This document shows, piece by piece, positions 1 through 25,276 of a stretch of DNA of 25,276 nt. Made by a program: the position numbers and the translations under genes. Source of the DNA: Tannerella sp. Lineage in GTDB: Bacteria > Bacteroidota > Bacteroidia > Bacteroidales > Tannerellaceae. Within the stretch, counting starts at the first letter, position 1, and the number at the start of each line of letters is the position of its first letter. Location: positions 1-25,276 of the forward strand of contig JAITVS010000012.1 of NCBI GenBank assembly GCA_031285685.1, given 5' to 3'. The notes below the pieces were generated by a model. That model was not told where the DNA came from and made no database searches. It worked only from the letters and a program-made list of their open reading frames with translations.

Positions 1-120
1 AAAGCCTTTAGAAGGCAGTTCAGAGGAGTTGCTGATATACCATTCTTCCTATATAGGCTATCAATGTTGTGTGCATAACAAGTCAGTTACTGCAACCGGG
101 TTTTCGGACTGACCCATATT

Positions 121-1083
121 TTGGCTACAGCCATCTGTCCGATGAACGGATTAAATCGCATACTGAACGGAGACGCCTGGAAAAAACGAAACTTCAAAGG
201 CCGTTCTTTCGAAGATATACCTGTTTTATTTGTATTGAGGTCAAGCTACAAAGCCCTGAGTGAGAGTTCTGATATATTTAAGGGAATCAGCAACTCGATG
301 TATATAGATGCTTCTCTGATATACGGAGATCCTTTCTCTTGCGACGGGCAGAGTCCATACAGTTATTTTTCATTTAAAGCCGGGGCTAATTTGATTTCCG
401 ATAAACAACCGCTTTTAAGTAATGTCAATGCCATCGGCCTGATCTTTGGCAAGGAAATCGAATTGAAAAAGGAATCAGGAAAAATGATACTGGGTATTTT
501 CCAACATTTTGATTATTATGATTCATATGGTGGTGAATATAAAGGTTCCGGAGGTGTAAACAAAGAAGGTATTCATTATTACAGGATATCGGAAGCGGCA
601 GCTTTCGGCGGAGGAATGCTGTATCAGTCAAAAGTTTCGGAAAACAATGCATTTTTCATGGCGGTTCATGTCAATGCAATATTGCTTGGGGGTAGTTTAA
701 CGGATTATTATAATGATATAGACCGTGATTATAACCTGGGTAGTGGATATAGCAATAAACTGAAAGCCGGCATGTTGTTCAAATCAAAGATGGAACTGGC
801 TCTCAATTTTGAGAATTATCACATTTTCACATGGAAAGGATATGATCCCGACATTGATTTATCTCAGCTATCTTATGAAGATCAGTTATATTTGAATGCC
901 CAAGGAGATAAAGGTAATGCCCGGTTAAGCCTGCTGACTTTATCCTTCAACTACAAAATCAATAAACATTTAGATTTATATACCGACTTGTCATATTATT
1001 ATAGAAAAAGCAAATATGTTTATCATGATAATATATCCTATTCAGTCGGAGAAGCCAAAATCGGACTCGGATACCTGTTTTGA
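121..1083 (+). CDS. hypothetical outer-membrane beta-barrel-like protein, possibly N-terminally degraded
   Basis: 320-codon ORF (TTG at 121, first ATG at 142). It is rich in Y/G/N/D with alternating strand-like segments. The C-terminus ...KIGLGYLF ends in Phe, as in OM beta-barrels. No signal peptide is present and an in-frame stop lies at 85-87. Confidence 0.5.
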   Translation: MATAICPMNGLNRILNGDAWKKRNFKGRSFEDIPVLFVLRSSYKALSESSDIFKGISNSMYIDASLIYGDPFSCDGQSPYSYFSFKAGANLISDKQPLLSNVNAIGLIFGKEIELKKESGKMILGIFQHFDYYDSYGGEYKGSGGVNKEGIHYYRISEAAAFGGGMLYQSKVSENNAFFMAVHVNAILLGGSLTDYYNDIDRDYNLGSGYSNKLKAGMLFKSKMELALNFENYHIFTWKGYDPDIDLSQLSYEDQLYLNAQGDKGNARLSLLTLSFNYKINKHLDLYTDLSYYYRKSKYVYHDNISYSVGEAKIGLGYLF

Positions 1084-1179
1084 TCGTTGATGCGGCTCTT
1101 TCGTTTCAATCCAAAGGTATTAGTGATTCGAATTATTCCACCAGAAACGAAATTATGGGTTATAAAATCAAAAAATTAA

Positions 1180-1187
1180 TATCTTTG
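1180..1187 (+). promoter_or_regulatory. Bacteroides-type -7 promoter box TATCTTTG (TAnnTTTG)
   Basis: Exact match to the TAnnTTTG consensus, 37 nt upstream of ATG 1224. It overlaps a 7-bp-stem palindrome at 1183-1200. Confidence 0.55.
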
Positions 1188-1223
1188 TTGCGGAACAAAG
1201 CATATTAATTGACCATAAAAAGC

Positions 1224-2846
1224 ATGAAAAATCGACTGTTAACCCTATATACTCTATTTTTAATCTTATGCCTGTCAGCAATTGCCAAAGAAAAAGACAA
1301 TTCCGGACAGATTGAAGATTTATTATGGAAAGCAGAGGAGATGCTGAAAGCCGATCCGTCAAAGGCTATATACTATTCGAACTCAGCGATTGCGGAAGCC
1401 CAGAAGACAGAAAATAAAAGTTATATAACCATGGCTCAGGCCATACTGGGTGAGGCCTACATGAATCAGGGCGATTTCAATATGGGGTTTGAGGTGCTGA
1501 CAAACGCGATGGAAACATGTCCTGCTGACTGCCTGCAGATACAAGCGCATATTTATTTACATCTTTCCGGCGCCTATCTAAAACTGAGAGACTTAAATCA
1601 GGCGGCCGCATACGTAGATAAAGCAACGGATATCTATAGAAAATTAAACGATTCCCTGAATCTGGCACGCTGTTATAACTCACAGGGGTTGGTATACATA
1701 CAGGTTCCGGACAATATACATGCGGAACAATATTTTAAAGAAGCATTGGATATCAATCGAAAAATGAACAACACAAAATCCGTAGCCGCCAATCTAAATA
1801 ACCTCTGCCTATATGAAGGTGATACTCCCGAAAAGATAAACATGCTCTATGAAGCAATCAATCTCAACAGATCGTTCGGCAATATCTGGTCTTTAGGTGA
1901 AAACTACAATAATTTAGGTACGCAGTATTATTACGCGCGTGACTACAATAAAGCTTTGGCTGCATTAGATACGGCAATGGATTTTTCCAAACAGATAAAT
2001 GCCAAAGAATTGATTTCAGACAATTACCGATACAAATCATGGGTTTATGAAGCAAAAAAAGATTATCAGCAAGCCTACCGGTACCTTTTGCAATTATATG
2101 AAACAGAAAAAGAACTGCTGGCGATCAATGAAATGAGGCAAATCGAGCTTAATATCATCCAAAAACGCCTGCGTGACAAGGAACAACAGATGATATTACA
2201 GGAACAAGCCTTTCAGATCCGCAACCTCCACCTTTGGATCTATATCGCAATATTGATTGGCATTGCACTTTTTTTAGCATTATCCTATTCGGTCTATCAC
2301 TATCGCCATCAAAAAAAGATGCAATTGCTGGAAGCGTCACAACAGCTGAAAAACCAGGAAAAGGAATTAATGGCGCTGAAACTGAAACAAACGGAACATG
2401 AGGCAGAAAATACCCAGCTGGAACTTGAACACAACCGGAAAGAACTGACAAATCTGGCCTTTTTCATCAGTAGCCGCAACAACCTTCTGACAGGAATACA
2501 GACCAAACTGAAGGAGGGATATAAGCTATCCGGCCCGGAAGCGGAGCGTCACATACGAAGTGTTAATGCATACATTTCACAGTTTGATACGCAAAGTACC
2601 GAAACAGAATTGCTGATTGATGAAATAAACGGACAATTTATCCAAAAGCTGTCCCTATTACACCCTAATTTATCCAAAAACGAACAAAGACTGGCATCCT
2701 TGCTACGCATCGGATTATCCACAAAAGAAATCGCATCCATTATAAATTCTACTCCAAAAACGGTAAACATGGCGCGTTACAGGCTACGCAAACACCTCAA
2801 TCTGGAAACCGATGACAGCCTGACTGAATACATGAACAGCATTTGA
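1224..2846 (+). CDS. one-component transmembrane regulator: signal peptide, periplasmic TPR repeats, one TM helix, coiled coil, C-terminal LuxR/GerE-type HTH
   Basis: The track ORF starts at TTG 1209; ATG 1224 gives MKNRLLTLYTLFLILCLSAIA, a signal-like N-terminus. TPR-like repeats include AYMNQGDF, GAYLKLRDLNQA and GTQYYYARDYNKA. The TM segment is LWIYIAILIGIALFLALSYSVY. The C-terminal LSKNEQRLASLLRIGLSTKEIASIINSTPKTVNMARYRLRKHL matches the LuxR HTH pattern. Confidence 0.8.
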   Translation: MKNRLLTLYTLFLILCLSAIAKEKDNSGQIEDLLWKAEEMLKADPSKAIYYSNSAIAEAQKTENKSYITMAQAILGEAYMNQGDFNMGFEVLTNAMETCPADCLQIQAHIYLHLSGAYLKLRDLNQAAAYVDKATDIYRKLNDSLNLARCYNSQGLVYIQVPDNIHAEQYFKEALDINRKMNNTKSVAANLNNLCLYEGDTPEKINMLYEAINLNRSFGNIWSLGENYNNLGTQYYYARDYNKALAALDTAMDFSKQINAKELISDNYRYKSWVYEAKKDYQQAYRYLLQLYETEKELLAINEMRQIELNIIQKRLRDKEQQMILQEQAFQIRNLHLWIYIAILIGIALFLALSYSVYHYRHQKKMQLLEASQQLKNQEKELMALKLKQTEHEAENTQLELEHNRKELTNLAFFISSRNNLLTGIQTKLKEGYKLSGPEAERHIRSVNAYISQFDTQSTETELLIDEINGQFIQKLSLLHPNLSKNEQRLASLLRIGLSTKEIASIINSTPKTVNMARYRLRKHLNLETDDSLTEYMNSI

Positions 2847-2889
2847 GACATGCAGGATAATAATAAATTCGCATTTTTTAATTGCACTT

Positions 2890-2903
2890 CATTTGATCAA
2901 ATG
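2890..2903. promoter_or_regulatory. perfect 14-bp palindrome CATTTGATCAAATG in the regulator-susC intergenic region (candidate operator)
   Basis: The sequence is read directly and is its own reverse complement. It lies 176 nt upstream of the susC-like start. Confidence 0.35.
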
Positions 2904-2956
2904 TAGTACAATTAAAAAAATCAAACTATTAACAATCAACAAAATAAATATTAACA

Positions 2957-3000
2957 TTGTAGATATAATTTATTCGATTTTCATCATTTTGTAGACATAA
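2957..3000 (+). repeat. two direct copies of TTGTAGAYATAA spaced 32 nt start to start
   Basis: ttgtagatataa at 2957-2968 and ttgtagacataa at 2989-3000 are 11/12 identical. Both lie upstream of the susC-like gene. Confidence 0.35.
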
Positions 3001-3078
3001 AATAGGATCTGAAAAGGTTGACAAAGGTTATTTGATTCTCTAATATTGCAGAAACTTTTTAACTAATTCAGAAATGTT

Positions 3079-6000
3079 ATGAAAATTACGCAAATCAAAA
3101 ACCGATTACGCACCGTATCTGTTATCAAGATCACTATCCTAAGTATGTGCCTTTTCATCTTCTCCGTATTTACCGGAATCGCACAGAACACTTTAGTCAA
3201 AGGTATCGTATACGACGATTTAAACGAACCTGCTATAGGGGTAAATGTCATTAAGAAAGGTACATCCGAAGGAACGGCGACAAATCCCGACGGAGAATTT
3301 GAGATCTCACTCAAACAAGGCGATATTCTTGTTTTCTCTTACATAGGGTTCCGAGCACAGGAAATAACTTACAAAGGAGAATCTTTCTTGACGGTCAGAC
3401 TAAGTGAAGATTTGGAATCATTAGACGAAATCGTCGTCATAGGTTACGGAACGATGAAAAAAAGCGATCTTACCGGAGCTATTTCATCCGTAAATGTGGA
3501 TGAGTTAGCCAGCCGAGCCACAACAAACCCGGCCGAGGCCCTGCAAGGTAAAGTTTCCGGCGTAAATATCCGTAAATCGGGAGGAAATGCCGGAGCAGGT
3601 GTTTCGGTTAAAATCCGCGGCGTAAAATCATTCGGAGATAACGAACCGTTATATATTATCGACGGATTTCCCGGAAACATCAACAGTGTGAACCCTCAGG
3701 ACATTGCCTCCATGGAGGTTTTGAAAGATGGCGCCGCAGCTGCTATTTATGGCTCTACAGCCGCAAATGGGGTCATTTTAATTACCACCAAAAACGGCAA
3801 AAAAGATGAATTGAAAATTGATTTCAATGCTTATGTAAACTCCACACACGTCGCAAAAAAACTTGAATTGCTCGACGCAAAAGGCTATGTACAGGTACAC
3901 AAGCAGATGTACGAAAATTATAATGGACAATTTCCCAACAACGCAGTAGAGTTACCCGGATACATCACAAATCCCGGCAATATCGACACAAACTGGCAGG
4001 ATGAAGTCTTCCGTTCCGGATTATCCCAGAATTACATGGTCAGTCTGCGCGGAGGCAGCGAAAAAGCACGTTATTCGATTTCTTATAATCATGCCGACGA
4101 AAAAGGCGTTTTACTGGGAAATCAATTCAAACAGGACAATGCCCGTATGAAACTGTCCGTCAGCAAAAACATCTTCGATGTAGACGCAAACCTCGGTTTT
4201 CGTGCAACCAAAAACAATCAGCCGCAATATTCCCTTAAAGAGGCATATATGATCTCACCCTTAGTAGCTGTTTACGACGACACACAAGAATACGGATTCG
4301 GACTTGCCACCGGTAACGGCCTGCCGAGCAACAGAAACGTACTGGCCGACAACTACTATCGGAAAGCGGTGACCAATAGCTATTTCATCACTGCAAACGC
4401 CTCAGTGACAGCCAACTTTACCAAATGGCTGAATTTCCGTACATCTTATTCATACCAGGGGGATCACCAACGATATAAATACCACACACCTCCTTATGTC
4501 GCAGACGTAAAATCTCCGACGGAATATCCTTATCATAGCGAATCGTCGTCATACTGGCAGGAACAGGTAATCGACAATATCCTGACATTTAACAACACAT
4601 TTGGCGATCATTCTCTGAATGTGATGGCCGGTAGCTCCATCACATTACAGGATTACAACTGGAATAGTGTCGCTGTCGAGGGAAAAACAATTGTTTATGA
4701 AGTAAAAGACGGACAATTAGTAACAAGTGAAAAGGCCGCCGGATTCCTTGATCCGAACTTCAGCACGATCAATGCCGGAAAAGGAGGCACCTATACAGGT
4801 GAAGGTTCTCTTTACGAATACCGTCGGGCTTCATTCTTCGGTCGTCTGAATTATTCATACGCCGGTAAATATATGATACAGGCGACATTCCGTGAAGACG
4901 GTTCCTCCAAATTCGGTAAAGACAGCCGTTGGGGATTCTTTCCATCAGTTGCCCTGGGATGGAGAATATCCGAAGAAGGCTTCTTTCCACAAGGAGGACT
5001 GATAAGCAACCTGAAATTTCGCGCCAGCTGGGGACGCTTAGGTAATGAACAGGCCTTGGGATACTACGATTTTCAGGCCTTGATATCTACATATAATAAT
5101 CTATACGGAGGATCCGTACAAGGTTCCGGTTCTACTCCATGGCCGGGGAGCATCGCGATGGGACTGGCAAACCGCGACCTGCAATGGGAAACAACCGATA
5201 CAAAAAATATCGGATTCGACTACGGCCTGCTGAAAGGTAAACTTTCCGGCTCCATCAATTATTACTATAATCAAACGGAAGACATGTTGATTACAAAGAA
5301 ACTGGCTCCTTCCGTAGGTCTTCTGAATCCGATCATGAATGTCGGAAAAATCAGGAATACCGGCGTCGAGATCGAATTAAACTGGAACGACAAAATCGGA
5401 GATTTCGATTACAACGTAGGCATAAACTTTACAACAACAAGTAACAAGGTAACGGAACTATCCGACCCGAATCAGGCGCTATACGGAGAAGGGCTGAAAT
5501 GGGGTACGGAACATTTTCCGACACAAACACGGGTAGGCAAACCGATTGCCGGATTTTACCTGTATCGCACGGATGGTATCTTCCAGAATGAGACTGAAGT
5601 TGCCGCTCATAAAAACAACGCGGGAGAACTGTTACAACCCAATGCAAAACCGGGCGATATCCGTTTTCTCGATGTAAACAAAGACGGATCGATCGATGAA
5701 GATGATAAAGAATATTGTGGAGCTGCTATCCCGAAAGTGGAAGCCAATCTTTCTTTTGGAGCAAGTTATAAAGGTGCCGACATTTCTTTCCTTATCGGAG
5801 GCGGATGGGGTGGCAAATTATACAATGCAAACCGTTATTTCTACGAAGGAATGAGCTCCGGATCCAACTTTTTGAAAACAACACTGAATGCCTGGACTCC
5901 GCAAAACACCAACACGGATGTTCCCCGCGCGGTACTGCAGGATATGAACGGAAACGCGCGCGAATCCGACCGCTTCCTGGAAAAAGGCGATTATATCCGT

Positions 6001-6225
6001 ATGCGCCAGTTGCAGATAGGCTATGCTCTTCCGGTACCTATCCTGAAAAAAATACAGATAGAACGTTTACGCATCTACGCAAGTGCAGAAAATCTGTTTA
6101 CAATCACTTCTTATAAAGGAATCGACCCTGAATTTTCACGTACATCTGTGCTGAATGCCGGTATTGATACACATATCTACCCATTTACACGTTCCTATAT
6201 TTTCGGTTTACAACTTACATTCTAA
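3079..6225 (+). CDS. susC: SusC/RagA-family TonB-dependent outer membrane transporter
   Basis: 1048 aa. The N-terminus has a signal peptide followed by a carboxypeptidase-regulatory-like domain (VKGIVYDDLNEPAIGVNVIKKGTSEGTATNPDGEFEI). A plug region follows (VVIGYGTMKKSDLTGAISSV, ALQGKVSGVNI, PLYIIDGFP). The C-terminus ends in an aromatic residue (...GLQLTF) and a SusD gene follows directly. No STN/anti-sigma signalling domain is seen. Confidence 0.95.
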   Translation: MKITQIKNRLRTVSVIKITILSMCLFIFSVFTGIAQNTLVKGIVYDDLNEPAIGVNVIKKGTSEGTATNPDGEFEISLKQGDILVFSYIGFRAQEITYKGESFLTVRLSEDLESLDEIVVIGYGTMKKSDLTGAISSVNVDELASRATTNPAEALQGKVSGVNIRKSGGNAGAGVSVKIRGVKSFGDNEPLYIIDGFPGNINSVNPQDIASMEVLKDGAAAAIYGSTAANGVILITTKNGKKDELKIDFNAYVNSTHVAKKLELLDAKGYVQVHKQMYENYNGQFPNNAVELPGYITNPGNIDTNWQDEVFRSGLSQNYMVSLRGGSEKARYSISYNHADEKGVLLGNQFKQDNARMKLSVSKNIFDVDANLGFRATKNNQPQYSLKEAYMISPLVAVYDDTQEYGFGLATGNGLPSNRNVLADNYYRKAVTNSYFITANASVTANFTKWLNFRTSYSYQGDHQRYKYHTPPYVADVKSPTEYPYHSESSSYWQEQVIDNILTFNNTFGDHSLNVMAGSSITLQDYNWNSVAVEGKTIVYEVKDGQLVTSEKAAGFLDPNFSTINAGKGGTYTGEGSLYEYRRASFFGRLNYSYAGKYMIQATFREDGSSKFGKDSRWGFFPSVALGWRISEEGFFPQGGLISNLKFRASWGRLGNEQALGYYDFQALISTYNNLYGGSVQGSGSTPWPGSIAMGLANRDLQWETTDTKNIGFDYGLLKGKLSGSINYYYNQTEDMLITKKLAPSVGLLNPIMNVGKIRNTGVEIELNWNDKIGDFDYNVGINFTTTSNKVTELSDPNQALYGEGLKWGTEHFPTQTRVGKPIAGFYLYRTDGIFQNETEVAAHKNNAGELLQPNAKPGDIRFLDVNKDGSIDEDDKEYCGAAIPKVEANLSFGASYKGADISFLIGGGWGGKLYNANRYFYEGMSSGSNFLKTTLNAWTPQNTNTDVPRAVLQDMNGNARESDRFLEKGDYIRMRQLQIGYALPVPILKKIQIERLRIYASAENLFTITSYKGIDPEFSRTSVLNAGIDTHIYPFTRSYIFGLQLTF

Positions 6226-6253
6226 TCGTTTCACCATTCTAATATAAATAATC

Positions 6254-7765
6254 ATGAAGCATCTAAAATATACCGCCATTGTCCTATTATTAGCCGGAAC
6301 TATCGCTGGTTGCGAAGATTTCCTGACAGTACAATCGCCCGACGAACTGACTTCGGATTCATTCTGGAGAAATAAATCCGACGCCGAAGCCGGATTAGCA
6401 GCAGCTTACTCGAAACTGGAGGCATCGACTGATACATGGGAATTTCCCGAAGTCTATTTTCCGGTGGAAGCCTACCGCGAAGATATCATTAAACCGGGAT
6501 CGGATGCCTACAATTATCCGAACTGGATTGAACTGGCAAACTTCAACTACACTAATGGTAATTCCCAATTCACAGCCTACTGGCGTGATAATTACTACGG
6601 CATCAACTACAGTAACCAGGTCATAGAAAATCTTCCGAACATTCCGGCCGACATGATTTCCGAAGAAGACCGCGCCATGATACAGAACGAAGGCTATTTC
6701 CTGAGAGGATATTACCACATGAAACTGTTACTCAACTGGGAACAGATCATTATACGTGATAAATACATTACATCCACCAATGAATTGGACAAAGCGCCTG
6801 CAAGTCGTGCCGAAGCATGGGACTTTATCATCGAAAACTTCACCAAAGCGACTGCCCTTCCTGCCGGGCGAACCACCGAAACGTTAGGCCGTGCTACGAA
6901 AGGAGCTGCATATGCTTTTTTAGGCTGGGCACACCTGACAAGGGCGTATGAGGAACCCGACAAGAAAGAAACCCATCTGAATGCTGCGATCAGTGCGCTC
7001 AATCATGTTACCGGATATGAGTTAGTGAAAGATTTCAGCTCGCTTTTCGACGGAAGCAACAAAAATTCAAAAGAGGGGATATTCGAACTGCAATTGACGC
7101 TAAACACATCCAACGGCGCACGCTATCGCACACAATTACACCGTTTTATCGGCTGCTCGGAATTATGGGGCTGGGATGAAATCCTTCCGACGGAACAACT
7201 GATAAGCGCCTATAAAAAAGAAGGAAAAATCGCGACTACGGGGCGTTATGACAGCCGCTTCTATGAAACAATCTTTTTTAAAGATGAATACTTCAACGAC
7301 GAGGATGCCGCGCGTGTATACGGCAATACATATGATTACTGGTTCGAAGGTGCGGACAAGCCGACATTCAGAAAATATATGCCTGCCGATCTCAGCGGTT
7401 TGACAACCAGCTATTTTGCTCCGAATATCATACTGATGAGATACGTCAATGTGCTGTTGATGAAAGCGGAAGCCTTGAATGAATCAGGTCGTACAGCAGA
7501 AGCGATAACACTCATTAATCAAGTTCGCGAACGTGCCGACATGCCCGTCATGAATGGAACATCGCAACAGGAAGTACGCAGCCAGATCGAACATGAACGC
7601 ATGCTGGAGTTCCCATTGGAAAATATGCGTTTTTACGACCTGCGCCGTTGGGGAAAAACAAAAGAAGCCTTGCAGGCTGCAGGACGTACTAATTTCGATC
7701 CTGCTAAAAACAATTTTTATCCGATCCCCATACAGGAAGCCAATACAAATAACGCAATTAATTAA
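6254..7765 (+). CDS. susD: SusD/RagB-family nutrient-binding outer membrane lipoprotein
   Basis: 503 aa with a lipoprotein signal ending LLAGTIAGC. It sits 28 nt after the SusC gene. Typical SusD C-terminal segments are present (RYVNVLLMKAEALNE, ERMLEFPLENMRFYDLRRWG, PIPIQE). Confidence 0.93.
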   Translation: MKHLKYTAIVLLLAGTIAGCEDFLTVQSPDELTSDSFWRNKSDAEAGLAAAYSKLEASTDTWEFPEVYFPVEAYREDIIKPGSDAYNYPNWIELANFNYTNGNSQFTAYWRDNYYGINYSNQVIENLPNIPADMISEEDRAMIQNEGYFLRGYYHMKLLLNWEQIIIRDKYITSTNELDKAPASRAEAWDFIIENFTKATALPAGRTTETLGRATKGAAYAFLGWAHLTRAYEEPDKKETHLNAAISALNHVTGYELVKDFSSLFDGSNKNSKEGIFELQLTLNTSNGARYRTQLHRFIGCSELWGWDEILPTEQLISAYKKEGKIATTGRYDSRFYETIFFKDEYFNDEDAARVYGNTYDYWFEGADKPTFRKYMPADLSGLTTSYFAPNIILMRYVNVLLMKAEALNESGRTAEAITLINQVRERADMPVMNGTSQQEVRSQIEHERMLEFPLENMRFYDLRRWGKTKEALQAAGRTNFDPAKNNFYPIPIQEANTNNAIN

Positions 7766-7828
7766 AGAATATATAAACCCATTTTTTATCCAATAGAGTT
7801 TTTTCATTTTAATTATTAAACCGGGACA

Positions 7829-11018
<3,190 letters not shown>

Positions 11019-11031
11019 TATAAGATTTTAT

Positions 11032-12939
11032 ATGAAATATATTCTTTTCTTTTTAGTCATTCTCACAGGATGTTTTTCCTGTACGGAACAAAAACAAGTG
11101 CAATACAGCATTACAAGCAAATATGGCAACATTCTTGATATAAGCCATACTCCCGGAAATAAAACCCGTTGTTACGGATGGTTTACCGACAACGGCTCCT
11201 GGTACGGATTTACACCTCCTGAAAAAGAGAGATGGATCAATGGATTTTGCGGGCCGTTTCATCTGGATATGAACCGGCGGAAATGGATTTCGGAAAGTAT
11301 CGTCCATGTTTGCTTTGAAGAGGAAAGCAAAGCAACTGTTTACAAGCCCGATACAATCATTTATTATCCCGGAAAACTGTATATAAAGGCTACATCCGAA
11401 AACGGGACGATTGAACAGGAACTTATATTTATCAATGCGTCGACTGTTTTACTATCCGTAAAAAGCACTCACAAATCCCTCTTCCGTTTCTGGGGAGAAG
11501 CATTGGCAGACGATCACTCCTGCAACGCTGAAAAAAACTCATTTCTCATCACCTCGCCTGACGGCGAAGGAGTTGCAATCACATTTTCTCCGGAAACAGG
11601 ACTGCTGGCAAACGAAAACGGGTACGAGACATTATCTACGACATCCGGCAAAGCCGATATTGTCATATCTTTCTTTACGGATCCCGCTTCACAACGGTCT
11701 GTTATCCAAAAAGCCACATCCGTATTAGCTGAAGCCGAGTCATATAAACAACAGACATCCCGACGATGGGAGAACTATTTATCGAATGTAATCCGCAACG
11801 ATATGCCGGAAGAATTTAACCGCATCGCCGTAAAAGCAGTTGTTACACTTATTTCCAACTGGAAAACGTCACGTGGCGACCTTTTCCACGAAGGAGTCGT
11901 TCCCAGTCACGGAGTCGGTTATTTCATGGGATTCTGGGGATGGGATTCCTGGAAACATGCAGTTGCATTGGCTCATTTCGCACCTGACCTGGCTAAAAAC
12001 CAGGTGCGCTCCATGTTCGATTATCAAATGCCTGATGGAATGATTATCGACTGTATATACAGCGATGCGTCCGAAAATAATGCCAGAGACAGCAAGCCAC
12101 CATTAGCATCTTGGGCCGTAAACGAAATTTTTGAAACAACAAACGATACCCTTTTTGTCAAAGAGATGTATCCCAAGTTACTATCTTACTATCACTGGTG
12201 GTATAAAGACAGAGACCACAACAAAAACGGGATCTGTGAATTCGGCTCATGCGACGGAACGCTTGAAGCAGCCGCATGGGAAAGCGGTATGGATAATGCC
12301 ATTCGTTTCGATAACAGCAAAATGGTCAAAAACAGCGAAAATGCGTGGAGTTTTGACCAGGAGTCCGTCGACCTGAATTATTTTCTGGCATTTGAATGCA
12401 GGTTACTGAAAAAATTAGCTGCCGTTGCAGGCCAGGTTTTCGATGAGCCGGATCGCTCGGATCAGATAAATGATTACTTTTTCGTAGCAGAACCGGGCTT
12501 TTTCTTCGATAAACGTTTAGACGGCACTTTTGTTAAAGAAGAAGGAACAGAAGCATGCATCCCTTTATGGACACAGATCGCAACAACAGAACAGGCCGCA
12601 TGCTGCGTCAAACTATTTACCGACACCAATAAGTTCGCTACCTATATACCCTTCCCGACAATCGCCGCCGACAATCCGAAATTCATGCCTGCAGGTTACT
12701 GGAGGGGGCCGATATGGTTAGACCAGGTCTACTTTGGTGTTTCCGGAATACGCAAATACGGATACCGCTCCGAAGCTGACAAATTCACGGAACAGGTATT
12801 CTCCCGGCTGGAAGGATTAACGGCAGACAAACCGATTCATGAAAATTACGATACCCACAGCGGAAAGACATTAAAAGCGCCTCATTTTAGCTGGAGTGCG
12901 GCACATTTATTAATGCTGTATTGGGAATATGGAAAATAA
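11032..12939 (+). CDS. GH63-like (YgjK / glucosidase-I-like) six-hairpin glycoside hydrolase lipoprotein
   Basis: ATG 11032 gives the lipoprotein signal MKYILFFLVILTGC. Motifs GFWGWDSWKHA, WESGMDNAIRFD, YWRGPIWLDQVYF and HENYDTHSG fall in the order I recall for GH63-type (alpha/alpha)6 enzymes. The longer track ORF from 10951 overlaps the GH2 gene. Confidence 0.72.
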   Translation: MKYILFFLVILTGCFSCTEQKQVQYSITSKYGNILDISHTPGNKTRCYGWFTDNGSWYGFTPPEKERWINGFCGPFHLDMNRRKWISESIVHVCFEEESKATVYKPDTIIYYPGKLYIKATSENGTIEQELIFINASTVLLSVKSTHKSLFRFWGEALADDHSCNAEKNSFLITSPDGEGVAITFSPETGLLANENGYETLSTTSGKADIVISFFTDPASQRSVIQKATSVLAEAESYKQQTSRRWENYLSNVIRNDMPEEFNRIAVKAVVTLISNWKTSRGDLFHEGVVPSHGVGYFMGFWGWDSWKHAVALAHFAPDLAKNQVRSMFDYQMPDGMIIDCIYSDASENNARDSKPPLASWAVNEIFETTNDTLFVKEMYPKLLSYYHWWYKDRDHNKNGICEFGSCDGTLEAAAWESGMDNAIRFDNSKMVKNSENAWSFDQESVDLNYFLAFECRLLKKLAAVAGQVFDEPDRSDQINDYFFVAEPGFFFDKRLDGTFVKEEGTEACIPLWTQIATTEQAACCVKLFTDTNKFATYIPFPTIAADNPKFMPAGYWRGPIWLDQVYFGVSGIRKYGYRSEADKFTEQVFSRLEGLTADKPIHENYDTHSGKTLKAPHFSWSAAHLLMLYWEYGK

Positions 12940-12979
12940 AATACGAGAGATTGTTTAAGGTAAAATAAAAAAGAACAAA

Positions 12980-12987
12980 TAACTTTG
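12980..12987 (+). promoter_or_regulatory. -7 promoter box TAACTTTG
   Basis: Exact TAnnTTTG match, 43 nt upstream of ATG 13031. Confidence 0.5.
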
Positions 12988-13030
12988 GGGCAAATAAACA
13001 AAATATTACACACCGACAAAATATCATAAT

Positions 13031-13303
13031 ATGTTCATAGTCATAGGAATTATGTTTTTTGGTATTGCTCTGGGATATTTTTTTCGAAGAAAAACAATCC
13101 TCCAGAAATTAGGAAAACCGATCAGCTATACCATTTATCTTTTATTATTCTTCCTCGGAATATCAGTCGGGGGCAACAGTGAGATTATCAACAACCTGCC
13201 GTCACTCGGAAGTATGGCTTTATTACTCGCGTTTGCCGGGACATTGGGTAGCGTGCTGGCAGCATGGATCGTTTATAAATTATTTTTCAAAAAAGGCTAT
13301 TAA
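13031..13303 (+). CDS. LysO/DUF340-family membrane protein, small N-terminal subunit
   Basis: 90 aa with about three hydrophobic helices. It is followed 4 nt later by the larger DUF340-like ORF, the split arrangement I recall as common in Bacteroidetes. Confidence 0.65.
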   Translation: MFIVIGIMFFGIALGYFFRRKTILQKLGKPISYTIYLLLFFLGISVGGNSEIINNLPSLGSMALLLAFAGTLGSVLAAWIVYKLFFKKGY

Positions 13304-13307
13304 ACAG

Positions 13308-13934
13308 ATGAAGGGAAGTTTGATTGTCGTTGCATTCTTTGTTGCCGGATGTCTGCTTGGCTGGTATTTAAATACCCGTCAGATCACAATAGACGGCGAC
13401 ATCAGCCGCTATGTACTCTATTTGCTCATGTTCCAGGTCGGACTTAGCATCGGAAGCGATAAAAATATATTACAAATACTTAGAAGCCTGCGTCCGAAAT
13501 ACCTGCTTGTTCCGCTTGCTACCATTATCGGCACATTATCATTTTCTGCCCTGGCGGCGTTTTTTATATCCGAATGGAGCCTGTTCGATTGTTTGGCCAT
13601 CGGTAGCGGGTTCGCTTACTATTCTTTGTCATCCATTCTAATCACAGAACTGAAAACCGCTTCATTAGGAGTACAACTTGCCACAGAATTAGGAACAATC
13701 GCACTGATTACAAACATTCTCCGTGAAATAATGGCATTATTGGGAGCTCCCGTATTCGCGAAATTTTTCGGCCGCCTCGCCCCCATTTGTGCCGGAGGAG
13801 CTACCACGATGGACACCACCCTCCCGATCATTACAAAATATTCCGGAAAAGATCTGGTTTTCATCGCAATCCTGCATGGAATTTTAGTTGACTTAAGCGT
13901 TCCTTTTTTAGTTTCTTTTTTCTGTTCGCTGTAA
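13308..13934 (+). CDS. LysO/DUF340-family (lysine-exporter-like) membrane protein, large subunit
   Basis: ATG 13308 gives MKGSLIVVAFFVAGCLLGW and a polytopic hydrophobic protein of 208 aa. The track ORF start at 13179 would overlap the preceding gene. Confidence 0.65.
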   Translation: MKGSLIVVAFFVAGCLLGWYLNTRQITIDGDISRYVLYLLMFQVGLSIGSDKNILQILRSLRPKYLLVPLATIIGTLSFSALAAFFISEWSLFDCLAIGSGFAYYSLSSILITELKTASLGVQLATELGTIALITNILREIMALLGAPVFAKFFGRLAPICAGGATTMDTTLPIITKYSGKDLVFIAILHGILVDLSVPFLVSFFCSL

Positions 13935-13941
13935 ATAAAAC

Positions 13942-14001
13942 TGTCAGGAGCAGGAATGTCTGTCTTTACAATTAAAAAAACAGTCAATCCTACTCCTGAC
14001 A
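13942..14001. terminator. bidirectional stem-loop between the convergent LysO-like and rubredoxin genes
   Basis: Arms tgtcaggagcagga (13942-13955) and tcctactcctgaca (13988-14001) pair at 13/14 positions, with further imperfect pairing inside. T-rich flanks are present on both strands. Confidence 0.55.
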
Positions 14002-14021
14002 TCTTTAAATCTTGTTCGCCG

Positions 14022-14183
14022 TTAAGCTACCGGCTCAAAGCTGTCTTTACCTACTCCGCAAAGAGGACATACCCAGTCTTCCGGAATGTCTTCAAATGCC
14101 GTTCCCGGTTCTATACCTCCATCAGGATCTCCTTCTGCCGGATCATAAATATATCCGCATGCTATACATTCGTACTTTTTCAT
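14022..14183 (-). CDS. rubredoxin (53 aa)
   Basis: Hand translation of the reverse complement gives [53 protein letters not shown]. It has the two canonical CxxCG / CPxCG iron-binding knuckles. It is missing from the ORF track because it is shorter than 60 aa. Confidence 0.92.
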
Positions 14184-14211
14184 ATTTCTTTATTTATAAA
14201 AATTAAACGTT

Positions 14212-14219
14212 CAAATATA
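14212..14219 (-). promoter_or_regulatory. -7 promoter box TATATTTG for rubredoxin
   Basis: The reverse complement of caaatata is an exact TAnnTTTG match. It ends 28 nt upstream of the rubredoxin ATG at 14183. Confidence 0.55.
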
Positions 14220-14287
14220 ATACTTATTTTTATTTCGGCAATTATTTCATATATACAAAAATTAATTTTCAACACGAAGATCGCATA

Positions 14288-14320
14288 TTGAAGTTCAAAG
14301 TTTCAAGTTCAAAGTTCAAT
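14288..14320. repeat. tandem 12-nt direct repeat AAGTTCAAAGTT x2 (period 14) with an embedded TTGAAgTTCAA palindrome
   Basis: The copies are at 14291-14302 and 14305-14316 and are identical. The palindrome is at 14288-14298. The element lies upstream of the rubredoxin promoter and downstream of the MarR gene. Confidence 0.45.
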
Positions 14321-14390
14321 TATTTTGTTTGGAACCTGGAATTTTAAACTGTTTAAAAGTCATGCCCGTTTCATTTAATCGAATACCGAA

Positions 14391-14753
14391 TCACATATAA
14401 TTCTCCCTGATATCTTTTAATATAAGAGCGACATTCATTTCTTCTTCCATCATCTCATTCAGTTTTTCAAGTCCTGGTTTAGTAATAGAGAAATACATTT
14501 GCCGCTTGTCACCTTTACCCAGAGTTCGTTTAACATAACCTTTACTTTCCACCGATTTAATAACCTTAGATGTATTAGAGCATGTCAGGCCCAATGCATC
14601 TGCTATTTCACCGGAAGTCAGTTTTTGTGATTTCAGGCTACATAACAACATTCCTTCATTAAGGCACAAACCATAATCTCTCTGAAACGTCATTTCGAAA
14701 TTCCTGATCCGACAATAGATATCCCGCAAAAGACACAAGTTCATGGCTTTCAT
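14391..14753 (-). CDS. MarR-family winged-helix transcriptional regulator
   Basis: 120 aa. The segment LTSGEIADALGLTCSNTSKVIKSVESKGYVKRTLGKGDKRQMYFSITKPG fits the MarR HTH plus wing pattern. Its start codon directly abuts the thioredoxin stop codon. Confidence 0.82.
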   Translation of the reverse strand: MKAMNLCLLRDIYCRIRNFEMTFQRDYGLCLNEGMLLCSLKSQKLTSGEIADALGLTCSNTSKVIKSVESKGYVKRTLGKGDKRQMYFSITKPGLEKLNEMMEEEMNVALILKDIRENYM

Positions 14754-15236
14754 CTATTGCTTATTAAGTAATACCTCGTCGATTGCTTTCTTAAAATCAG
14801 CTTTTGACATAGCCCCCTGAGCCATCTGAGGCTGACCACCCATCGGAATAAACAGCAAGGTCGGAATCGATCGTATACCGAATGCAGTAGCAAGTTCCTG
14901 CTCTTTGTCCGTATCAATCTTGTAGATATAAATTCTGTCATCATACTCCTCTGCTAATTCTTCCAAAATAGGCGCAACCATTTTACATGGCCCGCACCAA
15001 TCAGCATAAAAATCAATTAACGCCGGTTTATCACCAAGATATTTCCACTCTCCGTAATTCTTTTCATAATCAGCGACTTTTGTCAAAAAGTCTGCTTTTG
15101 TTAAATTTGTTACACTCATATGATTCTCTCCTTCCGTTGTTTTTCCTTCTTTACTACTATTATTTCCGGCACATTGTGTGAAAATTAAAACACTAAATAA
15201 AACCGTAATATAAACAATTATCAATACTTTCTTCAT
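14754..15236 (-). CDS. thioredoxin-family lipoprotein
   Basis: 160 aa with a signal peptide carrying a lipobox-like FTQC. The active site is WCGPC, followed by the thioredoxin-fold motif GIRSIPTLLF. Confidence 0.9.
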   Translation of the reverse strand: MKKVLIIVYITVLFSVLIFTQCAGNNSSKEGKTTEGENHMSVTNLTKADFLTKVADYEKNYGEWKYLGDKPALIDFYADWCGPCKMVAPILEELAEEYDDRIYIYKIDTDKEQELATAFGIRSIPTLLFIPMGGQPQMAQGAMSKADFKKAIDEVLLNKQ

Positions 15237-15256
15237 ACAAAACTTTTTTGACTAAT

Positions 15257-15493
15257 TTACAGACTCCCATTACCGGTCTTTTTATCTTTCACAAAAAGAC
15301 CGAAAACCAAACTTCCCAGAATGGCACCGGAAACAGAAGTTCCTATCACCGAAGATGTAATAGGACACGTTCCTGTCGCACATCCTATATAATGCCAATA
15401 CAGATAACCACCTAAAGCACCAATGATTGCACCAATCACATACAAACCGTTTTTTACAATTGCACCTAATATATTTTTATTCATCGCATTCAA
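15257..15493 (-). CDS. small two-helix membrane protein with a CATGTC (CX4C) motif
   Basis: 78 aa with two glycine-rich hydrophobic segments. It is the first gene upstream of the thioredoxin and MarR genes. The start could be the downstream Met (MNKNIL). Confidence 0.55.
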   Translation of the reverse strand: MNAMNKNILGAIVKNGLYVIGAIIGALGGYLYWHYIGCATGTCPITSSVIGTSVSGAILGSLVFGLFVKDKKTGNGSL

Positions 15494-15530
15494 TCCTTTT
15501 AATACAATATACCTCTTTTATTAGAGTGTG

Positions 15531-15538
15531 CAAAGGTA
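15531..15538 (-). promoter_or_regulatory. -7 promoter box TACCTTTG for the membrane-protein/thioredoxin/MarR operon
   Basis: The reverse complement of caaaggta is an exact TAnnTTTG match, 38 nt upstream of ATG 15493. Confidence 0.55.
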
Positions 15539-15668
15539 CAAAAAATTCCTTTTCAACCCTCTAAAAAACAAGTTTATACCCGAAGAAGAACCGTGAATGG
15601 GTAACGATATAGAAATGAGCGAACTGCTTCGCTCTGCTTTCATTTACACCATCTCAAATAACTCAATG

Positions 15669-15676
15669 CAAAGGTA
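15669..15676 (-). promoter_or_regulatory. second upstream TACCTTTG box (possible distal promoter or small transcript)
   Basis: This is the same 8-mer as at 15531-15538. A 7-bp hairpin gagcgaa-ctgc-ttcgctc (15617-15634) lies between the two boxes. Confidence 0.3.
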
Positions 15677-15689
15677 ACGCTTCTTTGTG

Positions 15690-15741
15690 AAAAAGAAAAA
15701 TTCATCCCAAAATTCTTGTAATCGTGAGAATTTGGGGATGA
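15690..15741 (-). terminator. Rho-independent-type terminator on the minus strand at the island/core junction
   Basis: Arms 15702-15716 and 15727-15741 pair at 14/15 positions around a 10-nt loop. On the minus strand the stem is followed by aatttttcttttt. Confidence 0.5.
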
Positions 15742-15749
15742 TATAAAAC

Positions 15750-15779
15750 TTCGGAAGTTATTCGGAAATCATTTCCGAA
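15750..15779. promoter_or_regulatory. three TTCGGAA/TTCCGAA half-sites, including the perfect palindrome ttcggaaat-c-atttccgaa
   Basis: TTCGGAA occurs at 15750-15756 and 15761-15767, and the inverted TTCCGAA at 15773-15779. The 9+1+9 palindrome at 15761-15779 was verified by hand. Confidence 0.35.
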
Positions 15780-15864
15780 TTGGGAATACATAAACGGATG
15801 ATTTTGTTTCTCCTTTCAACTTGAAATAAATCAAGGCATTTGTTTGTCTTTCATTCAAGACTAA

Positions 15865-16185
15865 GTGTTTCATCACAAAATAATAACTTTTCATATGGCA
15901 ATGATTTTAACTGCTTTACGGATTGTGAAAACAGAGCACATTCAAAGCCCAATGATATGCAACGATACTGATTTTCATACAGCGTTGGAATTGATGAAAA
16001 TCCTAATCCAACACGCCGCCCGAATTTACGAAGCTTTGCCCGCTGAAATCGAAAAGCCCAAATAACCCAACCTAAAACAACAGTTTTTAGAAGCCTTGCC
16101 ACCCGAATTTTCCCGAAAAGATTACTTGCAAACTGCCCAAAGCGGATTAATAAACCATTGGGTGCATGATAAATATAGAAAATGA
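15865..16185 (+). pseudogene. decayed C-terminal fragment of a DUF3987-type (mobile-element primase/helicase-associated) gene
   Basis: Translation gives ...ITFHMAMILTALRIVKTEHIQSPMICNDTDFHTALELMKILIQHAARIYEALPAEIEKPK, then a stop (TAA 16063-16065), then PNLKQQFLEALPPEFSRKDYLQTAQSGLINHWVHDKYRK. This follows the C-terminal pattern I recall for Bacteroides DUF3987 proteins. Here it lacks the whole N-terminal body, is interrupted by a stop, and seems to be missing the segment between LQTAQS and GLI. Confidence 0.55.
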
Positions 16186-16537
16186 TAAATGTCTATAAAA
16201 TAAAAATCGACACTATCTCAAAAGTTGTGGGGCGATTTGACAGGACAAGAGTAGGCTGTATTTGCAGGTAATCACCAAAAATACTGCTGATGCGTTAAAT
16301 TTTAATATATTCTTGTAAGTTATTTATGGCAAGGCTATTATTTGCTATTTCTTATTTTTCGATTTGAAATTAAAATAAATTAGTAAATCAAATTATTACG
16401 ATTTTAGCACTCTTGTTACTTTTGTAAATATTTGACAATAAGTAAAATATAAAACCAAGAAGCGTCAGAAAATTCAATTTGTCAAATTCTTGAAAATTAA
16501 CATATCACTACTACACCAAAAATAAAAAATACTTTCT

Positions 16538-17560
16538 TCACTCCAATAGCAATTTCAAATATCTACTAACTATTTGCGTATCTCCTACATGCCCGAGTGC
16601 TGTAAGTACAATGTTTTTTTGTGGAGAAACTAATAAATATTGTCCCCCATTACCTTGAATAAAATAATCTCCATTTTTACATATCCATAAAAATAACCCA
16701 TAAGCTGAACGGGGGAATGCTTCTACTGTATTATACTCTTTCACAATCATGTGTTGAGGTGTTGTCATTTTTCTTATCCACTCCGGTGGGATAACTTGCA
16801 AACCATTCCAAATCCCTTGCTGAATCAGCAATTTTCCTATCTTATGAAGGTCGTTGTTGAATAAATAAAGTCCTGTAGCTCCAGCACAATAATTTCCATA
16901 ATCTTTCCAAAAGAAATTTGTTATTTCTAATTTAGAAAAAATTTTATCATTAGCAAAGTGAGATAAATTTTGTCCTGTTATTTCTTGAAAAATGACAGAT
17001 AGTAGGAAGGCAGAAGCATTTGAATAAAGAAAATGTTCGCCGGGTTCATATAATAAAGGCTCGTTACATAAAAAATGAAGAAAAGTCGCAGGAGATATGT
17101 CTTTTATATCTGCTTGAAACAATAACTGTTTATCATAACCGGTTGTATGTGTAAATAGATGTCTTAATGTCACCTTTTGTAGTTTGCTTATATTATCTTT
17201 ATTTTCTATAGTAACTTTATCTTTAATGATAGACCAAATTTTAGTATCAAGATTGATTTGTTCCTCTTTGTATTTTGCTTGCATATCGCAAATTAATATG
17301 CCATAACACAATGCAACGATTAGTTTACTTATTGAGCGAATTTCGTGTAGCTCTTTTTCTTCTATAAAATAATACTGATATTTATTATTTATATCTGAAA
17401 CTATAATACTATCCATAGTAAGAGAATTATTGCGAATATCTTTTACTGCTTGCATGTCGGCAATAATATTATCAAACGTCTCCTTGTACATGTCTGTATT
17501 TTGGATTTTTATGCCAATTATATTCTTTCTTTTCTCCTTCGTTCCAAACTCTATCTTCAT
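16538..17560 (-). CDS. beta-lactamase-fold serine hydrolase (class C / family VIII esterase / D-aminopeptidase-like), operon gene 8
   Basis: SxxK motif SISK (S76, K79 of the long ORF), YxN motif YSN (FLYSNASAF), and a late GNGGQYLLVSPQKNIVL segment. The longest ORF overlaps the upstream gene by 89 nt. Alternative ATGs lie at 17491 (20-nt overlap) and 17455 (16-nt gap). Confidence 0.78.
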   Translation of the reverse strand: MKIEFGTKEKRKNIIGIKIQNTDMYKETFDNIIADMQAVKDIRNNSLTMDSIIVSDINNKYQYYFIEEKELHEIRSISKLIVALCYGILICDMQAKYKEEQINLDTKIWSIIKDKVTIENKDNISKLQKVTLRHLFTHTTGYDKQLLFQADIKDISPATFLHFLCNEPLLYEPGEHFLYSNASAFLLSVIFQEITGQNLSHFANDKIFSKLEITNFFWKDYGNYCAGATGLYLFNNDLHKIGKLLIQQGIWNGLQVIPPEWIRKMTTPQHMIVKEYNTVEAFPRSAYGLFLWICKNGDYFIQGNGGQYLLVSPQKNIVLTALGHVGDTQIVSRYLKLLLE

Positions 17561-18749
17561 AGTCGCACCATTCTGGAGGGAAAAAACCTGATGGGAGTTT
17601 GTTGATAAATTGCTGATTGAAATCTTTTATTTGAGTTAACAAATTATCCCTATCAACATCATTATTATAATTACAGATACAGTTGATAATAGGAGAAACA
17701 ATATATTCGCCTAGCTTAAAGTCAAACATAAAACTGTGCGTTCTGTGATATGAATCATATTTCTCGCCACAATTCTTTATTTTATGTGTATTATATTTAT
17801 AACCGCTCGCTATATCATTATATTGAATGTTAAAATGTTGCATCAAAGGAATGTCGCGTCCAGCAGATTCAAGGTCACGACATACAATCCGTTTTATTTG
17901 GAAATCCTTATTAATTGTTAGCAACATATTTTGTGCATGTGCTTCAAGTTCAATACCGCCAAAAATCAAAGCATCAAAATATGTGTGGAATAGTGGTTTT
18001 AGAATATTATCTATTAAAAAAACTGCAAGTGGTAAAGTTTGCTTCTTAAATAACTGAATAATTAGTGGCTCATCTTGCTCTATACAAGGAGTTCTATCTG
18101 TGCCGGGTATATATTCTTTGCTGAATAGTGAAAAAAAAGGAATTAAAGATTCGCACTCATCAATATATGGATATGGAGAACTTTCTCTAAATAATACCCC
18201 TAATTCATACATAACATTACCTAACGGTAAATAGGCTATTTTTCCGTAATCCTCTCGAAAAATACTAAATCTTTGATTGACTTTATTTTCGTCTATTATT
18301 CGTTTTAAAATATTTGTAACTTCACAACTTGATTGAATTTTTTCCTTTGTCATATGTCTTGGTATTCTTCCAAGAATTTCAGTATAGGCAAGTTTTATGA
18401 AAGTCTTATTTGTTAAGTTAAAGACAGTACGCCCACTTGCTGTGGGAACAACTATAATATCTAAAGGTTTTTCACTTATATTTGGGGAAATAAATTCATT
18501 TTCTACCATATCAGGATGAACAACAATACAATCTTTTGGAATAGACCAACAAGGCATATTACCAAACTCCTCTACAGTCACTTTGTCATTGAATCTGAAT
18601 ATTTTAGCTGCAAAGGATATAGTTCCCGACAATGGTCTTGTATTCTCGGATGTCGTATTGTTAATATTACTTCTTGAACCATCATTAACATATCGCTCCG
18701 CCTTAATGAAAGATTCTATTGGGTTACTTATAAATTCTTCTATTTTCAT
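17472..18749 (-). CDS. IucA/IucC-like (NRPS-independent-siderophore-synthetase-like) ATP-dependent ligase, short form, operon gene 7
   Basis: 425 aa. The ordered motifs are VVHPDM, VVPTASGRTV, IKLAYTEILGRIPR, FSIFRED and GIELEAHAQNMLLTINKDFQIKRIVCRDLES. I recall these matching the PTSSxRT, K...R and EAHxQN...RD ATP/Mg-binding motifs of AcsD/IucA-type enzymes. The start overlaps the upstream stop as ATGA. Confidence 0.55.
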   Translation of the reverse strand: MKIEEFISNPIESFIKAERYVNDGSRSNINNTTSENTRPLSGTISFAAKIFRFNDKVTVEEFGNMPCWSIPKDCIVVHPDMVENEFISPNISEKPLDIIVVPTASGRTVFNLTNKTFIKLAYTEILGRIPRHMTKEKIQSSCEVTNILKRIIDENKVNQRFSIFREDYGKIAYLPLGNVMYELGVLFRESSPYPYIDECESLIPFFSLFSKEYIPGTDRTPCIEQDEPLIIQLFKKQTLPLAVFLIDNILKPLFHTYFDALIFGGIELEAHAQNMLLTINKDFQIKRIVCRDLESAGRDIPLMQHFNIQYNDIASGYKYNTHKIKNCGEKYDSYHRTHSFMFDFKLGEYIVSPIINCICNYNNDVDRDNLLTQIKDFNQQFINKLPSGFFPPEWCDYEDRVWNEGEKKEYNWHKNPKYRHVQGDV

Positions 18750-19567
18750 TTTTGAATCTTTTCTTCTAATATCATTTTCTCTATCTTGACAAGGCTGTCA
18801 AAACATAGTTTTAAATATTCTTGTTCGGTATATTTGTTTTTTTGTTCTTCCGAACAACGGACTTCTAATGTCAATTCAATATCGGAATTGTATTTAGAAA
18901 TATTTCTGACAAGATTTTTCCAATCAATATTTCCATCAAGAGGAAGTAAGTGTTTATCGGCAATTCCGTCATTATCATTTAAGTGTACACATGTTAATTT
19001 ATCGCCAAAAATATTCCATGGAAAAGTTTCTACATTTTTTGTAAAGGCATTTGCATGTCCACTGTCAAAACAAAATTTCAGTTTGTCACTTTCTAATTTT
19101 TTAAAAACAAATTCAAGATAATCAAGTCTGCGAAGATTTTCCAAACAAAGAATAATTCCATATTTCTCACATACATCTAAAATTCTGGAAATACGTTTTA
19201 TTCCCGATTCACACATTAATGGGGGAGCTGTGCCTCCAGTAATATGTGCGACAACAGTTTTAATCCCATAATTATGTGCAAATGAAATTTCATTTATGAG
19301 TTGTTTTTCATATTTATCAGCTTCTGCATCTTCTGTCCAAAGAGCGTTAACATATTGAGAATCTATCAGTTGCCCATCAATAAATTTTTTATAAGAAAGA
19401 TGTAATGTTTCTATGTTTAACTTTGATTTATTTATCAAATCAATATATTCGAGGGGATGGTATTGCGAGTATATAAAAACACCGTCAAATCCAGCATCTT
19501 CTATGAGGCTGATTCTTTCCGCCGGTTCTGCCGACATTTTATAATTAAAACCAATGTTCTTTTTCAT
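18746..19567 (-). CDS. xylose-isomerase-like TIM-barrel protein (sugar-phosphate isomerase/epimerase / AP-endonuclease-2 superfamily), operon gene 6
   Basis: 273 aa. The metal-ligand motif series is LCLENL, FDSGHANAF, VHLNDNDGIADKHLLPLDGNIDW and TLEV. Confidence 0.78.
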   Translation of the reverse strand: MKKNIGFNYKMSAEPAERISLIEDAGFDGVFIYSQYHPLEYIDLINKSKLNIETLHLSYKKFIDGQLIDSQYVNALWTEDAEADKYEKQLINEISFAHNYGIKTVVAHITGGTAPPLMCESGIKRISRILDVCEKYGIILCLENLRRLDYLEFVFKKLESDKLKFCFDSGHANAFTKNVETFPWNIFGDKLTCVHLNDNDGIADKHLLPLDGNIDWKNLVRNISKYNSDIELTLEVRCSEEQKNKYTEQEYLKLCFDSLVKIEKMILEEKIQK

Positions 19568-19574
19568 TTGTTTT

Positions 19575-20279
19575 TTAATTTAGGATGTGTAACAAATCTG
19601 AAAACAAATTAATCACTTTTACTGTTTTTTGTAAACTTGATGGTAAATGTTTTTTTCGAAAATTAAACAGGCAACTGTCAATTCCTATATTCAAAGCTCC
19701 TTGAATATCTGTTTCTAAATTATCTCCAACGATTAAGATATTTTCTTTATCAATACTGTAACAAGAAATTATCTTTTCGATAAATTGTGAATCAGGTTTT
19801 TGTACTCCTAAATCCTCCGAAGAATAAAAACCATCTATGTAAGTTCTTATTCTTGAATTTTCAATTTTATTCTTTCTTGGATAATTCGTTCCATTGGTAG
19901 CTATAATTTTAATTATACTTTTATCAATAGCCTTCAATGTTTTATAAACACTATTGATAAGGACTCCTTTTGTTGAAAATTCAAGTTGCTTTGCTGAGAA
20001 ATCTGAAGGATTAATATCATTTTGCTTTTGCAAAGAACTTAAAAAGACCGATGCTCGCTCAACTCTAAATTTGGTAAAATCATCTTGATTAACTAATATT
20101 TGATGACTTTTGTGTACATTTTTGTTAATCGTTTTATATAAGTGATATATGTTTTCAGTATATGATAATCCAAAATATTCGCAAGCCATTTTTAATGCTT
20201 TACGCTCCGTTTTCTCATAATCAAACAATGTATCGTCCAAATCGAAAATAATGAGTTTATATTTTGTTTTATCAACCAT
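19575..20279 (-). CDS. HAD-superfamily phosphatase, YjjG-like (nucleotidase-like) subfamily IA, operon gene 5
   Basis: 234 aa. HAD motif I is IIFDLDDTLFD, motif II is IIATNGT, motif III is a Lys in QKPDSQF, and motif IV is VGDNLETDIQGALNIGIDS. Confidence 0.82.
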   Translation of the reverse strand: MVDKTKYKLIIFDLDDTLFDYEKTERKALKMACEYFGLSYTENIYHLYKTINKNVHKSHQILVNQDDFTKFRVERASVFLSSLQKQNDINPSDFSAKQLEFSTKGVLINSVYKTLKAIDKSIIKIIATNGTNYPRKNKIENSRIRTYIDGFYSSEDLGVQKPDSQFIEKIISCYSIDKENILIVGDNLETDIQGALNIGIDSCLFNFRKKHLPSSLQKTVKVINLFSDLLHILN

Positions 20280-20284
20280 AACAA

Positions 20285-20974
20285 TTAAAATACATTTAAG
20301 TCATCTCGCTCAACAATTAACGAATAGTCTTCTTGACTGGAAAGTTCCAAATCGAATTTTTCTCTTTCCGGTAAAATAAAGGCTTCAAACTGTTCATTTC
20401 TTTCATCACATTTTCTTTTAACTTCCTCACGAGATAAGTTTTGTTCTCCATCACGAGCCCTACTTATTCTCCTACTTACCTCTACGTCTCTATTGCACAT
20501 TAAGAAAATTCCAAATGTTTGGGGGAGTTTTTCAAGAAATGCACTTCCGACACCTTCAATGATAGTTATCGCAACTTGTGCGTTGACCTCTACAAATTCA
20601 TTTCTTTTCTTTGGCTTAAAATAACAGTTTTTTCCCTGAGTTAAAGAATAAACTATAACTTCCGGAGCAGAGAGATAATACGATTCTTTAAATGAGGTTG
20701 TATATTCGCTTTCACGAGTTTTCCCATTTATGTCAGTCCAAACTTTTTTCCCACTTTTTCGCATTTTTGTATCAAGGACAAATTCGTCCATATCAATACA
20801 ATTAACATTCAAGCCGAGAGCCTTAACTTCTGTCACAAGTTCTTCACTTAATGTTGTTTTCCCAGCACCACCATTGCCAGACAAAAAGATAAATCTATAG
20901 TCTTTATCCAAGCAAAAATCAATTACCTTCTTGACAATTTGTTTACTTACATACGATTTTTTTACTTCTTTCAT
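20285..20974 (-). CDS. P-loop kinase, uridine-kinase/phosphoribulokinase-like, operon gene 4
   Basis: 229 aa. Walker A is LSGNGGAGKTT and the Walker-B-like segment is ITIIEGVG. The lid-like VSRRISRARDGEQ and later FEAFILPEREKFDLEL parallel the Udk/PRK layout. Confidence 0.7.
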   Translation of the reverse strand: MKEVKKSYVSKQIVKKVIDFCLDKDYRFIFLSGNGGAGKTTLSEELVTEVKALGLNVNCIDMDEFVLDTKMRKSGKKVWTDINGKTRESEYTTSFKESYYLSAPEVIVYSLTQGKNCYFKPKKRNEFVEVNAQVAITIIEGVGSAFLEKLPQTFGIFLMCNRDVEVSRRISRARDGEQNLSREEVKRKCDERNEQFEAFILPEREKFDLELSSQEDYSLIVERDDLNVF

Positions 20975-21004
20975 TTGACGAAATTATTTAAATTGTTATA
21001 ATTA

Positions 21005-21586
21005 CTATTTATTGAGAATATATTTGTCAAACCATTCCACATGTTTGAATATATGCAAATCATTATTTGATAAATATGCGACTATATTGGGACTATCACT
21101 ATTATCAATGAAATATACAGTTTCAGACATTTTAGTAATCTGTCCGATATTATCCATTGTCATAAAATATCTTGTTCGCACCTTTTCTTCAGAAATGGTG
21201 TCAGCATTTTCTGTATCGTATCGCTTTTTTGTTCGTTCTATGTTAATATCAACCGAACTTGTTCCAATAAAAAACGATACAATGTTATACTCATATTGTT
21301 CTTTTATCAATGCTATTCTATCAATTTTGTGTTGAGCTGTTGGACATAATTCATAAATAAAATCATTTCCTTTTTTACAAACTCTATACATTTTATATTC
21401 AACCAATTTATCAGCTCTTCGATACCCCTCTGAGAGTTTATTGCCTTTAGTATCAAAAAAAAATCTTTTATAAACGTCTGAACCAATGTATTCTATCTCT
21501 TGATAAGGTTCATAAGAAAAAATACGGCTTCCTACAACTGTCTTTCCTGAACCAATACTCCCAACAAGAAGATAAATTGTTTTCAT
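21005..21586 (-). CDS. small P-loop kinase (zeta-toxin / AAA_33-like), operon gene 3
   Basis: 193 aa. Walker A VGSIGSGKT sits at residues 8-16, and an Asp follows in IGSDVY. The size and layout are those of a compact nucleoside/small-molecule kinase. An ATGA overlap couples it to the preceding 60-aa ORF. Confidence 0.65.
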   Translation of the reverse strand: MKTIYLLVGSIGSGKTVVGSRIFSYEPYQEIEYIGSDVYKRFFFDTKGNKLSEGYRRADKLVEYKMYRVCKKGNDFIYELCPTAQHKIDRIALIKEQYEYNIVSFFIGTSSVDINIERTKKRYDTENADTISEEKVRTRYFMTMDNIGQITKMSETVYFIDNSDSPNIVAYLSNNDLHIFKHVEWFDKYILNK

Positions 21587-21765
21587 AAGACTACCTCCTT
21601 CTTGATTTGTTCAATTTGATTAAAATCGTCATCATCCCAGTATGTCTTTTTATTCCATTCAGAAAGTGCTGAGTCAAAACGTAACGACTCTTTATTTAAT
21701 TGCTTAATGATGTCAATAAATGAATCTGTATAAGTTGTATTTTCTATGATATGTATTTCTTTCAT
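21583..21765 (-). CDS. 60-aa acidic hypothetical protein, operon gene 2
   Basis: The ORF is bracketed by ATGA overlaps with both neighbours, which argues it is translated. It contains an acidic patch YWDDDDFNQIEQ and no recognisable domain. Confidence 0.5.
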   Translation of the reverse strand: MKEIHIIENTTYTDSFIDIIKQLNKESLRFDSALSEWNKKTYWDDDDFNQIEQIKKEVVL

Positions 21766-23300
21766 TTCCTTTTTAATTCTCGTTTTTCTTTTTTTAAATA
21801 ATCTTTAGCTAACTTAACAGATTTTTCAAATTCCATATCGGGTTGTCTATCTATCTTTTTAATACTCGATACCACATCCGAAATAGAACTTTCACAATCC
21901 TTGATTTTTACCAATTTTCTCTCCTTACTCAAATTAGTATTATCTTTTACAAGAAATTTATGTTGTAAAGGGTAAGCAGTAATTAATAAGGCAGAATTTC
22001 GGAAACACAAGTCTGTCCGTGTAGTACACTTTTTTATAGTTTCATTCAATTTATCTATCACGCTGTTTATAGTTTCTGCATCTACTTCTTCAAGTTGTAT
22101 TTCATTCATCAAACTATCATACCGTATCCCCTCTTTACTATTTAAGCCAATTTCTGTGCCAACATACGTATTTGCATAGGCAATCGCTTCATTTACTATT
22201 CTATGCTTTTCTTCGATATTACTATTTATTCGTATTTTTTTAATATTATTCCTCGCAAAAGCATAATAATACTCCTTTACAATTTTACTTCTTGCTTCTT
22301 CAGACAAAGAAGCATATATCTTAATACTTTGACGAAGACGATAAACTTGTTCTGTTTGTGAAAATCCAAGAGTAGATTCTTCTACATTATTTATATATTT
22401 CCAAATATCTAAGTCAGATAAAGTATCAATACTTGCTGTTGTAGCCTCAAACATATTGGTAATATTATTTTTAATGCAATTCATTTTGTCATTATCATTA
22501 CTGTGAGGACACGATTGTGTTCTGCATTTTTTCTCATTGCGCTCAATACAAACACCTTTCATATGGATAATTGTACCGCGAGAAAGAATTAATTTAATCT
22601 TATTTTCATTCAATATGGCATCATTCATTTGAGCAATATCCCTATCTAAAAAAATACCAGCTAAATGCCTGTAGCCTTTGAGTGTCATTTTTAAAAATTC
22701 TTGACTTTCATTTTGTTTGCTGTTCTCGAATAATCTGATAGATTCTATTTCTGCCTCACGAGTTCCTTTTCTTATGGTTTCGACAGCCTCGTTCCAGTCT
22801 TCTTTGTCTGCTTGGTATAAAGACCATCCTAAATCATCAAGATTAAGCATTACGCTAACGTATTGTTTTGACCTATGCTTTCCACCAATGACGATATTAT
22901 TCAATTCCCTATCACATTTTTTTATTGCTTCCTGTACTTTTTTGCCAATTCTAACCCTATTCGCATTTTGCTTGGTATGAAATAACATTTCACTTATTTG
23001 TAGTCCTAACATGATTGCATTTTCATAACGTCTGTTTTTTATTTCCTTATTTAATATTGCAATAAGACTCATTCTATGTTCATAGACAATCAATATTATA
23101 CCAAATATCAAAAGAGGAACTATTAGGATAATAATGGTTATAGCAGTTTGAAAAAATTTATCACTCATAACGTAACCTATGGCAAGACCAATGATAACTG
23201 ACACTATTGATTCTATAAAGAATTGTCCCCAAGATAATATTTTAGGATTAGAAAGTAGTTCTTCAAAATTATTTTTAATTTTTCGCTTCAACATATTCAT
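21762..23300 (-). CDS. membrane-anchored all-helical protein of unknown function, operon gene 1
   Basis: 512 aa. Two N-terminal TM helices span about aa 24-45 and 52-73. A long Lys/Glu-rich helical region follows. A single Cys/His cluster reads C251-x7-C259-x4-C264-x-H266-x8-C275. No domain was recognised. Confidence 0.7.
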   Translation of the reverse strand: MNMLKRKIKNNFEELLSNPKILSWGQFFIESIVSVIIGLAIGYVMSDKFFQTAITIIILIVPLLIFGIILIVYEHRMSLIAILNKEIKNRRYENAIMLGLQISEMLFHTKQNANRVRIGKKVQEAIKKCDRELNNIVIGGKHRSKQYVSVMLNLDDLGWSLYQADKEDWNEAVETIRKGTREAEIESIRLFENSKQNESQEFLKMTLKGYRHLAGIFLDRDIAQMNDAILNENKIKLILSRGTIIHMKGVCIERNEKKCRTQSCPHSNDNDKMNCIKNNITNMFEATTASIDTLSDLDIWKYINNVEESTLGFSQTEQVYRLRQSIKIYASLSEEARSKIVKEYYYAFARNNIKKIRINSNIEEKHRIVNEAIAYANTYVGTEIGLNSKEGIRYDSLMNEIQLEEVDAETINSVIDKLNETIKKCTTRTDLCFRNSALLITAYPLQHKFLVKDNTNLSKERKLVKIKDCESSISDVVSSIKKIDRQPDMEFEKSVKLAKDYLKKEKRELKRK

Positions 23301-23351
23301 ATTTTTACTTGTTTAATTTATGTTAACTTGCATACTTATTTTCTCCAAAAT

Positions 23352-24311
23352 CTAAACCCGTTCAACAATCTGAATAAATACTTTCGCTACCTCAGTTTCA
23401 TCAGGAATAGAAACAAACACCAACTGCGATAATTCCAACAAGTAAACATCTTTCAAAAAGTTCCACAATGCAGGAAAATCGGTAACAAGAGGCGATTGTA
23501 TAATTTCCTTTTCGCCCCAATTTTCAGGCGTATCAAAGGCTTGTCTATCATGTTCTAAAAGTTCGGCAAAATCCTGTTTAAAATCAGGCGTTTGAATATA
23601 CGCCGCACATTCTTCATCTTTTGCCAAGTAATACAAGTCGTAAAAATGCCTGATTTTAGCGGCAAGAGCGCGGCGCGGATTTTCGGTAAACGAAAAACGA
23701 AACAACGACACCAATTTTTCAATCATCGTTTGCCGTTTATCTAACACATTCAGCACAAACGGCTGTAATCCGTATTCTTCAATGGCAGCAGCCTGATTGT
23801 TTACTGTGAGATATTCCGTAATAAACGAGGTGATTTCCAGTTTTACATACGGATATGGATTCGCAAATGAATTAATTTCAACAATCATCCTGTTTGGAAT
23901 AATACTGTCCACTTTTCCCAACAAAGTAGGATATTCAAAAATGGATTTGCGAAACATTGAGCCTTTACTCGTTACACCATTTTCTACAATTTCAGTTAGT
24001 TCTGTGGTTATTTCCTTTTCTATATTTCGAATTTTTGTTTTCACGGCGTTGCCGCTCAAATTTTCGTTAATAATAGCAATATCAATATCTTCCGAGAACC
24101 GATTGATAAGGCGATAACCTTTTGAAAGCGAAGTACCTCCTTTGAACACAGCATTTTCCACCTCATTACAGCAAGACAAGCGGTTAAGAGCCAACGTAAT
24201 CCAATAATCTTTTTCCACAAAAGCCGGAATAATATTGAGATGCTTTGCCGTGAATGTGATAAGCGCAGAAAAATCCGCGGTATTCGTATGTAAATTCATC
24301 GTATGTACCAT
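23352..24311 (-). CDS. abiEii: AbiEii/AbiGii-family nucleotidyltransferase toxin
   Basis: 319 aa. FKGGTSLSKGYRLINRFSEDIDIAI matches the KGGTxL...RxSxDID nucleotidyltransferase core. The internal Met at 24299 gives a classic ATGA overlap with the AbiEi stop and may be the true start. Confidence 0.82.
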   Translation of the reverse strand: MVHTMNLHTNTADFSALITFTAKHLNIIPAFVEKDYWITLALNRLSCCNEVENAVFKGGTSLSKGYRLINRFSEDIDIAIINENLSGNAVKTKIRNIEKEITTELTEIVENGVTSKGSMFRKSIFEYPTLLGKVDSIIPNRMIVEINSFANPYPYVKLEITSFITEYLTVNNQAAAIEEYGLQPFVLNVLDKRQTMIEKLVSLFRFSFTENPRRALAAKIRHFYDLYYLAKDEECAAYIQTPDFKQDFAELLEHDRQAFDTPENWGEKEIIQSPLVTDFPALWNFLKDVYLLELSQLVFVSIPDETEVAKVFIQIVERV

Positions 24312-25015
24312 TTTTTTGGATTAGACAAAATTTCACTTGAAATATCTAATTTGTAAGACGATTGGTGATTCAACGCCTTGTAAAGAACTGTCGTATCTTC
24401 ATTTTCGTTGTTCGTTTCCAGAATTGCTCCCAAAAGAGCAATAGTCGAAGGCGAATATTTTATTGCCAATCGTTTAGCCGTATTAATTTGCTCCTGCGTT
24501 AGTTGCTTAAATAACACCAATAGACGACGGCAAATCTCATCAGGCATCGCATCGGGAATACTTTTGAAAAAACGCAAACAATCCAACAACTGCAATACAG
24601 GGACATTTGTCTTTGTAATCGTATTTTGTTGAATAATAAAACTAATCCGATAATTGCCGCGAGTAATCGGTTTCTTTTCCTTACTGACAGCAATTTGCAG
24701 CATTGCAGGCACTTGCGTTGTCAATCCCAATTTATTAAAAATAGAATAACCTGTTAGATAACCAATAATTTTACCGTTTTTTTCAAGTAAATCTTTAACA
24801 GTTTGGAAAGTATCGGGCGGAAGTTCACCGAATTTGCTCACTTGCGGTTTGTAAAAACGACCTTTACACAAACGCCTGATTTGCCCTGCCGCTACCACAT
24901 TATTCAAAATCTTGGTAACAGTATTCTGCTTATCCAACGGCACAGGAAAATCCGCTGCCGTAAAAACAAATCCGTCAGAGAATTTAGCAATCGTTTTTTT
25001 TATTGTATCAGTCAT
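24296..25015 (-). CDS. abiEi: AbiEi-like / DUF6088-family antitoxin-transcriptional regulator
   Basis: 239 aa with an N-terminal winged-helix-like segment (VFTAADFPVPLDKQNTVTKILNNVVAAGQIRRLCKGRFYKP). It sits immediately upstream of and overlapping the AbiEii gene. Confidence 0.75.
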   Translation of the reverse strand: MTDTIKKTIAKFSDGFVFTAADFPVPLDKQNTVTKILNNVVAAGQIRRLCKGRFYKPQVSKFGELPPDTFQTVKDLLEKNGKIIGYLTGYSIFNKLGLTTQVPAMLQIAVSKEKKPITRGNYRISFIIQQNTITKTNVPVLQLLDCLRFFKSIPDAMPDEICRRLLVLFKQLTQEQINTAKRLAIKYSPSTIALLGAILETNNENEDTTVLYKALNHQSSYKLDISSEILSNPKKWYIR

Positions 25016-25038
25016 TTGTTCATCTAAACTTTCGGCTG

Positions 25039-25046
25039 CAAAGATA
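25039..25046 (-). promoter_or_regulatory. -7 promoter box TATCTTTG for abiEi (and possibly the whole ten-gene array)
   Basis: The reverse complement of caaagata is an exact TAnnTTTG match, 24 nt upstream of ATG 25015. Confidence 0.55.
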
Positions 25047-25242
25047 CACCTTTTTCAGGTTTTATCCCGAAAAAACAAGAAAAAAATGTGTTTGATACCA
25101 GCAAAACATATTTCTCGCAAAAAAAAAATTAGGGATCAGGATAAACCCATCTATCCCACCCCATCGAAGCAATAGAGCGACACTACCGGCGTAATACGAG
25201 GACACCTGTCTGCATTTGCTTTATTCCCCGAAACTTCGTATC

Positions 25243-25250
25243 TACTTTTG
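25243..25250 (+). promoter_or_regulatory. -7 promoter box TACTTTTG facing out of the window
   Basis: Exact TAnnTTTG match on the + strand near the right edge. Any gene it serves starts beyond 25276. Confidence 0.3.
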
Positions 25251-25276
25251 TGATGTGCTGCTATTGGCGCAACCAT

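Follow-up and report, generated by a model that had tools for sequence, protein, structure and literature searches.

An eight-gene mobile cassette built around a NIS-fold ligase as a possible novel bacterial conflict system

Characterized zeta toxins phosphorylate UDP-GlcNAc, and zeta is neutralized by epsilon. The synthesis of mycothiol and bacillithiol uses a deacetylase and an ATP-dependent ligase on an aminosugar, and the petrobactin asb operon contains a TIM barrel protein (AsbF) alongside NIS (non-ribosomal-peptide-independent siderophore) synthetases. We analyzed a 25,276-nucleotide stretch of Tannerella sp. DNA (contig JAITVS010000012.1; hereafter, the window), in which eight genes form one horizontally mobile functional module that matches no described defense system or biosynthetic pathway. 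We regard this cassette as a good candidate for a bacterial conflict system of a new kind. Its genes and neighbors are as follows.

g1, 21762..23300, minus strand: 512 aa, predicted membrane anchor/scaffold with 2 TM helices and a TPR-like solenoid
g2, 21583..21765, minus strand: 60 aa, acidic, detached C-terminal module of g1
g3, 21005..21586, minus strand: 193 aa, compact P-loop kinase, weakly zeta-toxin/AAA_33-like
g4, 20285..20974, minus strand: 229 aa, P-loop kinase of the PRK/uridine-kinase family
g5, 19575..20279, minus strand: 234 aa, capped HAD-IA phosphatase, YjjG-like
g6, 18746..19567, minus strand: 273 aa, metal-dependent xylose-isomerase-fold TIM barrel
g7, 17472..18749, minus strand: 425 aa, compact NIS-synthetase-fold ATP-dependent ligase
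g8, 16538..17491, minus strand: cytoplasmic beta-lactamase-fold serine hydrolase or acyltransferase
DUF3987 C-terminus remnant (primase-helicase-type mobile-element gene), 15865..16065, plus strand: Pfam 2.3e-4, last 43 model positions
AbiEii, 23352-24311, minus strand: PADLOC 1.6e-88
AbiEi, 24296-25015, minus strand: PADLOC 4.9e-48

A sequence-only reading of this DNA had described eight co-directional ORFs running from 23300 to 16538; all were present, and every one of its domain assignments was recovered by HMMs. From g1 to g8 the junctions measured -4, -4, +30, +5, +7, -4 and -20/-89 nt, in agreement with the ATGA start/stop overlaps (g1/g2, g2/g3 and g6/g7) and the intergenic gaps of 30, 5 and 7 nt (g3-g4, g4-g5 and g5-g6) that had been reported. 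The last junction, g7/g8, also overlaps, by 89 nt with the longest g8 ORF (16538-17560, 340 aa) and by 20 nt with its likely start. This start (M24, at 17491) is the probable one because homolog alignments begin only at residue 24-26, and a separate gene prediction likewise gave 317 aa. Ligase/hydrolase junctions overlap in homologous loci as well, and the tight or overlapping junctions, found in the same style in homologs, support the proposed single expression unit. The cassette indeed lies in an AT-rich island (GC 0.304 in 16538-23300 versus 0.425 in 1-13000).

A co-conservation test showed that the adjacency of the eight genes is not fortuitous. The order 2TM-TPR protein, small tail protein, zeta-like kinase, PRK-like kinase, HAD phosphatase, TIM barrel, NIS-like ligase and serine hydrolase is kept in Bacteroidota, Clostridia and Coriobacteriia, and was found in 22 independent loci (25-57% identity) from named genomes of three phyla and untyped metagenome contigs. 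Catalytic motifs are kept in all six enzymes (g3-g8) of the cassette family. Fusions of the TIM barrel with the ligase occur in P0048, P0049, P0053, P0054, P0061, L007, L008 and L042, several of which are from Clostridia, and one homolog (P0082) fuses ligase and hydrolase. Because of the tight junctions, the order shared by 22 loci, these Rosetta-stone fusions and the intact catalytic motifs, the cassette can be regarded as one conserved unit. The view that its architecture is not a known one also held: neither the eight proteins nor the partner families of related loci gave a PADLOC v2 match at a meaningful score, and a literature search turned up no publication on a system of this kind. No relatives of the cassette were found on viral contigs.

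The ligase g7 matched Pfam IucA_IucC (6e-11; 42.8 bits, gathering score 25), but only with the C-terminal half of the model, and there was a weak FhuF match. Its AF2 model (pLDDT 92.5) retrieved AsbB, IucA, AcsD, DesD and SbnC with Foldseek (E 1e-16 to 1e-12, TMq 0.6-0.68). Thus, g7 has the same fold as NIS synthetases, at 12-18% identity and with a chain shorter by ~150 aa; the sequence profile reached only E 0.017 against PDB. Invariant motifs of the g7 family are PTASGRT, K119, R128/R131, EAHAQN and RDxES. An automated IucA_IucC-based rule would be expected to label the locus an NIS siderophore cluster, given the score above gathering, the fold and the pairing of a TIM barrel with an NIS enzyme, which is also seen in the petrobactin operon. 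However, besides the half-model match, the reduced length and the low similarity to solved structures, no hydroxylase, acyltransferase, decarboxylase, exporter, receptor or ABC importer was present in the cassette or its homologs, and the sole TonB-dependent gene of the window, a SusC, belongs to a polysaccharide-utilization locus (PUL) that lies on the opposite strand at a distance of more than 10 kb. As the sequence-only reading had stated, the operon does not resemble a siderophore cluster; siderophore accessory and transport genes are missing, and we consider a siderophore function very improbable.

Judged by its sequence neighborhoods, g7 is the anchor gene for a whole family of systems. 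We found 121 ligase loci with at least five recurrent architectures, 91 of them assigned to five recurrent classes. Of the other 30, many of which come from short contigs, none had the modeled partner families except for a HAD, PRK-like or beta-lactamase gene here and there. Genes that recur beside the ligase encode a membrane protein, an amide/ester hydrolase of the beta-lactamase-fold, YdjC or S66 type, and phosphatases or NUDIX; in type C loci, the ligase is found with NUDIX, histidine phosphatase and YdjC. The membrane protein (G1/F3, F2 or F27) was detected in five-class loci with enough flank, except L035, L044, L050 and L052, and a minimal two-gene form consists of the ligase and a 2TM-TPR protein. 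The zeta-like kinase is missing in 99 of the 121 loci, while ligase and membrane protein persist.

In g1, two TM helices (approximately residues 19-45 and 49-74) are followed by an all-alpha, TPR-like solenoid, which is probably cytoplasmic. No family match was found in Pfam, NCBIfam or PADLOC, and the all-alpha AF2 model (pLDDT 78) matched only generic TPR or designed-repeat folds. The family is rare: a set of 1.84 billion representatives contained only 69 clusters of it. It is homologous to F3, the 2TM+TPR partner in distant ligase loci (hhalign 99.1%, E 4e-19), and the signature motifs DDLGWS (155-160) and GYRHL (209-213) are common to both. On the basis of this homology and the presence of a membrane protein across most classed loci, comparative genomics shows a core formed by the ligase and a recurrent membrane-anchored partner, here g1 with its tail g2. 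The description of g2 as a 60-aa acidic protein was correct (pI 4.6), but it has no independent novelty: it aligns with the final ~60 aa of 600-aa G1 proteins and is a split-off C-terminal module of g1. In Clostridia and Coriobacteriia this module is part of G1, whereas the closest relatives, among them the named Bacteroidota genome of L002, encode it on its own (separate small ORFs: L002, L045 and L047); its HMM recovered G1 tails on which it was not trained (L042, 8.5e-10; L041, 7e-8). By these alignments, g1 and g2 are one split protein.

The kinase that follows, g3, matched Pfam Zeta_toxin (4.3e-6; 26.7 bits, cut-off 22.3) over nearly the whole model and also AAA_33. G9..S13-G14-K15, D37, R118 and R122 are invariant in 13 homologs. 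Its profile gave P-loop-level matches only against PDB (zeta 1gvn, E 0.011), and the assignment to zeta toxins is weak. The locus could be viewed as a toxin-antitoxin-like module in which g3 is the toxin, the acidic g2 or G1 tail neutralizes it, AbiE is perhaps extended by it and the other enzymes are passengers. Consistent with this, g3 exceeds the Zeta_toxin threshold, g2 is small and acidic with a stop codon overlapping the g3 start codon, the g2 module always directly precedes the kinase (free or as a G1 tail), and AbiE adjoins the cassette here. However, a protein of 193 aa with P-loop-level likeness to solved zeta toxins, the absence of the kinase from most ligase loci and the co-conservation of all seven or eight genes, which leaves no passengers, make this explanation quite improbable. 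The AbiE pair noted upstream was recovered by PADLOC, but its GC is 0.37-0.38 versus 0.30 in the cassette, and no AbiE homologs were found beside any related cassette. This type IV TA/abortive-infection pair is a neighbor only, outside the conserved cassette.

The next three enzymes point to a sugar-type substrate. g4 matched PRK (Pfam, 8e-10), and its family profile is closer to phosphoribulokinase (6hzk, 3.9e-8) than to uridine kinase (3e-3); GNGGxGK, D63 and R168/R169/R172 are invariant. g5 matched HAD_2 (Pfam, 1.8e-18), NCBIfam YjjG (2.3e-35, below cut-off) and NCBIfam ribulose-1,5-bisphosphate 5-phosphatase (6e-17), with D13, D15, T128, K161, G185 and D191 kept in at least 90% of 12 sequences. 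g6 matched AP_endonuc_2 (5.5e-23) and, weakly, CbiR (8e-9) and fructoselysine 3-epimerase (1e-6); its family profile matched MJ1311 (3wqo, 5e-13) and EndoIV (3aal, E 5e-3), and H108, E143, D168, H171, H195 and E235 are invariant. The sugar theme is based on the nearness of g4 to phosphoribulokinase, the sugar-bisphosphate phosphatase match of g5, the epimerase and CbiR phosphodiesterase matches of g6, replacement of g8 by YdjC, the type C partners, a ligase clade near UDP-sugar genes and the action of zeta toxins on UDP-GlcNAc. On the other hand, the YjjG match of g5 and the uridine-kinase match of g4 fit nucleoside substrates.

Two further explanations bear on these enzymes. Formally, the set of an AAA_33 kinase, a HAD phosphatase, an AP_endonuc_2 fold and an AMP-forming ligase parallels the scheme of T4 Pnkp/Rnl, as in PNKP-like end healing and sealing of nucleic acids. 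Such repair has hardly any likelihood: capped HAD-IA proteins such as g5 usually act on small molecules, g7 is of NIS fold rather than a covalent nucleotidyltransferase ligase, g6 is closer to MJ1311 and sugar enzymes than to Nfo, and beta-lactamase, YdjC and S66 partners are foreign to nucleic-acid repair. Alternatively, the operon might serve salvage, catabolism or remodeling of an exogenous nutrient (an aminosugar, an Amadori compound, or a cobamide-like or nucleotide-sugar-derived compound) as a mobile niche-adaptation trait. The best curated matches of g6 (CbiR is a cobamide-remodeling phosphodiesterase), the combination of kinase, phosphatase and hydrolase typical for salvage, and the PUL on the left flank would agree with it. 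However, the GC of this PUL is host-like and unrelated genes lie between it and the cassette, no transporter or regulator lies within or beside any copy, a riboswitch search found none, and an ATP-consuming ligase is unusual for catabolism; we therefore regard salvage as improbable.

The hydrolase g8 matched Beta-lactamase (Pfam, 1.4e-23) and keeps the SxxK, YSN and GxxGQ motifs. Its top curated family, 3-succinylated cholic acid synthase (3.4e-28), was far under cut-off. In L041, YdjC takes its place. A further ligase clade adjoins genes for CDP-alcohol phosphatidyltransferase, UDP-sugar dehydrogenase, epimerase, radical SAM, GT1 and YdjC. This clade, a deacetylase-plus-ligase logic like that of mycothiol and bacillithiol synthesis, the intact look of all cassette enzymes and the biosynthetic role of every characterized NIS enzyme are in line with the main rival, a mobile specialized-metabolite or envelope-glycoconjugate pathway that has no immune role. 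Its enzymes would make or alter a conjugate of an aminosugar or sugar-phosphate (for instance, a thiol-like compound of low molecular weight, a modified sugar of the cell surface or a small molecule used in antagonism), with g1/g2 localizing the last steps at the membrane. We consider it a serious but rather unlikely explanation, as the cassette has no exporter, glycosyltransferase or carrier, minimal ligase + 2TM-TPR forms exist, defense-island and ICE contexts recur, and copies decay and are sporadically spread over phyla.

These contexts argue for a conflict role. The proposed mobile island is supported by the low GC, the DUF3987 remnant at its border and the ICE or recombinase contexts of homologs: homologous cassettes are on ICEs or beside serine recombinases, and in L041 an intact Prim-Pol/DUF3987 gene is upstream of the cassette. 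A different defense-type gene was present within ~10 kb at no fewer than 9 of the 17 window-type loci (those whose contig extends ~2 kb or more past the cassette), including AbiE, GmrSD, NB-ARC and NPHP3 STANDs, PDC-S37/Hhe-like plus PDC-S31, Druantia DruB, TIR-UvrD, SIR2 and Fic/MT-A70, some of these assignments being generic domains (STAND, MTase, Fic). Copies in L044, L049 and L050 are decayed, and the family is rare and sporadic, yet found across many phyla. Together, low GC, the remnant, the mobile contexts, the defense neighbors, decay and this distribution suggest a conflict role. Against it, the ligase family also occurs in a seemingly ordinary nucleotide-sugar biosynthetic cluster, 30 of the ligase loci have almost none of the modeled partners, and the cassette contains no recognizable infection sensor or classical effector (nuclease, NADase or pore).

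Our preferred reading, held tentatively at somewhat below even likelihood, is that the cassette is a new conflict/defense module acting on an aminosugar or sugar-phosphate metabolite. The small-molecule and the defense/toxin hypotheses proposed earlier are compatible candidates; the data favor a sugar or aminosugar over a nucleoside, and a conflict role. In such a module, g3, g4, g5 and g6 may convert a small phosphorylated metabolite of the sugar, aminosugar or nucleotide-sugar type, most plausibly one of the compounds related to UDP-GlcNAc. g7 would activate a carboxylate by adenylation and couple it to an amine or hydroxyl group of the intermediate, and g8, exchangeable with a YdjC deacetylase or S66 peptidase, would cleave an amide or ester, thereby unmasking a nucleophile or reversing or detoxifying the product. 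g1/g2 might tether the enzymes to the membrane's inner face, regulate them there, or serve as sensor/effector. Traveling as cargo of ICEs and defense islands, the module may, judging from its context, act against phages or mobile elements by converting or depleting an essential envelope/sugar precursor or by making a toxic or signaling conjugate. Peptidoglycan precursors are disfavored as a universal target because a type B relative occurs in a Thermoplasmata MAG, from an organism that lacks murein.

With regard to the flanks, the DUF3987 remnant sits at the left border of the AT-rich island, and the flank set also contained a DruD match, which is not assigned to a locus.

The eight co-directional minus-strand ORFs between 23300 and 16538 of the window, which the sequence-only reading had taken for a single expression unit within an AT-rich island, were borne out as a tightly packed operon, and the motif-based domain calls were all reproduced by profile searches. 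In transcription order the genes encode a 2TM-TPR protein (g1), a 60-aa acidic protein (g2), a zeta-like kinase (g3), a PRK-like kinase (g4), a HAD phosphatase (g5), a xylose-isomerase-fold TIM barrel (g6), an NIS-fold ligase (g7) and a beta-lactamase-fold serine hydrolase (g8). The junctions from g1 to g8 are -4 (ATGA), -4 (ATGA), +30, +5, +7 and -4 nt (ATGA), followed by an overlap of g7 and g8, which amounts to 89 nt if the longest g8 ORF is used. Because g8 homologs align from residue 24-26 onward only, and an independent gene call on an identical contig gave 317 aa, g8 likely starts at M24 (17491) and overlaps g7 by 20 nt. The self-contained operon spans 6.8 kb and has a GC content of 30.4%, compared with 42.5% in the first 13 kb of the window, with the AbiE genes in between (37-38%).

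The left flank of the window is host-like, with a SusC/SusD polysaccharide-utilization locus (PUL) that is followed by genes for LysO, rubredoxin, MarR and thioredoxin.

Features of the left flank
1209-12939, + strand: PUL, host GC, unrelated to the cassette
within 1209-12939, + strand: TPR-LuxR regulator
3079-6225, + strand: SusC-like TonB receptor, PUL member
6254-7765, + strand: SusD, PUL member
7878-11018, + strand: GH2 beta-galactosidase, PUL member
10951-12939, + strand: GH63/MGH1-like hydrolase, PUL member
15865-16065, + strand: DUF3987 remnant, a C-terminal piece of a mobile-element gene of the primase-helicase type (Pfam 2.3e-4, over the last 43 positions of the model)

The DUF3987 remnant falls inside a non-coding stretch (15500-16537) and forms the left boundary of the AT-rich island. 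In locus L041, the homologous cassette follows an intact Prim-Pol/DUF3987 gene. Between the host genes and the remnant lies a perfect 7-bp GC-rich hairpin (GAGCGAA-CTGC-TTCGCTC, 15617-15634), which is terminator-like on both strands. On the side of the island's right border, the contig ends ~140 nt past the window. A tRNA scan of the window found no tRNA as an integration site, and no riboswitch or other RNA reached Rfam gathering scores in the window or in seven homologous loci. A sigma-70 promoter scan was at chance level (52 found vs 48 expected), and such a scan says nothing about promoters of the Bacteroidota type. Terminator-like sites occurred at about twice the shuffled expectation (9 vs 4.1), none of them at the cassette ends.

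JGI metagenomes and a genome set with one entry per species were scanned with a profile; together with exact look-ups, this yielded 121 loci with a g7 relative. The earlier reading had held that the adjacency would be fortuitous if the genes were not co-conserved; the same order, (G1)(g2)-zeta-like-PRK-HAD-TIM-ligase-hydrolase, where G1 is the g1 family, was found in 22 of the 121. Eight of these window-type loci come from named genomes, namely Tannerella, Saprospiraceae and Carboxylicivirga (Bacteroidota), four Clostridia and one Coriobacteriia chromosome, and the remainder are untyped metagenome contigs. Identities among the homologs are 25-57%, and, of the 17 loci with enough upstream DNA, 13 contain G1. 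Patterns of fusion and substitution link the TIM barrel, the ligase and the hydrolase: TIM barrel and ligase form a single ~700-aa protein in several Clostridia, ligase and beta-lactamase domains are fused in one homolog (P0082), and a YdjC deacetylase takes the place of the beta-lactamase in L041. In L006, a membrane protein of another partner family (F2) and a histidine phosphatase occur in place of G1. The catalytic signatures are invariant among homologs, including Walker A with Asp and Arg residues in both kinases, the DxD, T and K residues of the HAD enzyme, the His/Glu/Asp metal ligands of the TIM barrel and SxxK, YSN and GxxGQ in g8; because of this, the cassette enzymes appear to be working rather than relics. 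Decayed or rearranged copies were detected in L044 (6833-12194), L049 (1639-2582) and L050 (1-9467). Among these, G1 is cut to 128 aa and a beta-lactamase gene is split in two, and L050 carries an inverted partial duplicate of ligase and hydrolase and of the kinase.

The cassette is one conserved, mobile operon. The mobile island proposed earlier is supported by its foreign GC, by the DUF3987 remnant and by the surroundings of window-type homologs, which adjoin serine recombinases, T4SS coupling proteins, Mob/Prim-Pol genes and SocA/Panacea antitoxins. A phage-borne cassette was rejected: PHROG had no match for g1, g2, g3, g6 or g7, the 50,697 phage records gave no cassette-type match, and no viral relatives were found among pattern-matched candidates from 2.9 million IMG/VR contigs.

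The ligase g7 scored above the Pfam gathering threshold for IucA_IucC, but only over model positions 128-238 of 239, about half of the model; the FhuF match was weak. A 23-sequence profile retrieved SbnC from the PDB at E 0.017, with the H-x-Q-N and R-D motifs aligned. An AlphaFold model built on the 23-sequence alignment (pLDDT 92.5) had NIS synthetases as all of its best structural matches (AsbB, the top match, and IucA, AcsD, DesD, SbnC, IucC and NcdF; Foldseek E 1e-16 to 1e-12, TMq 0.6-0.68, 12-18% identity). PTASGRT, K119, R128/R131, EAHAQN and RDxES are invariant. The protein thus shares the fold and the ATP/Mg-site motifs of these enzymes but, at 425 aa, is ~150 residues shorter than the canonical ~550-620 aa, and the model places it within the NIS fold as a compact and strongly diverged enzyme. 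Full-length synthetases comprise an N-terminal domain, IucA_IucC and an FhuF-like C-terminal domain. Given this shared fold and the retained H-x-Q-N and R-D motifs at the ATP/Mg site, the most economical assignment is that g7 probably joins a carboxylate to an amine or alcohol with formation of AMP. It belongs to a new clade of compact NIS-fold ligases with >200 members.

Every solved or curated NIS match found here is involved in siderophore synthesis. An NIS siderophore cluster was rejected, as every accessory gene looked for is missing. The cassette has no siderophore precursor, export or uptake genes: amine monooxygenase, N-acyltransferase and decarboxylase were found neither among the eight proteins nor in homologous loci, and exporter, TonB receptor and ABC importer are absent from the cassette and all window-type homologs. 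The sole TonB-dependent gene of the window is the SusC of the PUL (3079-6225), on the opposite strand to the cassette. Unlike in NIS clusters, the ligase is constantly paired with the 2TM-TPR or another membrane protein and also with amide hydrolases, phosphatases or NUDIX, and the cassette is located on ICEs and defense islands. The petrobactin asb operon unites the NIS synthetases AsbA/AsbB and the PF01261 TIM barrel AsbF in one pathway, and an NIS enzyme and a xylose-isomerase-fold TIM barrel likewise occur together here. However, no similarity of the g6 sequence to AsbF was detectable at E<=0.01, and the cassette lacks aryl-carrier, spermidine and iron-uptake functions.

Neither g1 nor g2 had a family match in profile searches. 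At its N-terminus, g1 carries two hydrophobic helices; the rest is an all-alpha solenoid (model pLDDT 78), which matches generic TPR and designed repeat proteins only. The N-terminus is basic, which suggests a cytoplasmic position of the solenoid. The G1 family is small, with only 69 clusters among 1.84 billion representatives in an exhaustive HMMER search, and falls into size classes of ~600 aa and 370-510 aa with the first ~220 residues in common. In the three closest relatives (L002, L045 and L047), g2 is a separate small ORF. Because g2 corresponds in alignments to the final ~60 residues of the ~600-aa G1 proteins found in Clostridia and Coriobacteriia, and because an HMM of the g2 module recovers G1 tails on which it was not trained (E 8.5e-10 and 7e-8), g2 is real and g1 and g2 are one protein split in two. 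A further partner family, F3, consists of 2TM+TPR homologs of g1 (hhalign 99.1%, E 4e-19), and both have the motifs DDLGWS and GYRHL. These 2TM-TPR proteins form a new family of partners, whose tail is split off in the cassette. A g2 module at the N-terminus of the longer zeta-like kinase in L006 was not supported (g2 HMM E 2.4).

The position of g2 also bears on a toxin-antitoxin reading of the zeta/PezT and epsilon/PezA type, in which g3 would be the toxin; zeta/PezT toxins are UDP-GlcNAc 3'-kinases. g3 is over the Zeta_toxin Pfam threshold (26.7 bits vs a cut-off of 22.3, model positions 17-189 of 199), though this match and that to AAA_33 are weak; G-S-G-K and D37 are invariant across homologs, a sugar-nucleotide theme fits, and immediately upstream lies the gene for a small acidic protein, whose stop codon overlaps with the start of g3. 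However, g3 is ~90 aa shorter than zeta toxins, and its profile similarity is marginal (zeta 1gvn at E 0.011, P-loop region only). No cognate epsilon/PezA-type antitoxin was found directly upstream of g3; g2, which has no family match, is the tail of a large membrane protein and not an epsilon homolog. The kinase is embedded in a seven-enzyme operon instead of a two-gene unit. The toxin-antitoxin reading was rejected on these grounds: the putative antitoxin is a G1 tail, the unit consists of seven to eight co-conserved genes, and the kinase is missing from 99 of the 121 ligase loci.

Distant relatives of g7 (25-38% identity) occur in four further recurrent architectures.

Architectures of distant ligase relatives
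Type B, 34 loci: ligase + F2 + beta-lactamase
Type C, 18 loci: NUDIX-ligase-histidine phosphatase-F3, with or without YdjC
Type D, 9 loci: F3 + ligase only
Type E, 8 loci: (histidine phosphatase)-ligase-S66 LD-carboxypeptidase-like peptidase-multi-TM protein-F28

Type B includes Vibrio parahaemolyticus, where it lies beside a phage integrase, and a Thermoplasmata MAG. F2 proteins (750-900 aa) have C-terminal TM helices and invariant Cys, His, Asp, Asn and Trp, and gave no Pfam, PADLOC or PDB-profile match. They are always encoded between or beside the ligase and the beta-lactamase-fold gene in a compact three-gene system, for example in the V. parahaemolyticus locus L039 (11241-13520) and the Thermoplasmata MAG locus L032. 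Across classes, the ligase recurs with a membrane protein and with phosphate-cutting or phosphate-removing enzymes (HAD or histidine phosphatase; TIM barrel or NUDIX), and very often with an amide/ester hydrolase from one of three unrelated folds. F3 is fused to a histidine phosphatase in L113 (7997-9976), and the ligase domain is part of a ~880-aa protein in L094 (3529-6177).

With regard to substrates, the enzymes likely act on a sugar, aminosugar or nucleotide-sugar rather than a nucleoside, judging from their relatives. Nucleoside substrates would be the alternative, and uridine kinases do appear in the PDB search with the profile of g4, a PRK family member, but at just 3e-3, whereas phosphoribulokinases are closest (3.9e-8). 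A sugar is further suggested by g5, a YjjG-like HAD-IA protein that also matches a ribulose-bisphosphate phosphatase model, and by g6, for which the CbiR phosphodiesterase and ketose 3-epimerases were the top curated matches and MJ1311, itself uncharacterized, the best solved relative. Also in line with a sugar, YdjC enzymes are sugar de-N-acetylases, and characterized zeta toxins phosphorylate UDP-GlcNAc. It is possible that type C enzymes split a nucleotide-sugar, dephosphorylate it, deacetylate it and re-acylate it, and that the window-type TIM barrel and HAD enzyme are functional analogs of NUDIX and histidine phosphatase. Murein precursors would be unlikely as a universal target because an archaeal relative exists. 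PNKP-like nucleic-acid repair was rejected on the HAD type, the ligase type and the hydrolase partners.

In mycothiol- and bacillithiol-type pathways, a sugar deacetylase is followed by an ATP-dependent ligase that acts on the freed amine; MshB/BshB are LmbE-type and MshC is a CysRS paralog. The combination of an amide hydrolase (g8; YdjC in L041 and type C) with an ATP-dependent ligase, and of phosphatases acting on a sugar phosphate, is similar in logic only. However, the enzyme families of the cassette are unrelated, there is no glycosyltransferase, and two kinases and a membrane TPR protein are added. In a clade comprising L022 and L105-L107, the ligase lies among genes for CDP-alcohol phosphatidyltransferase, UDP-sugar dehydrogenase, epimerase, radical-SAM, glycosyltransferase and YdjC. 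The order in L106 (5843-14911) is CDP-alcohol phosphatidyltransferase, UDP-sugar dehydrogenase, NAD epimerase, radical SAM/SPASM, ligase, GT1, YdjC and a MetRS-like gene, which may simply be a housekeeping gene. This cluster is apparently biosynthetic and, by analogy, recalls the glycosyltransferase/deacetylase/aaRS-like-ligase logic of mycothiol. For the cassette itself, a non-immune specialized-metabolite or envelope pathway seems somewhat unlikely to us.

The upstream AbiE pair was confirmed by PADLOC as bona fide AbiEi/AbiEii. It lies immediately upstream of the cassette and shares its strand and its AT-rich island. However, it is a separate system: its GC differs, it adjoins 0 of 21 other cassettes, tblastn of AbiEi/AbiEii against 35 related loci gave no match, and AbiE families are absent from nine Pfam-annotated homolog contexts. 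An extension of AbiE was therefore rejected on co-occurrence.

No known system has the architecture of the cassette, as the sequence-only reading had proposed for defense and siderophore systems; neither PADLOC nor the siderophore accessory-gene and literature searches produced a match. In PADLOC-DB v2.0 (2023), g1, g2, g5, g7 and g8 had no match and g3, g4 and g6 gave P-loop or weak matches only (E>=6e-4); the partner families F2, F3, His_Phos, NUDIX, S66, YdjC, F27 and F28 were also without match. Literature searches (IucA, NIS, PF04183, zeta, HAD, TIM barrel, conflict systems) found no description of such a cassette. That reading is accurate in its description, and its interpretation survives the tests that it named; the substrate class, the ligase chemistry and the conflict role are what we infer.

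Seventeen window-type loci extend ~2 kb or more past the cassette, and at least 9 of them have a defense-type gene within ~10 kb, each a different one, in a count that has no background control.

Defense-type neighbors of window-type loci
Window: AbiE
L004: NB-ARC STAND + methylase fragment
L005: GmrSD
L006: NPHP3-type STAND
L007: PDC-S37/Hhe-like 1206-aa protein + PDC-S31
L008: Druantia DruB
L041: TIR-UvrD
L042: SIR2
L043: Fic + MT-A70

A DruD match (2.5e-91) was also present in the pooled flank set, for which the bulk scan does not give the locus. The varied defense neighbors, the foreign GC, the rarity, the cross-phylum spread at similar identity and the decaying copies together are the signature from which defense systems were predicted in the past, and we consider it quite possible, if short of probable, that the cassette is a defense or conflict system. 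Its concept would be that of small-molecule systems with 2TM effectors (type II Thoeris, CBASS, Pycsar) and of chemical defense by prokaryotic viperins. In this concept, a small molecule is produced or modified by an enzyme whose constant partner spans the membrane, and hydrolases could inactivate the molecule; the defense-island location fits as well. However, the cassette has no TIR, CD-NTase, cyclase, radical-SAM or PADLOC match, and as far as our searches go an NIS-fold synthase in immunity is without precedent.

A broader proposal, which we regard as unlikely to hold as a whole, is that the cassette is the elaborated form of an unrecognized prokaryotic immune or conflict class spanning five architectures. 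In such a class, the NIS-fold ligase would make an amide- or ester-linked sugar or nucleotide-sugar conjugate on demand. The conjugate would be sensed by, or act through, the 2TM-TPR protein with its DDLGWS/GYRHL module, and hydrolases (beta-lactamase fold, YdjC, S66), phosphatases and NUDIX would be off-switches or provide self-protection. The window-type, ligase-F2-hydrolase, NUDIX-ligase-HisPhos-F3, F3-ligase and ligase-S66-TM arrangements would then be variants of one logic, spread across bacteria, and one relative belongs to an archaeal MAG. Should the cassette be a conflict system, it would bring a whole enzyme class, NIS-type ligases, into prokaryotic immunity, and sugar or aminosugar metabolites would be a new defense currency beside nucleotides and NAD. 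Even if it is merely biosynthetic, the compact ligase clade is defined, together with two uncharacterized membrane partner families (G1/F3 and F2) and five conserved architectures on mobile elements of gut and environmental bacteria, and the fusions hint clearly at the reaction order.

Weak g7 matches (26.7% over 53% of the query) were observed in two unannotated records labeled as S. aureus phages (OR850016.1 and OR844989.1), one of which is 282 kb. These may be host siderophore genes (sbn/sfa-type) in misassembled or mislabeled records. The sole find of a plasmid search was a different short "IucA/IucC family protein", unlike g7, in Methylocystis sp. MJC1 (L040; NZ_CP107559.1, 197390-199825). 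It has 27% identity over two thirds of g7, its partners are an MFS transporter and a DUF1259 protein, and metal-resistance genes surround them. It is possibly a separate minimal NIS-like system.

Follow-up and report, generated by a model that had tools for sequence, protein, structure and literature searches.

A shortened NIS-synthetase-fold ligase encoded in a mobile seven-gene cassette of Tannerella sp.

The ligase gene in the window (the whole 25,276-nt stretch of Tannerella sp. DNA analysed here) encodes a genuine shortened relative of IucA/IucC in which the whole predicted ATP-using active site is kept. It is the sixth gene of a seven-gene cassette, which runs in the order TPR protein, zeta-like kinase, PRK-like kinase, HAD phosphatase, TIM-barrel protein, ligase and serine hydrolase (Table 1). 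The cassette is a translationally coupled, horizontally transferred operon, and it is a more interesting result than the ligase alone. We hold with moderate confidence that an intact, minimised NIS-fold ligase works here within a mobile cassette whose role lies most probably in inter-genomic conflict, i.e., anti-phage or anti-mobile-element defence. The initial annotation rightly placed the ligase outside a siderophore context and missed the conserved seven-gene cassette around it.

Table 1. Positions of the cassette genes and of the ligase motifs in the window
Feature	Position	Strand	Remarks
Ligase ORF	17472..18749	(-)	425 aa, ATG to stop; N-terminally minimised NIS-synthetase fold (IucA/IucC-like)
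E18-R19-x2-N22-x-G24-S25-x-S27 (ERYVNDGSRS)	18669..18698	(-)	family-specific, N-terminal; not in the canonical NIS alignment region
H78-P79	18513..18518	(-)	H78 invariant among 63 homologues
PTASGRT, residues 102-108	18426..18446	(-)	HMM alignment to AcsD and AsbB; P102, T103, S105, R107 and T108 invariant
K119...R131 segment	18357..18395	(-)	aligned with DesD Lys291 and Arg303; invariant in 63 homologues
LEAHAQN, residues 268-274	17928..17948	(-)	H271, Q273, N274 aligned with DesD His440, Glu442, Asn443 and AcsD H444, Q446, N447
R291-D292	17874..17879	(-)	D292 aligned with the DesD Mg ligand Asp460; invariant
HSFMFDFK, residues 338-345	17715..17738	(-)	near-invariant helix motif specific to the ligase family
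Membrane-anchored TPR-like protein, 512 aa	21762..23300	(-)	cassette gene 1; 2-3 N-terminal TM helices (hydropathy), helical solenoid
P-loop kinase-like protein (Zeta_toxin / AAA_33), 193 aa	21005..21586	(-)	PF06414 26.7 bits; syntenic
P-loop kinase, PRK/uridine-kinase family, 229 aa	20285..20974	(-)	PF00485 39 bits
HAD-IA phosphatase, YjjG-like (nucleotidase-like), 234 aa	19575..20279	(-)	HAD_2 67.7 bits; TIGR02254 122 bits, below the 159.9 cut-off
Xylose-isomerase-like TIM barrel, 273 aa	18746..19567	(-)	PF01261 82 bits; endonuclease IV-type metal-ligand set
Beta-lactamase-fold serine hydrolase or acyltransferase, 340 aa	16538..17560	(-)	PF00144 84 bits

The ligase matched Pfam IucA_IucC (PF04183) with 42.8 bits (E 6e-11), above the gathering score of 25, and the match covered model positions 128-238 of 239, leaving positions 1-127 unmatched. 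A profile built from 63 homologues of the ligase found AsbB at E 2.5e-10 and, more weakly, AcsD and IucC. The AF2 model was confident (pLDDT 94, pTM 0.93), with the N-terminus included in the confident fold, and all of its top 50 Foldseek matches in the PDB were NIS synthetases, the best of which was AsbB (E 4e-16, TMq 0.68, TMt 0.51). The initial annotation of the ORF as IucA/IucC-like was thus upheld by both profile and structure comparisons.

Residue conservation was scored over the 63 homologues, and the residues of the ligase were equated with those of AcsD and AsbB by HMM alignment. Every motif previously reported for the ORF was found in its place, i.e., HP at residue 78, PTASGRT at 102, IKLAYTEILGRIPR at 118 (K119-x11-R131), LEAHAQN at 268 and RD at 291-292, with D292 lying 18 residues past N274. 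S105, R107 and T108 align with the PTASIRT motif of AcsD and with Ser275, Arg277 and Thr278 of DesD, which bind the gamma and beta phosphates (PMC9356276). Lys291 and Arg303 of DesD also bind phosphate, Arg303 contacts the acyl carbonyl as well, and the region of His440, Glu442 and Asn443 is the adenine and Mg site (PMC9356276). The DesD residues conserved in all NIS types are Ser275, Arg277, Lys291, Arg303, Arg370, His440, Glu442, Asn443 and Asp460 (PMC9356276), and their counterparts in the ligase are S105, R107, K119, R131, R188, H271, Q273, N274 and D292, the Gln at 273 being the same as in AcsD. Ten residues were invariant across the 63 homologues (S105, R107, T108, K119, R131, R188, E269, Q273, N274 and D292), and H271 was present in 52 of the 63 and replaced by N or Q in the other 11, which we count against the ligase reading. 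The predicted ATP-binding residues were therefore not lost in the alignment; all ATP-phosphate and Mg ligands are retained, and the ligase is therefore expected to form an acyl-adenylate. Judged from the conservation of this predicted active site, it would be a catalytically intact NIS-fold enzyme that has been minimised at its N-terminus. H78 probably takes the place of His153, which stacks on adenine in DesD (PMC9356276), judging by the order of the motifs and by the relative P0206, which matches the Pfam model from position 90. Two further motifs are the family's own: the N-terminal ERYVNDGSRS-type motif was invariant in 63/63 homologues and kept in seven of the eight fusions checked (P0185 has E at G24), and the HSFMFDFK helix, a candidate substrate-site element, retrieved 23 loci when it was searched for in 185,579 genomes.

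The junctions between the cassette genes range from -4 to 30 nt, save for one gap of 175 nt, and the cassette has 30.4% GC as compared to 44% for the host locus. The identical seven-gene order was found in Clostridia (L001), Saprospiraceae (L005) and Coriobacteriia (L008), and also in two Clostridia/Clostridiales MAGs (L010 and L011) and a metagenome contig (L035). In Carboxylicivirga (L006) the order matches up to the contig end, which falls within the zeta-like kinase gene, and at one locus (L009) the kinase and HAD genes are arranged differently. The 512-aa TPR protein and C1, which is the TPR partner in the TPR-type systems, are homologues (hhalign 99%, E 5e-18), and the AF2 model of the 512-aa protein (pLDDT 78) is all-helical, with helical-repeat and TPR proteins as Foldseek matches. 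The zeta-like kinase resembles zeta toxin in the PDB at the P-loop level only, the family profile of the PRK-like kinase aligns with phosphoribulokinase over the whole domain (E 6.7e-9), and the HAD phosphatase is syntenic in every cassette-type locus. The stop codon of the TIM gene overlaps the start of the ligase (ATGA). Endonuclease IV has nine metal ligands (H-H-E-D-H-H-D-H-E). The TIM protein has the invariant residues H56, H108, E143, D168, H171, H195, D204, H206 and E235, of which the last eight pair with H109, E145, D179, H182, H216, D229, H231 and E261 of Nfo; the pairing of H56 with H69, the ninth ligand position, falls outside the alignment. The TIM protein is a probable metallo-phosphoesterase. 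The ORF of the serine hydrolase overlaps the 3' end of the ligase by up to 89 nt, and translation may really begin at M24 or M36. Among solved structures, the hydrolase comes closest to Lsa45, 6-aminohexanoate-dimer hydrolase and D-peptidase, and its SxxK and YxN motifs are conserved across 15 orthologues. With the endonuclease IV ligands and the SxxK/YxN motifs conserved, these partners look active from their sequences.

The distribution of the ligase family is sparse and patchy across phyla, one archaeon included, and the phylogeny of the ligase follows its architecture. The TIM protein is fused to the ligase in P0048, P0049, P0053, P0054 and P0061, the ligase is fused to the beta-lactamase fold in P0082, and the relative P0206 carries a Peptidase_S66 domain in place of the beta-lactamase fold, likewise fused to the ligase. 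One clade has exchangeable domains, HD-CE, DUF4062 or GT4-conflict, joined to the ligase domain on its N-terminal side, and the genes of this clade stand alone, adjoining RM genes. The TPR-type relatives combine the TPR partner with NUDIX, histidine phosphatase (His_Phos_1), YdjC and methyltransferase genes. A separate short IucA/IucC protein is encoded on Methylocystis plasmids, next to an MFS transporter.

The surroundings of these genes point to conflict and mobility. In the window, AbiE lies directly upstream of the cassette, and defence genes flank the related loci, including type I RM (L027), PDC-S37/Hhe (L010), DpdF/PsyrT-like genes (L025), PDC-M60 (L003) and a STAND NTPase (L001). The flanks of 14 cassette-type and C2/beta-lactamase-type loci matched 301 PADLOC models, GajA among them, as compared to 26 models for a comparable set of TPR-type flanks, which show little defence association; this enrichment is an aggregate count over about 16 loci, with the TPR-type flanks rather than a formal genome-wide background as its reference. 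Integrases, large serine recombinases, Mob, a tRNA and a group II intron also adjoin the ligase systems. PADLOC-DB 2.0.0 gave no significant match for the ligase, the TIM and HAD proteins, the hydrolase, the TPR partner, C1, C2 or the fusions, and only weak P-loop matches for the cassette kinases; no paper tying IucA/IucC or FhuF-like proteins to defence was found in the literature. A defence role of the cassette is most probable by association. Because the ligase belongs to a cassette that passes between distant bacteria and lies among anti-phage genes, its product or substrate is probably a small molecule other than a siderophore, handled within a defence-type system not described before.

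We suggest that the ligase would adenylate a carboxylate with ATP and then transfer the acyl moiety to an amine or hydroxyl. The most likely task of the kinases, phosphatase and phosphoesterase would be to make or trim a phosphorylated compound, of nucleotide or pentose-phosphate type, that serves as substrate, and the serine hydrolase would most likely cleave or edit the acyl conjugate, by analogy with the S66 peptidase MccF, which detoxifies acyl-adenylate-type compounds. The membrane TPR protein may act as sensor, scaffold or effector. More tentatively, and with rather less than even confidence, the NIS-like ligase of about 400 aa may define previously unrecognised immune or conflict systems, in which it makes or senses an acyl-conjugate signal or toxin that is checked by the hydrolase and coupled to interchangeable outputs. 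The conjugate in such systems would be derived from a nucleotide or sugar phosphate by ligase chemistry borrowed from siderophore synthesis, and a serine hydrolase of either the beta-lactamase fold or the S66 type would restrain it. The outputs could be the membrane TPR protein, a C-terminal 2-TM protein, a fused NADase (DUF4062/NIR), or HD-CE or GT4 domains, and the cassette of the window would be the most elaborate form.

Against the defence reading, a set of kinases, phosphatase, phosphoesterase, ligase and hydrolase equally resembles a metabolic pathway, and no PADLOC 2.0.0 model covers the cassette. The cassette could then be an ordinary small-molecule pathway that rides on mobile islands and has no part in immunity, the ligase forming one amide or ester bond in a secondary metabolite, in cofactor remodelling or salvage, in an osmolyte or in envelope decoration; we regard this as unlikely, albeit the best of the alternatives. 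The six soluble cassette proteins are all enzymes of metabolic type, the PRK-like kinase resembles phosphoribulokinase, and chemistry like that of the cobamide nucleotide loop would engage an amidase, an amide ligase, a kinase, a phosphatase and a CbiR-like phosphodiesterase. The best named match of the TIM protein is indeed the model of CbiR, a cobamide-remodelling phosphodiesterase, at 7.8e-9, but its 35.4 bits are far under the cut-off of 105. The gene content of the TPR-type relatives, with their few defence neighbours, and the MFS transporter on the Methylocystis plasmids would also suit a pathway of this kind. However, neither in the window nor at 14 related loci does the cassette come with a transporter, a regulator or a riboswitch, and a cobalamin riboswitch is absent from all of these loci. 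The patchy spread across phyla, with flanks dense in defence genes and recombinases, speaks against it as well, and the DUF4062 NADase, HD-CE and GT4-conflict fusions fit housekeeping metabolism poorly.

An improbable alternative is a module for nucleic-acid end-healing and sealing or damage processing, analogous to Pnkp/Hen1 or to T4 Pnk/Rnl in tRNA-cleavage conflicts, in which a PNK-like AAA_33 kinase, the HAD phosphatase and an endonuclease IV-like cleaner of 3' ends would work with the adenylating enzyme as an unconventional ligase. Pfam AAA_33, to which the zeta-like kinase belongs, includes polynucleotide-kinase-type P-loop kinases, and the trinuclear-metal ligand pattern of endonuclease IV in the TIM protein, the presence of a HAD phosphatase and the NUDIX and methyltransferase genes of TPR-type loci agree with such a module. 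But the NIS-fold enzymes known to us adenylate carboxylates only, and the ligase has no nucleotidyl-lysine ligase motif. The HAD protein belongs with the capped, YjjG-type phosphatases of small molecules, the second kinase looks like phosphoribulokinase, the zeta/AAA_33 likeness is at the P-loop level only, and a serine amidase and a membrane TPR protein would have no place in end-healing.

Still more improbable is a reading of the ligase as a cryptic siderophore enzyme or as a ferric-siderophore reductase of the FhuF type, which the NCBI names of P0019, P0118 and the Methylocystis protein imply ('ferric iron reductase', GO siderophore biosynthetic process). The match of the C-terminal region to FhuF (PF06276) is weak, with 18.6 bits below the cut-off of 25.2, although the relative P0199 reaches 27.6 bits and several homologues have precomputed PF06276 matches. 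The C-terminal 2Fe-2S site of FhuF requires four Cys, and the last 45 residues of the ligase have one. Neither the operon nor about 35 related loci contain siderophore precursor enzymes (decarboxylase, monooxygenase), an exporter, Fur-type regulation or a dedicated receptor or importer. It had been claimed that no TonB-dependent uptake gene lies nearby; there is in fact one such transporter in the window, at 3079-6225. It is the SusC protein of a polysaccharide locus (SusC/SusD/GH2) that lies on the opposite strand in DNA of 44% GC, and it is unrelated to the 30% GC cassette. The proposal of a minimal, divergent NIS-type ligase acting on a non-siderophore substrate stands because of the HMM and structure matches, the conserved residues and the lack of siderophore partners.

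Canonical NIS synthetases have a thumb-fingers-palm architecture of about 550-650 aa, which the 425-aa ligase does not have in full. The ligase is short because about 170 residues before PTxSxRT are absent, the motif starting at residue 102 as compared to about 272-275 in AcsD and DesD, and not because the C-terminus, with its FhuF-like part, has been lost. By alignment, the missing segments are predicted to be the thumb and a portion of the fingers, in whose place the ligase has its short family-specific N-terminal motif, and the N-terminal half of the canonical IucA_IucC domain and the whole thumb have no counterpart in the ligase. The reduced length and half-matched Pfam model might suggest a pseudogene left over from the truncation of a full-length NIS synthetase, a scarcely credible reading that is refuted by the confident AF2 fold of the whole chain, the invariant N-terminal motif, the translational coupling to the TIM gene and about 390 representative clusters (E<=1e-30), nearly all of 400-430 aa and aligned end to end with the ligase.

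To our knowledge, work on NIS synthetases has so far treated them only as siderophore enzymes and virulence factors. The present family, a compact NIS fold spread across many phyla with the adenylation machinery kept, has been recruited into mobile multi-enzyme cassettes and also into single proteins bearing immune-type effector domains. Its thumb-less architecture would reveal the parts of the NIS fold that ATP binding requires. If the cassette is a defence system, carboxylate adenylation with amide or ester conjugation would be a new enzymatic principle for bacterial immunity, with a gene set ready to be tested; if it is metabolic, it would define a pathway, new and spread by horizontal transfer, of gut and environmental anaerobes. 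In both cases, annotations such as 'ferric iron reductase' and 'siderophore biosynthetic process' give a wrong picture of about 390 protein clusters.

Several known systems come close to the cassette or its proteins. Eight of the nine zinc-ligand positions of Nfo pair with invariant residues of the TIM protein, which nevertheless falls under every curated cut-off (20.1 bits for the nfo model, with a cut-off of 129.65, and sub-threshold for CbiR); the closest proteins of known structure are MJ1311 and TTHB071, both uncharacterised. In aminoacyl-adenylate analogues, the S66 peptidase MccF cuts the acyl phosphoramidate amide (PMC3817062). Microcin C/MccF pairs an adenylate-forming enzyme with a serine hydrolase as the cassette does, and the hydrolase of P0206 is an S66 LD-carboxypeptidase-family domain. 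In contrast to microcin C, the cassette has no MccA-like peptide, no MccB (E1-like) and no exporter, and the hydrolase of the window has the beta-lactamase fold and not the S66 fold of MccF; the likeness would be functional only.

DUF4062/NIR is a TIR-like NADase that has been shown experimentally to be an anti-phage effector (Swarozyc, Evangelion, Avs2-type; 2026 preprints). One ligase clade has an N-terminal DUF4062 within a single large protein, and its sister fusions carry HD-CE or GT4-conflict at the same position, which is how immune proteins swap their effectors. An IucA-like domain has been described in none of the published DUF4062 systems, and the ligase of the window, unlike the DUF4062 proteins, has no effector fusion and belongs instead to a multi-enzyme operon. 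With the NIS synthetases (AsbB 3TO3, AcsD 2W02, IucA/IucC 5JM8/6CN7, DesD 7TGK, SbnC, AlcC and NcdF) the ligase has in common the fingers and palm fold (Foldseek E 4e-16 to 1e-10, TMq 0.57-0.68) and the PTxSxRT, K...R and E-x-H-x-Q-N...D motifs, at a sequence identity of just 12-18%. It differs from them in lacking the thumb domain, which together with the fingers makes the canonical dimer interface (PMC9356276). The ligase family is further set apart from the NIS synthetases by its own invariant N-terminal motif and HSFMFDFK, and by its pairing with a membrane-anchored partner and a serine hydrolase in mobile and defence regions.

The initial annotation had read a 425-aa ORF, hereafter the ligase, as a possible minimal, divergent member of the NRPS-independent siderophore (NIS) synthetases, and the five motifs on which this was based were found at the claimed sites (HP at residue 78, PTASGRT at 102, IKLAYTEILGRIPR at 118, LEAHAQN at 268 and RD at 291). 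The IucA/IucC resemblance is statistically real, as PF04183 matched the ligase with 42.8 bits (E 6e-11, gathering score 25), the match being confined to model positions 128-238 of 239. When PDB sequences were searched with the ligase sequence alone, nothing relevant was returned and a profile was needed; the profile of 63 homologues matched the petrobactin NIS synthetase AsbB (E 2.5e-10, over query 99-292), with weak matches to AcsD, SbnC and IucC. The AlphaFold2 model, built from the 63-sequence alignment, had a mean pLDDT of 94.1 and a pTM of 0.93, and its top 50 Foldseek matches in the PDB were NIS synthetases only (AsbB, SbnC, IucA, IucC, DesD, AcsD, NcdF, DfoC and AlcC), the best being AsbB (E 4e-16, query-normalised TM 0.68).

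In DesD, the residues Ser275, Arg277, Lys291, Arg303, Arg370, His440, Glu442, Asn443 and Asp460 are conserved across all NIS types, adenine sits between His153 and His440, and Arg303 additionally touches the acyl carbonyl (PMC9356276). By HMM alignment, the counterparts of the conserved residues in the ligase are S105, R107, K119, R131, R188, H271, Q273, N274 and D292, in which Q273 places Gln at the Glu442 site, as in AcsD. No loss of the ATP site was seen: apart from H271, kept in 52 of the 63 homologues and replaced by N or Q in the others, every one of these residues is invariant. H78 is also invariant and is probably the equivalent of DesD His153. Because the ATP and Mg residues are conserved, the ATP- and Mg-binding and acyl-adenylate machinery of the ligase is intact, and the enzyme is predicted to catalyse acyl-adenylate formation.

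The PTxSxRT motif starts at residue 102 in the ligase and at about 272-275 in AcsD and DesD, so about 170 residues on its N-terminal side, comprising the thumb domain with a portion of the fingers, are absent; the C-terminal part, which resembles FhuF at a sub-threshold PF06276 score, is still present. Thumb and fingers form the dimer interface of canonical NIS enzymes (PMC9356276), and by this comparison the oligomerisation or partner binding of the ligase is probably different. The missing segment is replaced by a family-specific invariant motif (E18 R19 N22 G24 S25 S27), and HSFMFDFK at 338-345 is near-invariant in the family. An exhaustive profile search covering 1.84 billion representatives gave 1309 matches at E<=1e-3 and 390 at E<=1e-30, and the best 150 were almost all 400-430 aa and aligned end to end; the short form is native to this family. 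The reading as a minimal NIS-type member was thus borne out by the superfamily HMM, the fold and the active site, whereas the full architecture and the siderophore context of the superfamily are missing, and the ligase is therefore filed as a new minimal NIS-fold variant and not as a siderophore synthetase. It is very probable that the ligase is a true NIS-fold adenylating enzyme in a conserved non-siderophore cassette, and its standing as an unannotated enzyme family in an unusual context is well supported.

The ligase occupies the sixth place in an operon on the minus strand, the coordinates of which are collected in the table together with those of the other features. The gene junctions measure -4, 5, 7, 30 and 175 nt, and the hydrolase ORF overlaps the 3' end of the ligase by up to 89 nt when counted from its first ATG (alternative starts M24 and M36), an overlap seen again in orthologous loci. 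The homologue search for the 512-aa TPR protein gave only 4 sequences, which is why its model is of moderate quality. The TIM-barrel protein has nine invariant residues (H56, H108, E143, D168, H171, H195, D204, H206 and E235), eight of which align with zinc ligands of endonuclease IV from E. coli. Among named models, that of the cobamide phosphodiesterase CbiR fits best, at a sub-threshold score, and on these two grounds the protein is interpreted as a metallo-phosphoesterase rather than a sugar isomerase. A petrobactin link, raised by AsbB as the best NIS match, was rejected, since the TIM protein is nearest to MJ1311 and TTHB071 among solved structures and carries endonuclease IV-type ligands; AsbF, a PF01261 TIM barrel, was absent among its nearest solved relatives. 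In the hydrolase, SxxK and YxN are kept in 15 orthologues, and its closest relatives of known structure, 6-aminohexanoate-dimer hydrolase, a D-peptidase and Lsa45, are amidases.

Coordinates of the features of the window and of the middle domain of the large ligase relatives
Feature	Position	Strand	Remark
TPR/LuxR regulator	within 1209-12939	+	
SusC-like TonB-dependent transporter	3079-6225	+	
SusD	6254-7765	+	
GH2 beta-galactosidase	7878-11018	+	
MGH1/GH63-like hydrolase	10951-12939	+	
Beta-lactamase-fold serine hydrolase	16538-17560	-	
Ligase	17472-18749	-	
Xylose-isomerase-like TIM barrel	18746-19567	-	
HAD-IA phosphatase, YjjG-like	19575-20279	-	
PRK/uridine-kinase family	20285-20974	-	profile aligns with phosphoribulokinase over whole domain, E 6.7e-9
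Zeta_toxin/AAA_33 P-loop kinase-like	21005-21586	-	
TPR protein, 2-3 TM helices and helical solenoid	21762-23300	-	
AbiEi (DUF6088)/AbiEii type IV toxin-antitoxin abortive-infection pair	23352-25015	-	PADLOC AbiEii 1.6e-88, AbiEi 4.9e-48
Beta-rich middle domain of fusions	P0180 about 340-610; P0182 340-612; P0185 185-452; P0197 430-687		residues

The ligase block has 30.4% GC and adjoins a complete polysaccharide utilisation locus of SusC/SusD/GH2 type at 1209-12939 (+) with 44% GC, so that the cassette differs from its host locus in composition. The statement that no TonB-dependent gene lies nearby has to be qualified, because the window does contain the SusC-like transporter; it is the only such gene there and is unrelated to the ligase. 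Between the cassette and the thioredoxin/MarR genes lies a 1.3-kb AT-rich stretch (15237-16537) which may be the island boundary, as it contains neither a tRNA nor an Rfam match nor any ORF of at least 90 aa; at about 15260-15484 (-) a small ORF encodes a peptide with two TM helices. A gap of 51 nt separates the first cassette gene from the AbiE pair upstream of it (37% GC, the two AbiE genes overlapping by 16 nt). No tRNAs, Rfam matches or convincing flanking repeats were found in the window, and sigma-70-like promoter counts were at chance level with a tool whose scope does not include Bacteroidota promoters.

The distribution of the ligase is sparse, with 23 loci retrieved by one peptide pattern from 185,579 species genomes. 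The window belongs to a Tannerella sp. MAG and the relative P0001 is 100% identical. All seven genes recur in identical order in a Clostridiales MAG (L001), Saprospiraceae (L005), Coriobacteriia (L008), Clostridia/Clostridiales MAGs (L010 and L011) and a metagenome contig (L035), with ligase identity across the cassette-form loci of 46-55%; in Carboxylicivirga (L006) the order is the same up to the contig end within the zeta-like kinase gene, and in L009 the kinase and HAD genes are ordered differently. The TIM protein is fused to the ligase in P0048, P0049, P0053, P0054, P0061, L010 and L011, the ligase to a beta-lactamase domain in P0082, and in P0206 a Peptidase_S66 domain occupies the hydrolase position. 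A second form consists of the ligase, a beta-lactamase-fold hydrolase and C2, an unannotatable protein of ~770 aa with two C-terminal TM helices, and occurs in Vibrio parahaemolyticus, Rhodopseudomonas palustris, Bacteroidales, Actinomycetota, Oscillospiraceae, Christensenellaceae and a Thermoplasmata archaeon. The third, TPR form consists of the ligase and C1, a 2-TM plus TPR protein homologous to the 512-aa protein of the window (hhalign 99%, E 5e-18), and NUDIX, His_Phos_1, YdjC or methyltransferase genes are added at some loci. As C1, C2 and the TPR protein of the window are all membrane-anchored, each of the recurring multi-gene architectures combines the ligase with a partner anchored in the membrane. 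The NJ tree of ligases has three monophyletic groups, namely the cassette form, the TPR form and the effector fusions, whereas the C2/beta-lactamase form is paraphyletic.

The effector fusions are four large relatives composed of a variable N-terminus, a shared middle domain of ~270 aa and a C-terminal ligase domain. The N-termini are HD-CE (P0180 and P0182), DUF4062 (P0185) and GT4-conflict (P0197); the ATP and Mg residues are retained in all four and the N-terminal motif in most, P0185 having E at G24. The middle domain had no Pfam or PADLOC match, and it, C2 and the TPR partner showed no mutual similarity. Each fusion is encoded by a solitary gene; RM genes adjoin two of these genes, and one also has a Lit-like Peptidase_U49 gene next to it. 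Searches of phage and plasmid collections yielded remote matches only. A 407-aa 'IucA/IucC family protein' on a Methylocystis iwaonis plasmid (L028; NZ_CP143317.1, locus 8971-11415) is 27% identical to the ligase, aligns from residue 13 and belongs to a further short NIS-like subfamily with other surroundings; its gene has an MFS transporter and a DUF1259 gene as neighbours within a group of metal-resistance genes. The ligase core is also matched at 27% identity in OR844989.1 (230426-231112) and OR850016.1, both labelled as Staphylococcus phage and one of them 282 kb long; the matching gene is probably not a phage gene but a canonical NIS synthetase of the Sbn type in sequence derived from the host.

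The neighbourhood of these loci is mobile and rich in defence genes. Large serine recombinases adjoin the cassette in L001 and L035, and in L035 cassette and recombinase together lie between housekeeping genes; the Vibrio locus has an integrase and a transposase, a tRNA lies directly upstream of the L012 system (5867-5940), L013 holds a group II intron (3188-3265), and Mob_Pre and Phage_integrase occur in the flanks. A DUF3800-VI RNA was seen near the L027 system (17367-17421), and the SAM and FMN riboswitches near the L011 (12949-13036) and L025 (19689-19803) systems belong to neighbouring genes. Defence neighbours include AbiE in the window, a type I RM immediately upstream in L027, a PDC-S37/Hhe-like giant helicase (L010), a DpdF/PsyrT-like helicase (L025) and an NB-ARC/nSTAND3 NTPase (L001). 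In L003 (Vibrio parahaemolyticus), the PADLOC candidate system PDC-M60, a Y4jQ-like 1112-aa protein with two response-regulator-like proteins, lies at 3393-8375 directly upstream of the three-gene ligase system, with an integrase downstream. Taken together, 14 loci of the cassette and C2/beta-lactamase types had 93 flanking ORFs, which matched 301 PADLOC models, among them GajA (1.8e-114) and PDC-S01. 2026 preprints, in which no IucA-like domain is mentioned, showed experimentally that DUF4062 acts as a TIR-like NADase effector in anti-phage systems. On the other hand, the same procedure gave 26 models for 95 flanking ORFs of TPR-type loci, which have no visible defence association, and the cassette is built of metabolic-type enzymes. 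The NIR (DUF4062) study reported a background of about 4% of random genes with a defence system nearby. The cassette proteins, partners and fusions had no system match in PADLOC 2.0.0, which also counts against defence; the cassette as a system is absent from PADLOC, no published description of it was found, and a literature search linking IucA, FhuF or NIS to defence or conflict gave nothing relevant. A role of the cassette in defence or conflict stands at roughly even odds.

A plain metabolic or remodelling pathway carried on mobile DNA is a possible but rather unlikely explanation; its cobamide version was dropped as a reading of its own and kept only within it, as no riboswitch lay upstream of any system and no cobalamin riboswitch was present at the window or the 14 loci. 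That the genes form a nucleic-acid end-processing module is improbable. A cryptic siderophore or FhuF function, suggested by database names, is more improbable still, because there is no fitting cluster context, the PF06276 (FhuF) match of 18.6 bits is sub-threshold and the ligase has a single Cys at its C-terminus. A truncated pseudogene is refuted almost beyond doubt by the confident model, the invariant residues and the family-wide length of 400-430 aa.

For the adenylating enzyme in its cassette, the following scheme may be proposed. The ligase would adenylate a carboxylate and then condense it with an amine or hydroxyl, while the two kinases, the HAD phosphatase and the endonuclease IV/CbiR-like phosphoesterase would supply or trim a phosphorylated substrate. 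The PRK-like, YjjG-like, CbiR-like, NUDIX and His_Phos partners suggest that this substrate may be of nucleotide or pentose-phosphate type. The TPR membrane protein could serve as sensor, scaffold or effector, and the serine hydrolase might cleave or edit the acyl conjugate. Should the cassette turn out to serve defence, a new type of system would be at hand. Among known systems, the ligase is like the NIS synthetases at the ATP site, and in acyl-conjugate cleavage the serine hydrolase may be likened to MccF (S66), which cleaves aminoacyl-adenylate-type toxins (PMC3817062).

Follow-up and report, generated by a model that had tools for sequence, protein, structure and literature searches.

One phosphate-handle pathway runs from ManNAc kinase through Neu5Ac-9-P synthase to the HAD phosphatase NANP, and streptomycin 6-phosphate, with StrA and StrK, provides another example. 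NRPS-independent siderophore (NIS) clusters, such as asbABCDEF, combine an IucA/IucC ligase with the TIM-barrel dehydratase AsbF; to our knowledge, the known NIS pathways include neither kinases nor a phosphatase. Capuramycin-type clusters encode the AmpC-like transacylase CapW, the APH-type self-resistance kinase CapP, and the carboxyl methyltransferase CapS, and CapW and CapP together set a precedent for a transacylase and an antibiotic-type kinase in one pathway (PMC6384614).

Here, we analyzed a kinase gene and the HAD gene next to it in a stretch of DNA of 25,276 nucleotides (the window, by which we mean this whole stretch). A preliminary description, made from the sequence alone, had presented the two genes as an operon encoding a uridine-kinase-like enzyme and a YjjG-type nucleotidase. 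We found that the pair does lie in one operon but is only part of a larger unit. The kinase and the HAD belong to a rare, undescribed mobile enzyme cassette of six to eight genes (five to eight across its variants) that passes between bacteria that are not related to each other.

RESULTS

The kinase and HAD genes are adjacent on the minus strand, as had been described, with a 5-nt gap between them (junction TAA-ttgtt-ATG). The remaining intergenic distances in the operon range from -4 to 30 nt. Because the catalytic residues are retained in relatives and the two genes are adjacent in 8/8 independent type I cassettes (defined below), we concluded that both ORFs are real genes and not chance reading frames. 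The genes of the cassette and its immediate neighbors are listed in Table 1.

Table 1. Genes of the cassette and the neighboring AbiE pair, with positions in the window
Feature	Position	Strand	Evidence
Beta-lactamase-fold serine enzyme, 340 aa in longest ORF (start ambiguous)	16538..17560	minus	Pfam Beta-lactamase, 84 bits
Short IucA/IucC-like ATP-dependent ligase, 425 aa	17472..18749	minus	Pfam IucA_IucC, 42.8 bits
Xylose-isomerase-like TIM barrel, 273 aa	18746..19567	minus	Pfam AP_endonuc_2, 82.4 bits
HAD-IA phosphatase, 234 aa, helical cap	19575..20279	minus	HAD_2, TIGR02254, AF2, Foldseek
P-loop small-molecule kinase, 229 aa	20285..20974	minus	Pfam PRK match, AF2 model, Foldseek
Second P-loop kinase, 193 aa, zeta-toxin/AAA_33-like	21005..21586	minus	Pfam Zeta_toxin, 26.7 bits
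60-aa ORF, 4-nt overlap coupling	21583..21765	minus	ORF list
512-aa protein, N-terminal hydrophobic helices; first cassette gene	21762..23300	minus	Hydrophobicity scan
AbiEi/AbiEii pair (context only), directly upstream in same low-GC island	23352..25015	minus	PADLOC

We found the previously reported Walker A motif, GNGGAGKTT, at residues 33 to 41 of the 229-aa kinase. The protein matches Pfam PRK (PF00485) with 39.3 bits, which is above the gathering score (cutoff, 22). Its AlphaFold (AF2) model has a pLDDT of 92.4. Foldseek matched the kinase to PanK, UCK2, PRK, FrcK, and glycerate kinase at a TM score of about 0.6 and 15 to 20% identity, with a probability of 1.0 for PanK, UCK2, and PRK, and placed it about equidistant from all five. 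Its identity to solved members of the PRK/UCK/PanK superfamily, including CoaA and glycerate 3-kinase, is 15 to 20% at most. Like these members, it has the common fold, the Walker A motif, an Asp after strand 2, an IxEG Walker-B-like strand, and an arginine-rich lid; D63 aligns with the Asp of the Udk QDSYY motif. Unlike them, it has invariant residues of its own (F65, R72, W79, Y99, K122, and Q195), and it falls under every curated equivalog cutoff of the superfamily (Udk, 26 versus 220 bits; PRK, 23 versus 236 bits). The residues that are invariant across both cassette copies and orphan copies are the Walker A motif, D63, F65, R72, W79, Y99, K122, R168, R169, R172, R192, and Q195. Only 70 representatives of the kinase clade were found among 1.84 billion clusters. 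Sequence comparison places the 229-aa kinase in a tiny, isolated clade within the PRK/UCK/PanK superfamily.

The kinase had been likened to uridine kinase. We found that the Udk model (TIGR00235/NF004018) scores 26.2 to 26.6 bits on the 229-aa kinase, against an equivalog cutoff of 220.3, and that true Udk proteins of the same order reach 245 to 268 bits. Six such Udk proteins invariantly have the motifs NxDHP, YxYxTCxR, and ERGR, which are linked to nucleoside binding; in the 229-aa kinase, these motifs have no counterpart. In a profile-profile alignment with these six proteins (probability, 86.5%; identity, 17%; low confidence between motifs), the two sides had no more in common than the P-loop, the catalytic Asp, IxEG, and two Arg residues of the lid. 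By its score, the kinase is not a uridine kinase, and the nucleoside identity given earlier is not supported.

We also considered a phosphoribulokinase acting with a RuBP phosphatase, which would shuffle phosphate on ribulose. The phosphoribulokinase model NF005655 gave 22.8 bits on the 229-aa kinase (cutoff, 236). In a phmmer alignment with the cyanobacterial PRK 6hzk, the PRK His lies opposite the invariant F65 and the first Arg lies opposite T69. Going by the residue roles in Rhodobacter PRK, we take this His and Arg to be the residues that bind the phosphate of ribulose-5-phosphate. We dropped this pair, as the PRK substrate residues are absent and the HAD scored 62 bits versus 330 for the haloarchaeal RuBP 5-phosphatase model.

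The 234-aa HAD protein has all four HAD motifs, in agreement with the preliminary description: D13-x-D15-D16-T17, T128-N129-G130, K161, and G185-D186-x4-D191. These are invariant or conservatively retained in 40 relatives, with T128 replaced by S in type II cassettes. The signature is of the DxDxT phosphatase type and not the single-Asp dehalogenase form. The protein matches Pfam HAD_2 with 67.7 bits, and its AF2 model (pLDDT, 95.7) consists of a Rossmannoid core and a helical cap. In the model, the cap has four helices, which is typical of small-molecule HAD-IA enzymes. The top Foldseek match was YfnB (3i76; TM score, 0.8; identity, 25%), followed by BT 3qnm and then NANP (TM score, 0.78).

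The HAD had been assigned to the YjjG type. We found that its best NCBIfam match is indeed YjjG_YfnB (TIGR02254) but that the score, 121.6 to 122.1 bits, does not reach the cutoff of 159.9. Two further nucleotidase models, PynA and PRK09449, gave 98 and 96 bits. Like the pyrimidine 5'-nucleotidases YjjG, YfnB, and PynA, the cassette HAD has the same four motifs and the same cap topology, with R75 in common. It differs from YfnB-like proteins at the subfamily-specific residues S102, G105, P134, R135, and S153; at the position of R135, 96% of 73 YfnB-like proteins have Q. It also differs from YjjG and YfnB in that it is always embedded in the cassette, as were 11/11 relatives of at least 39% identity with readable context. 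The host genome encodes a true YjjG elsewhere (contig C4; 232.8 bits against TIGR02254), and therefore the HAD of the island is not the housekeeping enzyme. Membership in YjjG is not supported, given the score, the HAD's own invariant residues, and the separate host YjjG. The protein forms a cassette-specific subfamily that is nearest to YjjG/YfnB.

In seven type I cassettes, the second P-loop kinase, of 193 aa, adjoins the PRK-like kinase; in the eighth, L015, it follows the HAD. Homologues with 34 to 43% identity are present in all type I cassettes checked. The zeta-like kinase was never found outside the cassette, and only 2 word-sharing relatives of it were found. There is no detectable similarity between the 193-aa and 229-aa kinases beyond the P-loop, and we rejected the idea that the two are paralogues. 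Comparison with zeta/epsilon toxin-antitoxin pairs, which are stand-alone two-gene modules, showed that the 60-aa ORF precedes the 193-aa kinase (Zeta_toxin, 26.7 bits) and that no such small ORF is called in the Clostridia cassettes. The small ORF is confined to the two Bacteroidota-type cassettes, with a 62-aa version at the same place in L003.

The 512-aa protein is swappable. By BLASTP among the copies, we found that other versions of the cassette have a non-homologous protein of 800 to 900 aa with C-terminal TM segments. The 903-aa protein of L015 is homologous to the 815-aa protein of type II cassettes (E, 3e-37) and not to the 512-aa protein of the window. The membrane gene is seemingly absent in one type I cassette, L101.

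The three genes downstream of the HAD encode the TIM barrel, the ligase, and the beta-lactamase-fold enzyme. The TIM barrel is confined to type I cassettes. It is 40 to 55% identical in seven of them by tblastn, and L201 has an AP_endonuc_2 gene at the same place. Its best NCBIfam match is CbiR, at 35 bits and far under the cutoff, and its PDB sequence neighbors are MJ1311 and TTHB071. The IucA/IucC-like ligase is a core gene of both cassette types, with 40 to 54% identity across them. The beta-lactamase-fold enzyme, also a core gene of both, was present in every type I cassette and every complete type II cassette examined. Its best NCBIfam match is 3-succinylated cholic acid synthase (98 bits), again far under the cutoff.

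We distinguished eight type I cassettes (window, L003, L010/L011, L012/L013/L102, L014, L015, L101, and L201). In type I cassettes, the gene for the membrane protein is followed by those for the zeta-like kinase, the PRK-like kinase, the HAD, the TIM barrel, the Iuc-like ligase, and the beta-lactamase-fold enzyme. In all eight, the HAD gene lies next to that of the PRK-like kinase, even in L015, where the zeta-like gene is relocated. The cassettes occur in Bacteroidota and Clostridia, on mobile DNA: on an ICE or beside serine recombinases, phage lysis genes, AbiE, a Lar-like gene, or a UvrD/PD-(D/E)xK protein.

In a second architecture, type II (L098, L099, and L100), the HAD, the Iuc-like ligase, and the beta-lactamase-fold enzyme are retained at 33 to 40% identity. 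Type II cassettes are without the P-loop kinase and the TIM barrel and have a kinase of the APH fold. It scores best against APH(3'), APH(2''), and macrolide phosphotransferases, far under their cutoffs. In type II, the P-loop kinase is thus displaced by an unrelated fold, and the phosphatase is kept. The minimal type II set is a kinase and a phosphatase, a ligase and a serine hydrolase, and a large membrane protein. L098 also has a PEMT/ICMT-type methyltransferase beside the APH kinase.

The same HAD occurs with kinases of unrelated folds, and we therefore concluded that phosphorylation followed by dephosphorylation is intrinsic to the cassette system. The earlier proposal that the kinase and the HAD are functionally coupled is borne out both by this second partnership and by the invariable adjacency of the two genes in type I cassettes. 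Outside the four HAD motifs, type I and type II HADs agree at the invariant residues T24, E25, R75, R135, and K138, and because of this identity, the two sets of HADs may share one substrate class.

We also found orphan kinase copies, 55 to 69% identical, without the other cassette genes, mostly in Patescibacteria and also in other metagenomic genomes. In the kinase tree, the orphans nest inside the cassette clade, after the L003 branch, at a starred node (99/96) that they share with the cassette kinase of the window. Every invariant active-site residue is retained in the orphan kinases. Their neighbors vary and include GNAT, AAA_18 kinase, small HAD, cupin, and SDR genes or a serine recombinase. 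An all-against-all BLAST search of these neighbors gave no conserved partner, and NCBIfam recognized only a PEP-utilizer swivel domain, GNAT, and AAA_18 kinase among them. As the orphans occur without cassette genes, the substrate of the kinase cannot be a cassette-only intermediate.

Against PADLOC-DB 2.0, the HAD, the ligase, and the beta-lactamase-fold enzyme had no match, and the 229-aa kinase had P-loop-level matches only (E of 6e-4 or worse). The sole PADLOC system match was the neighboring pair (AbiEii, 295 bits; AbiEi, 162 bits). AbiE is absent beside other cassettes and is not part of the cassette elsewhere. We found none of the ligase, HAD, or kinase in the sequenced phages, plasmids, and IMG/VR collections searched. 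A full-text literature search for the gene combination returned nothing relevant; the Gaia paper names IucC in passing only.

DISCUSSION

The reading that we favor, as a tentative one that falls a little short of an even chance, is that a small-molecule intermediate carries the phosphate as a handle or mask and that the kinase and the HAD work in one pathway and not on general nucleotide pools. It starts from the genes, folds, catalytic residues, operon packing, co-occurrence with non-homologous kinases in two architectures, mobility, and rarity established above. We infer that these two enzymes work on one and the same molecule, in the order given below, and the HAD cap and the kinase superfamily point to a small metabolite as the substrate. 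According to this model, the PRK/UCK/PanK-type kinase would turn an available metabolite into a phosphorylated intermediate, and the zeta-like kinase and the TIM-barrel enzyme would perhaps join in making it. While the phosphate is in place, the IucA/IucC-like ligase would spend ATP to form an amide or ester bond, and the beta-lactamase-fold enzyme would transfer or trim an acyl group on the phosphorylated intermediate. The capped HAD-IA phosphatase would then strip the phosphate, and the final compound would be released. The large membrane-anchored protein would be an interchangeable accessory, possibly for export or docking or as a target.

Counting for this model are the tight operon, the recurrent gene set, the displacement of the kinase in type II, the DxDxT signature with its four-helix cap, the residues on which type I and type II HADs agree, the cassette setting of the HAD relatives with readable context, the separate host YjjG, and the capuramycin precedent. 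Counting against it, a cytoplasmic kinase and phosphatase made from one transcript could run a futile cycle unless their specificities differ. The stand-alone orphan kinases and the large membrane protein, which the model does not explain, also count against it, and the order of genes does not prove the order of reactions. The preliminary description had proposed three roles for the pair; of these, an intermediate that is phosphorylated and later deprotected is the best fit, and the nucleotide-pool role was rejected in the form of a plain house-cleaning pair. The antiviral theme has the mobile DNA and the adjacent AbiE in its favor and the lack of PADLOC matches for the enzymes against it.

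A self-protection cycle is unlikely. Here, the product would be toxic, the kinase would inactivate it in the producer by phosphorylation, the HAD would reactivate it or clear the phosphorylated form, and the orphans would be acquired resistance genes. The nesting of the orphans within the cassette clade at a node with the window kinase (99/96), their intact active sites, and their variable accessory contexts or positions next to a serine recombinase are consistent with this, and the zeta-like kinase, with only 2 relatives found, has no such spread. The nearest relatives of the type II kinase, albeit far under their cutoffs, are the resistance enzymes APH(3'), APH(2''), and macrolide phosphotransferases, and CapP is a self-resistance kinase inside a biosynthetic cluster (PMC6384614). 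However, an inactivating kinase that is cotranslated with a reactivating cytoplasmic phosphatase seems self-defeating, the surroundings of the orphans are not recognized resistance islands, and the spread of the orphans would fit a salvage role just as well. A further reading, which we regard as rather improbable, is that the cassette is a mobile, self-contained factory for a bioactive small molecule used in competition or defense. The phosphate would be its safety catch: the kinase would keep the compound or its precursor harmless within the producer, the HAD would arm it, and the orphans in Patescibacteria and other bacteria would be captured immunity genes. If this were true, the producers and resistance genes would form a natural network that is visible in metagenomes only.

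Patescibacteria depend on salvage, which would suit a nucleoside kinase. We nevertheless consider it improbable that a nucleoside kinase and a YjjG-type nucleotidase adjust or clean nucleotide pools here or make and destroy an analogue, for example, as an antiviral measure. It is true that the best family matches of the HAD are three pyrimidine nucleotidase models (122, 98, and 96 bits), that YfnB is its nearest structure, that the top structural matches of the kinase include UCK2 (TM score, 0.6), and that AbiE lies on the same island. But the kinase stays at 26.2 bits against the 220.3 of Udk without the Udk motifs, and PanK, PRK, FrcK, and glycerate kinase match it equally well. The HAD is under the YjjG cutoff, with its own invariant residues, in a host that has a true YjjG. 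The nucleotide reading also leaves the ligase and the beta-lactamase-fold enzyme, which are always present, without a role, and the type II kinase has the APH fold, a family not known for nucleoside salvage. In its plain form, a uridine kinase with a YjjG house-cleaning partner, we rejected it: both proteins are under their cutoffs, the kinase is without the Udk motifs, and the host encodes a YjjG elsewhere.

We give as little credence to a regulatory or energy-burning defense cycle, in which two opposing pairs would switch the ligand of a membrane effector or, when triggered, use up ATP. Kinase with phosphatase and ligase with serine hydrolase make up just two such pairs in the minimal type II set, which is completed by a large membrane protein. 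Non-homologous types of this protein replace one another while the enzymes stay constant, a modularity typical of defense systems, and the cassettes lie on an ICE or near serine recombinases, phage lysis genes, AbiE, a Lar-like gene, or a UvrD/PD-(D/E)xK protein. Against this, no enzyme has a PADLOC match, no cassette was found in the phage, plasmid, and IMG/VR collections searched, L101 is seemingly without a membrane gene, no sensor domain was recognized, and the reading is purely architectural. Nucleic acid end healing is highly improbable. As in T4 Pnkp systems, broken RNA or DNA would be the target of a kinase and a 3'-phosphatase, together with a ligase and an Endo IV-like TIM barrel. 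The TIM barrel is in the endonuclease IV family (weak nfo matches; E, 3e-4) and the AAA_33/zeta-like kinase family includes polynucleotide kinases, but we rejected it on the HAD, which is fully capped and resembles small-molecule phosphatases and not the capless Pnkp type, and on the ligase, which is IucA/IucC-like (carboxylate adenylating, small molecule) and not a nucleotidyl-transferase, and type II cassettes have an APH kinase and no TIM barrel.

If the phosphate-handle reading is true, the cassette would be an undescribed, horizontally mobile small-molecule pathway common to gut and environmental Bacteroidota and Clostridia. The two unrelated kinase folds with one conserved phosphatase, and the kinase that has escaped as a stand-alone gene into Patescibacteria, offer entry points to its product and its biological role. 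The locus is also a warning against naming such proteins "uridine kinase" or "YjjG nucleotidase" by best hit.

The combination of a kinase, a siderophore-type ligase, a beta-lactamase-fold acyl transfer enzyme, and a phosphatase is matched by no known biosynthetic or defense system, and each of the closest systems shares a part of it. Like the proposed cassette pathway, phosphate-handle pathways have the kinase first, then transforming steps, and a dedicated phosphatase last. Unlike the NANP and streptomycin pathways, the cassette has no sialic acid or aminoglycoside genes, and its transforming enzymes would be the IucA/IucC-like ligase and the beta-lactamase-fold enzyme. Siderophore clusters likewise join an IucA/IucC-type ligase with a xylose-isomerase-like TIM barrel; in the cassette, the ligase is shortened, and genes for siderophore transport, a hydroxylase, or a decarboxylase are absent. 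With capuramycin, the cassette would share beta-lactamase-fold acyl transfer and a hydroxyl-phosphorylating kinase in one pathway, and L098, with its methyltransferase and APH kinase, adds to the parallel, which is an analogy of logic only. In Streptomyces, the capuramycin genes form large clusters that include NRPS and sugar genes and no HAD or Iuc-like ligase, whereas the cassette consists of five to eight genes on the mobile DNA of gut and environmental bacteria.

Gene row and its surroundings

The kinase and the phosphatase lie in a tightly packed row of minus-strand genes in the right half of the window (about 15.7-25.1 kb), where the GC content is ~30%. The left half (GC content ~43%) is a Bacteroidota-type polysaccharide utilization locus, which encodes a SusC-like receptor, SusD, GH2, and a GH63-like protein. 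The source is a MAG in 423 contigs, with 92% completeness and 5% contamination, and the linkage of the island to this locus on one contig depends on that assembly. At 13031-13934, just left of the composition shift, is a LysO-type lysine exporter gene (Pfam Lys_export, 238 bits) with an overlapping 90-aa ORF upstream.

As the preliminary description had stated, the kinase and HAD ORFs are adjacent, with 5 nt between the kinase stop and the HAD start (TAA-ttgtt-ATG), and the kinase Walker A and all four HAD motifs are present. At 17472-17560, the ligase gene shares 89 nt with the longest ORF of the beta-lactamase-fold gene. Because tblastn matches from other cassettes start at residue 24-67 of this longest ORF, the real start is probably downstream.

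Genes of the low-GC row and surroundings of related type I cassettes
Locus	Feature	Position	Strand	Remark
Window	AbiEi	24296-25015	-	
Window	AbiEii	23352-24311	-	
Window	512-aa protein	21762-23300	-	hydrophobic helices at N-terminus
Window	60-aa ORF	21583-21765	-	
Window	zeta-like P-loop kinase	21005-21586	-	193 aa
Window	PRK-like kinase	20285-20974	-	229 aa
Window	HAD phosphatase	19575-20279	-	234 aa
Window	TIM barrel	18746-19567	-	xylose-isomerase-like
Window	IucA/IucC-like ligase	17472-18749	-	short
Window	beta-lactamase-fold enzyme	16538-17560	-	
L003	type I cassette			Saprospiraceae MAG
L010/L011	type I cassette			amid type IV secretion and conjugation genes
L012/L013/L102	type I cassette			adjoins serine recombinases and phage lysis genes

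The kinase is PRK-like

The 229-aa kinase matched PRK in Pfam (PF00485; 39.3 bits, cut-off 22) and fell far under every curated NCBIfam equivalog cut-off (Udk, ~27 bits versus 180-220; PRK, 23 versus 236). Its AlphaFold model, based on 35 relatives, was confident (pLDDT 92.4). Foldseek matched it to PanK, human UCK2, archaeal and cyanobacterial PRK, FrcK, and glycerate 3-kinase about equally (TM about 0.6, 15-20% identity), with no clear best.

From the same order we took six Udk proteins that are genuine by score (245-266 bits) and aligned their profile with the kinase family (probability 86.5%, 17% identity). The two families correspond at the P-loop, at the catalytic Asp (D63), along the IxEG strand, and at two arginines of the lid. 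In this alignment, the NxDHP, YxYxTCxR, and ERGR motifs, invariant in the six Udk proteins, had no counterpart in the kinase family. With these motifs missing and a Udk score so far below the cut-off, membership in the Udk family fails for this protein. Cassette and orphan (stand-alone) copies share the invariant residues D63, F65, R72, W79, Y99, K122, R168, R169, R172, R192, and Q195; the many basic ones hint that the substrate may be anionic or phosphorylated.

The kinase clade is tiny: clustering at 90% identity gave 39 clusters out of 5.8 billion, and a search at E up to 0.001 gave 70 representatives among 1.84 billion. It was absent from the 24 same-genus genomes and 16 others of the order that we searched. 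No Udk scored above the curated cut-off in the window's own genome or the 18 same-genus relatives searched; 15 of these 19 genomes have instead a Udk-like domain (42-83 bits; e.g., G000:C54:2967-3563), nearly always within an open frame of about 560-700 aa. Over its first 74 residues, P0039, which is also 229 aa long and lies on contigs of up to 63 kb, is 68% identical to the kinase N-terminus, whereas its precomputed Pfam match is PF14511. This protein may be chimeric or a decayed copy.

The kinase also occurs outside cassettes

Orphan kinases are 55-69% identical to the window kinase, and two come from Paceibacterota and Nomurabacteria (NCBI records). Their loci are varied, with no other cassette gene and no conserved neighbor. 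In a maximum likelihood tree (midpoint root; genomic context known for a minority of tips), a clade supported at 100/99 was sister to the Clostridia cassette kinases. Its first branch was the Saprospiraceae cassette kinase (L003); the window kinase then grouped with orphans such as that of locus L001 (99/96), and other orphans made up the remainder. The zeta-like kinase has no comparable spread, with two relatives only in a search for word-sharing relatives. Because orphan copies stand without other cassette genes, we concluded that the kinase does not need the cassette in order to function and that it acts either on a widely available molecule or on a compound encountered from outside.

At L001 (7231-11147), the orphan (69% identical to the window kinase) sits between scpA and scpB, together with two other proteins: one of 356 aa, whose PEP-utilizer swivel domain is of the kind found in PEP synthase and rifampicin phosphotransferase, and one of 238 aa that matched no family. 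At a second orphan locus (L006:6980-10678), the kinase directly follows an AAA_18 kinase, a short HAD, and a GNAT; this group adjoins a Thoeris-like ThsB-TIR/ThsA-Macro pair and is upstream of pentose-phosphate genes.

The HAD forms its own group near YfnB and YjjG

The best NCBIfam match of the HAD was YjjG_YfnB (122 bits, under the 159.9 cut-off), followed by PynA and then the E. coli-type pyrimidine nucleotidase model. Its closest solved relative is B. subtilis YfnB (E 7e-20 by sequence, TM 0.8 by structure), followed by 3qnm from B. thetaiotaomicron, whose function is not known, and N-acetylneuraminate-9-phosphate phosphatase. The confident model (pLDDT 95.7) combines a Rossmannoid core with a helical cap. 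As motif I takes the DxDxT form, the protein is predicted to be a phosphotransferase, not a dehalogenase-type hydrolase.

Cassette HADs shared the catalytic motifs and R75 with 73 YfnB/YjjG-like proteins from reference genomes, the motif I columns being identical by construction because the 73 were retrieved by the motif I pattern. The two sets differed at R135, P134, S153, S102, G105, and Y21, which are invariant among the cassette HADs; the R135 position is Q in 96% of the 73 proteins. A genuine YjjG (232.8 bits) is encoded on another contig of the same genome. The earlier label "YjjG-like" is fair for ancestry, but because the HAD scores below the cut-off, has its own invariant positions, and coexists with a true YjjG, membership in the YjjG family fails.

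Two cassette architectures share a core

We located the loci of relatives and then compared all window proteins with them by tblastn. At the examined loci, HAD relatives were always in one of two architectures. Type I has the order large membrane protein, zeta-like kinase, PRK-like kinase, HAD, TIM barrel, Iuc-like ligase, and beta-lactamase fold, in eight distinct versions (window, L003, L010/L011, L012/L013/L102, L014, L101, L201, and L015). The L010 and L011 cassettes are the same (identical tblastn values) with different flanks; in L011 (11733-12676, compared with L010, 11733-12677) the beta-lactamase-fold gene is broken into 203-aa and 124-aa ORFs, and decay of one copy is suggested. The L201 cassette adjoins a convergent 1027-aa UvrD-helicase/PD-(D/E)xK protein (L201:6381-9464), another defense-like neighbor.

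In a Clostridia MAG (L015:7315-15253), the PRK-like kinase comes first and is followed by the HAD, a 264-aa zeta-like kinase extended at its N-terminus, the TIM barrel, the ligase, and the beta-lactamase fold; thus, the adjacency of kinase and HAD survives rearrangement. Downstream, a 903-aa protein shows homology with the large protein of type II (E 3e-37) but none with the large membrane protein of type I. L015 is a hybrid, with the enzymes of type I and the large protein of type II.

Type II cassettes (L098, 2585-8699; L099, 2020-8121; L100; and partial L103) start with an APH-fold kinase and continue with an 805-815-aa protein that has two hydrophobic segments in its C-terminal part, the beta-lactamase fold, the Iuc-like ligase, and the HAD. 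By tblastn of the window proteins, they contain neither P-loop kinase nor TIM barrel. Aminoglycoside and macrolide phosphotransferases are the closest families to the APH kinase, which misses their cut-offs by a wide margin. L099 and L100 adjoin a serine recombinase; L098 additionally has nearby a GH3-type ligase, a PEMT/ICMT methyltransferase, and a 674-aa HATPase-like protein.

Comparing type I, type II, and the hybrid, we concluded that the constant core consists of the HAD, the ligase, the beta-lactamase-fold enzyme, and a kinase, whatever its fold, and that the membrane protein, second kinase, and TIM barrel are modular. The HAD-subfamily invariant residues are identical in both types. 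The strongest evidence that phosphorylation and then dephosphorylation are intrinsic to the system comes from the pairing of this one phosphatase with a non-homologous kinase.

A close HAD relative was found in 1 of 185,579 species-representative genomes (L015), and a metagenome scan gave three further loci. The ligase had no match in phage or plasmid collections, and the HAD and kinase had none in IMG/VR. A full-text literature search found no description of the gene combination.

Proposed role of the cassette

Beyond the observed genes, folds, catalytic residues, synteny, and distribution, we infer substrates and step order as follows. Our best reading, a tentative one, is that phosphate serves as a handle or mask. 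The product of the kinase would be a phosphorylated intermediate on which the ATP-dependent ligase and the beta-lactamase-fold acyl-transfer enzyme build, and the HAD would remove the phosphate last.

An immunity cycle, in which the kinase would inactivate a toxic product and the orphan kinases would be resistance genes, seems unlikely. The literal pairing of a nucleoside kinase with a nucleotidase is improbable, as is a defense system in which opposing enzyme pairs regulate or fuel a membrane effector; the cassette enzymes had no matching PADLOC model. Nucleic-acid end healing is very improbable.

Sialic acid synthesis follows a kinase, synthase, and HAD-phosphatase route, which the phosphate-handle reading would parallel. 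Capuramycin clusters, in which the AmpC-like transacylase CapW is paired with the APH-type kinase CapP (PMC6384614), offer a second parallel.
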